From a virus: a stretch of DNA of 64,000 nucleotides. The notes under the pieces are model-generated. The model ran no database searches. It worked only from the letters and a program-made list of their open reading frames with translations, and was not told where the DNA came from. The translations under genes were made by a program, and so were the position numbers. Below, one piece after another: positions 1 to 64,000 of the stretch; position 1 is the first letter of the stretch; every line of letters starts with the position of its first letter. The stretch covers positions 28,388 through 92,387 of the IMG/VR virus record IMGVR_UViG_3300006752_000018. One strand, written 5' to 3'.

Positions 1-2
1 AT

Positions 3-3000
3 GTGCAATTAAATTACATTAACCAATTATACTCAGATGGCGATCTTTGGTTAGCAAATGCACAACAAAATACTTCAGGCGGTGATACAAAAAAGATAGC
101 AACAGCAAATGCATTAGGAACTAACATTGCTGGTAATAATTTAAATATCGAAGCAGGTAGTTCAACTGGTACAGGCGCCGGTGGTAACATTATTTTTAAA
201 ACAGGTAGCACAGGTTCGTCAGGATCATTGACAAATGCCCTATCTGAAAGATTTAAAATAAGTGGTAGTGATGGTGCAATTACAATTAATGCAGCATATA
301 GTCTACCTTCTAGTGATGGCACAACAGGGCAAGCACTTGTAACAGATGGTGCAGGCACTACATCTTTTGGACAAATTGCTTATTCTGCTATTTCAGGAAC
401 ACCAAACTTAGCAGCAGTCGCAACTTCAGGAAGCTACAACGATTTAACTGATACACCAGCATCAACTTCAGATGCAGCTATAAGAGCATTATTTAGTGCT
501 ACCGGAAGTTTAAGTTATGATAATTCTACAGGTGTGTTTAGTTACACAGAAAGAACTGATGCAACAATACGTGGATTAATTAGTGCATCAGGTGATTTAA
601 ATTACGATAGCAGTACTGGTGTAATTAGCTTCACACAGTCGGCTTCACCTGTAACTAGTGTAAACACAAAAACCGGTGCTGTTGTTTTAGGCACTGGTGA
701 CATATCAGAGTCAGGATCGAATTTATACTTTACTCAAGGTCGAGCAAGATCTGCATTAAGTGCAAGTGGTGATATTAGTTATGATAGTGCAACTGGTATT
801 ATATCTTATAGCGAAAGATCAGATGCAACAATACGTGGATTAATAAGTGCCGGAGGTGATTTAAGTTACGATAACAGCACAGGTGTTATGTCATTTAGCC
901 AAAGATCAGATGCAACAATACGTGGACTAATTAGCGGTACCGGAGATATTGGATATGACAATTCAACAGGTGTTATTAGCTTTAGTAATAATAGTGGATT
1001 TATAACTAGCTATACAGAAACAGACACACTAGATAGTGTAACAGGTAGAGGCGCAACTACTACTAATAACCTTACTGTAGGCGGATTAATAGTAAGTGGC
1101 GACTTAACAGTCAGCGGAACTACAACAACTATCAATACAGCTACACTTGATGTTGCAGATAACATAATAACATTAAACAGTGACGTGACTGGAACACCAA
1201 CAGAAAATGCAGGTGTATCTGTAAACAGAGGTGTGTCGTCTGCTGTTGATATTCGTTGGAACGAAACTAATGATAAATGGGAATTTACAAACGATGGTGC
1301 TAATTATCAAGTTCTTGCAGTTGATCTAGGTGATCTTACAAACAATGCAAATTACGTAAAACTTACTGATTTAAGTGCAGGTGGTGATTTAAGTTACGAT
1401 AATACGACTGGAGAATTTACATTTACTGAACGTACTGATGATGAAGTACGTGGACTTATAAGTGCAGGTGGTGATCTAACATATGATAATACTACAGGCG
1501 TAATGTCATTTAGCGAAAGATCAGATACAACCATACGTGGATTAATTAGTGCAAGTGGTGATTTAAGTTATGATAGTGCTACAGGTGTTATATCTTACAC
1601 TGAAAGAACAGATGCAACCATACGTGGATTACTTAGCGGTACTGGAGATATTACGTATGATGCAGGAACTGGACAAATAAGTTTCAATAACACTAGCGGA
1701 TTTATTACAAGTGCTAATATTACAGAAACGGATACATTACATAGTGTAACAAGTAGAAATGCTACTACAACAAATAATATTGCTGTAAACGATATGACAG
1801 TTAATGGTAACTTGATTGTATCAGGCACAACAACCACTGTTAACAGCACTACAATTAATCTTGCTGATAATATTATTACACTCAACAGCGATTTTACAAC
1901 AGGAACTCCTACTGAAAATGCAGGTATTGAAGTACTTAGAGGCGGAAGTAGCACTGTAGCAATACGGTGGAACGAAACTTCAGACAAATGGCAATACACA
2001 AACGACGGATCAAGTTATAATAACTTTCCTATTAATTTAAGTGATTTGAATAATGATTTGTCTTTCTTAGCATTGACAGATATTTCTGGCACTGGTGATA
2101 TAAGTTTTGATCAAGCTACAGGTGTAATTAGCTTTAATAACTCAAGTGGTTATCTTACTGCTGAAGCTGACACATTTGGCACAGTTACAGGTAGAGGAAA
2201 TACAACCTCAAGTGCAATTGTAGTTAACAATAGTATTACTGTACAAAACGAAATATACTCCCAAGGCGTTGCACTTAAATATTCAAATAGTGCTAATGTT
2301 CCGCAACTAGAAATTGGCGCAGATTTCTTTAGATTAGAAAATCATGATGATTTCTTTGTTGAAAGTGATATTACTTTAGGAAGAGCAGCAACTGATGCCA
2401 CAGGCGGAGCAACAAGAGCTATATCATCGGCAAATGGCGTTGGCACAAATATTGCTGGTAGTACAATTGAAGTTATTGCAGGAACATCAACCGGTACAGC
2501 TAGTAGCGGTGCTATTGTTTTCAAAACAGGGTCGCAAGGACAAGCAAGTAACAATGTTACAAACATATTACAAGAACGCTTTAGAATACGCGGTACCGAT
2601 GGTGCAATAGAAATAAATGAATCGTATACGTTACCTACAGCAGATGGAAATAATGGCACATATTTAGGTACCGACGGTAACGGAGATGTAACATTTAAGC
2701 AAATTTCTTACAGTGATTTAAGCGGTAATCCGTCTATATCTCAAGTAGGTTTAACTGGAAACTACTCAGATCTACTCGGTGCACCTACAAATGTTAGTCA
2801 CTTTACAAATGATGCAGGTTATATTACTAGCGGAAGTGAAGGAGTGTTTGATGGAGATATACTAGGTAGTGTATTTGGTGATGACTCTACATTATTAGTT
2901 GACGGTGTAAACAACACACTAAATACGGCAAGACTAGATCAAGCAGGTGCAACAAACGGTCAAGCGTTAGTTTGGAATAATTTTACACTTACTTGGGAAC

Positions 3001-3203
3001 CTGGTACAGTCGATGGTGCTAGTATTGATATTATACTAGATCAAATTGGAGATATAGACACCACTGGAGTACAAAATGGAGATTACTTGCGTTGGGATTC
3101 ATTAGCAGGAAAATGGCTACCGGTGGCAGCATCATCAAGTTCAGGTATAAGTGTAGCAGACGCTGAAGACGCATCCTTCATGGCAGCGTTAATTATGGGA
3201 TAA
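3..3203 (+). CDS. Long tail fibre protein (5' end truncated by window)
   Basis: Thr/Ser/Gly-rich 1066+ aa ORF open from the window edge; 29-aa repeats, duplicated DNIITLNSD..TPTENAG..RWNET.DKW blocks, LP..DG..GQ.L.TDG.G fibre motifs; hydrophobic C-terminus FMAALIMG. Confidence 0.8.
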   Translation: MQLNYINQLYSDGDLWLANAQQNTSGGDTKKIATANALGTNIAGNNLNIEAGSSTGTGAGGNIIFKTGSTGSSGSLTNALSERFKISGSDGAITINAAYSLPSSDGTTGQALVTDGAGTTSFGQIAYSAISGTPNLAAVATSGSYNDLTDTPASTSDAAIRALFSATGSLSYDNSTGVFSYTERTDATIRGLISASGDLNYDSSTGVISFTQSASPVTSVNTKTGAVVLGTGDISESGSNLYFTQGRARSALSASGDISYDSATGIISYSERSDATIRGLISAGGDLSYDNSTGVMSFSQRSDATIRGLISGTGDIGYDNSTGVISFSNNSGFITSYTETDTLDSVTGRGATTTNNLTVGGLIVSGDLTVSGTTTTINTATLDVADNIITLNSDVTGTPTENAGVSVNRGVSSAVDIRWNETNDKWEFTNDGANYQVLAVDLGDLTNNANYVKLTDLSAGGDLSYDNTTGEFTFTERTDDEVRGLISAGGDLTYDNTTGVMSFSERSDTTIRGLISASGDLSYDSATGVISYTERTDATIRGLLSGTGDITYDAGTGQISFNNTSGFITSANITETDTLHSVTSRNATTTNNIAVNDMTVNGNLIVSGTTTTVNSTTINLADNIITLNSDFTTGTPTENAGIEVLRGGSSTVAIRWNETSDKWQYTNDGSSYNNFPINLSDLNNDLSFLALTDISGTGDISFDQATGVISFNNSSGYLTAEADTFGTVTGRGNTTSSAIVVNNSITVQNEIYSQGVALKYSNSANVPQLEIGADFFRLENHDDFFVESDITLGRAATDATGGATRAISSANGVGTNIAGSTIEVIAGTSTGTASSGAIVFKTGSQGQASNNVTNILQERFRIRGTDGAIEINESYTLPTADGNNGTYLGTDGNGDVTFKQISYSDLSGNPSISQVGLTGNYSDLLGAPTNVSHFTNDAGYITSGSEGVFDGDILGSVFGDDSTLLVDGVNNTLNTARLDQAGATNGQALVWNNFTLTWEPGTVDGASIDIILDQIGDIDTTGVQNGDYLRWDSLAGKWLPVAASSSSGISVADAEDASFMAALIMG
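465..1690 (+). repeat. 87-bp (29-aa) coding repeats, unit ~RTDATIRGLISASGDLSYDxSTGVISF
   Basis: The Asp codon of the unit recurs at 471, 558, 822, 909, 1437, 1524 and 1611 (87-nt spacing within clusters), plus partial copies. Confidence 0.9.
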
Positions 3204-3207
3204 AAAA

Positions 3208-3537
3208 ATGGCAAATTATTTTAGAAATAGTATAGAAAAAAACATAGGTTCTACACCAGTAACAATGGTAGATAATACAAACAATAGTAAACTTACTGTA
3301 GTTGGAATTAGTTTAGCAAATGTTTCAGAAAGCAACTTATTCATTGATGTTACTGTAACAAATGAATTAGATGTAGAAGGATATTTTATTAAAGAAGTTA
3401 TGTTACCTCCAAATAGTAGTTTACGACTAATTGCAGGAGGAGAAAAGTTAATATTAGGTAATGACAATCAATTAAAGGTTAAAAGTAATTTAGCTAATAG
3501 TGTAGATGCAATAGTAAGTTATGTGGAAATACTCTAA
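3208..3537 (+). CDS. Small virion/fibre connector protein, paralog of 26347-26673
   Basis: 109 aa, beta-rich; shares the S..N.....(I/V).V...E..(L/I)PP...L...(L/I).LG...L.V..N.ANV pattern with 26347. Confidence 0.6.
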   Translation: MANYFRNSIEKNIGSTPVTMVDNTNNSKLTVVGISLANVSESNLFIDVTVTNELDVEGYFIKEVMLPPNSSLRLIAGGEKLILGNDNQLKVKSNLANSVDAIVSYVEIL

Positions 3538-4043
3538 TGGCACTAAAGAAATTAGACTCGGTTTATTATGTAGGTGAAACACCTAGGAAAAAAGCAAAAC
3601 AAACTCGTAGTCAACGTTTCTTTTATGGTATGCGATCAGACGGCGAAGAATTAATACTATGTAAAGTTGATGCATTTGATAGCACTGACGGAGTACTAGT
3701 TAATGAAATTGGTGATGATCCGAAATTTGACTTTCCTTATTTCATACCAGGTGTCAACTTTTTTGAAGGCAATGATATAAATCATGCGGAGCGTTACCCT
3801 AGTCTAATTTATCAACAATACAAATTTGATGACGGTAACTATTCTTACTATGTTGACGATAATGGCGAACTTACATTAAGAGTTAATCAAGGCATTGACG
3901 AGGGAACGGTAGTTGTTCCTGACGTACCTATTAATCCAATACAAAAAGATTATAGACGTTTTGGGGTATACCCAACATTTGATAATAACACAGTTTCGTT
4001 TGATAACCAAGACATAAGATTCGATAACAAGGAGCCGCAGTAA
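3537..4043 (+). CDS. Hypothetical virion protein, paralog of 16497-16862, with C-terminal FD repeats
   Basis: Shares RxFYG.R..DG..L..KVD..GDDP..PG..FFEG.D..YY..D.GE..R.NQG with 16497; ends TFDNNTVSFDNQDIRFD. Confidence 0.65.
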   Translation: MALKKLDSVYYVGETPRKKAKQTRSQRFFYGMRSDGEELILCKVDAFDSTDGVLVNEIGDDPKFDFPYFIPGVNFFEGNDINHAERYPSLIYQQYKFDDGNYSYYVDDNGELTLRVNQGIDEGTVVVPDVPINPIQKDYRRFGVYPTFDNNTVSFDNQDIRFDNKEPQ

Positions 4044-5005
4044 TGGCAAAACAAATAATAAACACAGGTGCTGGCGCCAATGACGGTACAGGTGATAGCT
4101 TAAGAGATGGTGCAGGTAAAGTTAATAGTAATTTTACAGAATTATATAATGCATTAGGTAACGGCAATAGTGTACAAATTAATTTATCAGGAGCATCTTC
4201 AGGACAAATTTTAGCCTATAACGGAGTAAATTTTGTACCAAGTTCGTCTAGTGCAATTGCATTTAATGCTGTTCAATCAGATAGCGGAACCGGAGTAGCT
4301 AGTGGAGGTAATACAACCTTAGGAATTGTAGGAGCCGGCGGAATAGCAACATCAGTATCTGGAAATGTTTTAACAATTTCAGGAAACGGTTCAGGTGGAG
4401 GCGGTGGCGGAGCAAGTGTTACGGTTAGCACGACAGCACCATCTAATCCAGCAGCTGGCGATTTGTGGTATGATAGTGAATTAGGAATTTTAGCTGTTTG
4501 GTTTGCTACAGAGGGGGTATGGGTGCAATCTAACGGCGGTAATGTTATTGAACAGTTTAACGGCGATGTACAAGCAGGTATTACAACATTTATAGGAATG
4601 ACGGATACTCCTAATAGTTTTGTTGGAAGCGAAAACGCATTTGTAACGGTTAATTCAACCGGTACTGGATTAACATTTACTCCTGGCAGTAGTCAATCTG
4701 CTGATGTTCTTACTCCTATTGATATAAACATTACATCAAGCCCTTATGCTGCATCATCATACGATTTGATATTTGTAGATACAACAGCAGGCGCAGTAAG
4801 TGTTAATTTACCAGTAAGTCCGTCAAAAGGAGAAGAAATAAGAATAGTAGATATAAAAGGAAATTTTGCAACAAACGCATGTACGATAACTTCAAATAGT
4901 CCTATTCAAGGAGAATCAGAAGATCTAATTATTGATGTAAATAGAGCAAGTTTAGGATTAATCTTTCACAGCTCAGCTAACGGATGGATACTGAAAGATA
5001 GATAA
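4043..5005 (+). CDS. gp9/gp10-like baseplate-tail fibre connector
   Basis: N-terminus MAKQIINTGAGANDGTGDSLRDGAGKVNSNFTELY matches the T4 gp9/gp10 N-terminal motif; C-terminal ~100 aa is paralogous to 26700-27032. Confidence 0.75.
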   Translation: MAKQIINTGAGANDGTGDSLRDGAGKVNSNFTELYNALGNGNSVQINLSGASSGQILAYNGVNFVPSSSSAIAFNAVQSDSGTGVASGGNTTLGIVGAGGIATSVSGNVLTISGNGSGGGGGGASVTVSTTAPSNPAAGDLWYDSELGILAVWFATEGVWVQSNGGNVIEQFNGDVQAGITTFIGMTDTPNSFVGSENAFVTVNSTGTGLTFTPGSSQSADVLTPIDINITSSPYAASSYDLIFVDTTAGAVSVNLPVSPSKGEEIRIVDIKGNFATNACTITSNSPIQGESEDLIIDVNRASLGLIFHSSANGWILKDR

Positions 5006-6729
5006 TGAGTCGTTACAGTGAAGAAAAATACTTTGAAATTCCAGTTAAACCTACAAAAGAAGCGTTGCCGTTAAGTAATAATACTATAGGTGATAGATAT
5101 ATAGTAAGCGACGATGTTTATATATGGAACGGAAATTTTTGGATCGAAGCAAATTTATTAGATCCACCGGCTAGTTTGTTTATTCAAACTTATAATGTAT
5201 CAGCTGTAAGCAATGTAGTTGACGAAGGTGATACAATAACTATAAATTTAACTACTACTAATATTCCTGATAACACAAATTTAGGCTATACAATAACAGG
5301 AACAGTATCTAGTGCAGATTTAAGTGGAGCATCGTTAACGGGATCATTTACTATTGTTAATAATGCAGCATCTGTAGCTTATACTGTTGCAGAAGATTTA
5401 ACAACTGAAGGTAGTGAAACACTGATTTTTAGTTTAGATAATGGTGCAGATAGTGTTAGTGTTACGATAGGAGATACAAGCACTACACCTATTGCTGAAT
5501 ATACACTTACTCCTAGTATTGGAACAGTAGACGAAGGCGATTCGTTTACTATAACACTTAATACTGTAAATGTTCCTACAGGAACAGTGTTACCATATAC
5601 AATTACAGGAATACAAGTAGCAGATTTAGAAGCACCGGGTGAAACTTCTTTGTCAGGATCGTTTACTGTAGATGCAGTTGGCGCTGCACAAAAATCATTC
5701 AATATTAAAGAAGATTCTAGTGTTGATGAAGGTAGTGAAACATTTGTAATTGCTTTAAATAATGGCAGTGGAAGTACGTCGGTTACAATAAACGACACAA
5801 GTGCAATTGTTTCAGGTGACGAAGTATTTACATCTGATGGAACATTTACAGTTCCGGCAGGAGTAACAAGTATAAACATTTATGCAGTTGGCGGTGGCGG
5901 CTCAGCTGAAGCCGGAGAATTTTCTAATGGATCATCTGGTGGTGGAGGCGGTGGTGCTTATGTTTCAATATTAGGCTACCCAGTTACACCTGGTGATAAT
6001 ATTACTGTTGAAGTAGGCGCAGGTAGTACCGCTGGGATAAACTATGCTAACAGTCCTTTCGAATTAGTTCACACTAATTCCGGAACAGGTCTAACTTACT
6101 ATCCACAATCTGGCTCAATAGTAGAACCAACTAATGGACAGAGTAGTAGTATAACACATAATGGTACAACAATGTTAACAGCAGGCGGCGGCAGCAAAGG
6201 TAGGATTATCACAGGCGGTAACGGGGGAGTTGGATCTGTACACGGCTCTGTTGCTACACTTGCAGACAGCCATGAAATAGTTAATGGTAAAACAGGTGAG
6301 GCTGGACAATCAGGTAATTCTGGAACAAGGCCTGGTGGTGGAGGAGGCGGAGGTCGTGGAGGCATGGGTGGTACTGGACGTGGCGACTTCTATAGAAGCA
6401 ACGGTGGATACAATTACAGTAAACAAGCAAATGGCGGCCAAGGTGGCGGCATGCATTTATATGGCGGCACAACAAATGGAAGTAATGGTGCTGATGCACC
6501 CATATTATGGAATGGAAGTTTTAACTATACTCTTGCCGGTAACGGCACTAATGGCGGAACAGCAACAGGTGATGCATACGGCGCTGGCGCTGGCGGTGGT
6601 GTAGGTGGACGTATACGTAATCAAACCATTGTCAGTAGCGGTACAAGCTATTATTATAAATGGTTTTTAGGTAGAGATACTAGCAGCGGAACTCAAGGCG
6701 CTATACGATTTGCATGGGGGAACGCATAA
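5005..6729 (+). CDS. Fibre-tip adhesin: two VDEG Ig/Calx-beta-like domains plus glycine-rich domain
   Basis: VDEGD...EG.ET repeats; FTVPAGVTSI.IYAVGGGG...GAIRFAWG Gly-rich module. Confidence 0.7.
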   Translation: MSRYSEEKYFEIPVKPTKEALPLSNNTIGDRYIVSDDVYIWNGNFWIEANLLDPPASLFIQTYNVSAVSNVVDEGDTITINLTTTNIPDNTNLGYTITGTVSSADLSGASLTGSFTIVNNAASVAYTVAEDLTTEGSETLIFSLDNGADSVSVTIGDTSTTPIAEYTLTPSIGTVDEGDSFTITLNTVNVPTGTVLPYTITGIQVADLEAPGETSLSGSFTVDAVGAAQKSFNIKEDSSVDEGSETFVIALNNGSGSTSVTINDTSAIVSGDEVFTSDGTFTVPAGVTSINIYAVGGGGSAEAGEFSNGSSGGGGGGAYVSILGYPVTPGDNITVEVGAGSTAGINYANSPFELVHTNSGTGLTYYPQSGSIVEPTNGQSSSITHNGTTMLTAGGGSKGRIITGGNGGVGSVHGSVATLADSHEIVNGKTGEAGQSGNSGTRPGGGGGGGRGGMGGTGRGDFYRSNGGYNYSKQANGGQGGGMHLYGGTTNGSNGADAPILWNGSFNYTLAGNGTNGGTATGDAYGAGAGGGVGGRIRNQTIVSSGTSYYYKWFLGRDTSSGTQGAIRFAWGNA

Positions 6730-8078
6730 TGAGCAGTTATAAGGCTAACAAAGGATATCAAAAAGAATATACAAATGCATTACCTAGTATTGGCGTGCCA
6801 AACGGAAGTAAGTCTTTTATTGCTGGTGAAGTATTTTTATGGGACGGCGACGAATGGGGGTATATACAAACTGAAAATCTACCACCTATATGGAATAACA
6901 GAATAGATGCAACAGTATTTTTAGAACAAGCAGGTGCTACTACAACTTTAGATTTTGGTGCAACAGATCCTGAAGGCGCTTCAATAAATTACGAATTATC
7001 TTATCCGACATTTACTAGTGATAACACAGGTACAGATCCAGTTGATTCGTTAACATTTGATGATGATACAGGTGTATTAGTTATCACACCTATTACAACA
7101 ACAGACACTTGTGAAAAACTTATTAGAGTAACTGCTAGTGACGGAATTAATAGTATTTCAAAAGATGTATTATTATTACTTTCTCAAACAGTTACTACCG
7201 CAGCAGATAGCGGAGCAATTTGGGTTAAACCAGGAGTGTATACATGGATTCCTCCTCAAGGAACTCCTGCATTGATACACATTGTTTGTATAGGAGCTGG
7301 CGGTGGTGGTTCTGGTATGCAATCTTCAACTAACACATCTGGTGCAGGTGGAGGCGGTGGTACATTATCTTATGCTAATAATGTTGCAAATGACGGTTCG
7401 TCACTAACAATTATAGTCGGTGCTGGAGGCAGCGGAGGCATAAGAAACTTTCCAGGTTCTAACGGTGGATTTACTAGAGTTCAAAAAACTACGAATGGAC
7501 AAGTACTGATAGAAGCATCAGGCGGCGATGGCGGATCGTTTGGCACTGCTGGTGAAGGCGGTGGAGTTGCTGGACTAAATTCAGCATATTCTGGAGGTGA
7601 TGGCGGCAGTGGAGCAACAGGTGTTGGAAGTACAGGCGGAGGCGGTGGCGGTGCAGGTGGCTACGGCGGTCTTGGTGGTACAGGTGGAAGTTCGTCGTTT
7701 ATTCAAAATCTTCCAGCAAATGGTCAAAACGGAACAGCAGGTGTAGGTGGCGGTGGCGCTGGCGGCAGTGAAGCTACCTCATCACCAGGATTATCTGGAG
7801 GCGGTGGTGTAGGATTTTATGGTCTAGGATCGGACGGACTTCCAGTACTCCGAAGCGGTGGCGGTGGTGGATCAGGCGCAAGCGATGGAGATATAGGAAC
7901 AGGTGGATTTCCAGGTGGTGGCGGCAGTGGCACAGCCGTAACTACTAATACAGCAGCAGGATTTGGACAAGATGGAGCAGACGGAGCTGTTAGAATAATG
8001 TGGGGAGATAGTCGCAGCTTTCCTTCAGTCAATGCAGCAGATACAGATAGTATTGTGCAAGAACAGGACTATTCATAA
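6729..8078 (+). CDS. Fibre-tip adhesin: cadherin-like domain plus glycine-rich domain
   Basis: Start placed at the TAATG overlap (6729); ATDPEG...VTASDG Ig-like motif; PGVYTW.PP...IGAGGGG...GAVRIMWG. Confidence 0.7.
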   Translation: MSSYKANKGYQKEYTNALPSIGVPNGSKSFIAGEVFLWDGDEWGYIQTENLPPIWNNRIDATVFLEQAGATTTLDFGATDPEGASINYELSYPTFTSDNTGTDPVDSLTFDDDTGVLVITPITTTDTCEKLIRVTASDGINSISKDVLLLLSQTVTTAADSGAIWVKPGVYTWIPPQGTPALIHIVCIGAGGGGSGMQSSTNTSGAGGGGGTLSYANNVANDGSSLTIIVGAGGSGGIRNFPGSNGGFTRVQKTTNGQVLIEASGGDGGSFGTAGEGGGVAGLNSAYSGGDGGSGATGVGSTGGGGGGAGGYGGLGGTGGSSSFIQNLPANGQNGTAGVGGGGAGGSEATSSPGLSGGGGVGFYGLGSDGLPVLRSGGGGGSGASDGDIGTGGFPGGGGSGTAVTTNTAAGFGQDGADGAVRIMWGDSRSFPSVNAADTDSIVQEQDYS

Positions 8079-10828
8079 TGGCAAAATATTCAAGAAAAAA
8101 ATCTTTATCACAAGAAAGTGTCCTTACATTTGCTAATTTAGATGCAATACCAGATTCGGGAATTGATATAGGAACAATAGCATGGATTACTAGCGAAGAT
8201 GCATTCTATATTCTAAAAACAGCAAATAGCGGTTGGAAAAAAATATACGAAAATAGTTATTATGCAGGTGCTCCTACATACACTTTAATTAAATCTCCAA
8301 TCGGCGGCGCTGTAGACGAAGGTGACACTATGACTGTTACTATAACTACAACTGGAGTATCAGATGGCACATCAGTTGGGTATTTATGGGAAGGAATTAG
8401 TAATTCTGATGTTACAGGAGGACCTTTTCAAGGAACTGCTGTTATATATAATAGCATTGCAACTGTAACATTAGTAGCAAAAGCTGATTTTACAACTGAT
8501 GGTGTTGATATAGCAACTTTTTCTTTAGATGCTACTGACTCGTTAGGAAATGCTACTAATGCTACTTCAGCCGAGTTTACTATTTCTGATACTAGTATTG
8601 ATCCTGTAGGTAACACAAATCCTGATTTTACAATCAATGTAACTGCTTCTGGTGCATCGGCTTATACAATGACCGGTACTGATCGAAACGGAGTAGTTAG
8701 TGGACAAAATCCAACCTTATTATTTTATGTAGATGATATTGTAGATTTTGTAATTAATAGTCCAGGACATCCGTTTTTTCTTAAAACGGTAGCAAATAAT
8801 GGTACGGGCAATACAATTACTATTAACGGAAGCGAAATACCAAATAATGGTACATCTAACGGAACAATTCGGTGGACTGTACATACAGATGATACTTTCT
8901 ATTATATTTGTCAATTCCATGGAGCAATGTCTGCTCCAATTATTACTACACCTGTAGTCGGGGGTATACTATATGATATTCCTGGTACGTATACATGGAC
9001 TGCACCAGTTGGTATAACCAGTGTTAGTGCAGTGGTAATCGGCGGTGGCGGCGCAGCTGACTTTAGCCTATACGGCGGAGAAGGAGGCGCCCTAGCTTGG
9101 AAAAATTCTATACCTGTTATACCTGGAGAAGATTACACTGTTTCTGTAGGCAACGGCGCAACGACGAGCTCAGAAGGCCGACCTGTGATCCAGTCTGGAA
9201 GTAGTTATTTTATAAGTTCAGCTACTGTCAGTGCTAAGGGCGGAGACAGCGGCTCCAATGCTACATCAAGGACTGGTACCGAAGTGGTAGGAGATGGTGG
9301 AGGCGCAGGAGGGCATGGAGGTCAAGGCGGCGGCTATGTAACAGGATCGAAATCAGGCGGCGGAGCAGGTGGCTATAGCGGAAACGGCGGTAATGCAGGC
9401 AGCCACACAGGCGTTTCTAGTAATACAACTCTAGATGCTGGTGATGCAGGCAGCGGTGGTGGCGGCGGCGGTGGCGGTCATTATAGCTCAGGTGATATTA
9501 ATTTTACTGGGACAATACCTACTACCGGAGGTGGCGGTGTAGGAGTATACGGTCAGGGTGCAAATGGTGCAGGAGGAGCTGCAACAAGTGCTACTACTTT
9601 ATTTGCAGGTAAAGGCGGATCTGGAGGTGATGACGGAACTCGTGGAGGCATCAACAGCCAGCAAGCAAACGGCGGAGATTACGGCGGGGGCGCCGGTGTA
9701 GTATATAAAAGAGATGCTGGTGCTGCTAATTATGTGCCTTCATATCCTGGTTTAGAAAATACAACTGCTGGCAAGGGTGCAGTAAGAATTATTTGGGGAT
9801 CAGGAAGAGCATTCCCTTCAACTAATGTAGCATTAGCAGATTCAAACGGTTATGAAACTACGTATGTACCGCCAGCAGTTCCAACTTACACAGCGACACC
9901 GACAACATTTTCTGTTAGTGAAGGTAGTTCAGTAACAATTAATGTAGCAACAACTGCTGTTCCAAATGCAACTACATTATATTGGACTGTTACTAGAGCT
10001 AGTGAGTTTAATGTTTCTAGTGGTAGTTTTACTATTTCAAATAATGCCGGACAGTTTACGGTTACACCTATTATAGATGCTGTAGTTGAAAATCCAGAAA
10101 CATTCCAAGTACAAATTAGAACTGTAAGTACAAGTGGAACTGTAGTTGATACAACAAGTGCAATAACTATTAATAACGTGAATGTATCAGCTAATATTGT
10201 GTCAGTGTCAACTATGAATTTACCTTCAGGTTTTCGTCGTACAAGTAGTCCGAAAAAATTTAGTAATTTAAGTTTTGCTTCTAACGGAACTCAAAGTAGC
10301 GGACCTCAGTTTAGTCTTCAATCGCAATACGGGGTACAAACACAAATAACTGTTGAAATGTGGGTAAACCCTGTTATGCGCGGTGATACAATATTCGGAG
10401 TAAGCGACCCGGCAAACTCAATGTATCATGGTGTTGATTACATGTCCAATAGTGCTTGTCAATGGAGGTATAGAGCAGCGTCGGGCAGTCCAAGTGGATC
10501 AATCGGTTCAAGTGCAGGCACCCTAGCTCTTAATACGTGGGGATTACTAACAGCAGAACTTTCAACTAGTTCAAATGGATCAATGGTAGCTCGATGGTGG
10601 CTTAATGCAACAGGAAACGGAGGCACTTGGACGTGGCAAAATAATGCACCTGGACATATAAGCTCTTTTGGAGCAATTACTTTTGCATGGTGGCCTTATG
10701 CCCCTAACAGATTTAACGGTGTTTTTGGACCTGTTAGGGTAAGCAAAGGTTTAATTTATAATGGATCACCAACAGTACCTACATCAACATTTCAAACGAC
10801 TGCCGATACACTACTGATAATTCAATAA
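8078..10828 (+). CDS. Fibre-tip adhesin: VDEG domains, cupredoxin-like domain, Gly-rich domain, C-terminal LamG/ConA-like domain
   Basis: GHPFF...YYICQFHGAM; PGTYTWTAP...GAVRIIWG; TVEMWVNP...LNTW...VRVSKG. Confidence 0.7.
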   Translation: MAKYSRKKSLSQESVLTFANLDAIPDSGIDIGTIAWITSEDAFYILKTANSGWKKIYENSYYAGAPTYTLIKSPIGGAVDEGDTMTVTITTTGVSDGTSVGYLWEGISNSDVTGGPFQGTAVIYNSIATVTLVAKADFTTDGVDIATFSLDATDSLGNATNATSAEFTISDTSIDPVGNTNPDFTINVTASGASAYTMTGTDRNGVVSGQNPTLLFYVDDIVDFVINSPGHPFFLKTVANNGTGNTITINGSEIPNNGTSNGTIRWTVHTDDTFYYICQFHGAMSAPIITTPVVGGILYDIPGTYTWTAPVGITSVSAVVIGGGGAADFSLYGGEGGALAWKNSIPVIPGEDYTVSVGNGATTSSEGRPVIQSGSSYFISSATVSAKGGDSGSNATSRTGTEVVGDGGGAGGHGGQGGGYVTGSKSGGGAGGYSGNGGNAGSHTGVSSNTTLDAGDAGSGGGGGGGGHYSSGDINFTGTIPTTGGGGVGVYGQGANGAGGAATSATTLFAGKGGSGGDDGTRGGINSQQANGGDYGGGAGVVYKRDAGAANYVPSYPGLENTTAGKGAVRIIWGSGRAFPSTNVALADSNGYETTYVPPAVPTYTATPTTFSVSEGSSVTINVATTAVPNATTLYWTVTRASEFNVSSGSFTISNNAGQFTVTPIIDAVVENPETFQVQIRTVSTSGTVVDTTSAITINNVNVSANIVSVSTMNLPSGFRRTSSPKKFSNLSFASNGTQSSGPQFSLQSQYGVQTQITVEMWVNPVMRGDTIFGVSDPANSMYHGVDYMSNSACQWRYRAASGSPSGSIGSSAGTLALNTWGLLTAELSTSSNGSMVARWWLNATGNGGTWTWQNNAPGHISSFGAITFAWWPYAPNRFNGVFGPVRVSKGLIYNGSPTVPTSTFQTTADTLLIIQ

Positions 10829-10849
10829 ATATAGTTAGGAGAATAACAT

Positions 10850-11773
10850 ATGGCCCAAATAAACTTTCCAAATAGTCCAACAGATGGACAGGAATTTATT
10901 GCATCTAATACCTTATATACATATGTATTAGCAAAAAACCTGTGGAAAGCAACATCTCTAGGTGGCGGAAGTGGAGGCGGTAGCGGCTCAACTTCATTTG
11001 TTACTTTAACTGATGTAGGACTTACTGATTTATCAGCAGGTGATTTGATATTTTATGACGGAACATTTTTTGCTAACACAGATTTAAAATATAGACAAAT
11101 TGCATTTTCTGCTGCAAGTGCATACACATTATCAACACAAAGTGCTAATTATAAAGTTGCTGAAGATCCAAATAATGGTAACAATCCTATGCTTTCAGCA
11201 TTCGCTGGAACTATTATGAGGTTAGATTTAGACACAACTGGTGACGCAGTTCGTATACAAGATTATAATGGTAATGATTATAATGATGGTTTAGTACATG
11301 TTTCTGATGATGGAACGCAGGCAGTCGGAATATCAGCACAAGGTAAGACCAGCGGTTCTTTGTATTGGAAGATTCCAGTTGATGCGGCAGGAACATATGT
11401 ATATCAAAGTGAAGTTAGATCTAATATGAAAGGTTACATTAAAGTTAAAGGAGCTGGTAATGAACCTGCACTTAATTTAGGATCTTTAGGAGGATCACTT
11501 GAATTAGACCTAGCAGCATCTAACGTATTTAATTTGGATTTGAACAGTAATGTTACAAATTTAACTTTAAGTAATGCTGCGTCCGCAGGTTCTACAATTA
11601 CATTAGTTATAACAAACAGTGGTACATATGACATAACATGGCCTGGGCAAATAATTTGGTCGCAAGGATCACCTCCGACATTAACAACAAGTGGTAAAGA
11701 TATCATTACATTATTATCTGTTGATGGCGGCACAGTTTTTTATGGATTTGTCGCTGGACAGAATTTTAGTTAG
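10850..11773 (+). CDS. Tail fibre-associated protein
   Basis: MAQINFPNSPTDG N-terminus; degenerate cupredoxin-like middle; C-terminal ITWP..I.W..G.PPTLT...DII domain common in phage fibres; GGAG SD. Confidence 0.65.
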   Translation: MAQINFPNSPTDGQEFIASNTLYTYVLAKNLWKATSLGGGSGGGSGSTSFVTLTDVGLTDLSAGDLIFYDGTFFANTDLKYRQIAFSAASAYTLSTQSANYKVAEDPNNGNNPMLSAFAGTIMRLDLDTTGDAVRIQDYNGNDYNDGLVHVSDDGTQAVGISAQGKTSGSLYWKIPVDAAGTYVYQSEVRSNMKGYIKVKGAGNEPALNLGSLGGSLELDLAASNVFNLDLNSNVTNLTLSNAASAGSTITLVITNSGTYDITWPGQIIWSQGSPPTLTTSGKDIITLLSVDGGTVFYGFVAGQNFS

Positions 11774-11781
11774 GAAAAAAT

Positions 11782-14700
11782 ATGTCTGATATAGGTATAG
11801 TTGGCATCCTTTCTGCAAGCGGAACATCGGGTTCTATTGAATTTGAAACTCAATTATCAGAAATTATAGTACCTAATAATTCTATAGTAAGAGTAGGAAT
11901 TATATCAAATAGGAAATCAGTAACTTATACTATTGAACAAGATACGGCATCTAATTTAGTAAATGTTCCTGCATTTACTTTTGAAGATTACGGCACAACT
12001 GAATCTGGAGACAATTTAACTGTCTTAAAAATCGAAACAGATGATGATTACCAAAATACTGTATACAAATTAAAAGCTACTGTTAATGCAGATGTGTATG
12101 CTTATAGCAGACGATTTGAAATTCGTAGCTCGCCTGTAGGAGCAGCAACATATAACAAGACAGTTAGTATTGACCAACCGAGTGCAACACTTGTTGTATT
12201 AGATAATGCTGCACAATCCTTTAATATTCCTATATTAAGGACATTTGAAGTAAACAACTTACAACCTCAAGGACAGGTTGCATACACTTCTCCCGGTACG
12301 TATACATGGGATGTACCAAGTGGTGTAACTGAAATTAGTATGGTAGCTATCGGAGGAGGAGGAGCTGGCGGCGGCGCCTACGGAACTCAATTAGGGGCGT
12401 TTTGGGGTAAAGGCGGCGCAGGTGCAGGCCTTGCTTGGGGAACAGCATCAGTAACTTCTGGAGACAGTATAAAAATAGAAGTAGGAGAAGGAGGAGTAGG
12501 ACAAACAGGAGATGCAGGGTTATCCGGACAAACTAGTAGAATATGCCATATGGGAAATAATTGTCAATTTATGGCAGCATGTGGTGGCGGTGGCGGTGGG
12601 ATTTCAGGTTTGAATAACTATGAACCTTTATCTACAGGCGGTCAATACGTTGTAGATAGTGCATTATCTAGTAGCGGCGGCGGCAACGGAGGATCCGGTG
12701 GAGGGACTGAGCGATCAACTGATTCAGATGGTGCTATACTTGAAGGCTGGCCAGGCGGTGGCGGTGGCACAGCAGGCTACAGTGGCAATGGCGGGTCCGG
12801 TGGACCAAGAAGTGGCATTGCGCCTTACGGACTCGATGGATCCGGTGGCGGTGGTGCAGGTGGATACAGACAATGCGGCGGTGGCACAGGACTTTGGCAA
12901 GTTTGCCAACAAAGTATAGGTGGAAATAATGTAAACGGATATAAAGGTTCAAACGGATCAACAGGTGCATTAGTATATAAAAAATACGGCGCAAACACTT
13001 CTCCTAGCACTGGTTGGTTTGGACACGGTGCTTCAGGGTATGAATGGCCAGGAACTGATGCTGATAAATGTTTTCCAGGACCAAGTGGAGGCGACGGAGC
13101 AGTTAGAATAGTTTGGGGAGGTGGTAGAGAATATGAAGGACAAACAATTCAAACTCCTCAGCATAACGACGATGTATACGAAGTTGAAGATGGAACAACA
13201 TTAAATTTTAACGAAGACACTCCTATTATATCTTATAAACTTACAGGCACAATTCCTAATACTGTTGATACTGATGCAATTAATGTTGATAGAGAATTGC
13301 AATTTGAATCAGGATCTAATGTACAAAATATTGTTATTCCGGTCTTAGATGATGCAATTAGTGATACTGCTGGTTCTAATACAGGAACTTTCACATTTAA
13401 TTTAACTGCGTCAACAGATGAATATACAGTTTCAACCAATACAGCAACCTTAGGTATACAGACTAATCCTAACCCCCCTGTAAGAGAAATAGGATGGCTA
13501 TCTCCAACATATAATATTGACGAAGGAGAAACTATATCTGTTAAATTACTACGTACTTCTATAAGAAATGGCACATCTGACTTAGGGTTACCTATTACTG
13601 TATTTTGGAGTATTAGGGGAGAAAATGTAGGTGACGATCCAGATGACAGATGGAACACAACTTCAGGATCTACAATTATACCCGCAGGCGAAACCGAAGC
13701 GGCAATTAACCTTAGTATAGCTCCTAATAATACTGAAGCACCTAGTAGTACAAATATAATAGAAATTAACTCTGTTTCAGATGCAAGATATACTGTTACT
13801 GGTAATTCACTAATTACAATAAACAATTTGTATAAACTTGTAAGAATTGCTAGTAGTGCGATTTTTACAGAGGGCGAAACAGGTAGCGTTACATTATCTA
13901 GAGTATATAAAAGAAACGGTGCAGATGCTACACCAGACGATACTACTGTAATATCTTGGGGTTTTGGTACAGCATTAAACGACAGCAGAGTAACTTTAAC
14001 AAGTGGCACTGTAAGTATTGCAGGAACTGCATTAACTAACGATATAAATATTCCTGTTTCATCTACAGCAGGATTACAAACTTCTACATTTAACACAATT
14101 AGAATTTTAAATGCTACAAGCAATTATATAATCGATGATGCTAATAATACAAGCACAATAAGAATTAATGATACTATAGATGAAGTGAAAACAATATCAA
14201 TATCAACGCCTAATGTTTCTGTCGATGAAGGAAACACATTTACTGTAATACTACAGCGAGAACACTTAGTCGATGGAGTTAGTTCCTTATCAGACAGACC
14301 TACTATTGCTTGGACATTAACAAATGCTGATTCGAGATTTGTTGGTACTAGTGGAGTATCTGCTTGGCAATCTGATGAAACTGATTTATCTATTTCAATT
14401 CCTACTGAATTGTCAGAAATTTATATAGGTGATGCAACGGCTACATTTACTATATATAATCCTAGCTTGTTATATGAAATAGAAGGTAATGATAGTATAA
14501 CACTAACATTAATTGAAAACGATACTGCACCTACTATCGATGTAACATTTGATAATACGATTGTAAGAGGCGGCCAATCTATAATTGGAACAGTTTCTAC
14601 ACAAAGTGTATTAGATGGTAGTGCATATAAGTATTATATAAATCATAATTCTACTAACAATTTTGATTTTACAAGCGATACTTCTTCTCCAATATCATTT

Positions 14701-16473
14701 AATATTGTTAATACTTTAACAGATTATTATACATTTACTGGAAATGGACTTTCAAGTTTTAATAACCCTAATTTAACATTAATAAGAGGACGTACATATA
14801 GATTTAGTGTCAATGCTCCTGGACATCCTTTTTATATTAAGACTGATGCTGTTGCAGGTAACGTAAATTTATACCCTACTGGGGTAACCGGTCAAGGTGT
14901 TACATCAGGTGTTTGTGAATTTACCGTTCCATTAAATGCTCCTAATAGATTATATTATCAATGTAGTGCGCACTTAGATATGGGCGGACAATTAAATATG
15001 GTGGATGAATCAATTCGCACAGAACCATTTTATATTCAAGAAAATTCTGGATCATTTACTATTGTGACTACAGCAGATTCTGAAACAATAGAAAATAAAT
15101 TTAGTATAAGTATCCTAGATGGACTAGGTAATACAGTTCATACAACAGACGAATTAACTATTAAACCTACTGTTGAATTTAGAATACCCACTTTAGTATA
15201 CGACGAAGGTACAGTCGTTACTGCTAATATAGATTGTGCTTCACAGGGCACCCATTCATATGCAGTGTCGGGTACAAATATAGATTCAGGAGACTTTATT
15301 ACAGCTATTTCAGGTACATTTACTCCTCAAGTAAATGCTACATATTACGGATTTAGTTCGGCTTTGCAATTTCCTATATCAAACGATAATATTTCTGAAA
15401 GTGTGGAAAGTTTTACAATTACAATAACTGATCCAGACGGAAATGTGTTTGACTCAAATAGCATTACAATAAACGATACTAGTGAAACCCCGTCAACAGG
15501 TACAAAGTCATTTACATCAAGTCAAGAATGGGTAGTACCCGGCGGTGTTAGTAGTATTAGCGCAGTAGTAATCGGAGGCGGTGGTGGCGGATCCGGACAT
15601 ATGGTTTCAGGCACTAATCCTTATCCTCAAACACAGGGTTCAGTAGATATTACTAACACAGGTTCCGGTGGTGGAGGTGGCGGAGGTGCAGTTGCTTGGG
15701 CAGAGAGTATTCCAGTAACAGCAGGTGAAACTATATCAATCACTGTAGGAGCGGGTGGCAGCGCAGGTACAGCAATTCAAGAAAATGGCGGCAACGGAGG
15801 TGAAAGTAATATTAGACGGAGTACTACAAAACTTTTAGCAGCCGGTGGCGGCGGCGGTGGTAAGCAAACATGGGCAACATTTACACCCTTCGCCAATAGC
15901 ACTGGAGGTAATACAGATAACGGCGGAGCAGGAGGAAGTAACAGAGTTTACGATGCTACGGTAATTGCTTCTGGTAACACTGGCGGCGGTGACGGCGGAA
16001 TCGGAGGTCATACTGACGGGCAACGTGGCGGTGGTGGCGGTGGTGCTGGAGGTTATCAAGGATCTGGTGGATCTGGCGCAGGTAGAGTAACTTCTAATCC
16101 AGGAAACGGTTCAGGTGGAGGCGGTGGCGGAGCTCACGAATCTGCTAACTTTTATTACACTTCATATGGCCAAGGCTATTATGATCCTACAACCGGCGGC
16201 GGAGGCGGCGGAGTAGGAGTTAACGGTGTAGGTGTTAGTGGTAATGCTGGTTCACAAGGTGCATCTAGTTCATATACTTCTGACAAAAATGGATCAGGAG
16301 GGTCAGGCGGCGCCGATGGTTCTGGAACTGGTGGGGAGTTTGGCGGCGGCGGTGGCGGTTCGTCAGGAGGCAATAGTACAGGTATACCTAATGACATAGG
16401 GGCAGCCGGTAGTAGAGGAGTAGTACGTGTTATTTGGGGTGCAGGGTATTCTTATCCAAATAATGCTATCTGA
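11782..16473 (+). CDS. Large adhesin-like virion protein: two Gly-rich domains, Calx-beta-like (xEG) domains, cupredoxin-like domain
   Basis: PGTYTWDVPSGV...AVRIVWG and EWVVPGGV...VVRVIWG modules; IDEG/FTEG/VDEG/YDEG repeats; GHPFY...YYQCSAHLDMGG. Confidence 0.7.
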   Translation: MSDIGIVGILSASGTSGSIEFETQLSEIIVPNNSIVRVGIISNRKSVTYTIEQDTASNLVNVPAFTFEDYGTTESGDNLTVLKIETDDDYQNTVYKLKATVNADVYAYSRRFEIRSSPVGAATYNKTVSIDQPSATLVVLDNAAQSFNIPILRTFEVNNLQPQGQVAYTSPGTYTWDVPSGVTEISMVAIGGGGAGGGAYGTQLGAFWGKGGAGAGLAWGTASVTSGDSIKIEVGEGGVGQTGDAGLSGQTSRICHMGNNCQFMAACGGGGGGISGLNNYEPLSTGGQYVVDSALSSSGGGNGGSGGGTERSTDSDGAILEGWPGGGGGTAGYSGNGGSGGPRSGIAPYGLDGSGGGGAGGYRQCGGGTGLWQVCQQSIGGNNVNGYKGSNGSTGALVYKKYGANTSPSTGWFGHGASGYEWPGTDADKCFPGPSGGDGAVRIVWGGGREYEGQTIQTPQHNDDVYEVEDGTTLNFNEDTPIISYKLTGTIPNTVDTDAINVDRELQFESGSNVQNIVIPVLDDAISDTAGSNTGTFTFNLTASTDEYTVSTNTATLGIQTNPNPPVREIGWLSPTYNIDEGETISVKLLRTSIRNGTSDLGLPITVFWSIRGENVGDDPDDRWNTTSGSTIIPAGETEAAINLSIAPNNTEAPSSTNIIEINSVSDARYTVTGNSLITINNLYKLVRIASSAIFTEGETGSVTLSRVYKRNGADATPDDTTVISWGFGTALNDSRVTLTSGTVSIAGTALTNDINIPVSSTAGLQTSTFNTIRILNATSNYIIDDANNTSTIRINDTIDEVKTISISTPNVSVDEGNTFTVILQREHLVDGVSSLSDRPTIAWTLTNADSRFVGTSGVSAWQSDETDLSISIPTELSEIYIGDATATFTIYNPSLLYEIEGNDSITLTLIENDTAPTIDVTFDNTIVRGGQSIIGTVSTQSVLDGSAYKYYINHNSTNNFDFTSDTSSPISFNIVNTLTDYYTFTGNGLSSFNNPNLTLIRGRTYRFSVNAPGHPFYIKTDAVAGNVNLYPTGVTGQGVTSGVCEFTVPLNAPNRLYYQCSAHLDMGGQLNMVDESIRTEPFYIQENSGSFTIVTTADSETIENKFSISILDGLGNTVHTTDELTIKPTVEFRIPTLVYDEGTVVTANIDCASQGTHSYAVSGTNIDSGDFITAISGTFTPQVNATYYGFSSALQFPISNDNISESVESFTITITDPDGNVFDSNSITINDTSETPSTGTKSFTSSQEWVVPGGVSSISAVVIGGGGGGSGHMVSGTNPYPQTQGSVDITNTGSGGGGGGGAVAWAESIPVTAGETISITVGAGGSAGTAIQENGGNGGESNIRRSTTKLLAAGGGGGGKQTWATFTPFANSTGGNTDNGGAGGSNRVYDATVIASGNTGGGDGGIGGHTDGQRGGGGGGAGGYQGSGGSGAGRVTSNPGNGSGGGGGGAHESANFYYTSYGQGYYDPTTGGGGGGVGVNGVGVSGNAGSQGASSSYTSDKNGSGGSGGADGSGTGGEFGGGGGGSSGGNSTGIPNDIGAAGSRGVVRVIWGAGYSYPNNAI

Positions 16474-16479
16474 TAAATA
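16472..16479 (+). promoter_or_regulatory. Late promoter GATAAATA
   Basis: Overlaps the TGA of the upstream gene; same octamer at 22025, 26672, 33832, 47563, 52366, 53095, 56201, 59079. Confidence 0.7.
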
Positions 16480-16496
16480 CAATATAGGAGATTGAC

Positions 16497-16862
16497 ATGG
16501 CTGATTTTTATGTAGGTAATGATGCAGGAATGCTTGCAGATTCCTTAGGAGGTGCAAGATACTTCTATGGTTTAAGAAGAGATCCAGATGGATATTTATA
16601 TTTTGCAAAAGTTGACCAACTGAATGTTACAGATGGAATTCAAATAAACAACGTTGGTGATGACCCTAGTCAAGATTATCCAGGATTTACTCCAGGACAA
16701 GACTTTTTTGAAGGTAGAGATACATATCATAACCTTGTATATAGAAACTTAAACTACGAACAATTCCGTTGGGATGATAGAAATGTTTATTATTATATTA
16801 ACGACGACGGAGAATTTGTTGTAAGAATTAACCAAGGTTACACTTACTCAGACGATGTATAA
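16497..16862 (+). CDS. Hypothetical virion protein, paralog of 3537-4043
   Basis: Late motif and GGAG SD upstream; clear similarity to the 3537 ORF. Confidence 0.7.
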   Translation: MADFYVGNDAGMLADSLGGARYFYGLRRDPDGYLYFAKVDQLNVTDGIQINNVGDDPSQDYPGFTPGQDFFEGRDTYHNLVYRNLNYEQFRWDDRNVYYYINDDGEFVVRINQGYTYSDDV

Positions 16863-16874
16863 TTAGGAAAGAAA

Positions 16875-19800
16875 ATGGCAGAATTTAATATATCACGATT
16901 TAAATACGTTTGGAAAGGTCCGTGGGCTAACGGTACTTCATTTAGTCAAGATGATATTGCAGTCGTAGGTGGTAAAATTTATGTATGTCTCATAGGGCAT
17001 ATATCTTCGCTTTCTTCATTCGACGATGATCTAAACGCACTCGACCAGTATGGCAATCCAGAACCAAGATGGGTGTTAATGGCAGAAGGTCAACGCTGGA
17101 GAGGAAATTGGGCTGCTAGTACAAAGTATGAAACAAGTGAACTTATTAAATATGGCGCTACAATTTATAGCTGTATTGCAGGACATACAAGTGCAGCTTT
17201 AACAACAGATGGAGTTGCAGCAGACATTGAAAAGTGGACATTCATTGCTAAAACTTCTGATTGGAGAGCAAGTTGGACTGTATCTCGCAGCTATTTTGTA
17301 GGCGATGTGGTTACATATAATGGTGCTATATATCAGTGTATACAAGAACACACTTCAAGGTCAACTACCGAAGGATTAGAATCTGATCAAGAAAAATGGC
17401 TGTTAATTAATTCTTCTGATAATTATAGATTTACATGGGGCACTGGAAATAGATATGTACTAGGAGATGTTATAACATATGGTGGTAGAATATACCGCTG
17501 TACTACAGGACATACATCTAATGCTAACGAATTGTTAGGCTTGCCTATTGATTCTAGCAACTGGGAAATTGTATTAGACAGTACACGTTACAGAGGTAAT
17601 TATGCAAATGACACAGTATATCTACCTAATGATATTATAAAATGGAATAACAGTTTATTCATTACACAGGCAGTTGTAAGTAATTCAACATTTACACCAG
17701 GTAACTGGACACTTTATATTCCTGGAACAGGGTACGAAGCAGCGTATGATAAAACATTATCATATCAAATAGGAGATATGGTTTTATACGGAGGTTATAC
17801 TTATAGAAGTATTAGTAACTTAAATGTTGGAAATATTCCTTCTACTACTAGTGCGCAATGGACATTAGTGTCAACAAGTTACAACTTTAGAGGACAATGG
17901 ACTGCTGATACTTTATATAAAACCGGTGATGTAGCACGAGATGGCGGCGACTTATATGTTGCAACACAAGATACATCATCTTATCCGATTGAAGAACCAA
18001 CGACTATTACATACGAAGTTACAGTTAAAGAAGTAAACAGTGCAAACAGATATCATGTCAATGACATTCTTACTCCTAATTTATTTTTAGTAACAGGTAA
18101 CACATATATAATTGACCAGACAGATGTTACAAACAATACACATCCAATGTACTTTAGCACTATTGCTAACGGGCATCATGTTGACGGTTCTTATAATTAC
18201 CTTGCAGGACCTGTATATTTACTGGACGATATTGAAACTACACCTGAATTATATATAAGCGGCTTTAGTGCTGCTAATTCTAGAAAAATAAGAATTGAAC
18301 CGGAATTTAATTGGGGAGAATTTTATCCTGTATGTGCAAATCATAGCGGCATGTACAACTTTTCATCAATAACACCTACTAATGATAGCACAAGTTGGGA
18401 TAGAATAGTTAGAGGACAAGCATGGAAAGGTCCTTGGAATTCTACAAATAGATATGCACTAGGTGATGTATCAACCTATGCAGGAACAGCATATACTTGT
18501 GTACAAGCTCACAGAGGCGACGACAGTAGTTTAGTACGACCGGATATAGATGCTGACAACAGTTATTGGGAAGTGCTTATTTTAGGTAGTGCTACTAACG
18601 TTCTTATTAATGTAGGTGATATAAAATATAGAAGAGACACTGATGATTTAGCATTTCCTATCGGCACTGCTGGTAATACTCTAAAGGTCGATAATACAGC
18701 CCCGTCATTACCACCTATTGAATGGTCTGCATTCCAGGCTACACCTAAAGTTTACTATGTTAGTTTACTCGGAGCAGATACAATACAAAATGGTTCCGAA
18801 GGAGCACCATTTAGGACAATTAAATATGCATGTGAGTATATAGCAGCTGATGCTCCAGCTAGATCTCCTGCAACTCTTTTCCTCAAGACCGGAACATTTG
18901 AAGAAGAATTACCCATTGTTGTTCCAAGAGATGTTGCAATTGTAGGAGACGAATTACGAAGTGTAGCAATTAAACCAGCTACTGGATTTGAAACTGCAAA
19001 TATGTTTTATATGTCTAATGGCAGCGGGTTACGTAATTGCACCTTACAAGGGTTAAACGGGACACTAGGAGATCTAAACGAATACTTAACAAGAAGACCA
19101 ACCGCAGGTTCGTATGTAAGTTTAAATCCTGGAACAGGTCCAAACGACCAAACTGCTTGGATTGATAGTAAATCTCCTTATGTGCAAAATGTTTCAGCAT
19201 TTGGTACAGGATGTACTGGAATGAAAATTGACGGAGCTCTGCACAACGGAGGCTATAGATCAATGGTTGCAAACGATTTTACACAAATCTTAAGTGACGG
19301 CATTGGTTACTGGGCAAGCGGTGAAGGCAGATCAGAACTTGTTAGTGTGTTTACCTATTATTGTCATATAGGATATCTTGCAACAGGTGGCGGTAAATTA
19401 CGTGCTACAAATGGTAACAATTCGTATGGTCAATTTGGATCAGTAGCAGAAGGTGTAAATGATGAAGAATTGCCTATCACTGCTACATTAAATAACAGAG
19501 CTAAAGAAGCACAAGCATCTGAAGTTTACTCAGACGAAAATGGAAAAATTATCGGCCTATCCTATAGTCATGCTGGTCAAGATTACACATCAGCACAATA
19601 TATAATTACAGGTTCGGGCGTAGCAGGTAACTTAGAAGCACAGCATACTAGATATAAAGGTGTTTCAGAAATTAGAATTAAAGAACCAGAAGATTCTAGT
19701 AACATAGGCGGCGCTGATTATAGAAGAATAGAAAACAACGCTCAAATTGGTGGCTTAACTAGTATTACGTTATCAGCTTCAGAAATTATAGATGATAATA

Positions 19801-22013
19801 GTTATGTCGGTATGAATATTTTTATTAAAGCCGGTTTAGGTGCAGGACAATGGGGCAAAATAAGTGCATACGATCCTAGTACGAAAGTTGCTACTATAGA
19901 AAATATGTGGGGACAAACTGGTTGGAATACATTTGTTGCAGGCAAAGCTATAAGCACAACACTTGACGGTACTACTCGTTATGTAATTGAACCATATTTT
20001 GACATAGAAGATCCTGAATATAATTCATTTACTCAAGCAACTGGTAGTTTTAAAGAATTAGGTGCTGTCGCTTCTAACGGAAATGTGAATATTGCTACAA
20101 CATTAGGTTCAAATGTTGTTGCTTATTCAACAACAGGACAGACTTGGATCAATACAACGTTGCCTGCAAGTGCTGATTGGAAATCTGCAATTTGGACTGG
20201 CATTAAGTTCATGGCGTTTGCTACTACAGGAGAAGTAGCAGAATCATCAGACGGTATTAACTGGGCAACATCTAGTGCAGCACCAAATCTATCATACCAA
20301 GATGTTAAACGGTATAACGCTACATTGATTGCTGTTGCAACTGGAACACAAAACGTAGCTGTATCTACTGATAGCGGTGTTTCTTGGTCGCAACAAAATA
20401 CAGGTAAAGCAGGAGGCTTTAGCTTTGTAGCAGTTGACTCTAACAGATGGGTTATAGCTGATACAACTGGTGTTGTATATGATAGTGTTGATAATGGTGG
20501 CAGCTGGAGTGCGTTATCCGGAGGAAGTATTTTATCAACCTTAGCAGGATATGAATTAACAGACCTTGATGGCGGCTCTAATGCATTTGTTGCATGTGCT
20601 AGAGATATAGGCGGTATAAATCCGAGTTTACCTTTATACACAAGAAGCGTATATAATGAACCTTTACAGTTTAGTGTAGGTAATCATTTTAAAGGTGCAG
20701 AAGCTGATCCAAATGCAATTAGTGTAGGGGTATGGCGAATAGACATAAACAATGGCTTAATGATAGCAGTAGCAAATAACGGCGTTTTAAATGTTAGCCA
20801 AGATGCAATTAACTGGAGAGCTATTACACCTATCGGAGGACAAACTTGGTCAGCACTTTCATATGTTGAATATATCGGCGACGGTAATAGTCCTTACAGT
20901 GCATGGGTATTAGTTAACAATACAAGTTCTTCAAATATGCAATTCTTAGAGTATGGTGCAAGGGCTGTTGTTAGGCCCAATATAAAATCTAACAGAATTG
21001 ACGGATTCTTTATTTTAGACCCAGGCAGTAATTATCAAAATCCACCTGCATCAGAAATAATAGACAGTCAGTCTGTCACAGATGCACAGTATGATATGAG
21101 ACTTGCAAGCGGTGTCTTAGCACAGCCTAGTATATTAGATCCTGGATCATTGTATTTTAAAACAAGTGTAACTATAGACGGCGATGGATTTGCAGATCAA
21201 TTTCCAGTTGGCGGTATAGTCCAAGTTAGTAATTTGCTTAGAGCACCTGGACCAGGTGACGCTATAACATTTACAGGATTAGATAAACAATTTTATATAC
21301 AAAAAATTAGTAATTTACAAGGTACAGAACCTGCATTGTCTGCAGAATTCCAAATTACACCGCCGTTAGATATTAATGAAGCACCGGTGCATAATACATT
21401 TGTTAACATACGTCAAAACTTTAGTCAAGTACGATTAACTGGACACGATTTTTTAGACATAGGGTCCGGTAACTTTACTTCAACAGCATATCCACAAAGA
21501 TATACAGAAGGATTTACATCAGATAACGAAGTAAGACAAAATCAAGAAACAGCAGGATCCGGTGGTGGACGAGTATTTTATACGAGTACAGACCAAGACG
21601 GAAACTTTAGAGTTGGTGAATTGTTCAAAGTTGATCAGGCAACTGGTACAGTTACAATTAGTGCTTCACAGTTTGATTTGTCAGGCCTTGATGAACTTAG
21701 AATCGGTGGTATTGTACTAGGTGGTACAAACGCTGTCGTTAGAGAATTTAGTACAGATCCTACATTTGTAGATAATAGTGATAATGTTGTGCCTACACAA
21801 AAAGCAATAGCTGCATATATTACTAGTCGTATTTCAAGTGGCGGATCAATAATTAACGCAAACGCATTGCTTACAAGCCAATTACGTGTCGACATACAAG
21901 GAATAAATTTGAATGAAAATGCCACAGCAACACAAATTAATGTGGATGCTGCAATTAATCTGCAAAGTTATTCAGGGTTATATATAATGTCACAATTGTT
22001 TACGGCGCCTTAA
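16875..22013 (+). CDS. Virion structural protein: 8 CBM5/12-like repeats, cupredoxin-like insert, pectin-lyase-like beta-helix, Asp-box propeller
   Basis: W....Y..GD.V.Y.G..Y.C...HTS repeats; YYVS..G.D, FRTIKYA, GDELRS beta-helix motifs; S.DG..W Asp-boxes; C-terminal YTSTDQDGNFRVG/EFSTD block shared with 22069. Confidence 0.75.
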   Translation: MAEFNISRFKYVWKGPWANGTSFSQDDIAVVGGKIYVCLIGHISSLSSFDDDLNALDQYGNPEPRWVLMAEGQRWRGNWAASTKYETSELIKYGATIYSCIAGHTSAALTTDGVAADIEKWTFIAKTSDWRASWTVSRSYFVGDVVTYNGAIYQCIQEHTSRSTTEGLESDQEKWLLINSSDNYRFTWGTGNRYVLGDVITYGGRIYRCTTGHTSNANELLGLPIDSSNWEIVLDSTRYRGNYANDTVYLPNDIIKWNNSLFITQAVVSNSTFTPGNWTLYIPGTGYEAAYDKTLSYQIGDMVLYGGYTYRSISNLNVGNIPSTTSAQWTLVSTSYNFRGQWTADTLYKTGDVARDGGDLYVATQDTSSYPIEEPTTITYEVTVKEVNSANRYHVNDILTPNLFLVTGNTYIIDQTDVTNNTHPMYFSTIANGHHVDGSYNYLAGPVYLLDDIETTPELYISGFSAANSRKIRIEPEFNWGEFYPVCANHSGMYNFSSITPTNDSTSWDRIVRGQAWKGPWNSTNRYALGDVSTYAGTAYTCVQAHRGDDSSLVRPDIDADNSYWEVLILGSATNVLINVGDIKYRRDTDDLAFPIGTAGNTLKVDNTAPSLPPIEWSAFQATPKVYYVSLLGADTIQNGSEGAPFRTIKYACEYIAADAPARSPATLFLKTGTFEEELPIVVPRDVAIVGDELRSVAIKPATGFETANMFYMSNGSGLRNCTLQGLNGTLGDLNEYLTRRPTAGSYVSLNPGTGPNDQTAWIDSKSPYVQNVSAFGTGCTGMKIDGALHNGGYRSMVANDFTQILSDGIGYWASGEGRSELVSVFTYYCHIGYLATGGGKLRATNGNNSYGQFGSVAEGVNDEELPITATLNNRAKEAQASEVYSDENGKIIGLSYSHAGQDYTSAQYIITGSGVAGNLEAQHTRYKGVSEIRIKEPEDSSNIGGADYRRIENNAQIGGLTSITLSASEIIDDNSYVGMNIFIKAGLGAGQWGKISAYDPSTKVATIENMWGQTGWNTFVAGKAISTTLDGTTRYVIEPYFDIEDPEYNSFTQATGSFKELGAVASNGNVNIATTLGSNVVAYSTTGQTWINTTLPASADWKSAIWTGIKFMAFATTGEVAESSDGINWATSSAAPNLSYQDVKRYNATLIAVATGTQNVAVSTDSGVSWSQQNTGKAGGFSFVAVDSNRWVIADTTGVVYDSVDNGGSWSALSGGSILSTLAGYELTDLDGGSNAFVACARDIGGINPSLPLYTRSVYNEPLQFSVGNHFKGAEADPNAISVGVWRIDINNGLMIAVANNGVLNVSQDAINWRAITPIGGQTWSALSYVEYIGDGNSPYSAWVLVNNTSSSNMQFLEYGARAVVRPNIKSNRIDGFFILDPGSNYQNPPASEIIDSQSVTDAQYDMRLASGVLAQPSILDPGSLYFKTSVTIDGDGFADQFPVGGIVQVSNLLRAPGPGDAITFTGLDKQFYIQKISNLQGTEPALSAEFQITPPLDINEAPVHNTFVNIRQNFSQVRLTGHDFLDIGSGNFTSTAYPQRYTEGFTSDNEVRQNQETAGSGGGRVFYTSTDQDGNFRVGELFKVDQATGTVTISASQFDLSGLDELRIGGIVLGGTNAVVREFSTDPTFVDNSDNVVPTQKAIAAYITSRISSGGSIINANALLTSQLRVDIQGINLNENATATQINVDAAINLQSYSGLYIMSQLFTAP

Positions 22014-22024
22014 ATTTGGATAAG

Positions 22025-22032
22025 GATAAATA
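22025..22032 (+). promoter_or_regulatory. Late promoter GATAAATA
   Basis: Intergenic, upstream of the SD of 22069. Confidence 0.7.
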
Positions 22033-22068
22033 ATATTAAGCAATTGCCTATAGGGGAGAGTGAACCGA

Positions 22069-25000
22069 ATGGCTGAATTTAAACTCGGTAGAATCAGATT
22101 TATCTGGAAGGGTACCTGGACCGCAGGTACTGAATATGTACGTGACGATATTGTATCGTATGGTGGTAAAACATTTATTGCCATCCTTGCACATACAGCA
22201 AGTAGTGATCTTGAAACAGATCTTAATGATGTCCAACCAAAATGGGAACAGTTCGGCGACGGTTTAGCATGGCGCGGCGATTGGAATGTTGCAACATATT
22301 ATAAAGTAAATGACATTGTTAAAAACGGCGGTTTCTTGTATATATGTAATACAGGACACACGTCTAATGCTGATGTCTTAATAGGTCTTGAAGGTAATCT
22401 TTCAAACTGGGATTTGTTTGCTGAAGGTTTAAATTACGCAGGAGCCTGGAGCACAAACACAAAATATAAAATCAATGATATTATAGCATATGGCACAGCT
22501 ACGTATATTTGTACACAAGCGCATACAAGTGCTGCAAATATTGTAGACGGGTTAGAAGTTGATGATTTAAAATGGTCAGTCTTTTCAAGAGGTATGGATT
22601 GGAAAGGTGTTTGGACAACAAGCACACGTTACAAAGAGTACGATGTTGTAAATTATTACGGAAGAATTTACATGTGCTCTACCGGACACACATCACAAGC
22701 TACTGTTGCAGCAGGTTTAGAAGATGATATTGTTAACTGGAATTTAATGTACGATGGCATTAATTACAGAGCAGCGTGGGCACCTACTACACGTTATACA
22801 GTAAACGATGTTGTAAAAAACGGACCTAGCTTATATATTTCCACAGCAGAACACACATCCACCGGGACATTTGCTGCTGATTCATCTAATTGGGATGTAT
22901 ATTTACCCGGCATAGAATTTGAAGATTCATGGAGCAATAGCACAATTTATCAACCTGGTGACATTGTAACATATGGTGGATATACGTATATCGCAAAATC
23001 AGATCACAGCAACAGTGTACCATCGACAACACCTGCAGACTGGGATTTATTTATAACTGGATTTAATTTAGAAGGCGACTGGGACATTGCTACAAATTAT
23101 AAAGTAGGTGATGTTATAAGATTAAACGGTTACACATATCTTTGTAATGCTGATAACGTCGGCAATATTCCGCCTAATGCAAGCTACTGGGACAAACTAA
23201 ACGAAGGCTTCTATTGGACTAGTGCATGGGCTGATGCAACGTCATATGTTGCAGGAGACGTGGTTAATTTTAGCGGAAATGCATATGTTTGTATCTTGGC
23301 ACACATAGCAGACATTGCGTCAAACAAACCAGATTTAGATACAAATGGTACATATTGGAATATTGTAAGTTCAACTGCGGAAGAAAATACACTTACAACT
23401 GACGGCGATATATTATATTATGCAGGGTCAGGACCGGCTAGATTACCAATAGGAAATCCAGGACAGGTATTAGCAGTTAATGCAAGTGCAACTGCGCCTG
23501 AATGGATTGATTTTGGATTTGTTGAAAACGTATTTTACGTAGCACCAAACGGAACAGATGCAGACGGATTTGGAACAACCTTAGATAGACCATATGCTAG
23601 TGTAGCATATTGTATGAATTACATTTTAACTTCAACTAGAAGACACAACGCAAAGGCATTATTAGATGCAAATGTAGATTTCATTGCAGCAGAAGTTGTA
23701 GAATGGACTGATTATCAGATTGCAAATAGTATTGCACCATTTACAAATGCATTTACATATGATAAGGCTTTGTGCTTGCGAGATATGAAAAAGATTGTAA
23801 AAGCAGTAGGATATGATATATCACATGGCGGAAATGTTGAAACAAGAAAAACAGCGCAATCATATTTTACCGCAGCAGGTGCAAGCTATATTCTTGGACA
23901 AGAAACAGAAACTGTTGCATCTATCAATTATAGTTTAGAAGTTGTTGATGCTGTGTTAAGCAATGTTGCTCCAGCTACAAACTATCAAACTGAAAACAGT
24001 GTTGCAACACCTGTAACACAAACTATTGACGGTACATTGACAGAAGAAGCTGATGCAGAAACTACATATGATACTTTAGTAGGGTTAATTACTGCATCTA
24101 TTACAGCTGGCAATACAAATTCTTTACCTGCAGAACAAGTTGTTAATACAACTGTATTTGTTAAAACAGGTGAGTACTTAGAGCAATTACCAATTTCTAT
24201 TCCTGCACATACAGCAATAGTAGGCGACGAGTTACGTTCTACAAAAATTAAGCCTGCTTCAGGCAATGAAACAGCAAATATGTTTTATGTAAGAAATGGT
24301 TGCGGAATAAGAAACTGTACACTTGCAGGCTTAACAGGATCACTTAGCGGAGCAAATGCGTTTGGTACAAGTCGTCCTAGTGCAGGCGCCTATGTAAGTT
24401 TAGATCCAGGTGAAGATGAAACAGATAGACTAGTTTGGATTCATAGTAAATCACCATACATACAAAATGTGTCAACATTTGGCACAGGCTGTATAGGGTT
24501 AAAAGTAGATGGCAACTTACATGATGGTGGTAACGACTCAATTGTTGCAAACGACTTTACACAAATCTTGAGCGATGGCATTGGATATTGGGTTACAAAC
24601 TTAGGTAGATCAGAGCTTGTTAGTGTGTTTACATACTACAACCATATTGGTTACCTTGCAGAAAACGGTGGTAAGATTCGTGCTACTAACGGTAACAACT
24701 CATATGGTGCATTTGGATCAGTAGCAGAAGGCATTGACTCAACAGAAGTGCCTAATACAAGTACAGTCAATAACTACTATACAGAAGCAAACGTTGCAGA
24801 GACTATTACCGACGGTGATAGAATTTTAGCACTAGAATATGCAAACTGTGGTGTATCATATACAACTGCAACTTATACATTTATTGGTGAAGGTATTGAC
24901 GTAGCAGTAGGCGCAATAGATACAAATGACGGCGGTATATTTGAAATAAGGTTGTTAAATAGTGCAGGAAATTATGGTGGTGCTGATTACCAAACATCTT

Positions 25001-26331
25001 TAAATAATGCACAAACAGGCACAACTACATCTATTACATTGTCAGCAACTGATACAGCAAATAGTGCTGATTATATTGGCATGGCTGTATATATTGAAGA
25101 CGGTGTCGGTGTTGGACAGTACGGGTATATTGATACATATAATGCAGGTACAAAACTAGCAACAATCAAAAAAATGAGCGACGACTCGTCTGGATGGGAT
25201 CATTTAGTTCCAGGTACTGCGGTTGAAGCTGCACTAGATCAAACATCTCAATATAGAGTTGAACCTAGAATATCAATCGGCGATCCTGTGTCAGGAACAA
25301 CTGCACGAGCAAGAGTTAAAGTTGCAAGCGGAAAAATATTCCAAATAACATTATTTGATCCAGGCAACGGATACGATCCACTTAACCCGCCAACAGTAAC
25401 TATAACAGATCCTATTAATACAATTGATGCACCATTAGAAGTAAGAATAGGTGACGGGGTATTAGGACCGCCTACCTTTAGTGATAGAGGTACAGGATAC
25501 GAAACATGTTCAACAGCTATTGACGGCGACGGTTATGCTGATGTAAAACAAAGCGGAAAATATTTATATGTAGAAGCATCTGTAAATGAGCCTTTACCTG
25601 GTTCAAACGTACAAATTGCAGGCGACTCGACTATATATAAACTAGTTGAAGTATTTGAACTTCAGGGATCTGGACCATATTCTGCTAGATTACAAGTAAG
25701 CCCAGAAATACCGGTAGACTCAGAGCCAGCGCATGGCGCACAGGTAACACTACGAATAAGATATTCTCAAGTACGTTTGACAGGACACGATTTCTTAGAT
25801 ATAGGTACTGGTAACTTTACTGATACTAACTATCCTGGAATTCCTGCAAATGCGCCTGACGCAGATGCTGAAACAAGAGAGTCTGGCGGTGGACGAGTAT
25901 TCTATACAAGTACAGACCAGGATGGTAACTTTAGAGTTGGCGACTTGTTTACAGTTGAACAGGCAACAGGTACTGCTACACTAGATGCTGATAACTTTAG
26001 TGTTAGTGGTCTACAAGAACTACAACTTGGTAGTGTTAGCTTAGGCGGTACAAGTGCTACAATTAGAGAATTTAGTACAGACGGAACTTTTGCAGCAGAT
26101 AGCGACAACATTGTTCCTACCCAAAGGGCTATAAGAACGTATATTAACGCACAAATTGGCGGTGGTGGTGCTACACTAAACGTTAACACATTAGTTGCCG
26201 GTAATATACAAATTACAGGAAATACAATTTCCACAACTGATAATTCTACAATTATTGTAGGAGCAACAACAAACTTCACCCAAGGGGTATCTGGAACACC
26301 ATTAGCGTTACAGTACTTTTTAAACGCATAG
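22069..26331 (+). CDS. Paralogous virion structural protein: 8 CBM5/12-like repeats, beta-helix with phycobiliprotein-like helical insert
   Basis: MAEFKLGRIRF start parallels MAEFNISRFKY of 16875; collinear with 16875 apart from different inserts; GGGGAG SD. Confidence 0.75.
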   Translation: MAEFKLGRIRFIWKGTWTAGTEYVRDDIVSYGGKTFIAILAHTASSDLETDLNDVQPKWEQFGDGLAWRGDWNVATYYKVNDIVKNGGFLYICNTGHTSNADVLIGLEGNLSNWDLFAEGLNYAGAWSTNTKYKINDIIAYGTATYICTQAHTSAANIVDGLEVDDLKWSVFSRGMDWKGVWTTSTRYKEYDVVNYYGRIYMCSTGHTSQATVAAGLEDDIVNWNLMYDGINYRAAWAPTTRYTVNDVVKNGPSLYISTAEHTSTGTFAADSSNWDVYLPGIEFEDSWSNSTIYQPGDIVTYGGYTYIAKSDHSNSVPSTTPADWDLFITGFNLEGDWDIATNYKVGDVIRLNGYTYLCNADNVGNIPPNASYWDKLNEGFYWTSAWADATSYVAGDVVNFSGNAYVCILAHIADIASNKPDLDTNGTYWNIVSSTAEENTLTTDGDILYYAGSGPARLPIGNPGQVLAVNASATAPEWIDFGFVENVFYVAPNGTDADGFGTTLDRPYASVAYCMNYILTSTRRHNAKALLDANVDFIAAEVVEWTDYQIANSIAPFTNAFTYDKALCLRDMKKIVKAVGYDISHGGNVETRKTAQSYFTAAGASYILGQETETVASINYSLEVVDAVLSNVAPATNYQTENSVATPVTQTIDGTLTEEADAETTYDTLVGLITASITAGNTNSLPAEQVVNTTVFVKTGEYLEQLPISIPAHTAIVGDELRSTKIKPASGNETANMFYVRNGCGIRNCTLAGLTGSLSGANAFGTSRPSAGAYVSLDPGEDETDRLVWIHSKSPYIQNVSTFGTGCIGLKVDGNLHDGGNDSIVANDFTQILSDGIGYWVTNLGRSELVSVFTYYNHIGYLAENGGKIRATNGNNSYGAFGSVAEGIDSTEVPNTSTVNNYYTEANVAETITDGDRILALEYANCGVSYTTATYTFIGEGIDVAVGAIDTNDGGIFEIRLLNSAGNYGGADYQTSLNNAQTGTTTSITLSATDTANSADYIGMAVYIEDGVGVGQYGYIDTYNAGTKLATIKKMSDDSSGWDHLVPGTAVEAALDQTSQYRVEPRISIGDPVSGTTARARVKVASGKIFQITLFDPGNGYDPLNPPTVTITDPINTIDAPLEVRIGDGVLGPPTFSDRGTGYETCSTAIDGDGYADVKQSGKYLYVEASVNEPLPGSNVQIAGDSTIYKLVEVFELQGSGPYSARLQVSPEIPVDSEPAHGAQVTLRIRYSQVRLTGHDFLDIGTGNFTDTNYPGIPANAPDADAETRESGGGRVFYTSTDQDGNFRVGDLFTVEQATGTATLDADNFSVSGLQELQLGSVSLGGTSATIREFSTDGTFAADSDNIVPTQRAIRTYINAQIGGGGATLNVNTLVAGNIQITGNTISTTDNSTIIVGATTNFTQGVSGTPLALQYFLNA

Positions 26332-26346
26332 ATAAAGGAAAGAAAA

Positions 26347-26673
26347 ATGGCATCGGGAAGATTAGGCGCAAACGATCTAACAAGCGCAACAGACACAACA
26401 TTATATACTGTGCCTGCAGATACATTCACTATTGCTAGTGTGTCATTCTGTAACAGAGGTAACCAAACAATCACAGTAAGATTAGCTGTAGCTGACTTAG
26501 ACGTACCAGCTTTAGCAGAATACATAGAGTATGAAACAGAAATACCTCCAAAAGGAGTTTTGGAGAGAACGGGTATTGCACTTGGTGCAACCCAAAAGTT
26601 AGTTGTACGTGCAAACTCAGCTAACGTAAGTGCAGTAGGATTTGGTGTAGAAACACCATTACCTTCGTCTTGA
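26347..26673 (+). CDS. Small virion/fibre connector protein
   Basis: TTLYTVP...ASVSFCNRG...EIPPKGVLERTGI; paralog of 3208. Confidence 0.65.
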   Translation: MASGRLGANDLTSATDTTLYTVPADTFTIASVSFCNRGNQTITVRLAVADLDVPALAEYIEYETEIPPKGVLERTGIALGATQKLVVRANSANVSAVGFGVETPLPSS

Positions 26674-26679
26674 TAAATA
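26672..26679 (+). promoter_or_regulatory. Late promoter GATAAATA
   Basis: Heads the Cys-rich adhesin cassette. Confidence 0.7.
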
Positions 26680-26699
26680 CATTGTAGTAAGGAATTAAA

Positions 26700-27032
26700 A
26701 TGGCAAGATACATTACAACGACAGGTTCAGCAAGCACTACAGTACGTACTGTAACTGGAAACACAGCAGCAGTAGCAAACGAACGTTTGCTAGTTGATAC
26801 AAGTTCAGCTACTGTTACAGTTACACTACCTAGTCAGGCAACAACATTAGTAAACGATACAATTCAGTTTATTGATGTCGCAGGAGATTTTGGTACGAAT
26901 AATTGTACTGTAGCAAGAAATGGGCATAACATACATGGCTTAGCAGAAGACTTAGCGTTAGACATTGGCAACAGTGCAGCTACCCTAGTTTATAGCGGAG
27001 CAACATATGGCTGGGTCCTAGCAGGATCATAA
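26700..27032 (+). CDS. Fibre adaptor domain protein
   Basis: VDTSS..VTVTLP....D.I..ID..G.F.TNNCTV.RNG..I.G..EDL..D....LVY..GW; same domain as the C-terminus of 4043. Confidence 0.65.
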   Translation: MARYITTTGSASTTVRTVTGNTAAVANERLLVDTSSATVTVTLPSQATTLVNDTIQFIDVAGDFGTNNCTVARNGHNIHGLAEDLALDIGNSAATLVYSGATYGWVLAGS

Positions 27033-27046
27033 TATAAGGAAGCATA

Positions 27047-27778
27047 ATGGCAAGTTTAAGTAGTTTAAAAGTAGACTTAGCACCGGCCTCTAATCCGGGA
27101 ATAACTTCGTTTACTGTATCAAATGATAGTCGAAGTCAAAATAACGGCGGCAGGTGTTGCTTATTTACTGTGCCAGATGGTGTTACCCAAGTTACCTTTG
27201 AGTTATGGGGATCAGGACCTAATGGTGCTGCTGCTAGATGCTGTCAAGCAACAGTATTCACTGGCTCAGGAGGCATGTATGCAATGCGTACAATTTCAAC
27301 TGTAGCTGGTTGTACATATACACTATGCGCAGCAGGAAGCGGATGCTGTAGTTCAAGTTGTAACGGCTCTACAGGAGCAACAACATATGTTAGCGGTTCA
27401 GGAATAGCAACAACATGTGCACCATCAGGTGAACCGGGTAGAACATCGTGCTTTACATTAGACGGCTCTACCTGTTGTGCAGGATGTGTTGTATGTAAAA
27501 CATCAGCAGGTGAATGGTGTATGCCAGCAATCAGAAATACAACACATAAAGAAGGTGGGTGTTTGAATACTAATAAATGGGTAATGGGAGGTGCTTATCA
27601 ATTAGGCACTTTTAATGCTACGAGATCAATTTGTACGAATACTACATATTGTAATGCTTGTTGCTGGGGATACGGACACTTTCCAGCAGGTCCAGGATCA
27701 AACGCTATAACTTGTTCAGGAGTTTGCCGTTGTGGTACTCCAGGAATGGGCGGAGTAATTAGAGTGTCATATGCATAA
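27047..27778 (+). CDS. Cys-rich glycine-rich-domain adhesin 1
   Basis: 24 Cys in 243 aa (hand count); NNGGRCCLFTVP..V...ELWG...GG.IRVSY frame matches the Gly-rich module. Confidence 0.65.
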   Translation: MASLSSLKVDLAPASNPGITSFTVSNDSRSQNNGGRCCLFTVPDGVTQVTFELWGSGPNGAAARCCQATVFTGSGGMYAMRTISTVAGCTYTLCAAGSGCCSSSCNGSTGATTYVSGSGIATTCAPSGEPGRTSCFTLDGSTCCAGCVVCKTSAGEWCMPAIRNTTHKEGGCLNTNKWVMGGAYQLGTFNATRSICTNTTYCNACCWGYGHFPAGPGSNAITCSGVCRCGTPGMGGVIRVSYA

Positions 27779-27790
27779 AGGAAGAAAAAA

Positions 27791-28441
27791 ATGCCAAACA
27801 ATAATATTATAACAACAGCATTTACTTTTACTGCTCCAGATGAGCAATTTAGCACATCGACAAGTAACAATGTAACAGTAAATGCAGAATATACAGGACC
27901 AGATAAATGGTATGTTTTTGTAGATGAAACTACAGGGATTATGTCACAGGGTATGTGGCCAACTTTAACAGACGAGAATGATGGGGCCGATGTAGGCACT
28001 CCAGCGGGTGCATTGAAGGTAATGATTAATTCAGCGGATGATCCGTTTATTGCTTCTATTATTGACCCTAACGGTTATTCACAATCTACTGCAAGCTCAA
28101 CAGTAACTGAAACTATTACATTAGCAGACGATAGTACAGCAGATTATAGCTATGATTGGCCACAATCGCCAGACGAAATTGTAGATAGAACAACAATACG
28201 TTATGCAGATGGTGCGTGGACACATAGCTTTATAGAAGCAGAAGTAACTTGGGACGATGTAAGATCAGCAAGAGATACTGCTTTAGAAAGTTCAGATTAT
28301 AAGGTTCCGGCAGATATGCCAGACGATTTAAAAGCAACTTGGGTAGCATACAGGGCTGCACTTAGAGCATTACCGGCAAACTGGATAGGCCAAGATGCTC
28401 ATAAAGTAATTTTTCCTGAATCACCTGAAAATTCAGCATAA
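27791..28441 (+). CDS. Tail fibre assembly chaperone-like protein
   Basis: C-terminal W..VR..RD..L..SD....D.P...K..W..YR.ALR.LP motif; paralog of 29966. Confidence 0.75.
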   Translation: MPNNNIITTAFTFTAPDEQFSTSTSNNVTVNAEYTGPDKWYVFVDETTGIMSQGMWPTLTDENDGADVGTPAGALKVMINSADDPFIASIIDPNGYSQSTASSTVTETITLADDSTADYSYDWPQSPDEIVDRTTIRYADGAWTHSFIEAEVTWDDVRSARDTALESSDYKVPADMPDDLKATWVAYRAALRALPANWIGQDAHKVIFPESPENSA

Positions 28442-28454
28442 TTAAGGATATAAA

Positions 28455-29204
28455 ATGGCAGGCTTAAGAAGTTTATTAGATTACGGATCCGACGGAGGAG
28501 TACCAACAAACGGCACAATGTCAGTTGTAAGGATATTAGCATCATCACCGTCTAATGTTAACAACGGAGGTGCCTGTTGTCTATTTACTGTGCCTGCAAA
28601 CGTTAAATGGATAGGTGTAGAATTGTGGGGAGGCGGTGGCGCTGGCGCTGGCGCACCTAACTGTCACGCTGGCCGCAGCGGCGGCCCTGGCGCTTATGGA
28701 AGAAAAATATTTGAAACTTCTCCAGGAACTCAGTGGACAATTTGCGCAGGCGGAACTACGTGCTGTAGATCAAGTTGTTGCGGATGCACCGGTTTTGGAT
28801 CATATATATGTCAAGGCTCTACAGCTTGTATGTGCGTAAGCGGAGGCTCGGCCGGATGCACACTCAGTTACGGTAACTGTAGTTGCGGTAATTCATTAAA
28901 TAATTGTCAAACAGGGTGTGTCAATGGTGCAACATTATGTATTCGTCCTGTACAAGGACACGGAAAATGGACATACGGTGGTAAGTGCAACTTCAAACAG
29001 TTTGCTCCAGGAGCGCCATATGCACATACGACAGGAATATGGAGTATGACAGGTTGTGCAACATGTCATGGATTAGCATTTATGGGAGGTTGCGTACCAT
29101 ATCCAGGACACGGTGGCATGAGCGGTAATAGTGCAGGTGGTACTGTTTGTGGTGCACCGGGCGGATCTGGTATGGTACAAATACTATATATTGCATCGGA
29201 ATAA
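28455..29204 (+). CDS. Cys-rich glycine-rich-domain adhesin 2
   Basis: 23 Cys in 249 aa; NNGGACCLFTVP...ELWGGGG. Confidence 0.65.
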   Translation: MAGLRSLLDYGSDGGVPTNGTMSVVRILASSPSNVNNGGACCLFTVPANVKWIGVELWGGGGAGAGAPNCHAGRSGGPGAYGRKIFETSPGTQWTICAGGTTCCRSSCCGCTGFGSYICQGSTACMCVSGGSAGCTLSYGNCSCGNSLNNCQTGCVNGATLCIRPVQGHGKWTYGGKCNFKQFAPGAPYAHTTGIWSMTGCATCHGLAFMGGCVPYPGHGGMSGNSAGGTVCGAPGGSGMVQILYIASE

Positions 29205-29213
29205 GGATAGAAA

Positions 29214-29957
29214 ATGGCTAATTTAAGAGATTATTTATATGGATACGAAGCAGGAGGAGCCAATGTTCCGCAAGAGTTAGTGGTATTTAACACTAATATT
29301 ACTACAGGTAACAACGGAGGTAAGTGTTGTTTATATACTGTAGGACCTAATATGACTAGCGTCAGCGGCGAAGTTTGGGCAGGCGGTGGTGCAGGCGCAG
29401 GCGGATATTGTTGCACATTTGGTTGTGGCGGCAGTCCAGGAGGCTATGTAGAATTTAATGCACCGGTTACGCCTGGCGATAGTATAACAGTATGTGCAGC
29501 TGGTTCAACTTGTTGTAGAAGTTACAGTAGTTGCCAAAACGGTGCCAATTCTTATATTTGTAAGCCGGGTACATGGTGTATTATAGCATGTGGTGGCTGT
29601 CACGGTTATTGGCAATGTAATGGATTTTATTGCTACACATGTCAACGTGTTTGTCAAGAAAACGGCGGAGCTATTAGTGGTAGTGGTGCTACAGGTACAA
29701 TACATCCAAGAAATTTGTCATATGTGTTTAATAACAACTGGTGTTACAACCACACTTATGAAGTTAATCCAGGACCTGCAATGACAGGACATACACGTAT
29801 GTTTGAAAATGGTTGCTGTATGAATAGATACGGCGCAGGATGTTACTTCGGAACATTTCCAGGCGGAGGTGGCATGACATCGCATACACAAGGCGGTTGT
29901 ACTAGCCAATGTGGAACACCGGGCGCCGGCGGCCAAGTATATTTAATATTTAGATAG
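29214..29957 (+). CDS. Cys-rich glycine-rich-domain adhesin 3
   Basis: 23 Cys in 247 aa; NNGGKCCLYTV...EVWAGGG. Confidence 0.65.
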   Translation: MANLRDYLYGYEAGGANVPQELVVFNTNITTGNNGGKCCLYTVGPNMTSVSGEVWAGGGAGAGGYCCTFGCGGSPGGYVEFNAPVTPGDSITVCAAGSTCCRSYSSCQNGANSYICKPGTWCIIACGGCHGYWQCNGFYCYTCQRVCQENGGAISGSGATGTIHPRNLSYVFNNNWCYNHTYEVNPGPAMTGHTRMFENGCCMNRYGAGCYFGTFPGGGGMTSHTQGGCTSQCGTPGAGGQVYLIFR

Positions 29958-29965
29958 GATGAGTA

Positions 29966-30583
29966 ATGACGACAATAAATGTAGATTTTAGTTATAAAGC
30001 ACCAAACAAACGTGGTGAACCTAACTTAGAAAATTACACTCTAGCATCGTGGTCATATACAGGACCAGATAGGATATGGGTGTTTATAGATGCCGAAACG
30101 GGGCAACTTGAACCGAGAGATGCATTAACTGTAGAAACAGACGGAGAAACATTTAATCCTGTACCAACAGAAATTAAAGTAGAAGTTGATCCGACTCGTG
30201 ATCCATTAGTAGCAACTTTAGCTGCAACAGACTTTGATGGCGATGCTCCTACAAGATCATGGGCCCTTCCAGATGGTAGAACACATATAGATTTTGATCC
30301 TTTACCGCCACACGAAGCATACCGTTGTGAAGGTGTTGTGTACGATGCAGCAGCTAATACTTGGTCTTACACATGGGATAGAAATTTAATTACGTGGGAC
30401 CAAGTAAAAAGTACACGTGACTCTCTATTAATTTGGAGTGATCCTAGAGTTAGAGATGATATACCAGAAAGTGTAAAAGCACCGTGGGTAACATATAGAC
30501 AAGCATTAAGAGATATTACTACTGTTTGGGCAGGGCATGAAGCATGGGAAGTACTTATGCCAAATATACCAGAAGGCGGCTAA
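29966..30583 (+). CDS. Tail fibre assembly chaperone-like protein
   Basis: YTGPD..WVF.D.ETG shared with 27791; RD.LL..SD...W..YRQALRDI C-terminus. Confidence 0.75.
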   Translation: MTTINVDFSYKAPNKRGEPNLENYTLASWSYTGPDRIWVFIDAETGQLEPRDALTVETDGETFNPVPTEIKVEVDPTRDPLVATLAATDFDGDAPTRSWALPDGRTHIDFDPLPPHEAYRCEGVVYDAAANTWSYTWDRNLITWDQVKSTRDSLLIWSDPRVRDDIPESVKAPWVTYRQALRDITTVWAGHEAWEVLMPNIPEGG

Positions 30584-30606
30584 ACCACTTTTAGTTTAAT
30601 TTTGTA

Positions 30607-30642
30607 TGCCTCTCTATAAGTAATTTATAGAGAGGTATTTTT
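30607..30642 (+). promoter_or_regulatory. Hairpin sequestering the SD and containing late-promoter variant TATAAGTA; also terminator-like
   Basis: tgcctctctataa-gtaat-ttatagagaggta followed by ttttt then ATG at 30643. Confidence 0.6.
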
Positions 30643-31614
30643 ATGTCAGAAAGAAACAAAGCATTTTTTATTAATGGTGGCGCAGGCCGTGTAATTACAA
30701 GCATTCCAGCATTAGAATTGTTCGAAAAAGAAAATCCAAATAACGATTTTATAATAGTATGTGAGGGCGGAACTGATTTTTATAAAGGACATCCGCAATT
30801 GCATAAACGTGCATACGATGTATGGCATAAAAATTTATTTGAAGATAAATTAAAAGATATGGATTTAATAAGTCCTGAGCCGTATAGAGTTTGGGAATAT
30901 TATAATCAAAAAGGCAGTTTAGCTCAAGCATACGACATAGAAATTAACAAACAAGGTCTTAGAGAGTTGCCTCGTCCTCACATCTACCTTGGAAAACAAG
31001 AAACTGTCTTTGCACAAAAACTTATAAAAGAAATTAAAGAAAAAACAAAAAAAGAAAAAGTAATAGTATTTCAGCCATTTGGTAGAGGTATTATGAATGA
31101 AGACGGTATGATTTTAGATCCTACTGGAAGAAGTTTCGAGCCTGAAGCTGTTGTAAGTATTGTGAGAAAACTTTCTAAAAAGTTTGCAGTAGTGTTTATG
31201 TCAGAAATAGGTATACAATTTGGTGACTACGATATTAAAGAACCTATAGCTATACCTCAAGGAGCTGACTTAAGAGAATGGTCTGCTATAATAAATCAAG
31301 CAGATTATTTTTTAGGATGCGATAGTGTAGGACAACATATGTCATATGCATTGCGCACCCCTGCAACAATTGTTTTAGGTAGTACATACGAAATAAACGT
31401 GTCATATCCTGGCTGTAAATATTTTGATATTTTAGATATGGGAGAAGATGCTAGAATGTATAGTCCTATACGTATAACTGTAGATGAGTATACAGATAGA
31501 ATGAACGAAGGTGTTATGAGAATGAATGATAAAATAGAAAATGTTATTGTTGAATCGTGTGTTAAAAATCAAAAAAAATGGAATGGTAAACCTGAGCTAA
31601 AGGATGCAGCCTAA
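30643..31614 (+). CDS. GT9-like (ADP-heptose heptosyltransferase-type) glycosyltransferase
   Basis: GGAGRVITSIPAL N-terminus; LREWSAIINQADYFLGCDSVGQHMSYAL..P...LGST resembles the GT9 DS..H signature. Confidence 0.65.
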   Translation: MSERNKAFFINGGAGRVITSIPALELFEKENPNNDFIIVCEGGTDFYKGHPQLHKRAYDVWHKNLFEDKLKDMDLISPEPYRVWEYYNQKGSLAQAYDIEINKQGLRELPRPHIYLGKQETVFAQKLIKEIKEKTKKEKVIVFQPFGRGIMNEDGMILDPTGRSFEPEAVVSIVRKLSKKFAVVFMSEIGIQFGDYDIKEPIAIPQGADLREWSAIINQADYFLGCDSVGQHMSYALRTPATIVLGSTYEINVSYPGCKYFDILDMGEDARMYSPIRITVDEYTDRMNEGVMRMNDKIENVIVESCVKNQKKWNGKPELKDAA

Positions 31615-33395
31615 TGATTAAAAAAGATCCTATATGGATTGCTGCTATTGCTAGAGGTCATAATGCAAGTGTATGTCTTTTAAAAGATGGTGAAATTATT
31701 TTTAATATTGAAGAAGAAAGGTTAAGCCGCCAGAAGTATGACGGTGGACCGTTTGCTGGAATGTATAAAATATTAGAATATACAAATAAATTAGATTATC
31801 TAGTTGTAGCACATACCCAACCATTAAATGAAGCAGGTAGAATAGACTTTAGTGGTGATGATATGTATACAGGCTTAGCAAGAAAACTTGGTCTTATTGA
31901 TAGGAAACAAAATCCATATGACCACCCTCAAGTAATTGATATGAGTAGTTATCACCATAAACTACATGCAGCATGTGCTTTTTATAGAAGCGGTTTTAAA
32001 GAAGCAGCTGGCTTAGTTGTTGACGGCGCAGGTACATTTATTAATATGGGAGATACTATAGTTTGGGAAGTTGAAACTATATTTGATTGTTCTTATCCTA
32101 ATAACTTAGCTACTGTAAGAAAGAATATTGGCACTACGGGTCCGTTAGTTGAAAAATTTGCAGAAGGTATTGATAGTAGTATCTTTAATGATAATGGTAC
32201 ACACGAAGCATATGTAACTGAAAAAGCCGGAATAACAAAAACTTATGAAGCTGTTACAGAATATTGTGGATGGAATTTTATTGAAGCCGGAAAAACAATG
32301 GGTTTGTTTCCGTATGGTAACCCAAACGAAAATATTCCAAAACTTTTTCATAGTACACTATACGGCGATGTCAGTAATAGAAATTTAATTATACCAACAT
32401 ATCCTAACGGTGCATATGTTAACAAAGATGTATACGAAGAATTATATGAATCTGGTGATGAGGAACAGGATCTTACACTATTACAAAATAGGCGTGACTT
32501 AGCCTATGCTGTACAAACACAAACACAAGAACAAGTGGTAAAACTAATTCGTAAAGCAGTTGAAATGACTGGTAAAAATAAGGTTGTAATAAGTGGCGGC
32601 TATGGATTAAACTGTGTTGCTAACTACTACTACTTAGATAATTTAGATGACATTGAAATATATGTTGAGCCTGTATCTAATGATAGTGGAACAGCAATGG
32701 GCGCAGCATTACTTCAATGGTATGAAATTACTAACGATACAACTGTTCGAAAAAGGACAGATACGTTATACGAAGGATTTCAATATTGTTATTCAAATGA
32801 CGAAATTGAAACATTGGCAAAAAAATATAATGCTACAGTGCAAGATGCAGTTGATGAAGATGTAATTAATTTAATTACAACAAAAAATATTGTAAGTATA
32901 TTTCAAGGAAAGTCGGAAAATGGTCCCCGTGCATTAGGAAACAGAAGTATACTTTATGATCCTACAGATCCAAATGGAAAAGATTTTGTAAACGAAATAA
33001 AACGCAGGGAATACTTTCGTCCATTTGCAGGTAGTATATTAGAAGAAGATGTACATGAGTGGTTTGACTTACGTGGCATGGATAGTTCGCCTACAATGAT
33101 GTATGCTGTAAATTGTCAACCCGGTATAGAAGAAAAGATTCCCGCAATTATTCACATAGACGGAACATGTCGTATACAAACTGTTAACGAAGAACAAAAC
33201 CCAAACTATTATAAACTTATCAAGGCGTTTAAAGATGCAACAGGATGTCCAATTATTTTTAATACATCGTTTAACTTAGGGGGAGAACCCCTTGTTGAAA
33301 CATTAGAAGATGCGTTATGGACGCTATCACAAAGTGGTATTAACTACTTGTATCTACCAGAATTTGGAAAATTAATAACATGTATAACCGAATAA
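31614..33395 (+). CDS. Carbamoyltransferase (NodU/CmcH/TobZ family)
   Basis: HNASVCLLKDG...EEERLSR.K, HH.LHA, DGAG, GKTMGL.PYG, SGG.GLNC.AN, D.GTA.GAA, E.GPRALGNRS, KRRE.FRPFA, NTSFN..GEP.V. Confidence 0.93.
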   Translation: MIKKDPIWIAAIARGHNASVCLLKDGEIIFNIEEERLSRQKYDGGPFAGMYKILEYTNKLDYLVVAHTQPLNEAGRIDFSGDDMYTGLARKLGLIDRKQNPYDHPQVIDMSSYHHKLHAACAFYRSGFKEAAGLVVDGAGTFINMGDTIVWEVETIFDCSYPNNLATVRKNIGTTGPLVEKFAEGIDSSIFNDNGTHEAYVTEKAGITKTYEAVTEYCGWNFIEAGKTMGLFPYGNPNENIPKLFHSTLYGDVSNRNLIIPTYPNGAYVNKDVYEELYESGDEEQDLTLLQNRRDLAYAVQTQTQEQVVKLIRKAVEMTGKNKVVISGGYGLNCVANYYYLDNLDDIEIYVEPVSNDSGTAMGAALLQWYEITNDTTVRKRTDTLYEGFQYCYSNDEIETLAKKYNATVQDAVDEDVINLITTKNIVSIFQGKSENGPRALGNRSILYDPTDPNGKDFVNEIKRREYFRPFAGSILEEDVHEWFDLRGMDSSPTMMYAVNCQPGIEEKIPAIIHIDGTCRIQTVNEEQNPNYYKLIKAFKDATGCPIIFNTSFNLGGEPLVETLEDALWTLSQSGINYLYLPEFGKLITCITE

Positions 33396-33418
33396 ATACA
33401 TTATCAAGGAGATTGTAA

Positions 33419-33829
33419 ATGGCAATATTTATTGACAAGTATTTACAAGTAGGTAGAAAAAATACTATAAGTCTAAAAAACGATACACAATTAATGAGAA
33501 CCGGTCCGTGGGTAGCTATTCCATTAGAAACGGAATTTGATCGTTTTTATTTAGGAGATTTTACAGGCGCAGAGTATACAATCTTTGTAGACTTGGATAC
33601 ACAAAATAAAGAAATGTTAAAAATATTAGTAGTTGCATCTTTAGACAAAGCAACACTTACAGTTTTTGGAAGATCAAATTTGGGCAATGAAATTGTAAGT
33701 CTAAGTGCTACAGTAAATGATTCTTATGTAAGTTTGAAGGCTACTCCTAGTGCCGATGCATATAAAAATAGTAAATTAGTTTACAATGCATTTTACTTCC
33801 AAAATCAAAATTTATTGGTTCCTTACTAA
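33419..33829 (+). CDS. Hypothetical late/virion protein
   Basis: 136 aa ORF with late motif and GGAG SD. Confidence 0.55.
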   Translation: MAIFIDKYLQVGRKNTISLKNDTQLMRTGPWVAIPLETEFDRFYLGDFTGAEYTIFVDLDTQNKEMLKILVVASLDKATLTVFGRSNLGNEIVSLSATVNDSYVSLKATPSADAYKNSKLVYNAFYFQNQNLLVPY

Positions 33830-33831
33830 AA

Positions 33832-33839
33832 GATAAATA
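33832..33839 (+). promoter_or_regulatory. Late promoter GATAAATA
   Basis: Intergenic, upstream of 33856. Confidence 0.7.
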
Positions 33840-33855
33840 CTGTAAGGAGTGTTAA

Positions 33856-34818
33856 ATGCCTATTACATATAATCCGTTTGAATCGGAACATGGTTTTAAA
33901 AGCACAGGATTTACAGTAGACGACCAGGGTAACATTACTGCCCGGTCTTTGTCGTTTACTATTGCTGCTGAAGACGAAACAGAAACCGACTATGCATTTT
34001 CAGAATCAGGTGCATCTCAATTTAGAGAAACAGGCAATGACCCAGACAATCCTTCCCTTACATTGTTAAGGGGTGTGAGATATACAATTGCTCTTACACT
34101 GTCAACATTAAATTTTAATATTTCAAACGAAGACGGGTCTGCACTATATAATACTGGTGTATCACACACTACAACTAATAATGTAACAACAACAGGTGCG
34201 TCTGCTCAAGGAAAGAGTACAGGAATTGTAACTTTTGATGTGCCTATAGATGCACCAGCAGCTTTACGCTACACAAATTCAACAGGCGCTCCGTTTGGTC
34301 AAATTGCAATATCTGATCCTGTTATAACAGGCAATGGCTCATTTAACACACTTACTGTTGCTGGCAATATGAACGCATTAGGTGCAGATGCATCTATTAG
34401 ATTACAACCTACAGGACAAGGTTCTGTTAATATTTCAGCTAGTACAGGATCTATACAAGGGTTAGCAATAACCACTCCGTCAATTACAAGCACAAGCGGC
34501 TTAATTGATTTACGTCCTCAAGACAATCCTATAACTTTAATTGCAAGAGGCTCAGGTATTGTAACAATCGACAGCGGAACTGTAGGATCAATTAATAATA
34601 TAAACATAGGAAACAATGTACCTGCTACGGGATCTTTTTCAACTCTAGAAGCAACATCAGGCACATTGAACGGAATAAATATAGGTGCAACTACACCTGG
34701 AACAGGTGCATTTACTACCGCATCTGTTACACAATCACCGACAACAACTACCGGCATAGCAAACAAACGGTATGTAGACGAAAACGTTACTGCATTAGCA
34801 ATTGCATTAGGATCATAA
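33856..34818 (+). CDS. Short fibre-like virion protein
   Basis: Degenerate cupredoxin-like region, GSINNINIG/GTLNGINIG..TP..G.FT repeats, ANKRYVD, C-terminal ALAIALGS. Confidence 0.65.
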   Translation: MPITYNPFESEHGFKSTGFTVDDQGNITARSLSFTIAAEDETETDYAFSESGASQFRETGNDPDNPSLTLLRGVRYTIALTLSTLNFNISNEDGSALYNTGVSHTTTNNVTTTGASAQGKSTGIVTFDVPIDAPAALRYTNSTGAPFGQIAISDPVITGNGSFNTLTVAGNMNALGADASIRLQPTGQGSVNISASTGSIQGLAITTPSITSTSGLIDLRPQDNPITLIARGSGIVTIDSGTVGSINNINIGNNVPATGSFSTLEATSGTLNGINIGATTPGTGAFTTASVTQSPTTTTGIANKRYVDENVTALAIALGS

Positions 34819-34821
34819 AAC

Positions 34822-37800
34822 ATGTCAAAGAAAAAACTCTCTACGTATATTTTTAACCCAGGGCGAGGCGTTTTAGAAAATGTCGTTCCAAATGCATACT
34901 CATTAATCGAGTCAAATAAAGAATATATCAAAGACGAAGCAGTTGAATACATTAATTACAGGATTGCATTAGACACAGGTAACGACGATAATCCTGATGC
35001 ATCGGCACAACTAGCAGCAAATAATAATTGGATTAAACGAGAATTAAAAGAATGGATACAAACTGAAGCTGACGCAGCCCAGTTATCTTACACTCCTACT
35101 GATGCTTCATATACAGGCGCAACTGGTGTTTTAAATATAACAATTGGTAGTCACAGTCTTTCTGTTGGGGATAAAATTAAAATTGCCATAGGTGGCATAA
35201 CATTTACCTGTGAAAAAGATAACAATGCAACATTACATCCATACCCACGTGAATCCGGTGTGGCAAACATTACAGGTAACGATCCGTACGCTCATAATTT
35301 AATTGAAATTACAGCAACAGATGCTACATCAATTACAATGAATGTAGGTATATCTTCGGATACAAGTGTTCATACATTTTTTAGTGCGTTAGATGATGCA
35401 GTATCAACACCTTTTTATGACTATACATATAATGAAGAATTTTGGGATACATTGTTAGATGATATTGTTGATGGCATAAAATTTGACGTACGATACGGAG
35501 GAACATATAGTACAAATGCTGCAACACGTTTACTTTGGGACGATGAAACTTCTCTTGTAGCAGGAAATAGAGCACCGCTACAACTTGTTTTTGACGAATT
35601 AGAAAATATATATAATAATTATGTTTTACAAAACGTGCTTAAAACTCCAGTACTACAAACTGAAATTATACAAACACAAGCAGGATCTCCTTCTGAAGCC
35701 GGAGTTTCTACAAAAATTTCAAATTTTATATTAACAATACAACAAACATTAATCAACGGTGTCGATTCAGTTCCTAATGACACATACGGTTATGCATTTG
35801 CAGAATATACTTATAACGAATATAAATGTGAAAGAGATATTGGATATGTTATAGATGCTTATTTGCATGATTTAAGATATACAGGTAACAAAAGTACATA
35901 CGAAGTGTCGTCTTTTTACTGGAAGCAAGGAGTTCCGCAAGTAGACGGTAATAGATTACCTGAAGTAGAAACACATCAGTTTATTGAAACACTACTAAAT
36001 GATTACATACTATTGAATACTGCATTTACTACTCGTCAAGATCCAGTAAGAAGTTCACAGGCAATAGATTTAACAAAGTCAACAGAAGTAGGTGTTGTAA
36101 GTAGTATAACAACATTAAGAACGCTGTTAACAGACGTAATTTTAAACGGAGTAGAGTCGTTACCGACAAAAGTAAACGGTTTAGGTACTATTCGTGTGCA
36201 AGGTAGATTTAGAGAAGAAGATATTTTGCTTATTACAAATGTTAGCAAGGGCGAAGTAATTTATACATTCAATGACCCTGGTAAAATTGCAGACGTTGAA
36301 TTTTTAAAAGATACAGATGTTGATGCAAGTATTGAAGAAGAATTTAGTAGCTTTAGTCAGACAGCTGATACTATTACAAGTATAAAGCTATATTATAGTA
36401 CTGCTACACATACGTCTACTGATAGATTACAAATATTCGTAGAAGATAAAGAAATCAGAACAAGACCGTTTGATTTTGGTACAGATGCTATTGAAAGAAA
36501 CAGAGTAGCAAATGCACAATCTATGCTAGATGCTGACTTTGAATACGGATTGCAACCTACTAAATGGCAAGCTATTGGTATGCAGCGCGGTTATCCTAGT
36601 ATTTACGAAGTACCCGGTACAGAATTAAATGTTATATCGGTAGTAACAGATGCATCTATTGCAACATCAGGTATTGGTTCTAGTTTAATAACAGTCACAA
36701 CTACTGCACCGCACGACTTTAATCCAGGTGAACCGTTTACTATTAAAGGTTTGGGCGGCACTGCATTAGGAATTGGTAGAGCAGAAGGCTCCTTTGTTGT
36801 AAATGGTATACCTACAAGCACAACTTTTAACTACTATGCAAAGTCTAAAGTAGGGATTAATACAGGCGAAGTATTATCTACTTATTATACACAACTTAGA
36901 AAAGCCGGGTTTTACACAGGAGCTGCTGTAGGATCACCTACTTTTTCAATAGCAAGTCAAGGTAGTGCAGGAACATTTACAACTTCGTTGTCTCATCCGA
37001 CAGGATCGGATACTATAACTGTAAACGGAACAATACCTGAATTAGGAGCACCGCTTGTACAACAAGGCGCTCTACCATATTCTGTACCAACAGGATCACA
37101 GGTTACAGGTAGTATAGGAGATGGATCAGGTGTTCAAGTTACTGCTGGCACAGCTGAAGATATTCTTCAAGGCGAAAATAGTTTTGATGTAATAGACACT
37201 TCGGGTATAGTTGTAGGTATGGCAATTGACTTAGGAGACGGAAGCGCAGGTATTGTTACTACTATACAGGGAACAACTGTAAACCTAGACAGGCCATTAA
37301 CGGCTAACAGAGCAGGTTCAGATGTGACATATGAAGACTTAGCAGCATCACTGCAAACTGCAACAATAGGAACAAATGCAACATTTAATGTAAGTAGGAG
37401 CGCAGGAACGTATACTACTACAATAAACAATGCTGGATCAGGATATGTTGTAAATGATGTATTAGAGATTTCGGGTAATTTATTAGCAGGACAAAATCCT
37501 GCTAATAATATTTATATACGTGTTACTACAATCGGCAGTAGTGGAGAAATTCTAACATTTGATGAAAGTGGTGTAGCAGCGCCAGCTGACGGCAGTTTTA
37601 CAGGACTATCAGGTATACTACAATCTGGAGTAGGAACAGGAGCATTTTTTGACATTACAAAAACAAATAATGTTTATAGTGCAGCAGCAGCTAGTCTTGA
37701 CGAATTAGTTAACGGTTTTGATCCTGCGCCTTTGGGAGCAAATGCTACATTTACAATAAATGTAAGTGCAGGTGCATATAGTGTTATTATTGAAACAGGT

Positions 37801-40800
37801 GGAGTAAATTATGTAACAGGCGATCAGATATTAATAGATGGCACATCATTAGCAGGGCAATCTGGTACAAATGATCTACTTATTACTGTTACAGGGATTG
37901 ATACAGGTACAGGAGCAATTACAAATGTATCTTCAACAGGTACCGGTGCAGCAGAAGATGCAACTTATACTTCGTTTACTGCTACATATGCAGGTGCTAG
38001 TGGAATAGATGCCCAGTTTATTGTAATACAAGCAGGCGCTACGTATACAGCACAAGTAACAAATCCTGGTTCTGGTTATGTCATTAATGAAACTTTTTTA
38101 ATTGACGGAACTGAATTAGGAGGCACAAGTCCAGCTAATGATTGTACAATCACAATTAATACATTAGGTACTAATGATAGTATTGATACTATTACTACTA
38201 CTGGTACAGCACTTGACTCGTATGCAATATCTAATGCTAGTGGTCAAAACGTTTATGGTCAAAATGCACAATTTAGGATAACAGAAAGCGCAGGGTCTTA
38301 TTCATTACAAATTATTAATGGCGGAGAATATTTTACTACATCATCTGTAATTACAATACTTGGCCCTGTGGTACGCGGAACGAATGCTAATGACGCAACT
38401 ATATCTGTCACGGGTGTAACTGCAACTGGTGAAATTACAGCAGCAAATATTACAGGTACGCCTGCAGATTTAAGAGGCACAGGTTATGCAATAGGTGACG
38501 TAATAATAATTGCAGGTGATCAATTAGGTGGTCAAGCTGCTGTCAACGATTGTTCAATTACTGTTAGTACAATTGGTGCTAATGGAGAAATTACATCAGT
38601 ATCTGAAACAGGAACAGCAACCGACGGGTTTGCAAGTTATGATAATGTAGTTTATAGCACACCATCTAACGGTATAAATGCTTCACTTCAAGTTTCACGC
38701 ATAGGAACTACATATAGCGTTAATATTAATGGTGGAGGCTCAGGCTGGAGTATTGGCGATACATTAGATATTTTAGGTACTGCATTAGGCGGAACTTCGC
38801 CTGCAAATAACTTAGTTGTAACTGTTGCTACAATTGACGGTAACGGTGGAATAACTGACACAAATATATCAGGTACTGCGGCTAACACAGAAATACTGCC
38901 TGCAATAGAAGGAATAAACGAAGCGGGTACAGGAGCAGGATTTGATATTACAAATACTGCAACCGTATATACACTAGATTTAATTTCAAATCCAGGTGAG
39001 GGTTATTCTGTTGGTAATCAAATTGTTATATCTGGTGTTGAATTGGGCGGTGCTTCTCCTGCAAATGACTTTACTATTACAGTATCAACAGTTAACGGTA
39101 CTGGTGGCATAACTGCTGTTACAACAAGTGGTACAGGTGGTAATGGATCTGGTACTTATACTGCGTTAGTACCCCAATATGCTCAATTTAATGGTGTCAG
39201 TGCAACTTTTGATATCCAGCGAACTGTATCAAATTACGTAGTTATTCCAAACAATGCTGGTACAGGATATCTAGTAGGTAATACATTAATTGTTCCAGGT
39301 AGCGATGTAGGCGGTGATGGCGGCACAAACGATGTAACAATTGTAGTTGAAAGTATAGACGGGACAGGTGGAATCACTAATGTAAGTACTAGTGGAACAG
39401 TTACATCATCCGCTGCATTAGAATTTTATAGCACTGTTACAATGACTGAGGTATTAACTGCTCCATTAGCAGCAGCAGTAAATGTTGCGTTTGAACAACT
39501 TGCAACAATTGAAATAGACTTTGATGGACCGCATGGTATTGTTCCAGGTGCAACTGTTATTGCTACAATAACAAGCGATGACGGAAGTAACGAACATGCA
39601 TTAGCTGCTGGATCGTTTATTGCAACAAGTATACCTACTAATACAAGATTATCATATCAGGCTAGAACAGCAGGTACAATTGACACAGGTATTGAAAATG
39701 CTAACGCAGTAACTGGAGCTGTCTACTTAAGACCAGACAGCTTTTTTATTCATAGACCGTATGACGGCGGTGTTCAATTAGGAACCGGTGGTCCGCAGCA
39801 CGGTGCTCAAGCAATACGTCAAAGTAAAAACTATATCCGTTACCAATCAGGTAAAGGTATTATGTATACAACTGGTGCACTTTTTGCACCTAGTTACGAT
39901 ATTTTAAATATGTCAGCAACAAGTGCTAATATTGGATCGTTAATTACAGTAGAAATTGATGACGCTGATCACGGATTACAAGTAGGAGGCGGCATAGAAA
40001 TACTAGGAGTCGAAACTGCTGGATATGACGGTTTGTATACTGTAACAGATGTTGTTAATGAAAGAGTGTTTAAAGTAACTGCACAAACACAATTAGGTTC
40101 AAGATTGCCTACATTAAGTGAAAGCTGTCAAGTTAGTATTAAATATTGGCACGGTGCAACTGTTAGAGCAGGAGCTTATGATGATCAAAACGGAATCTTT
40201 TGGGAGTATGACGGAAATAATTTACTTGTTGTACAAAGAAGTAGTACGTTCCAAATTGCAGGATTAGTATCGATTGATCCTGATAAAAACCTAGTTACAG
40301 GAACTAGTACAAGATTTAAAGACCAGCTTAAAGCAGGTGATAGAGTTGTATTAAAAGGCATGACACATGTAGTGAGTCAAATTGATAGTCAAACTCAAAT
40401 GTCTCTAACACCTGATTATAGAGGTGTTAGACCGGCAGTAAATGCAAAATTATGTTTAGTAAAAGATAAAAAGGTAAAACAAAAAGATTTCAATTTAGAT
40501 AAAGTTGATGGCACTGGTCAAAGTGCATACAATGTTGATATATCAAAAATGCAAATGATCGGTATTCAGTATAGTTGGTATGGTGCTGGATTTATAGATT
40601 ACATGATACGTGGAGCCGATGGTAACTTTATTTTCACTCACAGAATGCGTAATTCAAACATTAACACAGAAGCGTTTATGAGATCTGGTAACTTACCGGT
40701 GCGTTATGAAGTGACAAATGAGGGACCAAACGGAAAACTAGCAGACGGAATAGATAATGCACAAACATCTATACCTTTAGAAGATGCTTCCTTCTTTCCA

Positions 40801-42180
40801 GAATTAGGTGCAACAATTTATATTGATAATGAAATTATAACATATACAGGCATTGACGGTAATAATTTAACTGGATGCACAAGAGGAACAAACTTAATTA
40901 ATTATCAAGCAGGCGCTCAACGTACCTACACAGCAGGCCCTGCAGCAGCACATACTAGAAGAACAGGTGTTATTATAATTAGTAACACGATTACACCTAT
41001 TATTAGTCACTGGGGTTCAGCGTTTATTACAGACGGCGGATTTGACGAAGATCGCGGATATATCTTTAGTTATGCTTCTACGGGAGTTGAAATTTCTACT
41101 ACAAGACAAACGGCATTCTTAATTAGACTAGCACCTAGTGTTTCTAATGCTATTACTGGAGACTTAGGAGATAGAGAGCTTCTTAACAGAGCACAGTTAC
41201 TTCTAAACGGTATTGAGGTTACATCTGATCCTTTGGGTTCTACAGATACAGGTGGTATTATTGTTGAAGGCGTTCTAAATCCTCAAAACTATCCAGAAGC
41301 ACCAGGAGACGTACAATGGGTATCTTTGAATACACAAGCTGAAGGCGGACAGCCCTCCTTTGCCCAGGTTGTAGCAGGTGCTGGTATTAACTGGGGTGTC
41401 GGAGCTGCTGTTACAGAAAGTGCTTCTACTGTAGCAGTTGGTATAACACTTACAGCAACTACCACAGCATATAGCCAAAATAACCAGTTTGTTTTTATAC
41501 CATCATCTCCTGTCGTTCCTATCGAAGCAGGCATGATTATAACCGGTAATAACAATAATGGCCAATCAGTGTTTAGAAATAATACTGTTGTAAATTCTGT
41601 ACAACGAAACAACGCAAACGTATGGTTTGGCAGCGGCTCTGCCCGAGCTGATAGACTAATTTTAAACCAAAGGCTGGAAAGAAGTTATTCTTATGGCTTC
41701 ACATCAACGCTTACATATCCTGCACCTGATGGAGTAACAACAACATTATTATTTACAGAATCAAACTTTTTAGCTACAGGTGCAACAACTGGTACTCCTG
41801 TTGCAGTGTCTGATGCAAACTTTCCTGCTGGTACAATTATATCTAGTATAGAATCAATTAATCTAGATGGTACTCTTTATTCAAAAGTTACACTTAACCA
41901 GGCCTCGTTTAGTACCTTTGCAGCAGGAGACAGTGTCACATTTGATCTTACTGCGGCGGCTTTTGCTAAACCTGGAGAAACTATCTTTAAGTTTATTGCT
42001 GTTCCTGGAGAGCGTTCAGAACTAGATCTTTCACCGATCAAAGAACTTACAAACACAAGTTTAGGTGGTAGAGGAACGTTTCCAAACGGTCCTGACGTGT
42101 TAGCTATTAATATACGTAAGACAAGTGGTGCAGCGATTGAAGGAAATGTTATTCTGAAGTGGGGAGAAGCTCAGGCGTAG
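34822..42180 (+). CDS. Very large (2452 aa) virion structural protein with nested globin-like inserts and 8 beta repeats
   Basis: ILLITNV...IY.F.DP, DADFEYGLQPTKW, RYQSGKG, YSWYGAG motifs typical of T4-like marine phage structural proteins; GSGY..GD...I.G..LGG.SPAND repeats. Confidence 0.75.
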   Translation: MSKKKLSTYIFNPGRGVLENVVPNAYSLIESNKEYIKDEAVEYINYRIALDTGNDDNPDASAQLAANNNWIKRELKEWIQTEADAAQLSYTPTDASYTGATGVLNITIGSHSLSVGDKIKIAIGGITFTCEKDNNATLHPYPRESGVANITGNDPYAHNLIEITATDATSITMNVGISSDTSVHTFFSALDDAVSTPFYDYTYNEEFWDTLLDDIVDGIKFDVRYGGTYSTNAATRLLWDDETSLVAGNRAPLQLVFDELENIYNNYVLQNVLKTPVLQTEIIQTQAGSPSEAGVSTKISNFILTIQQTLINGVDSVPNDTYGYAFAEYTYNEYKCERDIGYVIDAYLHDLRYTGNKSTYEVSSFYWKQGVPQVDGNRLPEVETHQFIETLLNDYILLNTAFTTRQDPVRSSQAIDLTKSTEVGVVSSITTLRTLLTDVILNGVESLPTKVNGLGTIRVQGRFREEDILLITNVSKGEVIYTFNDPGKIADVEFLKDTDVDASIEEEFSSFSQTADTITSIKLYYSTATHTSTDRLQIFVEDKEIRTRPFDFGTDAIERNRVANAQSMLDADFEYGLQPTKWQAIGMQRGYPSIYEVPGTELNVISVVTDASIATSGIGSSLITVTTTAPHDFNPGEPFTIKGLGGTALGIGRAEGSFVVNGIPTSTTFNYYAKSKVGINTGEVLSTYYTQLRKAGFYTGAAVGSPTFSIASQGSAGTFTTSLSHPTGSDTITVNGTIPELGAPLVQQGALPYSVPTGSQVTGSIGDGSGVQVTAGTAEDILQGENSFDVIDTSGIVVGMAIDLGDGSAGIVTTIQGTTVNLDRPLTANRAGSDVTYEDLAASLQTATIGTNATFNVSRSAGTYTTTINNAGSGYVVNDVLEISGNLLAGQNPANNIYIRVTTIGSSGEILTFDESGVAAPADGSFTGLSGILQSGVGTGAFFDITKTNNVYSAAAASLDELVNGFDPAPLGANATFTINVSAGAYSVIIETGGVNYVTGDQILIDGTSLAGQSGTNDLLITVTGIDTGTGAITNVSSTGTGAAEDATYTSFTATYAGASGIDAQFIVIQAGATYTAQVTNPGSGYVINETFLIDGTELGGTSPANDCTITINTLGTNDSIDTITTTGTALDSYAISNASGQNVYGQNAQFRITESAGSYSLQIINGGEYFTTSSVITILGPVVRGTNANDATISVTGVTATGEITAANITGTPADLRGTGYAIGDVIIIAGDQLGGQAAVNDCSITVSTIGANGEITSVSETGTATDGFASYDNVVYSTPSNGINASLQVSRIGTTYSVNINGGGSGWSIGDTLDILGTALGGTSPANNLVVTVATIDGNGGITDTNISGTAANTEILPAIEGINEAGTGAGFDITNTATVYTLDLISNPGEGYSVGNQIVISGVELGGASPANDFTITVSTVNGTGGITAVTTSGTGGNGSGTYTALVPQYAQFNGVSATFDIQRTVSNYVVIPNNAGTGYLVGNTLIVPGSDVGGDGGTNDVTIVVESIDGTGGITNVSTSGTVTSSAALEFYSTVTMTEVLTAPLAAAVNVAFEQLATIEIDFDGPHGIVPGATVIATITSDDGSNEHALAAGSFIATSIPTNTRLSYQARTAGTIDTGIENANAVTGAVYLRPDSFFIHRPYDGGVQLGTGGPQHGAQAIRQSKNYIRYQSGKGIMYTTGALFAPSYDILNMSATSANIGSLITVEIDDADHGLQVGGGIEILGVETAGYDGLYTVTDVVNERVFKVTAQTQLGSRLPTLSESCQVSIKYWHGATVRAGAYDDQNGIFWEYDGNNLLVVQRSSTFQIAGLVSIDPDKNLVTGTSTRFKDQLKAGDRVVLKGMTHVVSQIDSQTQMSLTPDYRGVRPAVNAKLCLVKDKKVKQKDFNLDKVDGTGQSAYNVDISKMQMIGIQYSWYGAGFIDYMIRGADGNFIFTHRMRNSNINTEAFMRSGNLPVRYEVTNEGPNGKLADGIDNAQTSIPLEDASFFPELGATIYIDNEIITYTGIDGNNLTGCTRGTNLINYQAGAQRTYTAGPAAAHTRRTGVIIISNTITPIISHWGSAFITDGGFDEDRGYIFSYASTGVEISTTRQTAFLIRLAPSVSNAITGDLGDRELLNRAQLLLNGIEVTSDPLGSTDTGGIIVEGVLNPQNYPEAPGDVQWVSLNTQAEGGQPSFAQVVAGAGINWGVGAAVTESASTVAVGITLTATTTAYSQNNQFVFIPSSPVVPIEAGMIITGNNNNGQSVFRNNTVVNSVQRNNANVWFGSGSARADRLILNQRLERSYSYGFTSTLTYPAPDGVTTTLLFTESNFLATGATTGTPVAVSDANFPAGTIISSIESINLDGTLYSKVTLNQASFSTFAAGDSVTFDLTAAAFAKPGETIFKFIAVPGERSELDLSPIKELTNTSLGGRGTFPNGPDVLAINIRKTSGAAIEGNVILKWGEAQA

Positions 42181-42547
42181 CAGTTTGGCTATCTCCTGGA
42201 AACACTCTATAGTTATCTTCAACGGAATCTGGAGTTGATACTTCGGTAATCGAACTTCCTGCTTGTATACATTCAAGTTGGTGTGGTTGTAAAGGCGGAT
42301 TATGCCAGACATCGCCTTCTTTAAGCTCTTGCATATTCATTTTTGCAGTTTTTGTGTCAATCCAGCGAACAATAAAGCGGCCGTTATTAACAAACCATGT
42401 TTCGTCCTTCTCTTTGTGAAAATGCATAGAGAATTTAGCACCAACTTTCTCAAAAACCATGATTTTACCACAATATTTTTCATTTGTGGCCCAGATTAGT
42501 TCAAAACCCCATCCTTTTTCTACTTTTCCTTCAAGTCTTGTTGCCAT
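42149..42547 (-). CDS. Cupin protein (mannose-6-P isomerase-like/sugar isomerase)
   Basis: KGWG.E.IW, FSMHFHKEKDETW, PPLQPHQL, EVST.D..EDNYR. Confidence 0.8.
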   Translation of the reverse strand: MATRLEGKVEKGWGFELIWATNEKYCGKIMVFEKVGAKFSMHFHKEKDETWFVNNGRFIVRWIDTKTAKMNMQELKEGDVWHNPPLQPHQLECIQAGSSITEVSTPDSVEDNYRVFPGDSQTATPELLPTSE

Positions 42548-43361
42548 TTTTCATCCATTCATAAGGTGTAGTGAATTTAAAGTCACCAATTGTGTTTAAA
42601 AGTTTAGTATTGTCACTACAAGTGTATTCTTGGTACTGACCATGCAGCGATGCTGGCATTTCTACCTCTTTTATAGGTACTCCCATGTGCTCGGACATGA
42701 ATTTTGCCACAGCGCCGATACTTTCTGCATGACCACTACCTATATTCCATATACCACTTTCGTCAATATCTAAGAATTTTTCGGTAATTTTACAAATATC
42801 ACCAACATATATAAAATCACGGTAATAATTGTCCGAATTTTGAAAAGGTTGTATTGATCCATTAAATGCTTGTTTACGAAATTGGTGAAAAATACTAGCC
42901 TGCGGTCCTTTATGGTCTTCATACTCACCAAAAACATTGAAATACCTAAAACCTTGTACCCTACATCCAAACTCAGATACATCTGCTGAAGTAACAATTC
43001 TATCAAAGAGGTATTTTGACCATGCATAAGGCGATTTAGGTAAACAAGGTGATGTTTCTTTACAGTCTTTCAAAGGACCGTATACACTTGCACTAGAAGC
43101 ATACATTAAATTTGTTCCGTAATTTTCGCATAGTCCTAACAACCTTGTAGAAAAGTCTAAATTTTGCTCCATCACTGCTTCAACGTCAGTACAAGTTGTT
43201 TCACTAATTGCACCTAGATGAATAATTTGATCGTAAAAATCAACAGCCGGTAAGGTATTTGTAATCCAGTCAAAGCCTTCTACTTCATGGCCTTGTGAAT
43301 GTAAATATCTACCTAAATTTTGTGCTATAAATCCTTTATAGCCTGTAATTAATATTTTCAT
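42531..43361 (-). CDS. hldD: ADP-L-glycero-D-manno-heptose 6-epimerase (extended SDR)
   Basis: ITG..GFI, HLGAIS.T, YASSASVYG, P.SPYAWSK.LFD, RYFNVFG..E.HKG..AS, RDFIYV.D, YQEYT..D; adjacent to hldE. Confidence 0.85.
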   Translation of the reverse strand: MKILITGYKGFIAQNLGRYLHSQGHEVEGFDWITNTLPAVDFYDQIIHLGAISETTCTDVEAVMEQNLDFSTRLLGLCENYGTNLMYASSASVYGPLKDCKETSPCLPKSPYAWSKYLFDRIVTSADVSEFGCRVQGFRYFNVFGEYEDHKGPQASIFHQFRKQAFNGSIQPFQNSDNYYRDFIYVGDICKITEKFLDIDESGIWNIGSGHAESIGAVAKFMSEHMGVPIKEVEMPASLHGQYQEYTCSDNTKLLNTIGDFKFTTPYEWMKNGNKT

Positions 43362-44499
43362 TTGTATTCTCTATAATATTTGTAGTTGAATAACCTTGAA
43401 CTGTAGGTATAATATGCACAGGTGCCAAATCATGCCCTACAATTTCATCAACTTTGTAGTCTCCGCCTTTTACAATAAGGTCAGGGTTTATTTTTTTTAT
43501 TAAATTATACGGAGTGTCTTCGTCAAACAATATAACTTCATCTACCCAGTCTAAAATTTCTAATTGTTCTAATCTTGTTTGTTGATTATTTACAGGGCGA
43601 CTAGGTCCTTTAAGTTTCTTAACACTATTATCAGTGTTTAAACCTACAATTAATTTATCCCCTAAATTTCTTGCTTTTTTTAATAATGTTAAATGACCTT
43701 TATGCAGTATATCAAAACATCCGTTTGTAAAAATTATGCGTTTTTGTAAATCAGTTTCTTTTAAGATATATGTACCAGCATGTTTAACGCTTTCAGTAGA
43801 TCCTTTTACAGCAACCTCTAAACATTTCTTATACGGATATCCTTTTGTTAATCCGTATACAAATGCAGCCATAAAACAATCTCCTGCACCAGTAACATCT
43901 GATACTTCAACTGTTTCTACAGAAACTTTATATTCTTTATTGTCTATTGTAGCAAAAACACTATGTCCTGCATCAGTAGTAATGATATTACCTTGCCATT
44001 CGTCAAACTCAAACTTAGTATATTCACTGTTATTAGGTTTTATTAACCAAGCATCTTCGTAGTCGTGTGCATACCGTTTTGGATCAACAATCACTTTAGG
44101 ACCTTGACTATTAATATGAGCAATAATTTGCTTTGCATTATCTAGTACACCTTTGTCGTAATCGCTTAGAATAACATAATCGTATTCTGAAAAATCACTG
44201 CATAACACTTCGTCTAAAACTACATTTGATTTTGCATTTTTATCTTTATCAATACGAGTTATATAATGACCGTCGCAAATTATACGTGTCTTTATACTAC
44301 ATGGTTGATTATGTTCGAATAAACTAACATCAACACCTAAACTTTTTAAGTTTTCATAAACAAGACCTGCACCACCTAATGTCTCTTTTTCTTCTGAATA
44401 TGTGATTACAGGAACAGGTGCTTCTGGACTAATTCGAGAACTAGTACCATAAACATATTTGTCTATTATAATATCACCTAAAACTAATACTTTTGACAT
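43336..44499 (-). CDS. hldE: Bifunctional heptose kinase / ADP-heptose synthase
   Basis: RISPEAPVPV, SDYDKG, VDPK, DVTGAGD (PfkB kinase) plus FTNGCFDILHKGH, VGLNTD.SV..LKG..RP, VKGGDY, STT.I. Confidence 0.92.
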   Translation of the reverse strand: MSKVLVLGDIIIDKYVYGTSSRISPEAPVPVITYSEEKETLGGAGLVYENLKSLGVDVSLFEHNQPCSIKTRIICDGHYITRIDKDKNAKSNVVLDEVLCSDFSEYDYVILSDYDKGVLDNAKQIIAHINSQGPKVIVDPKRYAHDYEDAWLIKPNNSEYTKFEFDEWQGNIITTDAGHSVFATIDNKEYKVSVETVEVSDVTGAGDCFMAAFVYGLTKGYPYKKCLEVAVKGSTESVKHAGTYILKETDLQKRIIFTNGCFDILHKGHLTLLKKARNLGDKLIVGLNTDNSVKKLKGPSRPVNNQQTRLEQLEILDWVDEVILFDEDTPYNLIKKINPDLIVKGGDYKVDEIVGHDLAPVHIIPTVQGYSTTNIIENTNENINYRL

Positions 44500-44504
44500 A
44501 ATTA

Positions 44505-44533
44505 ATTATAACATTCTTATTAAGATTCGTCAA
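44505..44533 (-). promoter_or_regulatory. Sigma70-type promoter for the hldE-hldD-cupin operon
   Basis: Minus strand TTGACG-17 nt-TATAAT with extended TG; ATG lies 5 nt downstream of the -10. Confidence 0.75.
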
Positions 44534-44963
44534 GTAAAGATATTACTTGAAATACAGTGCGTAATTTTGTTTGGTTTACCTTACTTTGAAGTGTATTTCT
44601 AAGGCCATGATGTAACGGCTTAGGCCACATACCAAAAGATACCCATGCATAACCGTCATGTTCACTGTTTAAATTAGGTATGAATTCTTCATTTATAACA
44701 CACAAATAGGTGTGAAAATGAAAATGTTCGTCATTACTAACAAAACTTTCTAAAGGAATAGTTTTCCTTATGTTTGGCATTTCGCCTATTTCTTCTATTA
44801 TTTCACGTTTTAAGCCTTCAAATGGGGTTTCTCCGGCTTCGTTGCCACCACCTACTAGTCCCCAAAGATTGTTCTTTTTACCATTTGCTCTATGCAATAG
44901 TAAAAATCTTTCAGTTTCTTTGGCAAAAATTAAGGCTCCGCTACATACTATATCTGCTTTCAT
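44520..44963 (-). CDS. NUDIX hydrolase
   Basis: WGLVGGGNEAGETPFEGLKREIIEEIG Nudix box; LNSEHDGYAW. Confidence 0.9.
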   Translation of the reverse strand: MKADIVCSGALIFAKETERFLLLHRANGKKNNLWGLVGGGNEAGETPFEGLKREIIEEIGEMPNIRKTIPLESFVSNDEHFHFHTYLCVINEEFIPNLNSEHDGYAWVSFGMWPKPLHHGLRNTLQSKVNQTKLRTVFQVISLLDES

Positions 44964-44975
44964 ATAGTATATATT

Positions 44976-46400
44976 TTAAAGTACGATTCTCCAGGTTCCA
45001 ACCTGGTATTCTCCTTCAAAGGATTTAACCCATTCAACTCCGTTATACTTGTATTGAACGCCAGTATTTAAGTTTGAAGTATATGTTAAATTAGATGTTT
45101 CAGCAGAGTCAAAAACAACACTCCAACTTGATCCGTCCCATTCAACAATATCGTTTACATTTGCAGTAAGATAAGAACTATCAGCATTTTGCCAGGCACT
45201 TGGCCCTTCGCCTCCTGTATGAGGTCCTATTGCTGATAAAAGTAATAATCTAACACCGCTTGATTTGATTGCTGTTGGATCATAATTTGAAGGATCTATA
45301 ATATAGTCTATTTTTGACTTAGATTGCAGTGGACTAGTAATGATGCTATCTGTAGGAACTGTATCTTCGTCAAAATCTAATATCAAACGTTTGGTATTTG
45401 TTGCGTCTAATGTAAAAGTTGCAACTACATCACCATCTATATCAGATCTACGTAAAAATAGTTTACTAATTCCTGCTCTATAAGGACCTGCAAATTGTTC
45501 AAACATAGGTTGCCAATCTATTTCGCCTACCGTTGCTCCTTCTACTATTAAAGCAGTATTGTTTAGTACAACAATATTATAATTATTATAATTTACGTTT
45601 GCTAATGCATCAACATCGCCTCTTATGGCTTTACGATCTTCACCGTTCCTATTTTCACTTGTTGCAGCTAACGGATTGTTTTGATAAGCATCTAACGTAG
45701 GTCGTGCCTCGCCAAAGTCAATTACTCCTGCTTCTTCATTAAAAATACTTGTAATAATATTTGTAATTACACCAAGTCTTTTAACTTTTGCAGGCGGACT
45801 TATAAACACCGGAGTTGTAAAGCTAATAGAACCTACATCTATTTCACTATCTACCCCTACAGGTATAGATCTATTACTCCAGTTAATATTTTCTAAATGC
45901 ACTACACTTAAACTTGTCCAATCTACGTAATTATCAGTAGTTTGTATTTCTAAACTTGGATTAAACAAACACAATATTTGCTCCATAATTTGTAACTTTT
46001 GATCAGTGTTTGTACTCCATATATCGACATTTACACTTAATATATAAGGAACTGGCATTATACGTTCTACAGTATATGCATTACCCTGTTCGTCGCCATA
46101 TGTATTTGTAGCTGGATCGTACTCTCTTTCACGTACATTTACTTTACTTACATAACTTTGGTCACTTGTTCTTGACCTGTCCATTTCTAAACCAGTAATA
46201 TACACGGCCATTCTAGGAGCACTAGGTATTTTATTTTCTGAATTGTCTCTAAGGAGGCTAGATACTTGTCTAGTCATATCACCATACATAACAGGAATGC
46301 TGGTAAATTGTCCTTTGTTATCCTGATATTGAAAATTACTCATTAACCGTATAATTTGTGTAAGATAACGCCTTATTTGTCCGTCATAAAAATGTTGCAT
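44976..46400 (-). CDS. gp15-like tail sheath stabilizer / tail completion protein
   Basis: HFYD.QIRRY, IPVMYG, PRMA, MPVPY.L...VDIW..N.DQ.LQIMEQIL..FNP. Confidence 0.75.
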   Translation of the reverse strand: MQHFYDGQIRRYLTQIIRLMSNFQYQDNKGQFTSIPVMYGDMTRQVSSLLRDNSENKIPSAPRMAVYITGLEMDRSRTSDQSYVSKVNVREREYDPATNTYGDEQGNAYTVERIMPVPYILSVNVDIWSTNTDQKLQIMEQILCLFNPSLEIQTTDNYVDWTSLSVVHLENINWSNRSIPVGVDSEIDVGSISFTTPVFISPPAKVKRLGVITNIITSIFNEEAGVIDFGEARPTLDAYQNNPLAATSENRNGEDRKAIRGDVDALANVNYNNYNIVVLNNTALIVEGATVGEIDWQPMFEQFAGPYRAGISKLFLRRSDIDGDVVATFTLDATNTKRLILDFDEDTVPTDSIITSPLQSKSKIDYIIDPSNYDPTAIKSSGVRLLLLSAIGPHTGGEGPSAWQNADSSYLTANVNDIVEWDGSSWSVVFDSAETSNLTYTSNLNTGVQYKYNGVEWVKSFEGEYQVGTWRIVL

Positions 46401-47545
46401 TAATTGTCCGCCTTAGGTCTAAGTGCTTTACTCAGTGATTGTCTTTCTTCCACAACTTCGCCGTTTATAGTGCTTGTATTTGTATTGTTAATAAATGATG
46501 TTTTTTGTGTTTGACGCAAATTAGTATTAGATAGTGTCATACGCACACTGTCTTCCTGTCTAACCCATTTTGAACCGTTATACCTAAATAATTTATTTGG
46601 TAAAAAGTCATTACGCAAGAAATAATCTCCTGTAGCTGCATTTAGTGGAAAATTTATACCAAAACCAAATGTTTCACCATTTGGAGCAAGCCCGTCTCCG
46701 ATAAGATAGCCGTCATAATCGTCTTTTATACCTTCTTCAGTTATACGGTCAATTACAACGTCTGGTACTTCGTCTGGAAAACTTTGTTCAATAACATTTG
46801 TGCCATCTTCAGCTTCTTTTCTAGTATATAAATGACTTGTTTCATAACCACTTAATGGACTATCAACTTCAGCTTGTTGTACAACTGCTTCGTTAATTTG
46901 CATTTCCTTTTCAAATGTACTTAGAACATCTCTTAATGTATTGTCACTATCTTCACTTGCTGGTAGATCTAGTATTTCTTTAAATTCTTGACCGTCATAT
47001 ATTTGTTTTAATTTTAACCTATATAAATGCGGATACCAAGTTTGTGAAAAACCTTCAGCTGCTCTACTTACTTCATCGATGACATAAAATCTCTTCAATG
47101 CTACATCAAAGTCGTTAAGTGCATACTCGTCTTTTAAATGCGGTAATTCTATTACATCACCGGACATTAGTTTTCTACCAATAGACTTTACACTACTAGA
47201 AATATGCACAGTCATAAACAATGTATCATTTTGTAAAAATAGGCCAAACTGACTTAGGTCAAAGTCTATGTCTTGTACATTGTAAATTCCTCTAATACTA
47301 TACACATCAGGATCGTATTTTCTATCCCTATTTTCTAAGAACAGTAAGTCTTGTATGTTTGTCTCTTTAACAGCATCATATTGAGGTCTATCAGCTGTAC
47401 TTGCTTCCTCTGATGTGTTTTCTGGTCCTAAATACTTGTGTACATGAACATCAGTTCCACCAACGGTGAACATTTCTCCGATGGTGTTATCAAGGAAGTA
47501 AAAATCCTTGCCTTTTTCTGGTTTGTATAAACTTATTCTTGGCAT
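46400..47545 (-). CDS. gp14-like neck / head closure protein
   Basis: DLLFLENRDRKY, LSQFGLFL.ND, GDVIELPH; lies between gp13- and gp15-like genes. Confidence 0.65.
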   Translation of the reverse strand: MPRISLYKPEKGKDFYFLDNTIGEMFTVGGTDVHVHKYLGPENTSEEASTADRPQYDAVKETNIQDLLFLENRDRKYDPDVYSIRGIYNVQDIDFDLSQFGLFLQNDTLFMTVHISSSVKSIGRKLMSGDVIELPHLKDEYALNDFDVALKRFYVIDEVSRAAEGFSQTWYPHLYRLKLKQIYDGQEFKEILDLPASEDSDNTLRDVLSTFEKEMQINEAVVQQAEVDSPLSGYETSHLYTRKEAEDGTNVIEQSFPDEVPDVVIDRITEEGIKDDYDGYLIGDGLAPNGETFGFGINFPLNAATGDYFLRNDFLPNKLFRYNGSKWVRQEDSVRMTLSNTNLRQTQKTSFINNTNTSTINGEVVEERQSLSKALRPKADN

Positions 47546-47550
47546 ATGTA

Positions 47551-47570
47551 TATTTAGCGTAAGATAAATA
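47551..47570. promoter_or_regulatory. Back-to-back divergent late promoters
   Basis: GCTAAATA on minus (47551-47558) and GATAAATA on plus (47563-47570). Confidence 0.7.
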
Positions 47571-47587
47571 CAATGTGGAGAATAAAT

Positions 47588-48346
47588 ATGGCCTCAATTA
47601 CAACTAAGAAAAAAGAAATATACGATTATGTTTACGCTATGTTAGGTGGCGGCATGGTTGATGTAGAACTTGATCCAGTACATTACGAAACTGCACTTAA
47701 AACTGCGTTAACACGGTTTAGGCAGCGTAGTGATCATTCTGTTGAAGAGTCATATATGTTCTTGCCAACAGTCAAAGATCAAAACGAGTATATTTTACCT
47801 CAGGAAGTAGTAGAAGTGCGCCAAATTTTTAGACGTTCAATTGGTTCACGTACAGGCGGTGGTGATGGCGGCACATTGTTTGAACCATTTAATATGGCAT
47901 ATACAAATACCTACTTGTTAGCAAGTTCTAATATGGGCGGTCTAGCAACATATGATATGTTTAGCCAATATCAAGAACTAGTAGGACGCATGTTTGGTTC
48001 GTTTATAGAATTTAAATGGAATTCACAATCTAAAAAACTTACAATTTTACAACGTCCTAGAGCACAAGAAAATCTAATGTTATATGTCTATAATTATAGA
48101 GGCGATGAGCAACTTATAGACGATTATATGGCAATACAATGGATTAAAAGTTACACGCTTGCTACATGCAAATATATGCTAGGTGAAGCACGTAGTAAAT
48201 TTGCTACTATTGCTGGCCCACAAGGCGGATCAACACTTAACGGCGATTCACTAAAAGCAGAAGCTCAAGGCGAATTAGATAAATTAGAACAAGAAGTAGC
48301 ACTAGCAGTAGCAGGTGGCACAGGTTATTCTTTTACAATAGGTTAA
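47588..48346 (+). CDS. gp13-like neck protein (head-tail adaptor)
   Basis: LGGGMVDVEL, WIKSYTLA.CK.MLGEARSKF..I.GP.GG..LNG; start after GGAG SD. Confidence 0.8.
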   Translation: MASITTKKKEIYDYVYAMLGGGMVDVELDPVHYETALKTALTRFRQRSDHSVEESYMFLPTVKDQNEYILPQEVVEVRQIFRRSIGSRTGGGDGGTLFEPFNMAYTNTYLLASSNMGGLATYDMFSQYQELVGRMFGSFIEFKWNSQSKKLTILQRPRAQENLMLYVYNYRGDEQLIDDYMAIQWIKSYTLATCKYMLGEARSKFATIAGPQGGSTLNGDSLKAEAQGELDKLEQEVALAVAGGTGYSFTIG

Positions 48347-48615
48347 AGATCGTTGTCGTGTATATGCAACTGAATAAGTGCATAGTGCAAGACTTTCATT
48401 AGGTCTTTTCTTGCATCATCCTTAGAACCTTTTTTACCATATCGATTAGAGTACTTGTCAACATTGCCCATACAGAATCCAGTACCGTGGCCTCTTTCAA
48501 TAATTACTTCAGTTGACTGAAATTTATTAGTAGCATAATGTCCTTGATATGTACTATCAATATATGCTTGAAATTCGTCAATATAGTTTTTTTCGTTAAA
48601 TTTGTAATCTATCAT
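48343..48615 (-). CDS. DUF3310/SaV-like small protein
   Basis: HY.....Q...I..GHG.GFCMGNV.KY..RYGKKG...KDL.K..HY. Confidence 0.65.
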   Translation of the reverse strand: MIDYKFNEKNYIDEFQAYIDSTYQGHYATNKFQSTEVIIERGHGTGFCMGNVDKYSNRYGKKGSKDDARKDLMKVLHYALIQLHIHDNDL

Positions 48616-48637
48616 AGTGGCTCCTGTAATTGTTAAT

Positions 48638-48665
48638 ATTATAACAAAACTACAAAAAAAGTCAA
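48638..48665 (-). promoter_or_regulatory. Sigma70-type promoter
   Basis: Minus strand TTGACT-16 nt-TATAAT with TG extension; AGGAG SD before ATG at 48615. Confidence 0.65.
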
Positions 48666-48666
48666 C

Positions 48667-49005
48667 CTAAAAATCTGCTATTAGGTCACCTTGTTTCCAT
48701 TTAATTCCTTGTTTTTGTAAAACACGTTGACAGTTAGCACAAATTGTTTTTAGATTGTTATACTTACAATTATCTAAATTGCCATCTATATGATAGACAT
48801 TAAATTGTTCTGGATTTTGACTACGGAACCCACATTTCTCGCATGTATCCTTTTTTGTATAACCACGCATCTTCCATTTAGGTATGCCATGACCAGTTCC
48901 TCCGTGCTTATTACAAATTTCACACTTTTTCCTGTAATAAGTTTTTTTATCTTTTTTATAATTTACAGCAGCAGGCCGTAATCCGCATATACAAAGTGGT
49001 CTCAT
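48667..49005 (-). CDS. Zn-ribbon/HNH-like protein
   Basis: CxC, CxxC, CEKCG, VYHIDGNLDNCKYNNLKTICANC. Confidence 0.7.
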   Translation of the reverse strand: MRPLCICGLRPAAVNYKKDKKTYYRKKCEICNKHGGTGHGIPKWKMRGYTKKDTCEKCGFRSQNPEQFNVYHIDGNLDNCKYNNLKTICANCQRVLQKQGIKWKQGDLIADF

Positions 49006-49069
49006 ACAGTATTTACACCTTTTGCTCCCCTTTTTATAGCGTATTAGAGGTATATTTTAACAGCACTTG

Positions 49070-49077
49070 GCTAAATA
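49070..49077 (+). promoter_or_regulatory. Late promoter GCTAAATA (sheath)
   Basis: Intergenic, upstream of the sheath SD. Confidence 0.65.
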
Positions 49078-49112
49078 CATTTAGCAAAGTTTACTTTCAA
49101 GGAGATAACGCA

Positions 49113-52100
49113 ATGGCATTAACATCACCAGGTGTAGAGGTTAAGGTAATAGACGAATCGTTCTATACACCAGCAGAACCGGGCACCGTACCAATGATTT
49201 TCGTGGCATCCAAGCAAAATAAAACCAATGCAGGTGGCACTGGTGTTGCGCAAGGTACTTTAAAAGCAAATTCTGGAAAGGCTTATTTAATTACAAGCCA
49301 GAGAGATCTTGCAGATACCTTTGGAGATCCACTATTTTATACCGATACAGGTAATAATCCAATTCACGGCGGCGAGCTAAATGAATACGGATTACAGGCA
49401 GCATACTCATTCTTAGGTGTTGCAAACAGAGCATGGGTTGTCCGTGCAGATATAGATTTAGGCGAATTAGAAGCAAGTGCAAATGCTCCGGGCGCAGCTC
49501 CGGCAGATGGCACATGGTGGTTTGACACTACAAATACTAAGTTTGGTATTTTTGAGTGGAATGGCGCACCTAAAGCAACAACAGGCGGCCAGTCATTCAA
49601 CGTAAAGACACCAATTGTTATTACTGAAGTTTCAAAAGTTACTGGTTCAGCAAGCGCACCAGGCGCTCCAAAAGGATCAGTTGGTGGCGTAGGTGATTAT
49701 GCTATTGTTGCAGTAAGCACACTGAACAAACTATGGTACAGAAATTCAAGCGGTACATGGGTTGAAGTGGGAACAGATGATTGGCAGAATAGTCATGCTG
49801 CGGTTACTGCAACAGCATCAGCACATACAAGCGGTGATACATTTACAATTAATACTGTACCTGTTACAACAACAGGAACAACTCCTTCGAGTCTAGCAAG
49901 TGATATCAACGGTTTATCAATTGCTGGTATTAGTGCTGCATCAGTTAACGGCGTATTAGAAATTTATTCTACTGGTACTGCTGTAACAATTGCAGATACT
50001 TCAGGTACATCAGCTGCTACACTAGGACTTGTAGGCTCACACGCTGCACCAGCAGTAAGTGTTGCTCCGCATACAAGTGTTCCAGAATGGAAAACAGGTG
50101 ATACAACACCACGTCCGACAGGATCGATTTGGGTCAAAACAACTGAACCAAACAGTGGTGCAAAATGGGCAGTTAAAAAGTATAATGCAACCACACAATT
50201 ATGGGCAGATTCAGCTGCACCATTGTATGCTGATAACCACACAGCATTATTCAACATGGATAAAGCAGGCGGTGGCGCTAACCTAGCAGCAGGTACAACA
50301 TATGTACAATACAATGTAGGCGAAATTGCACAAACCGAAGCAAACTTTAAAATCATGACAAGAGTTGCAGCGGGTGCAACAACAATAACAGGTAATGTTA
50401 TTGCTGCAAGTATTCCAGCATCTATAGGACGCTTTGAAATACAGGAAAGTGTTAAAGGCCAAGCTGGATTAACAGCATGGAATGAAGTTACTTTTAGTGT
50501 TCCTTTTGCAAATGACGCAACAGATGCAGAAACACTTGCATCAGGCATCAACGGTGCTGGACTAGCTAATGTTACTGCAAGCGTTGATTCTCAAAACAGA
50601 GTTGTAATTACTCACGCATTAGGTGGTGAGATTCGCTTTAGAGATCATGATAATATCTTACAGTCAGCTGGTTTTGTACCAGGTACAACTGATAATTTGT
50701 ATGATAACTTTGATGATGGATCAACTGTATACTTTATTGCTTCAAACTGGAAAGTACTTACATATACTGCTTCTGCAACAGCGCCAAAGGCACTTACAGC
50801 AGACGGTACATTATGGTACAACTCAATTGTAGATGAAGTAGACATGATGGTACACGACGGTACTACATGGAAAGGTTATCACAATGTGTATGCAAACACT
50901 AACGCAACAGGGCCAATTGTTGCAGCAAGTGAACCATTAACACAAAATGATGCTGGTAATAGTCCATTAGTTGACAACGATATTTGGATTAGTACAGCTG
51001 ATTTAGAAAACTATCCAAAAGTTTACAGATGGGTAACCGATCAGTGGGTAGCACTAGACGCAGCAGATCAAACTACTGAAAATGGTGTGCTATTTGCAGA
51101 TGCTCGTTGGTCAACAGCAGGTTCAAACAGTGTAGCAGGCGCAATGGATGCAATGCTAACAAGCGATTACTTAGATCCAGATGCACCAGATCCTGCACTA
51201 TATCCAAAAGGCATGGTTATGTGGAACACACGTAGAAGTGGCTTTAACGTTAAGAAGTTTGTACGTAATGCAATTGATACAACTGAAACAAATCCACGCA
51301 TGGGCGATGCTGTAATGACTAGTTATTACGAGCACCGTTGGGTAACTGAGTCAGGCAACCAAGCTGATGGTTCTGGTAGCTTTGGACGCCATGCACAGCG
51401 CAAAGTTGTTGTACAGGCACTGCAAGCAATGGTAAACGGAAATGATGAAATTAGAGATGACGAATCAAGACTGTTTAACTTAATGGCAACACCGGGTTAT
51501 CCAGAGCTAATTGGTGAAATGATTGGTCTAAACTTTGACAGAGGCTTAACAGCATTTGTACTAGGTGATAGCCCAATGCGTTTAACACCTGATGCTACTT
51601 CATTAAACAACTGGGCAACAAACGTTGCAGCAGCAGTTGAAGATAATGACGATGGACTAGTAAGCAGTGATGAGTACATGGCTGTGTTCTATCCAAGCGG
51701 ATTTAGCAGTGACAACTTCGGCAACAATGTTGTTGTACCAGCATCGCACATGATGCTTCGTACATTTGCACTAAGTGACCAAGTTGCTTAACCATGGTTT
51801 GCACCAGCAGGTACAAGACGTGGTGGCATTTCAAATGCAACATCAACCGGTTACATTAGTAGCGAAGGTGAATTTGTTGCAGTAGCACTTAACGAAGGTC
51901 AAAGAGACACACTATACAGTAATAAAGTTAACCCAGTTACATTTATTACAGGTGCAGGACTTGTTAACTTTGGTCAGAAGACTCGTGCAGCAAATGCAAG
52001 TGCATTAGATAGAATAAACGTTGCAAGACTTGTAATTTATCTAAGAGGACAGCTTAACAAGCTGGCAAAACCTTATATCTTTGAACCAAACGATAAGATC

Positions 52101-52325
52101 ACACGTGATGAGATTAAGCAGGCAGCTGAGAGCTTAATGTTAGAGCTTACAGGACTAAGAGCACTTAACGATTATCTAGTTGTATGTGATGAAACAAACA
52201 ACACACCGGCAAGAATTGATCGTAATGAGCTATACTTAGACATTGCAATTGAACCAGTCAAGGCAGTTGAATTTATTTACATTCCACTACGCTTGAAAAA
52301 TACAGGAGAGATCGCAGGTCTTTAA
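49113..52325 (+). CDS. Tail sheath protein (gp18-like), interrupted by one in-frame TAA at 51789-51791
   Basis: MALTSPGVEVKVIDES start with GGAG SD; after the TAA the same frame continues 177 codons with PWFAPAG, NPVTF, GQKT, LDRINVARL, FEPND, VCDETNN, EFIYI sheath motifs. Confidence 0.9.
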
Positions 52326-52334
52326 AATCATTAA

Positions 52335-52361
52335 GTAGGGGGTTAATTAATAATCCCCTAC
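52335..52361 (+). other. Intergenic stem-loop without U-tract
   Basis: gtagggggtta-attaa-taatcccctac. Confidence 0.6.
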
Positions 52362-52365
52362 AAAT

Positions 52366-52373
52366 GATAAATA
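52366..52373 (+). promoter_or_regulatory. Late promoter GATAAATA (tube)
   Basis: Intergenic, upstream of the AGGAG SD. Confidence 0.7.
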
Positions 52374-52393
52374 CTTGTGTACAGGAGTAAAAT

Positions 52394-53023
52394 ATGGCAA
52401 TTTCAACACTATCAAAAATTACAGTGCCACTGGACGGCGGAACAGGCAATCAAACGCAAGGTTTGTTGATGCCAAAACTTCAGTACCGCTTTAGAGTGTC
52501 ACTTACAAATTTTGGACTAGGATCAGCAACTACTGAATTAACAAAGCAGGTAATTGATGTTACTCGTCCAACTGTAAACTTTGAAGAAATTGAACTACCT
52601 GTTTACAATTCACGTGTGTACCTAGCAGGTAAGCCTGCATGGGAAGCAATTACGCTTAACTTACGCGAAGATGTAAACAACAACGTTCAAAAACTTGTAG
52701 GTGAACAGATTCAGAAGCAATTTGATTTCTTTGAACAATCAAGCGCACCATCAGGCATTGATTATAAGTTTACAACAAAAATTGAGATCTTAGACGGTGG
52801 TAACGGTAACACTGCTGTTAACGTTTTAGATACCTTTGAACTATATGGTTGTTTTGTACAAAATGCTAACTACAATACATTAGCATATTCAACAAACGAT
52901 CCAGTACAGATTTCACTAGCTATACGCTATGATAATGCAGTACAAACAGTAGGCGGCGGCATATCAGCTGAAAGTATTCCATCAGGTGGCGGAACACTAT
53001 CTACAGGTTCAGGTACAGTTTAA
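52394..53023 (+). CDS. Tail tube protein (gp19-like)
   Basis: PKLQYRFRV, RP...FEEI.L..YN...LAGK..W..I.L, YDNA; follows the sheath gene. Confidence 0.85.
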   Translation: MAISTLSKITVPLDGGTGNQTQGLLMPKLQYRFRVSLTNFGLGSATTELTKQVIDVTRPTVNFEEIELPVYNSRVYLAGKPAWEAITLNLREDVNNNVQKLVGEQIQKQFDFFEQSSAPSGIDYKFTTKIEILDGGNGNTAVNVLDTFELYGCFVQNANYNTLAYSTNDPVQISLAIRYDNAVQTVGGGISAESIPSGGGTLSTGSGTV

Positions 53024-53045
53024 TAAACTAACACAACTAATAATT

Positions 53046-53070
53046 AAAGGAGCCTTTGGGCTCCTTTTTT
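53046..53070 (+). terminator. Rho-independent terminator
   Basis: aaaggagcc-tttg-ggctccttt followed by a T run. Confidence 0.85.
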
Positions 53071-53107
53071 ATTATGTGCCCACTTAATAATTAAGATAAA
53101 TATTAGT

Positions 53108-54346
53108 ATGGCAAACAAAGCAACAAAATATGGATCAACTAATAATCAAAGCGAAGTTACACTTGCTGACTATTGGCACAGCAGTCATACATTTGTAGAC
53201 AACTTTTATAGACTTGCTCCTAAACATAAGTTTCTCTACCATGTTAGTTTTACTATTAACAGTCAGGTTGCAGGTGGATTTGTAGAAAAGCACGGTAATG
53301 AAATAAGTTTACTTGCTAAGTATGCAGACTTACCAAAGTTTGATATTGAAACAGAAACAAAACAGCAGTATAACAGAAAAAAAGTTGTACACACTAGATT
53401 AGATTATTCACCTGTAATTATAAGATTTCATGACGACAATGAAGGTATAACTACAAGACTTTGGCAAGCATATTATGACTACTATTTTGCTGATTCACAA
53501 AGTTTATATCCAACTAATAATGTTTATCAACCATTAGGTCCTAAAAAGTATGGATTAGATAACGGTAGTGATGAACCATTTTTTACTAGAATTAGTATTA
53601 GTGAAATGGCAAGACATACACATCATACTACACATTTAATATTGCCTAAAATTACTGGGTGGCAACATGATAGCGTAGATGCAAGTGCATCAAGTGAGGT
53701 GTTAGAAAGCACAATGCAACTACAGTACGAAACTGTAAAATATGAAACAGGTGATATTGTTGAAGGCAATGCTCCGAAAGGATTTGCAACGCCGGAGCAT
53801 TATGATCAAGAAAAGAGTTTTATTGGAAACAATAGCGACACTCTTAACGAAGGTCCGGGTTCAATGGTTAACAATTTATCAAAGAAATTTGGCGATAATA
53901 TGTATACACAGCATAACCCAAATTATTCAAAACCATTACAAGAAACCTTAGATGCATATACTAATACAAGAGACTTATCACTTGAAGGACATCGGCCTAA
54001 CGGATTATCTGTTTTGTTTAGTCAGCAAAATAACAAAGATAACATAGGTATTAATGGAGTATTTTTTGCAGGGCCACAAAATACAATAGAAACAACAAGT
54101 GCAGTACAATCAAAAACAGATATTAGAACACATGATAATAATTACATTATAGGTCAACTAAATCAAAATACAACTCTACGTAATAGCATAGTAGAAAAGT
54201 ATTACAGCATTACAACTAGTAAAACTAACTATAGATCTCTTACTGCAACTGCAAAAGAGTATTACTTAAATGAAATGTATAATGAAATACGTGCAGATAA
54301 TCCAAAAATCTTAAAATTAGCAAGTACAGCGTTAAATACTGCATAG
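53108..54346 (+). CDS. Tube-like baseplate protein (gp48/gp54-type)
   Basis: LPKFDIETE.KQQYNRK....LDYSPV.I.FHDD...W..YY tube-fold motif; follows the tube gene. Confidence 0.55.
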   Translation: MANKATKYGSTNNQSEVTLADYWHSSHTFVDNFYRLAPKHKFLYHVSFTINSQVAGGFVEKHGNEISLLAKYADLPKFDIETETKQQYNRKKVVHTRLDYSPVIIRFHDDNEGITTRLWQAYYDYYFADSQSLYPTNNVYQPLGPKKYGLDNGSDEPFFTRISISEMARHTHHTTHLILPKITGWQHDSVDASASSEVLESTMQLQYETVKYETGDIVEGNAPKGFATPEHYDQEKSFIGNNSDTLNEGPGSMVNNLSKKFGDNMYTQHNPNYSKPLQETLDAYTNTRDLSLEGHRPNGLSVLFSQQNNKDNIGINGVFFAGPQNTIETTSAVQSKTDIRTHDNNYIIGQLNQNTTLRNSIVEKYYSITTSKTNYRSLTATAKEYYLNEMYNEIRADNPKILKLASTALNTA

Positions 54347-54354
54347 GAGAGAAT

Positions 54355-54684
54355 ATGGAAGATCAAAAGAAATATTTTGACAATTACTTTGTAAAACAAT
54401 TATCTTTTCCAAGTAATCAAGTTGATGCTACTATTGCTTTTTTTGAAAAGCGTGGATTTTCAAAAGAATCAGCAGCAAGTATTAGTGCAGTTCTACTAAA
54501 ACAAGCAAAAATCGACAACATTAAAGTATTCGAATTATTAGATACATTAGGTTCAGTAGATTCGCCACTACTAAGTAAGGTAGTGTTAGAAACTATAAAT
54601 GCAAACGGTCAGCGCACTAGTGAACTTGGCGTTAAAACAACAGAAAAAATTAACACTACAGAGTCTAGAAATATCATAGTTTAA
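54355..54684 (+). CDS. Hypothetical protein
   Basis: 109 aa ORF with GGAG SD, coupled to gp4 via TAATG. Confidence 0.6.
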   Translation: MEDQKKYFDNYFVKQLSFPSNQVDATIAFFEKRGFSKESAASISAVLLKQAKIDNIKVFELLDTLGSVDSPLLSKVVLETINANGQRTSELGVKTTEKINTTESRNIIV

Positions 54685-55121
54685 TGGGACGGTTTGCGCA
54701 AGGAAAATTTAACCTCAAAAACCCTGCCAAGTATATAGGTGGTAGAACTCCGACTTATAGATCAAGTTGGGAGTTTGCGTTTATGCGTTTTTGTGACGAA
54801 CATCCTAGCGTAAGTCAATGGGCAAGCGAAGCAATAAAAATACCTTACAGAAATCCGCTTACTGGAAAACATACAATATATGTACCTGATTTCTTTATTG
54901 TATATGCAGATAAGCGTGGGCAGCAAAAGGTCGAACTTATCGAAGTAAAACCTGCTAATCAGGCTATTAAAGAAAAAACAGGTCGTAGCAGAGCAAATCA
55001 AGCAAGTTATATTTTAAACCAAGCTAAATGGGAAGCAGCAAGAGCATATTGTAAACAAAAAGGTATGTTGTTTAGGGTAGTAACTGAAGCTGATATTTTT
55101 CACCAAGGTAAACGTAGATGA
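54684..55121 (+). CDS. Head completion protein (gp4-like, TnsA-type nuclease fold)
   Basis: GKF..KNP.KY.G...YRSSWE..FM..CD.....W.SE...IPY, Y.PDF, IEVKP, N.AKW.AA. Confidence 0.88.
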   Translation: MGRFAQGKFNLKNPAKYIGGRTPTYRSSWEFAFMRFCDEHPSVSQWASEAIKIPYRNPLTGKHTIYVPDFFIVYADKRGQQKVELIEVKPANQAIKEKTGRSRANQASYILNQAKWEAARAYCKQKGMLFRVVTEADIFHQGKRR

Positions 55122-55684
55122 ACATAGCATTTATACACATTCCTAAAACAGGTGGCGGCAGCGTAATTGAGTGGTTTAATAGAAATAATTTAAATAGTCA
55201 ATTAATTTTTTATGGTCATAAAGATTTAACTCAAATAAAAAGTTTAACATCTCAAAATATAGATATTAGTTTTTGCGTAGTAAGAAATACTTACGAACGT
55301 TTAGTTAGTGCTTACGAGTTTACATATCAAAAAGTAAAAAAGAAAATTTTAAAAAATCAAAATGTTGAAGTTAATCAAAAAATATTAAACACGTATAATA
55401 GCGGTATTATATCTTTTGTAGAATACATGCACTCTATTAATCATACTACTACAAAAAATCAATTAGAATTTAGTCAAGGTGTAGACTTTATATTGCATAA
55501 TGATAAATTATCTAACTATAATAAGTTAAATGAATTATTTAAAATTGATAATACAATTGAAAAAGAACGTAGAGTAAAAACTTACGAAGATAAAAAGTAT
55601 TATACAAAGAAGTTTATAGACACTGTAAATACTTTATATCAAGACGAAATTAATTATTTTAACTTCACCCCAAAATATAACTAA
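55118..55684 (+). CDS. Sulfotransferase family protein
   Basis: FIHIPKTGGGSV (PAPS-binding), VRN.YERLVSAY, C-terminal Y..EI..FNF. Confidence 0.8.
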   Translation: MNIAFIHIPKTGGGSVIEWFNRNNLNSQLIFYGHKDLTQIKSLTSQNIDISFCVVRNTYERLVSAYEFTYQKVKKKILKNQNVEVNQKILNTYNSGIISFVEYMHSINHTTTKNQLEFSQGVDFILHNDKLSNYNKLNELFKIDNTIEKERRVKTYEDKKYYTKKFIDTVNTLYQDEINYFNFTPKYN

Positions 55685-55711
55685 ATAATACTAGCATATA
55701 ATGGAAGTCCA

Positions 55712-56209
55712 ATGACAAAGAAATTAGAAGAACTTTTAAACTTACCTGACTCTAAAGAAATTATCGAAGAGTCTAAAAACGAAGACAAAGCATCTAGAGC
55801 AGTAGTAGATCAAGAAGACACGCTGCGTGATATTTCTGAGTTTGATAAAATTGCAAGTGCTTTACCTAGTGTTAAAGGTTTAGGAAATGCAGCTGATAAA
55901 GAGCTAAATGAAGTTGCTGATAAAGCAATGCAAGCATACGACGATTTAATGGATCTTGGTATGAATGTAGAATCACGGTATAGCGGTAGAGTATTCGAAG
56001 TCGCTGGCACAATGCTTAAAACAAGCCTTGATGCTAAAACTGCAAAATTAGACAAAAAATTAAAGATGATTGAATTGCAACTTAAAAAAGAAAAACTTGA
56101 TAGAGATACAGGACCCGGAGACGGCGATATTGTAAATGGAGAAGGCTATGTTGTTACAGATAGAAACAGTCTCTTAGAACGTATCAAAGGCATAGATAAA
56201 GATAAATAA
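55712..56209 (+). CDS. Probable terminase small subunit (gp16-like)
   Basis: Helical; GRVFEVAGTMLKT resembles the R.yEVag.l.K motif of T4-like small terminases; near terL. Confidence 0.55.
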   Translation: MTKKLEELLNLPDSKEIIEESKNEDKASRAVVDQEDTLRDISEFDKIASALPSVKGLGNAADKELNEVADKAMQAYDDLMDLGMNVESRYSGRVFEVAGTMLKTSLDAKTAKLDKKLKMIELQLKKEKLDRDTGPGDGDIVNGEGYVVTDRNSLLERIKGIDKDK

Positions 56210-56232
56210 CATATAGCATTAGGAATTGAACA

Positions 56233-56790
56233 ATGAAATCGTTTACTGAATTTTTAACAGAATCTAAAAAAACCTATCCATTTAAGATAGGAGTAGCAGG
56301 TGACTTACCTGAAAATTTTGTAGATATGTTAGAAACATGTTTAGAAAAATATAATTTATCAAACTTGTCTACAGGTAAAAAGACACCTATACAAGAACGC
56401 CCGTTAGATTTCCCACAACTAGAAAATATGGAAGTTACATATTTTGAAGCGGAAGTAAACTATCCAACTACATCTCAAGTTATGCAGGAATATATCGGCA
56501 AGTGTTGTGGTTGTCCTCAAACGCATATTATTGTACGTAATCCTAATGATATGGCTGAAGAATATCAGGAAAAGAAAGAAGATACACCATACGAAGCAAT
56601 GCTAGGTAAGGATGACATGGGCGGAGAAAGCGCACAAGAATCAGTTGGCAGCAATCGTGTAATGGATCTATTAAAAGAATTAGAAACTGCTCGCAAAGAC
56701 AACGAACATAGTCCAATAGACGGCGTAGCAGCAGGTGAATCAGCAGATATCACTGAAACAGAAAACACTAAAAGTGTTGTAGGGAGCTAA
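56233..56790 (+). CDS. Putative internal head protein with capsid-targeting-like N-terminus
   Basis: MKSFTEFLTE resembles the T4 internal-protein CTS (MKTYQEFIAE); acidic. Confidence 0.5.
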   Translation: MKSFTEFLTESKKTYPFKIGVAGDLPENFVDMLETCLEKYNLSNLSTGKKTPIQERPLDFPQLENMEVTYFEAEVNYPTTSQVMQEYIGKCCGCPQTHIIVRNPNDMAEEYQEKKEDTPYEAMLGKDDMGGESAQESVGSNRVMDLLKELETARKDNEHSPIDGVAAGESADITETENTKSVVGS

Positions 56791-56792
56791 CT

Positions 56793-57443
56793 ATGGACAT
56801 GAAAAAATTATTAGAATCAATTGATACTATTGATTCACAAAAAAAAGAACTTAAAGAAATGGCTTCTATGAATATTTCAATGAATGCAGATAGTGCAGAT
56901 GAAGTTGGAAGACTATTAGATATTGTCAAAGGTGCAGCAGGTGCAGAACATGCACATAGTGTAGGCCCAGACGATATGCCTGAGATGCCTCCAATGCCAT
57001 TAAAAGGCGCAAATGATATGCGCACAGATATGGAAAACTTTTCCAGTATTGTAAACAGAGCAGAATCGGAAGAAGAAGCATTAGAAGATTACGCAAACGA
57101 GCCAGACGAAGAGTATGCAGATACACAAACAATGACAAAAGATTTGTCAGGTGGCTTAAACCGCGAAAAGAAAGCCTACAAAAAAGCAGCAGACGGAGAT
57201 AATCCAATGGCGCTTGAAGATGGAATTAAAGCAAGATTATGGGATGCTTTAAATGAAATGAAAGAAGGAACATGCAACGAGTGCGGTAATGCAATGTTGA
57301 CTGCTTCCGAGAAAAAAGAATTAGCAAATTTACCAGAAGGCAAAAAACATGGTAACAGCAAGATTTATGACAAATGTTGGAAAGGCTGTACAAAAGTTGC
57401 TGGTAAAAAACGTGGCGAACCAGGTTCATGCAAGTGTGATTAA
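56793..57443 (+). CDS. Putative prohead core/internal protein, Glu-rich, with C-terminal Cys/Lys peptide
   Basis: MKKLLES start, many LxE sites, terminal CWKGCTKV..KK....CKC. Confidence 0.5.
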   Translation: MDMKKLLESIDTIDSQKKELKEMASMNISMNADSADEVGRLLDIVKGAAGAEHAHSVGPDDMPEMPPMPLKGANDMRTDMENFSSIVNRAESEEEALEDYANEPDEEYADTQTMTKDLSGGLNREKKAYKKAADGDNPMALEDGIKARLWDALNEMKEGTCNECGNAMLTASEKKELANLPEGKKHGNSKIYDKCWKGCTKVAGKKRGEPGSCKCD

Positions 57444-57459
57444 ACCCCCTAGAGTACTC

Positions 57460-57486
57460 AATAGCGCCTACGGGCGCTATTCTTTT
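57460..57486 (+). terminator. Rho-independent terminator with UNCG-type tetraloop
   Basis: aatagcgcc-tacg-ggcgctatt-ctttt. Confidence 0.8.
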
Positions 57487-57499
57487 GAGTAAATACACT

Positions 57500-59080
57500 A
57501 TGTCAACAAGTTTAGATGGCGTCTTAATTAAAAAGGCGAATAAAAAAGAAACATTTACTGAAGCTCAAATACAGGATTTACAAGCCTGTATGGATCCAGA
57601 CACAGGCTATTTGTATTTTGCAGAACACTTTGCTTATATCCAACATCCTGTAAAAGGTAAGTTATTATACAAACCATTTGAATATCAGCTTGGACTAATG
57701 TCAAGTTATCATAACTATCGCTTTAACATTAATATGATGCCTAGACAAACAGGCAAAACTACATGTGCTAGTATATATCTAGCATGGTATGCTATGTTTG
57801 TACCTGATCAAACTGTGCTAATTGCAGCGCACAAGTATACAGGTGCTCAAGAAATTATGTCTCGTATACGATTTGTTTATGAAAGTTGTCCTGATCATAT
57901 TAGAGCAGGTGTTACCTCATACAACAAAGGTTCGATTGAGTTTGAAAATGGAAGTCGAATAGTTAGTCAAACAACAACAGGCAACACAGGACGTGGTATG
58001 TCAATTTCATTACTATACTGTGACGAGTTTGCATTTGTTATGCCTAACATTGCAGAAGAATTTTGGACATCAATATCACCTACACTAGCAACAGGTGGTC
58101 GTGCTATTATTACTAGCACACCAAACTCAGACGAAGATACGTTTGCTACTATTTGGAAACAAGCAGAAGATAAGTTTGACGAACATGGTAATGAGCAAGA
58201 GGTAGGTCGTAATGGGTTTCATAGCTTCCGGTCTGATTGGTGGGAACATCCAGATAGAGACGAAAAATGGAAAGAAGAAGAGCTAGGGCGAATCGGTGAA
58301 GAAAAGTTTAGACGTGAGTACGGTTGTGAATTCTTAGTTTTTGACGAGACACTAATTAATAGTATTAAACTTGCAGTAATGGAAGGTAATAAACCGCTTG
58401 TCAATATGGGGCAAACACGTTGGTATAAAAAACCTAGTCCAGAATTTACATATGCAGTAGCACTTGATCCTTCAATGGGCACCGGCGGCGATAACGCTGC
58501 TATACAAGTATTTGAATTACCTAGTTATGAACAAGTTGCAGAATGGCAACATAACACTACTGCTATACCTGGACAGATACGTGTGTTATCAGACATATGT
58601 AATTACCTTGTTCAAGAAACTAGTAATGCAAACGGAATTTACTGGAGCGTGGAGAACAATGGAATAGGCGAGGCTGCACTAATCGTTATAAACGACTTTG
58701 GTGAAGAAAATATTCCAGGACTATTTGTCAGTGAACCTATCCGCAAAGGACATGTACGTAAATTCCGTAAAGGCTTTAACACTACTCATGGCACTAAAAT
58801 TACTGCCTGTAGTAGACTAAAAACTATGATAGAAAATGATAAAATGGTTGTACACAGTAAACCTTTTATATCAGAATTAAAAAATTATGTTGCAACAGGA
58901 TCTAGTTATCAAGCAAAATTAGGACAAACAGACGATCTTATTAGTGCAACATTATTAGCAATAAGGATGATGGCAGTACTTAAAGATTGGGACCCGAGAA
59001 TATATAATTCATTTACTCAAGCTGAGGAAATAGAAGATTACGATCCACCAATGCCAATCTTCATTAGTACGAACTATTGA
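57500..59080 (+). CDS. terL: Terminase large subunit (gp17-like)
   Basis: Walker A MPRQTGKTT, Walker B LLYCDEFAF, ITSTPN, FRREY.CEF, nuclease LDPSMGTGGD and DDLI; ATG start at 57500 just after TAAATA. Confidence 0.93.
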   Translation: MSTSLDGVLIKKANKKETFTEAQIQDLQACMDPDTGYLYFAEHFAYIQHPVKGKLLYKPFEYQLGLMSSYHNYRFNINMMPRQTGKTTCASIYLAWYAMFVPDQTVLIAAHKYTGAQEIMSRIRFVYESCPDHIRAGVTSYNKGSIEFENGSRIVSQTTTGNTGRGMSISLLYCDEFAFVMPNIAEEFWTSISPTLATGGRAIITSTPNSDEDTFATIWKQAEDKFDEHGNEQEVGRNGFHSFRSDWWEHPDRDEKWKEEELGRIGEEKFRREYGCEFLVFDETLINSIKLAVMEGNKPLVNMGQTRWYKKPSPEFTYAVALDPSMGTGGDNAAIQVFELPSYEQVAEWQHNTTAIPGQIRVLSDICNYLVQETSNANGIYWSVENNGIGEAALIVINDFGEENIPGLFVSEPIRKGHVRKFRKGFNTTHGTKITACSRLKTMIENDKMVVHSKPFISELKNYVATGSSYQAKLGQTDDLISATLLAIRMMAVLKDWDPRIYNSFTQAEEIEDYDPPMPIFISTNY

Positions 59081-59086
59081 TAAATA
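59079..59086 (+). promoter_or_regulatory. Late promoter GATAAATA, leaderless arrangement
   Basis: Overlaps the terL TGA; ATG follows 4 nt later with no SD. Confidence 0.7.
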
Positions 59087-59090
59087 CATT

Positions 59091-60677
59091 ATGCAGAACC
59101 TAAGTAAAATAAGTGAAGAATTGTTTGCAAAGATTAGAGGACGTTTTCCTAGTGTCACTATTGGCACTGAAGAAGGCATGATTACTAATAATCCTAGCGA
59201 AGCACGTTTTATAGAGTTTGACTATAAAAGCAAGGGCAAAGTAAGTCTTAGTTTAAATGCTGAAGACGGCCTTGTAGTCATGCACGGTGCTGATATACTT
59301 GCTGGAGAGAATGAAGAAGAACTGAGTGACTGGTATAACTTTTTAAGAGAACTAAGACAGTTTGCAAAAAAACGTTTACTAAATTTTGACACTCGTGATA
59401 TTACTAAAAGTAATTTACAAAAAAGAGATTATAAGTTTCTAGCCAAAAATGCCGGAGAAGATCAAATGACCGAATCAAAGTTATATGGTACTAGTAGAAC
59501 TAGTTATCAAAATGTAGACGGAGCACGTTTAGTAATTAAGCATAATGCTCCTATTAACCAAGAATCAGCAACTGGAAGAACAAAGCAAATTAGTTCTATA
59601 TATATTGAAAGTGCTGATGGAGAAAGATTTAAATATCCATTTAAACATCTAAGTGCAGCAAGAGCAATGGCTAGACATGTTGCTGAAGGTGGTAATGCAT
59701 ATGACGATTTTGGTAAACATATAACTGGTTTATCAGAAGAAATGGCAAAGTTACGTAAGTTTAAAACATATATGGGACGATCAGCTGTAATGGCAGAAGG
59801 GCTAGAACCGTATATGGATGCTGTAAAAGGTCGTATGAAAGACGTAAAGAAAACAATTGAGTCTCTTCAAAAACCTGCACATTACGCAGAGGCAATTGCA
59901 AACTTTGAATCAGTAGTAATGGAAGAAGTTCCTGCAGACGTTGCAGAAAACTGGACCGATCAATTAACTATTAAATTATTTAATGAAGAACTGTCAGATG
60001 TATTTCCGTACATTTACAAACTAGTAAGTGAAGCAACAAAAGCACAAGAATTAGGCCCAGAAGATTTAGTAGATGAATCAGCATTAATGGCTTACGCAGG
60101 TGAAAAGAAACACGGTAAGGAATACATGCGTAAAGCAGCAGCCGCAGGACGTGACGGCGCCTCACAAGAAGAGCTAGGCAAACTAAAAGACAAGTATAGC
60201 AAAGCAGAAAAAAATAAAAAAACAAAAGAAGAAGCGGAGCTAGAAGATACAATGGAAGGACTTATGGGTCAGTTCAGTGAAGCAAACGAAGCAGAAAGAG
60301 ACACACACTGCTCTGACAAGTGTTGCGGAAGTGATACTAAAGCAGAAGATTGCGATTGTCCATCAGATTGTGAAGGCTGCAACTGTAATGCAGAGATGGA
60401 CGAATGTCCACCACAACAAGATGCAGCACCTCAACAGCAAATGGCTGCTGAAAAGCCAAAAACACCACTAGGCGAATTTATTCTATCATATTATGATAGA
60501 GAAACCGGATCATTCCCCAAAGGCGAAACAGCTATACTAACAATGGTTGAAAAAGACTATGGGGATGAGTATGTTCGACCTGCTCATGCGTTTATTGAAA
60601 AAATTCACAGTACATTTGTACAGCACGAACGTATGAACAACGAACAAAATGACATTTTTGCGTTAGCAGGAATTTAA
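59091..60677 (+). CDS. Hypothetical late protein, probable head/internal protein with variable peptide modules
   Basis: GERFKYPF..L..ARAMARHV..GG..YD core; Glu-rich C-terminal third with a Cys cluster; ends LAGI. Confidence 0.55.
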   Translation: MQNLSKISEELFAKIRGRFPSVTIGTEEGMITNNPSEARFIEFDYKSKGKVSLSLNAEDGLVVMHGADILAGENEEELSDWYNFLRELRQFAKKRLLNFDTRDITKSNLQKRDYKFLAKNAGEDQMTESKLYGTSRTSYQNVDGARLVIKHNAPINQESATGRTKQISSIYIESADGERFKYPFKHLSAARAMARHVAEGGNAYDDFGKHITGLSEEMAKLRKFKTYMGRSAVMAEGLEPYMDAVKGRMKDVKKTIESLQKPAHYAEAIANFESVVMEEVPADVAENWTDQLTIKLFNEELSDVFPYIYKLVSEATKAQELGPEDLVDESALMAYAGEKKHGKEYMRKAAAAGRDGASQEELGKLKDKYSKAEKNKKTKEEAELEDTMEGLMGQFSEANEAERDTHCSDKCCGSDTKAEDCDCPSDCEGCNCNAEMDECPPQQDAAPQQQMAAEKPKTPLGEFILSYYDRETGSFPKGETAILTMVEKDYGDEYVRPAHAFIEKIHSTFVQHERMNNEQNDIFALAGI

Positions 60678-60689
60678 TTAAAAAAACAC

Positions 60690-60718
60690 TTGACAAAACC
60701 GTTTGTAGCATGTATAGT
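60690..60718 (+). promoter_or_regulatory. Sigma70-type early promoter for the gp32-uvsX-uvsY operon
   Basis: TTGACA-17 nt-TATAGT. Confidence 0.8.
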
Positions 60719-60781
60719 ATATATAGTGCTACAGACAAATAAGGCACAAGCACATAGGCAATTTAACAAGGAGGCATAACT

Positions 60782-61795
60782 ATGGCAACATTAGCAGAAA
60801 TCCGAGCGAAGCTCAAAGAACAAGAAGCCGGCCAAGGCGGCAATCGAGGACCACAAGGTCCAAACCCAATTTACCCATTTTGGAATATGACAGAAGGTAG
60901 TAGTGCAACACTACGATTCCTTCCAGACGGAAACCCAGATAACACATTTTTCTGGGTAGAGCGTTTGATGATCAAACTTCCATTTGCAGGTATTAAAGGT
61001 GATACAGGTAGTAAGCCTGTACAAGTACAAGTACCTTGTATGGAAATGTATGGCGATGGCTGTTCGATTCTACAAGAAGTACGTGGCTGGTTTAAGGACC
61101 CTTCACTAGAAGATATGGGTCGTAAATATTGGAAAAAGCGTTCATACGTATTCCAAGGGTTTGTAACTGACAATCCACTAACTGATGACGAAGCACCTGA
61201 GAATCCAATCAGACGCTTTATTATTGGTCCACAAATCTTCCAGATCATTAAGCAGGCGCTTATGGATCCAGACATGGAAGAGTTGCCAACAGATTATACT
61301 GCTGGTGTAGACTTCCGTCTTAACAAAACTTCAAAAGGCGGTTACGCAGACTATTCAACATCTAACTGGGCTCGTAGAGAGCGTCCATTAGGCGATGTTG
61401 AAATGAATGCTGTTAATACACACGGCTTGTTTAATCTAAATGACTTCTTACCTAAAAAGCCAGGTGAGATTGAAGTAAAAGTGATGCAGGAAATGTTTGA
61501 AGCGTCAGTTGACGGTGAAGCATACGATGCAGATCGTTGGTCACAGTACTTCCGTCCAGCAGGCATGCAAGCACGTACAGGCGATCCTAACGTAACAGCA
61601 AGTCCACAAGCAACTGCGGTAAGTCAAAGTGCTCCAGCAACAACACCTACTCCGGCTCCAGCTGCACCAGTAGCAGAAACTACAACTGATACAGGTTGGC
61701 AAGAAACTGCTCCGGCAGCAGCACCAGCAGCAGAAGCTACAACAGGTGATGCAAATGACATTCTTGCAATGATTCGTGCAAGACAATCTCAGTAA
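60782..61795 (+). CDS. Single-stranded DNA-binding protein (gp32-like)
   Basis: LRFLPDG, C.EMYG..C.I, YWKKRSY, G.DF.L.KT.KGGYADYS.S.W; flexible C-terminal tail; upstream of uvsX. Confidence 0.85.
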   Translation: MATLAEIRAKLKEQEAGQGGNRGPQGPNPIYPFWNMTEGSSATLRFLPDGNPDNTFFWVERLMIKLPFAGIKGDTGSKPVQVQVPCMEMYGDGCSILQEVRGWFKDPSLEDMGRKYWKKRSYVFQGFVTDNPLTDDEAPENPIRRFIIGPQIFQIIKQALMDPDMEELPTDYTAGVDFRLNKTSKGGYADYSTSNWARRERPLGDVEMNAVNTHGLFNLNDFLPKKPGEIEVKVMQEMFEASVDGEAYDADRWSQYFRPAGMQARTGDPNVTASPQATAVSQSAPATTPTPAPAAPVAETTTDTGWQETAPAAAPAAEATTGDANDILAMIRARQSQ

Positions 61796-61803
61796 TAAAA
61801 TTA

Positions 61804-61825
61804 TGTAGGGGAGAAATCCCCTACA
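61804..61825 (+). other. Intergenic stem-loop (GAAA tetraloop)
   Basis: tgtagggga-gaaa-tcccctaca. Confidence 0.7.
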
Positions 61826-61848
61826 CTTTGGCTTAACAAGGAGACACT

Positions 61849-62928
61849 ATGGCTAAATCATTTGATGTCAGTAAGTTCCGTAAGGACTTGACTAAAAGTA
61901 TCTCAGGCATGAGTAGCGGCTTCAATGATCCTACTGATTGGATCTCAACAGGCTCATATGCACTTAACTATCTTATTAGCGGCGACTTTCACAAAGGCGT
62001 TCCGCTTGGTAAGGTTACTGTGTTTGCAGGCGAATCAGGAGCAGGTAAAAGTTATTTCTGCTCAGGTAATATTGTAAAACACGCACAAGATCAAGGCATC
62101 TTTGTAGTACTAATTGACTCAGAGAACGCACTTGATGAATCGTGGCTACAAGCATTAGATGTAGACACATCAGAAGACAAACTACTTAAACTAAACATGA
62201 GTATGATTGATGATGTAGCAAAAACTATATCAACATTTGTAGCAGACTACAAGGCAATGGATGCAGAAGACCGTCCTAAAGTATTGTTTGTAGTTGATAG
62301 TTTGGGTATGTTACTGACACCTACAGACGTAGATCAGTTTAGTAAGGGTGATATGAAAGGTGATATGGGTCGTAAGCCTAAGCAATTGACCGCACTTGTT
62401 CGTAACACAGTTAATATGATTGGTTCACTTAATGTAGGTCTAGTATGTACTAACCATACATATGCATCACAAGATATGTTTGATCCAGATGATAAGATTA
62501 GTGGTGGACAAGGCTTTGTTTATGCATCATCAATTGTTGTTGCAATGAAGAAAATGAAGCTAAAAGAAGACGAAGCTGGTAATAAGATTTCAGAAGTACG
62601 TGGTATTAGAGCAGGTTGTAAAGTTATGAAGACTCGTTATGCAAAACCGTTCGAAGGTGTACAAGTAAAGATTCCATATGAAACAGGTATGAATCCTTAC
62701 AGTGGTCTTATTGAATTATTTGAGAAAAAAGGTTTGTTAGTAAAACAAGGCAATAGACTCAAGTATGTCGACTTAACTGGTGAAGAACATCTTGACTATC
62801 GTAAAGCATGGATGCAAGGCGATAAACTCGATTTAATTATGTCGGAATATGCTGAAAAAACTACGCCTGTGGTAAATACCGCTGACGAAGTTATCGACAT
62901 TGATGACGAAGTTATGATCGAGGAGTAA
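61849..62928 (+). CDS. uvsX: RecA-like recombinase
   Basis: STGSYALN..ISG...GVPLGK, GESGAGKS, IDSENA, VVDSLG, NHTY, SGG.G..YASS. Confidence 0.9.
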   Translation: MAKSFDVSKFRKDLTKSISGMSSGFNDPTDWISTGSYALNYLISGDFHKGVPLGKVTVFAGESGAGKSYFCSGNIVKHAQDQGIFVVLIDSENALDESWLQALDVDTSEDKLLKLNMSMIDDVAKTISTFVADYKAMDAEDRPKVLFVVDSLGMLLTPTDVDQFSKGDMKGDMGRKPKQLTALVRNTVNMIGSLNVGLVCTNHTYASQDMFDPDDKISGGQGFVYASSIVVAMKKMKLKEDEAGNKISEVRGIRAGCKVMKTRYAKPFEGVQVKIPYETGMNPYSGLIELFEKKGLLVKQGNRLKYVDLTGEEHLDYRKAWMQGDKLDLIMSEYAEKTTPVVNTADEVIDIDDEVMIEE

Positions 62929-62936
62929 CTAAACAA

Positions 62937-63170
62937 ATGGACGAAAGTATAATTTCTGACGTATGGTCTACAATGAAAGAGTTTCTAGACAAAAAACATA
63001 TAGACATGGCTGCTGAAAAATATGTTGATTTGTTAGCAGATTATGGAGTAAGTGATGAAACACTTACTGAGTGTCTTGGTACAGAAGCACATTTAGATCA
63101 AGCAATTAACTATTACCTAGACGTTGAAGATTATGAAACATATGACGACGAAGAAGATGAATGGGATTGA
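62937..63170 (+). CDS. Small acidic hypothetical protein
   Basis: 77 aa, GGAG SD, D/E-rich C-terminus. Confidence 0.6.
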   Translation: MDESIISDVWSTMKEFLDKKHIDMAAEKYVDLLADYGVSDETLTECLGTEAHLDQAINYYLDVEDYETYDDEEDEWD

Positions 63171-63173
63171 TTA

Positions 63174-63629
63174 ATGGGTTGGTATAGCGAAGTTTCTAGA
63201 GATATTTCAAAAATTCCTTCAGCCATACAATACTTTGAAAATGAGTTACTACAAGCTCGTAACGAATGTAAACTGAAAGGTAATGTTGAACGTGCGGCAG
63301 CAGAAATGCCGGGTATCGTAGAGCATCGCTTTAACCAATTGCAAGAGATAGAAGCTATACTAAACTATCTAAATATTGAGCTACGTAGACTGCGTAGCTC
63401 ATTTTTTAAGAAGTATCTTGAAAACTATCAACGAGCTCTGTCTAGTCGTGACGTAGAAAAGTATGTTGACGGCGAAGCAGATGTCGTCGATTACGAAAAG
63501 ATTATAAACGAGTTTGCACTTATGCGAAACAAATGGTTAGGTGTACTTAAAGCACTTGATCAAAAGCAATGGCAAATTACTAACGTAGTTAAACTACGTG
63601 TAGCAGGAATGGAAGATGCATCTCTATAA
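63174..63629 (+). CDS. uvsY: Recombination mediator UvsY-like
   Basis: Helical 151 aa, YL..Y...L..RD..KYVDGE, LD.K.WQI.N.VKL..AG; downstream of uvsX. Confidence 0.7.
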   Translation: MGWYSEVSRDISKIPSAIQYFENELLQARNECKLKGNVERAAAEMPGIVEHRFNQLQEIEAILNYLNIELRRLRSSFFKKYLENYQRALSSRDVEKYVDGEADVVDYEKIINEFALMRNKWLGVLKALDQKQWQITNVVKLRVAGMEDASL

Positions 63630-63632
63630 ATA
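63625..63632 (+). promoter_or_regulatory. T4-consensus late promoter TATAAATA
   Basis: Exact consensus overlapping the uvsY stop, upstream of a GGAG SD. Confidence 0.7.
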
Positions 63633-63647
63633 ATATAGGAGAGTGCA

Positions 63648-63923
63648 ATGGCAAGATTTAAATCAGATAAAATCCAAAAATTCAGAACTATATGCGAAGT
63701 ACACAGAGAAATTTATGATATAGTTTATAATATCGATGATGATAAAATTAAAAATGATATTGTAGATAAATTAGAAGAAGCATTTCTTATGGCTAAAAAA
63801 ATGAACGAAAAACTTAGACAATACAAATACGATTATGATAATAATTGGTGGGAATTGACAAGTAAAGAAATTCAACAAGAAAAACATACCTTAAGAAAGT
63901 CTAGAGGTACTAATGGAAAATAG
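63648..63923 (+). CDS. Hypothetical protein
   Basis: 91 aa ORF with SD and late promoter. Confidence 0.6.
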   Translation: MARFKSDKIQKFRTICEVHREIYDIVYNIDDDKIKNDIVDKLEEAFLMAKKMNEKLRQYKYDYDNNWWELTSKEIQQEKHTLRKSRGTNGK

Positions 63924-64000
63924 TTTAGGATGGCATGTTCTAGATAATGATAACACTATACAACGAGCATTTAAAAAATCTAAAATTTCAAATATTTTAG
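63913..64000 (+). CDS. Partial ORF running off the window (MENSLGWHVLDND...)
   Basis: GAGG SD, ATG at 63913, open to the window end. Confidence 0.45.
   Translation, partial: MENSLGWHVLDNDNTIQRAFKKSKISNIL

Follow-up and report, generated by a model that had tools for sequence, protein, structure and literature searches.

The N-terminus of a 2452-aa protein from an uncultured marine virus almost certainly contains two all-helical modules of ~170 aa that are true, very divergent homologues of phycobiliproteins (PBPs), the antenna proteins of cyanobacteria and algae. In the baseplate and tail fibres of cyanophages the module behaves as a unit that can be inserted into other proteins. On this contig two fibre proteins with a beta-helix have it in their N-cap loop, a paralogue has the site empty, and in the 2452-aa protein one copy (domain B) is inserted into another (domain A) before the Cys helix, with a beta-barrel placed in the same loop of domain B. 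This loop is equivalent to the B-E loop of PBPs, which is also the site of insertion in presumed ApcE proteins. The copies with Cys-x-Arg-Asp (domain A, a contiguous copy termed C, and a fourth copy) appear from their residues to keep the Cys84-type site of PBPs and quite possibly bind a linear tetrapyrrole, domain B then being a non-binding variant whose pocket would be filled by Trp, Thr and Leu. Taken as a whole, an insertable PBP-homologous module with a putative bilin on its Cys-type copies is the explanation toward which we lean.

Results

Two phycobiliprotein-like domains are nested in a giant virion protein

We analyzed a 64,000-nucleotide stretch (the window; positions 28,388 to 92,387 of IMG/VR record IMGVR_UViG_3300006752_000018). 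The open reading frame (ORF) list and its translation place the gene for the 2452-aa virion protein, with the nested domains at its N-terminus, at 34822..42180 on the plus strand. Residues 1132-2012 match PHROG 5838, 'virion structural protein' (E = 1e-238), and the product is a giant protein of the tail or baseplate of a marine virus of cyanobacteria. A first-pass annotation had described two PBP-like domains, one with KCERD and one Cys-less, between 34888 (codon 23 of the ORF) and 36170 (within codon 450), and the strings it quoted are present in the translation of 34822-42180.

The nesting can be read from profile coordinates: the family HMM matches the ORF in four pieces, ordered A-B-B-A, so that domain A is split by domain B and domain B is itself split by the beta-barrel. 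All features are on the plus strand. The N-terminal half of the outer domain A (aa 23-55; 34888..34986) is defined by the HMM and an AF2 model; its HMM piece, aa 23-52, corresponds to profile positions 24-53 (E = 6e-5), helices are modeled at 23-53, and the segment corresponds to the PBP helix that precedes the B-E loop. The N-terminal half of the inner domain B follows (aa 57-90; 34990..35091), again from the HMM (aa 57-90, profile 23-56) and AF2 (helices at 58-84). The beta-barrel insert (aa 91-195; 35092..35406) was delimited by AF2 strands at 94-174 and by a match of aa 93-178 to PHROG 1276. Domain B resumes with its C-terminal half (aa 196-320; 35407..35781), identified by HMM, BLASTP and residue check, where the HMM piece aa 196-320 covers profile positions 55-187 (E = 1e-15). 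The C-terminal half of domain A (aa 321-461; 35782..36204; HMM and codon check) carries K-C-E-R-D, with Cys336 encoded by TGT at 35827-35829, and its HMM piece, aa 326-461, spans profile positions 57-198 (E = 5e-26). In domain B, Trp208 (codon 35443-35445) occupies the Cys position and Thr-Leu stands where Arg-Asp is expected (W-D-T-L), in agreement with the earlier description of one copy without the whole Cys-Arg-Asp triad.

The C-terminal halves of domains A and B align with one another by BLASTP (E = 5e-13). Both domains had also been said to align with an insert near 23638, and BLASTP against the insert of the 1423-aa protein recovered this relationship for domain A (E = 3e-7) and domain B (E = 2e-8). 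When spliced in silico, each aligned end to end with contiguous copy C in hhalign (2e-30 over 156 columns for A, 1.8e-25 for B). Tandem Repeats Finder detected no DNA-level repeats in 36200-40200.

The beta-barrel inside domain B has a conserved TFTC...H-x-YPR motif. Its model matched the Uba1/UBA6 beta domain (chain residues ~179-296), a phage head-to-tail interface protein and an endosialidase beta-barrel, all at VIA-align Z 7.5-7.9. With the first 493 aa as query, phmmer gave a single match among PDB sequences, between the beta insert and an iota-carbonic anhydrase repeat (E = 0.0016), and no PBP. In relatives such as L044 the same loop holds the beta-barrel alone.

A contiguous copy and an empty insertion site

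Domain C lies at 23626..24150 (plus strand; aa 523-697 of a 1423-aa fibre protein, gene 22060-26331), its limits being taken from paralogue comparison. Its motif is L-C-L-R-D (Cys572, codon 23773-23775), and it is inserted after the N-cap helix and ahead of the first beta-helix rung of a protein that also has eight CBM5/12 repeats. BLASTP against a paralogue, a 1712-aa fibre protein (gene 16875-22013), aligned residues 130-656 of the paralogue with residues 16-522 of the 1423-aa protein, and residues 667-1047 with residues 698-1076 (55% identity). The 175-aa domain is represented there by 10 residues, an empty insertion site at 18843..18872 (plus strand).

Outside these domains, BLASTP detected no similarity between the 2452-aa and 1423-aa proteins. 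The contig holds four copies of the module in three proteins, the fourth lying upstream of the window and having Cys-x-Arg-Asp. The proposal of a mobile domain reused in unrelated virion proteins is upheld by these findings, and its count of three uses in two proteins is corrected by them. Relatives show contiguous, beta-only and nested forms of the module.

The phage module is related to phycobiliproteins in sequence

At E values up to 1, the Pfam family PF00502 (gathering score 22.2 bits) gave no match to the 1423-aa protein or to the 2452-aa protein, whether the latter was searched whole or as the first 493 aa, and a six-frame search of the whole 92-kb record also gave no match. Three homologues in other phages, P0005, P0019 and P0044, exceed the threshold with 27.4, 45.3 and 37.2 bits. 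Judged by sequence, the window's copies are superfamily-level relatives of PBPs and not family members by the Pfam threshold. Searching PDB sequences with copy C by phmmer returned PBPs as 28 of 29 matches, the best being ApcF (E = 0.006, 85 in-register residues), and all 11 matches to an orthologue profile were PBPs. The first-pass annotation had suggested comparing an HMM of the copies with phycobiliprotein families, and a profile relationship was found: hhalign related 18 phage orthologues to 27 PBPs with P = 6e-6, and 250 diverse phage copies to the same 27 with P = 1.6e-8 (probability 95.5%, score 52). Over 50 column shuffles the maximum score was 19.6 for the orthologue set and 15.7 for the 250 copies; the reversed alignment scored 11. 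Together with the PDB searches and the fold matches below, this comparison bears out the phycobiliprotein-like nature of the domains.

Direct hhalign comparison of domains A and B with PBPs is weak (P = 1e-3 and 1e-2, respectively), and they are therefore tied to PBPs by way of copy C and the family at large. Alignment pairs the Cys, Arg and Asp of the phage copies with PBP Cys82, Arg84 and Asp85, in the numbering of the first PBP in the alignment, which is of phycocyanin-beta type. In consensus PBP numbering, domains A (KCERD) and C (LCLRD) have the Cys84-Arg86-Asp87 triad and domain B does not. Identity between the phage module and PBPs is about 12-18%, and all phage copies are much closer to one another (1e-25 to 1e-40) than to any PBP.

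One copy had been called alpha-like and another beta-like. As an evolutionary distinction this is not supported: the profiles disagree, the motif varies among orthologues (KCRRD, LCYRD, KCERD) and the phage copies cluster together. An alpha or beta origin of single copies was considered and rejected; the window's LCLRDM copy matches beta-type PBPs best (P = 2e-5), and the profile of copy C orthologues matches alpha-type PBPs best (P = 1.1e-5 versus 6e-3 for beta-type). The alignments point to a single ancestral phage domain as the probable source of all copies. Look-alikes of copy C in the ESM Atlas were only viral clusters without a name and generic phage-tail clusters.

Models predict a globin-like fold

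Copy C was modeled by AF2 without templates (pLDDT 88.8), and the PDB matches listed by Foldseek for this model were nearly all PBPs. VIA-align superimposed the model on PBPs with Z 13-14.4 (rmsd 2.6 Å over 128-136 residues), although the tool's own note states that unrelated helical bundles can also attain Z ~14. The best structural alignments pair model residues 23-178 with PBP residues 34-172, and the register agrees between the sequence and structure alignments. The 50 VIA-align rows listed comprise 49 PBPs and entry 8u0f, 'Bacterial fluorescent protein', which aligns as well as true PBPs (Z 14.0, 151 residues) and which we presume may belong with PBP relatives outside phycobilisomes. The AF2 model of the nested region matched PBPs with Z 13.5 over 141 residues spanning 17..441, i.e. 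both halves of domain A; the discontinuous halves are thus predicted to fold together, as had been proposed. The PBP match listed for this model is domain A, and the Cys-less domain B also folds in the model. On these models, the phage module has the globin-like PBP fold.

The pigment-site triad is conserved

Among 1838 unique copies, 1706 (93%) keep the Cys and 1650 (90%) keep Cys-x-Arg-Asp. Arg-Asp is retained in 96.7% of Cys copies versus 41.7% of non-Cys copies. The triad mostly disappears as a unit, and the lost residues are replaced by bulky hydrophobic ones. Over 250 diverse copies, the triad columns are among the most conserved (Cys 0.88, Arg 0.92, Asp 0.96). The top column overall is a phage-specific Asp (0.99), and a phage-specific D-x-x-x-G-G-N motif beside the site is conserved as strongly as the triad. 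Besides the triad, PBPs and phage copies share an Asn in the preceding helix and, counted from the Cys, an aromatic position (+13) and a Gly (+18); the other PBP-conserved columns are not conserved in the phage family. At +9 from the Cys, where the Arg of PBPs pairs with Asp13 in the alpha-beta interface, Arg is found in 27 of 27 PBPs (the Arg91 position) versus Asp in 220 of 261 phage copies. Asp13 and Arg91, both invariant among these PBPs, are their alpha-beta pairing residues, and the phage module lacks this pair. Only one Cys per domain is conserved. No second attachment site of the Cys-153 type is present in the window's copies, other columns in the family sample have at most 7% Cys, and no metal-binding partner residues were seen. 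Since Cys-less copies exist, the fold needs no ligand.

The family is found with cpeT in cyanophages

All matching phage records (128 of 128 and 320 of 320) are cyanophages or uncultured marine viruses, and among the phage records searched the family was confined to cyanophages. Its tandem arrays reach 38 copies. Fourteen of 17 cyanomyoviruses have the domain, and 12 of these 14 have a CpeT match; the three without the domain also have no CpeT match. These three phages possibly belong to the same clade, and the co-occurrence would then reflect a single event. In S-PM2, Syn1 and S-RSM4, cpeT lies 0.7-1.5 kb upstream of the giant domain-bearing fibre gene on the same strand. Neither cpeT (PF06206) nor a bilin reductase (PF05996) was found in the window's own 92-kb record, a fragment ~28% complete. 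T-type lyases serve the Cys-153 site and not Cys-84 (PMC10452541), so the link to CpeT fits the mechanism poorly. The role of phage-encoded cpeT has been described as unresolved and that of phage bilin-synthesis genes called a mystery (PMC3037559).

Adsorption is reported to be light-dependent in P-HM2, P-HM1 and S-PM2 (PMC6628666). P-SSM2 and the podovirus P-SSP7 adsorb in the dark. Adsorption of some cyanophages depends on light and not on host photosynthesis (PMC6628666). With the orthologue profile we counted 4, 5 and 8 copies in P-HM2, P-HM1 and S-PM2, respectively, and none in P-SSM2 or P-SSP7, a pattern from a small sample with kinship ignored.

Discussion

The phage module shares the globin-like helical fold of PBP alpha and beta subunits (PF00502: CpcA/B, CpeA/B, ApcA/B/D/F) and has Cys-x-Arg-Asp in register on the same helix. 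Unlike these subunits, it shows no sign of ring or rod assembly and is embedded in giant virion proteins, where it is found in tandem, inserted in loops and nested. The core-membrane linker ApcE likewise has a PBP domain within a large multidomain protein, broken in the same loop. In five of five cyanobacterial genomes searched, the Pfam match was split at 54/68 in ORFs of 862-1153 aa, which are presumably ApcE and have the Cys near position 77. In the phage module, 11-15 residues separate the insertion from the Cys that follows, which puts the insertion at approximately Pfam position 62-66 (family-profile positions 53-57, with the Cys at 68). Both thus have an insertion between the Cys helix and the helix before it, a likeness of architecture only. 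What interrupts ApcE is a loop and neither a folded domain nor another PBP domain, the bilin of ApcE is attached lyase-free to a different Cys, and ApcE is a cellular antenna protein whereas the phage module is part of the virion. Bilin biosynthesis-associated globins are PBP relatives that also use the fold outside antennae and phycobilisomes (PMC10151467), but these are small, free-standing and encoded beside bilin reductases, unlike the phage modules, which belong to virion proteins. Fibre decorations such as Ig-like domains and carbohydrate-binding modules are similarly modular, repeated and inserted in fibre loops; the phage module differs in being all-helical, of host-photosynthetic origin and equipped with a conserved cofactor-type triad. 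A full-text literature search turned up no account of PBP-like domains in the virion proteins of cyanophages, and no pigmented cyanophage particle was reported in the literature searched.

That an unrelated helical bundle happens to have C-x-R-D, by chance or convergence, is already disfavored and, in our estimate, extremely unlikely. Single-sequence E-values are marginal (0.006 to 1) and helical models may reach Z ~14 by chance, yet the profile-profile score far exceeds the 50 shuffles, three homologues pass a curated Pfam threshold, the sequence and structure registers agree, and nearly everything matched is a PBP (28 of 29 phmmer matches, 11 of 11 profile matches and 49 of the 50 VIA-align rows listed, the other being 8u0f). 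A more serious alternative, which we regard as possible and hold open tentatively, is a PBP-derived module free of pigment: a fold captured from the host that now serves as a rigid spacer or surface-adhesion decoration, its triad kept for structure, e.g. as part of a polar network joining it to the phage-specific invariant Asp (+14) and Tyr. The module is indeed used like a fibre decoration, in long tandem arrays, in loops and nested, the model folds a Cys-less copy, domain B, the most conserved column is phage-specific, and PBP-conserved columns are, a few shared positions aside, not conserved in phages. It would be unusual, however, for a purely structural module to keep a single Cys in 93% of 1838 extracellular helical copies. 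The joint loss of the triad in favor of bulky hydrophobics and the co-occurrence with a bilin lyase homologue, which the module adjoins in three phages, also speak against this alternative.

The conserved pocket might instead hold a ligand other than bilin (another tetrapyrrole, a metal or a host surface ligand), or the Cys might form an inter-chain fibre link. The small set of positions shared with PBPs, the triad and a few others, and the strength of the D-x-x-x-G-G-N motif beside the site would suit such a pocket. We nevertheless consider it very unlikely: to our knowledge the PBP triad residues have no role other than holding bilin, metal-binding partners were not seen and each domain has one conserved Cys. 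If the Cys-type copies do bind bilin, as we propose, the pigment would come from bilin enzymes of the host or the phage during infection, perhaps with the aid of a lyase. The most attractive role for a pigment on the virion would be a light-dependent change in the fibres. It seems to us improbable that mature virions have covalent bilin on their Cys-type modules and that these serve as a baseplate or fibre photoreceptor, although the copy counts in the five phages compared for light or dark adsorption fit such a role. Were it true, this would explain the light-only adsorption of some cyanomyoviruses and the presence of cpeT and bilin-synthesis genes in cyanophages.

The PBP fold, with its pigment-attachment residues, is a building block of virus particles. 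The window has built-in controls in the Cys-less domain B and in the paralogue with an empty insertion site, and if the modules bind bilin, the functions of phage cpeT and phage bilin-synthesis genes and the basis of light-dependent adsorption would become directly testable. With or without pigment, a host photosynthetic protein has been turned into a structural, insertable and nestable module of the virion.

Nested phycobiliprotein-like domains in a virion protein

The ORF at window positions 34822-42180 (+ strand) encodes a 2452-aa protein that begins with two nested phycobiliprotein (PBP)-like domains, A (outer) and B (inner), and whose C-terminal two thirds belong to a PHROGs class of virion structural protein. 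The window comes from a 92-kb IMG/VR virus record with an estimated completeness of 28%. The first-pass annotation had quoted PBP-like peptide strings and a Cys codon from this protein, and translation bore it out: the strings are present in the ORF and Cys336 of domain A is encoded by TGT at 35827-35829. The whole protein contains only 7 Cys residues. Residues 881-1472 (window ~37460-39240, + strand) form at least five divergent repeats of ~70-95 aa each (34-42% identity by BLASTP with one unit; consensus roughly SGxGYxxGDxxxIxGxxLGGxxPxNDxxITV), which gave no signal as DNA tandem repeats.

The nesting topology follows from the profile coordinates of four pieces matched by the family HMM: the N-terminal half of A (residues 23-52, profile 24-53), the N-terminal half of B (57-90, profile 23-56), the C-terminal half of B (196-320, profile 55-187) and the C-terminal half of A (326-461, profile 57-198). 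By BLASTP, A and B match each other in their C-terminal halves (E 5e-13), and both match the insert of a 1423-aa fibre protein, with E values of 3e-7 (A) and 2e-8 (B). When spliced in silico and aligned with hhalign to copy C, the contiguous PBP-like domain of that fibre protein, both matched end to end (A, 2e-30 over 156 columns; B, 1.8e-25), and spliced A matched spliced B at 1.8e-40. An AF2 model of residues 1-470 was of moderate confidence (pLDDT 68.8, pTM 0.64), and its best structural matches were PBPs (Z 13.5, rmsd 3.4 Å, 141 aligned residues). Because this alignment spans model residues 17-441, the separated halves of A are predicted to pack into one domain, as the first-pass annotation had supposed.

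The loop between the two halves of B holds a beta-barrel domain (residues 91-195; window 35092-35406, + strand) whose conserved motif reads G-x-L-x-x-T-I-G-x-H ... T-F-T-C-x-x-D ... H-x-Y-P-R. Relatives carry this domain too, alone or in tandem (viral contigs L044 and L052). Structurally it is similar, with Z about 7.5, to a beta domain of Uba1/UBA6 and to the beta-barrel of endosialidase. Viral contigs show intermediate forms of the nested architecture: L064 has a contiguous A-like copy, L044 carries the beta insert alone in the same loop of one copy, and L048 has an A/B pair that is nested but lacks the beta insert, its inner copy likewise devoid of Cys.

Relationship to phycobiliproteins

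In a phmmer search of all PDB sequences with copy C, PBPs made up 28 of 29 matches, the best being ApcF (E 0.006 over 85 residues, including the preceding helix); with a profile of 18 orthologues they made up all 11. Three homologues from a search of 5.8 billion proteins passed Pfam PF00502 with 27.4, 45.3 and 37.2 bits (curated threshold 22.2), and the window's own copies fell below this threshold. Five cyanobacterial genomes supplied a reference set of 27 PBPs, against which hhalign gave P 6e-6 over 115 columns for the orthologue profile. A alone and B alone reached only P 1e-3 and 1e-2 against PBPs. A profile of 250 copies with <45% mutual identity reached a probability of 95.5% (P 1.6e-8, score 52.1), compared to scores of at most 19.6 for fifty column-shuffled versions and 11 for the reversed alignment.

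The template-free AF2 model of copy C (pLDDT 88.8) retrieved PBPs as nearly all of the PDB matches listed by Foldseek. VIA-align superimposed model residues 23-178 on PBP residues 34-172 (128-136 residues, rmsd 2.6 Å) with Z 13-14.4, a range in which chance helical bundles can also fall (Z about 14). Sequence and structure alignments share the same register, in which the Cys-x-Arg-Asp triad of the phage domain falls on Cys82, Arg84 and Asp85 of PBPs (numbered by the first PBP of the alignment). Counting from the Cys, the phage family also shares the +13 aromatic residue and the +18 Gly of PBPs, but it has Asp at +9, where all 27 PBPs have Arg. The profile score above all shuffles, the PDB matches and the predicted fold argue against the absence of any relationship to PBPs, and we consider this kinship well supported, together with the nesting and the modular insertion described below.

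The domain is an insertable module of virion proteins

The 1423-aa protein (22060-26331; PHROGs "tail fiber protein") contains eight CBM5/12 repeats and has a 1712-aa paralogue (16875-22013, + strand), with which it shares a beta-helix and a CBM-like N-terminus. The sequences flanking copy C align between the two (residues 16-522 with 130-656, and 698-1076 with 667-1047, 55% identity), and residues 523-697, 175 aa in all, correspond to just ten residues in the paralogue (empty site ~18843-18872). The two proteins thus form a natural before-and-after pair. Copy C lies between an N-cap helix and the first beta-helix rung. A fourth copy, with T-C-E-R-D, occupies the equivalent place in a 2061-aa ORF upstream of the window (record positions 18956-25138, + strand; copy at 19481-20128, HMM E 5e-34), where it likewise follows the N-cap helix that precedes a beta-helix. 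Outside the module, BLASTP found nothing shared between the 2452-aa and 1423-aa proteins, which agrees with the proposed reuse of the module in otherwise unrelated virion proteins. Three metagenomic proteins (P0125, 6382 aa; P0126; P0127) contain 32-38 matched stretches per chain, so the module can form most of a giant protein.

Two other features of this region were observed. Five small paralogous genes lie in a row at 27047-30583 (+ strand), PHROG 4205 alternating with PHROG 9740, one of them with weak likeness to tail fibre assembly proteins. A Nol-like carbamoyltransferase gene (31614-33395, + strand; PHROG 1601, E 5e-164) is located amid fibre and baseplate genes.

Conservation of the Cys-x-Arg-Asp triad

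The first-pass annotation had read one copy as alpha-like and another as beta-like. The motif likeness is real, KCERDIGY of A resembling the KCARDIGYY of the reference cpcA genes and LCLRDM of C the AACLRDM of cpcB. However, copy C scored best with beta-type PBPs as a single sequence (P 2e-5), whereas its orthologue profile preferred the alpha type (1.1e-5 vs 6e-3). Domain A scored best with CpcA (P 3e-4), and the motif varies among the orthologues of C (KCRRD, LCYRD, KCERD and others). We therefore rejected separate alpha and beta origins for the copies.

A profile search of 1.84 billion proteins yielded 1350 proteins at E ≤1e-3, and as many as 38 copies occur in a single one of them. Among 1838 unique copies in 270 proteins, including representatives of this search, 1706 (92.8%) have Cys at the site and 1650 (89.8%) have C-x-R-D. 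Arg-Asp is retained in 96.7% of copies with Cys, compared to 41.7% of those without. The most frequent substitute for Cys is Trp, in which case Arg-Asp has mostly become Val-Tyr or Ile-Tyr; domain B (W-D-T-L) falls in the Trp-substituted kind. In the diverse set of 250 copies, conservation was 0.88 for Cys, 0.92 for Arg and 0.96 for Asp; only a phage-specific Asp (0.99) ranked above the triad, and a Tyr (0.96) equaled it. No other column of the family sample exceeds 7% Cys.

Distribution, cpeT and adsorption

In tblastn searches of 50,697 phage records, the module was found only in Synechococcus and Prochlorococcus phages, "Cyanophage" records and uncultured marine viruses. The N-terminal 493 aa matched 320 records and copy C alone 128 at E ≤0.01, and a BFVD fold search gave the same distribution. 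The module is present in 14 of 17 T4-like cyanomyovirus genomes, and 12 of these 14 also have a CpeT (PF06206) match. Unfiltered HMM searches of the whole P-SSM2, S-SM2 and S-SSM7 genomes found neither. The co-occurrence gives a one-sided Fisher's p of 0.015 over the 17 genomes with phylogeny ignored, and the three negative phages may be a single clade.

We compared the loci of S-PM2 (162500-177000), Syn1 (18500-33500) and S-RSM4 (162000-178500). In these phages of three genera, a giant "short tail fiber" gene, nearly all of whose module copies are K-C-x-R-D, has a full-length cpeT 0.7-1.5 kb upstream on the same strand, and the order hypothetical gene, cpeT, fibre gene is kept. In S-PM2 and Syn1 the hypothetical gene is T4-like GC 730, and a 2OG-Fe(II) oxygenase gene separates cpeT from the fibre gene. 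The S-PM2 RefSeq record places 16 tRNA features, all under one locus tag, within the fibre CDS coordinates, seemingly a fault in the annotation or the coordinates of the record.

Adsorption in the dark is absent in P-HM2 and P-HM1 and present in P-SSM2 and P-SSP7; in S-PM2, adsorption is light-dependent, yet independent of host photosynthesis (PMC6628666). The orthologue profile counts 4 module copies in P-HM2, 5 in P-HM1, 8 in S-PM2 and none in P-SSM2 or P-SSP7, a five-phage sample too small to support anything firmly.

PBP-like domains in cyanophage virion proteins are undescribed in the literature that we searched. The function of phage cpeT has been termed unresolved, and the role of bilin-synthesis genes in phages a mystery (PMC3037559). 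T-type lyases are said to serve the Cys-153 position (PMC10452541), which makes them a poor fit to a Cys-84-type site. Because the triad is selectively kept and lost in coupled fashion, and because of the link to cpeT, the module could bind bilin, a real possibility that we nonetheless hold to be slightly the less probable case.
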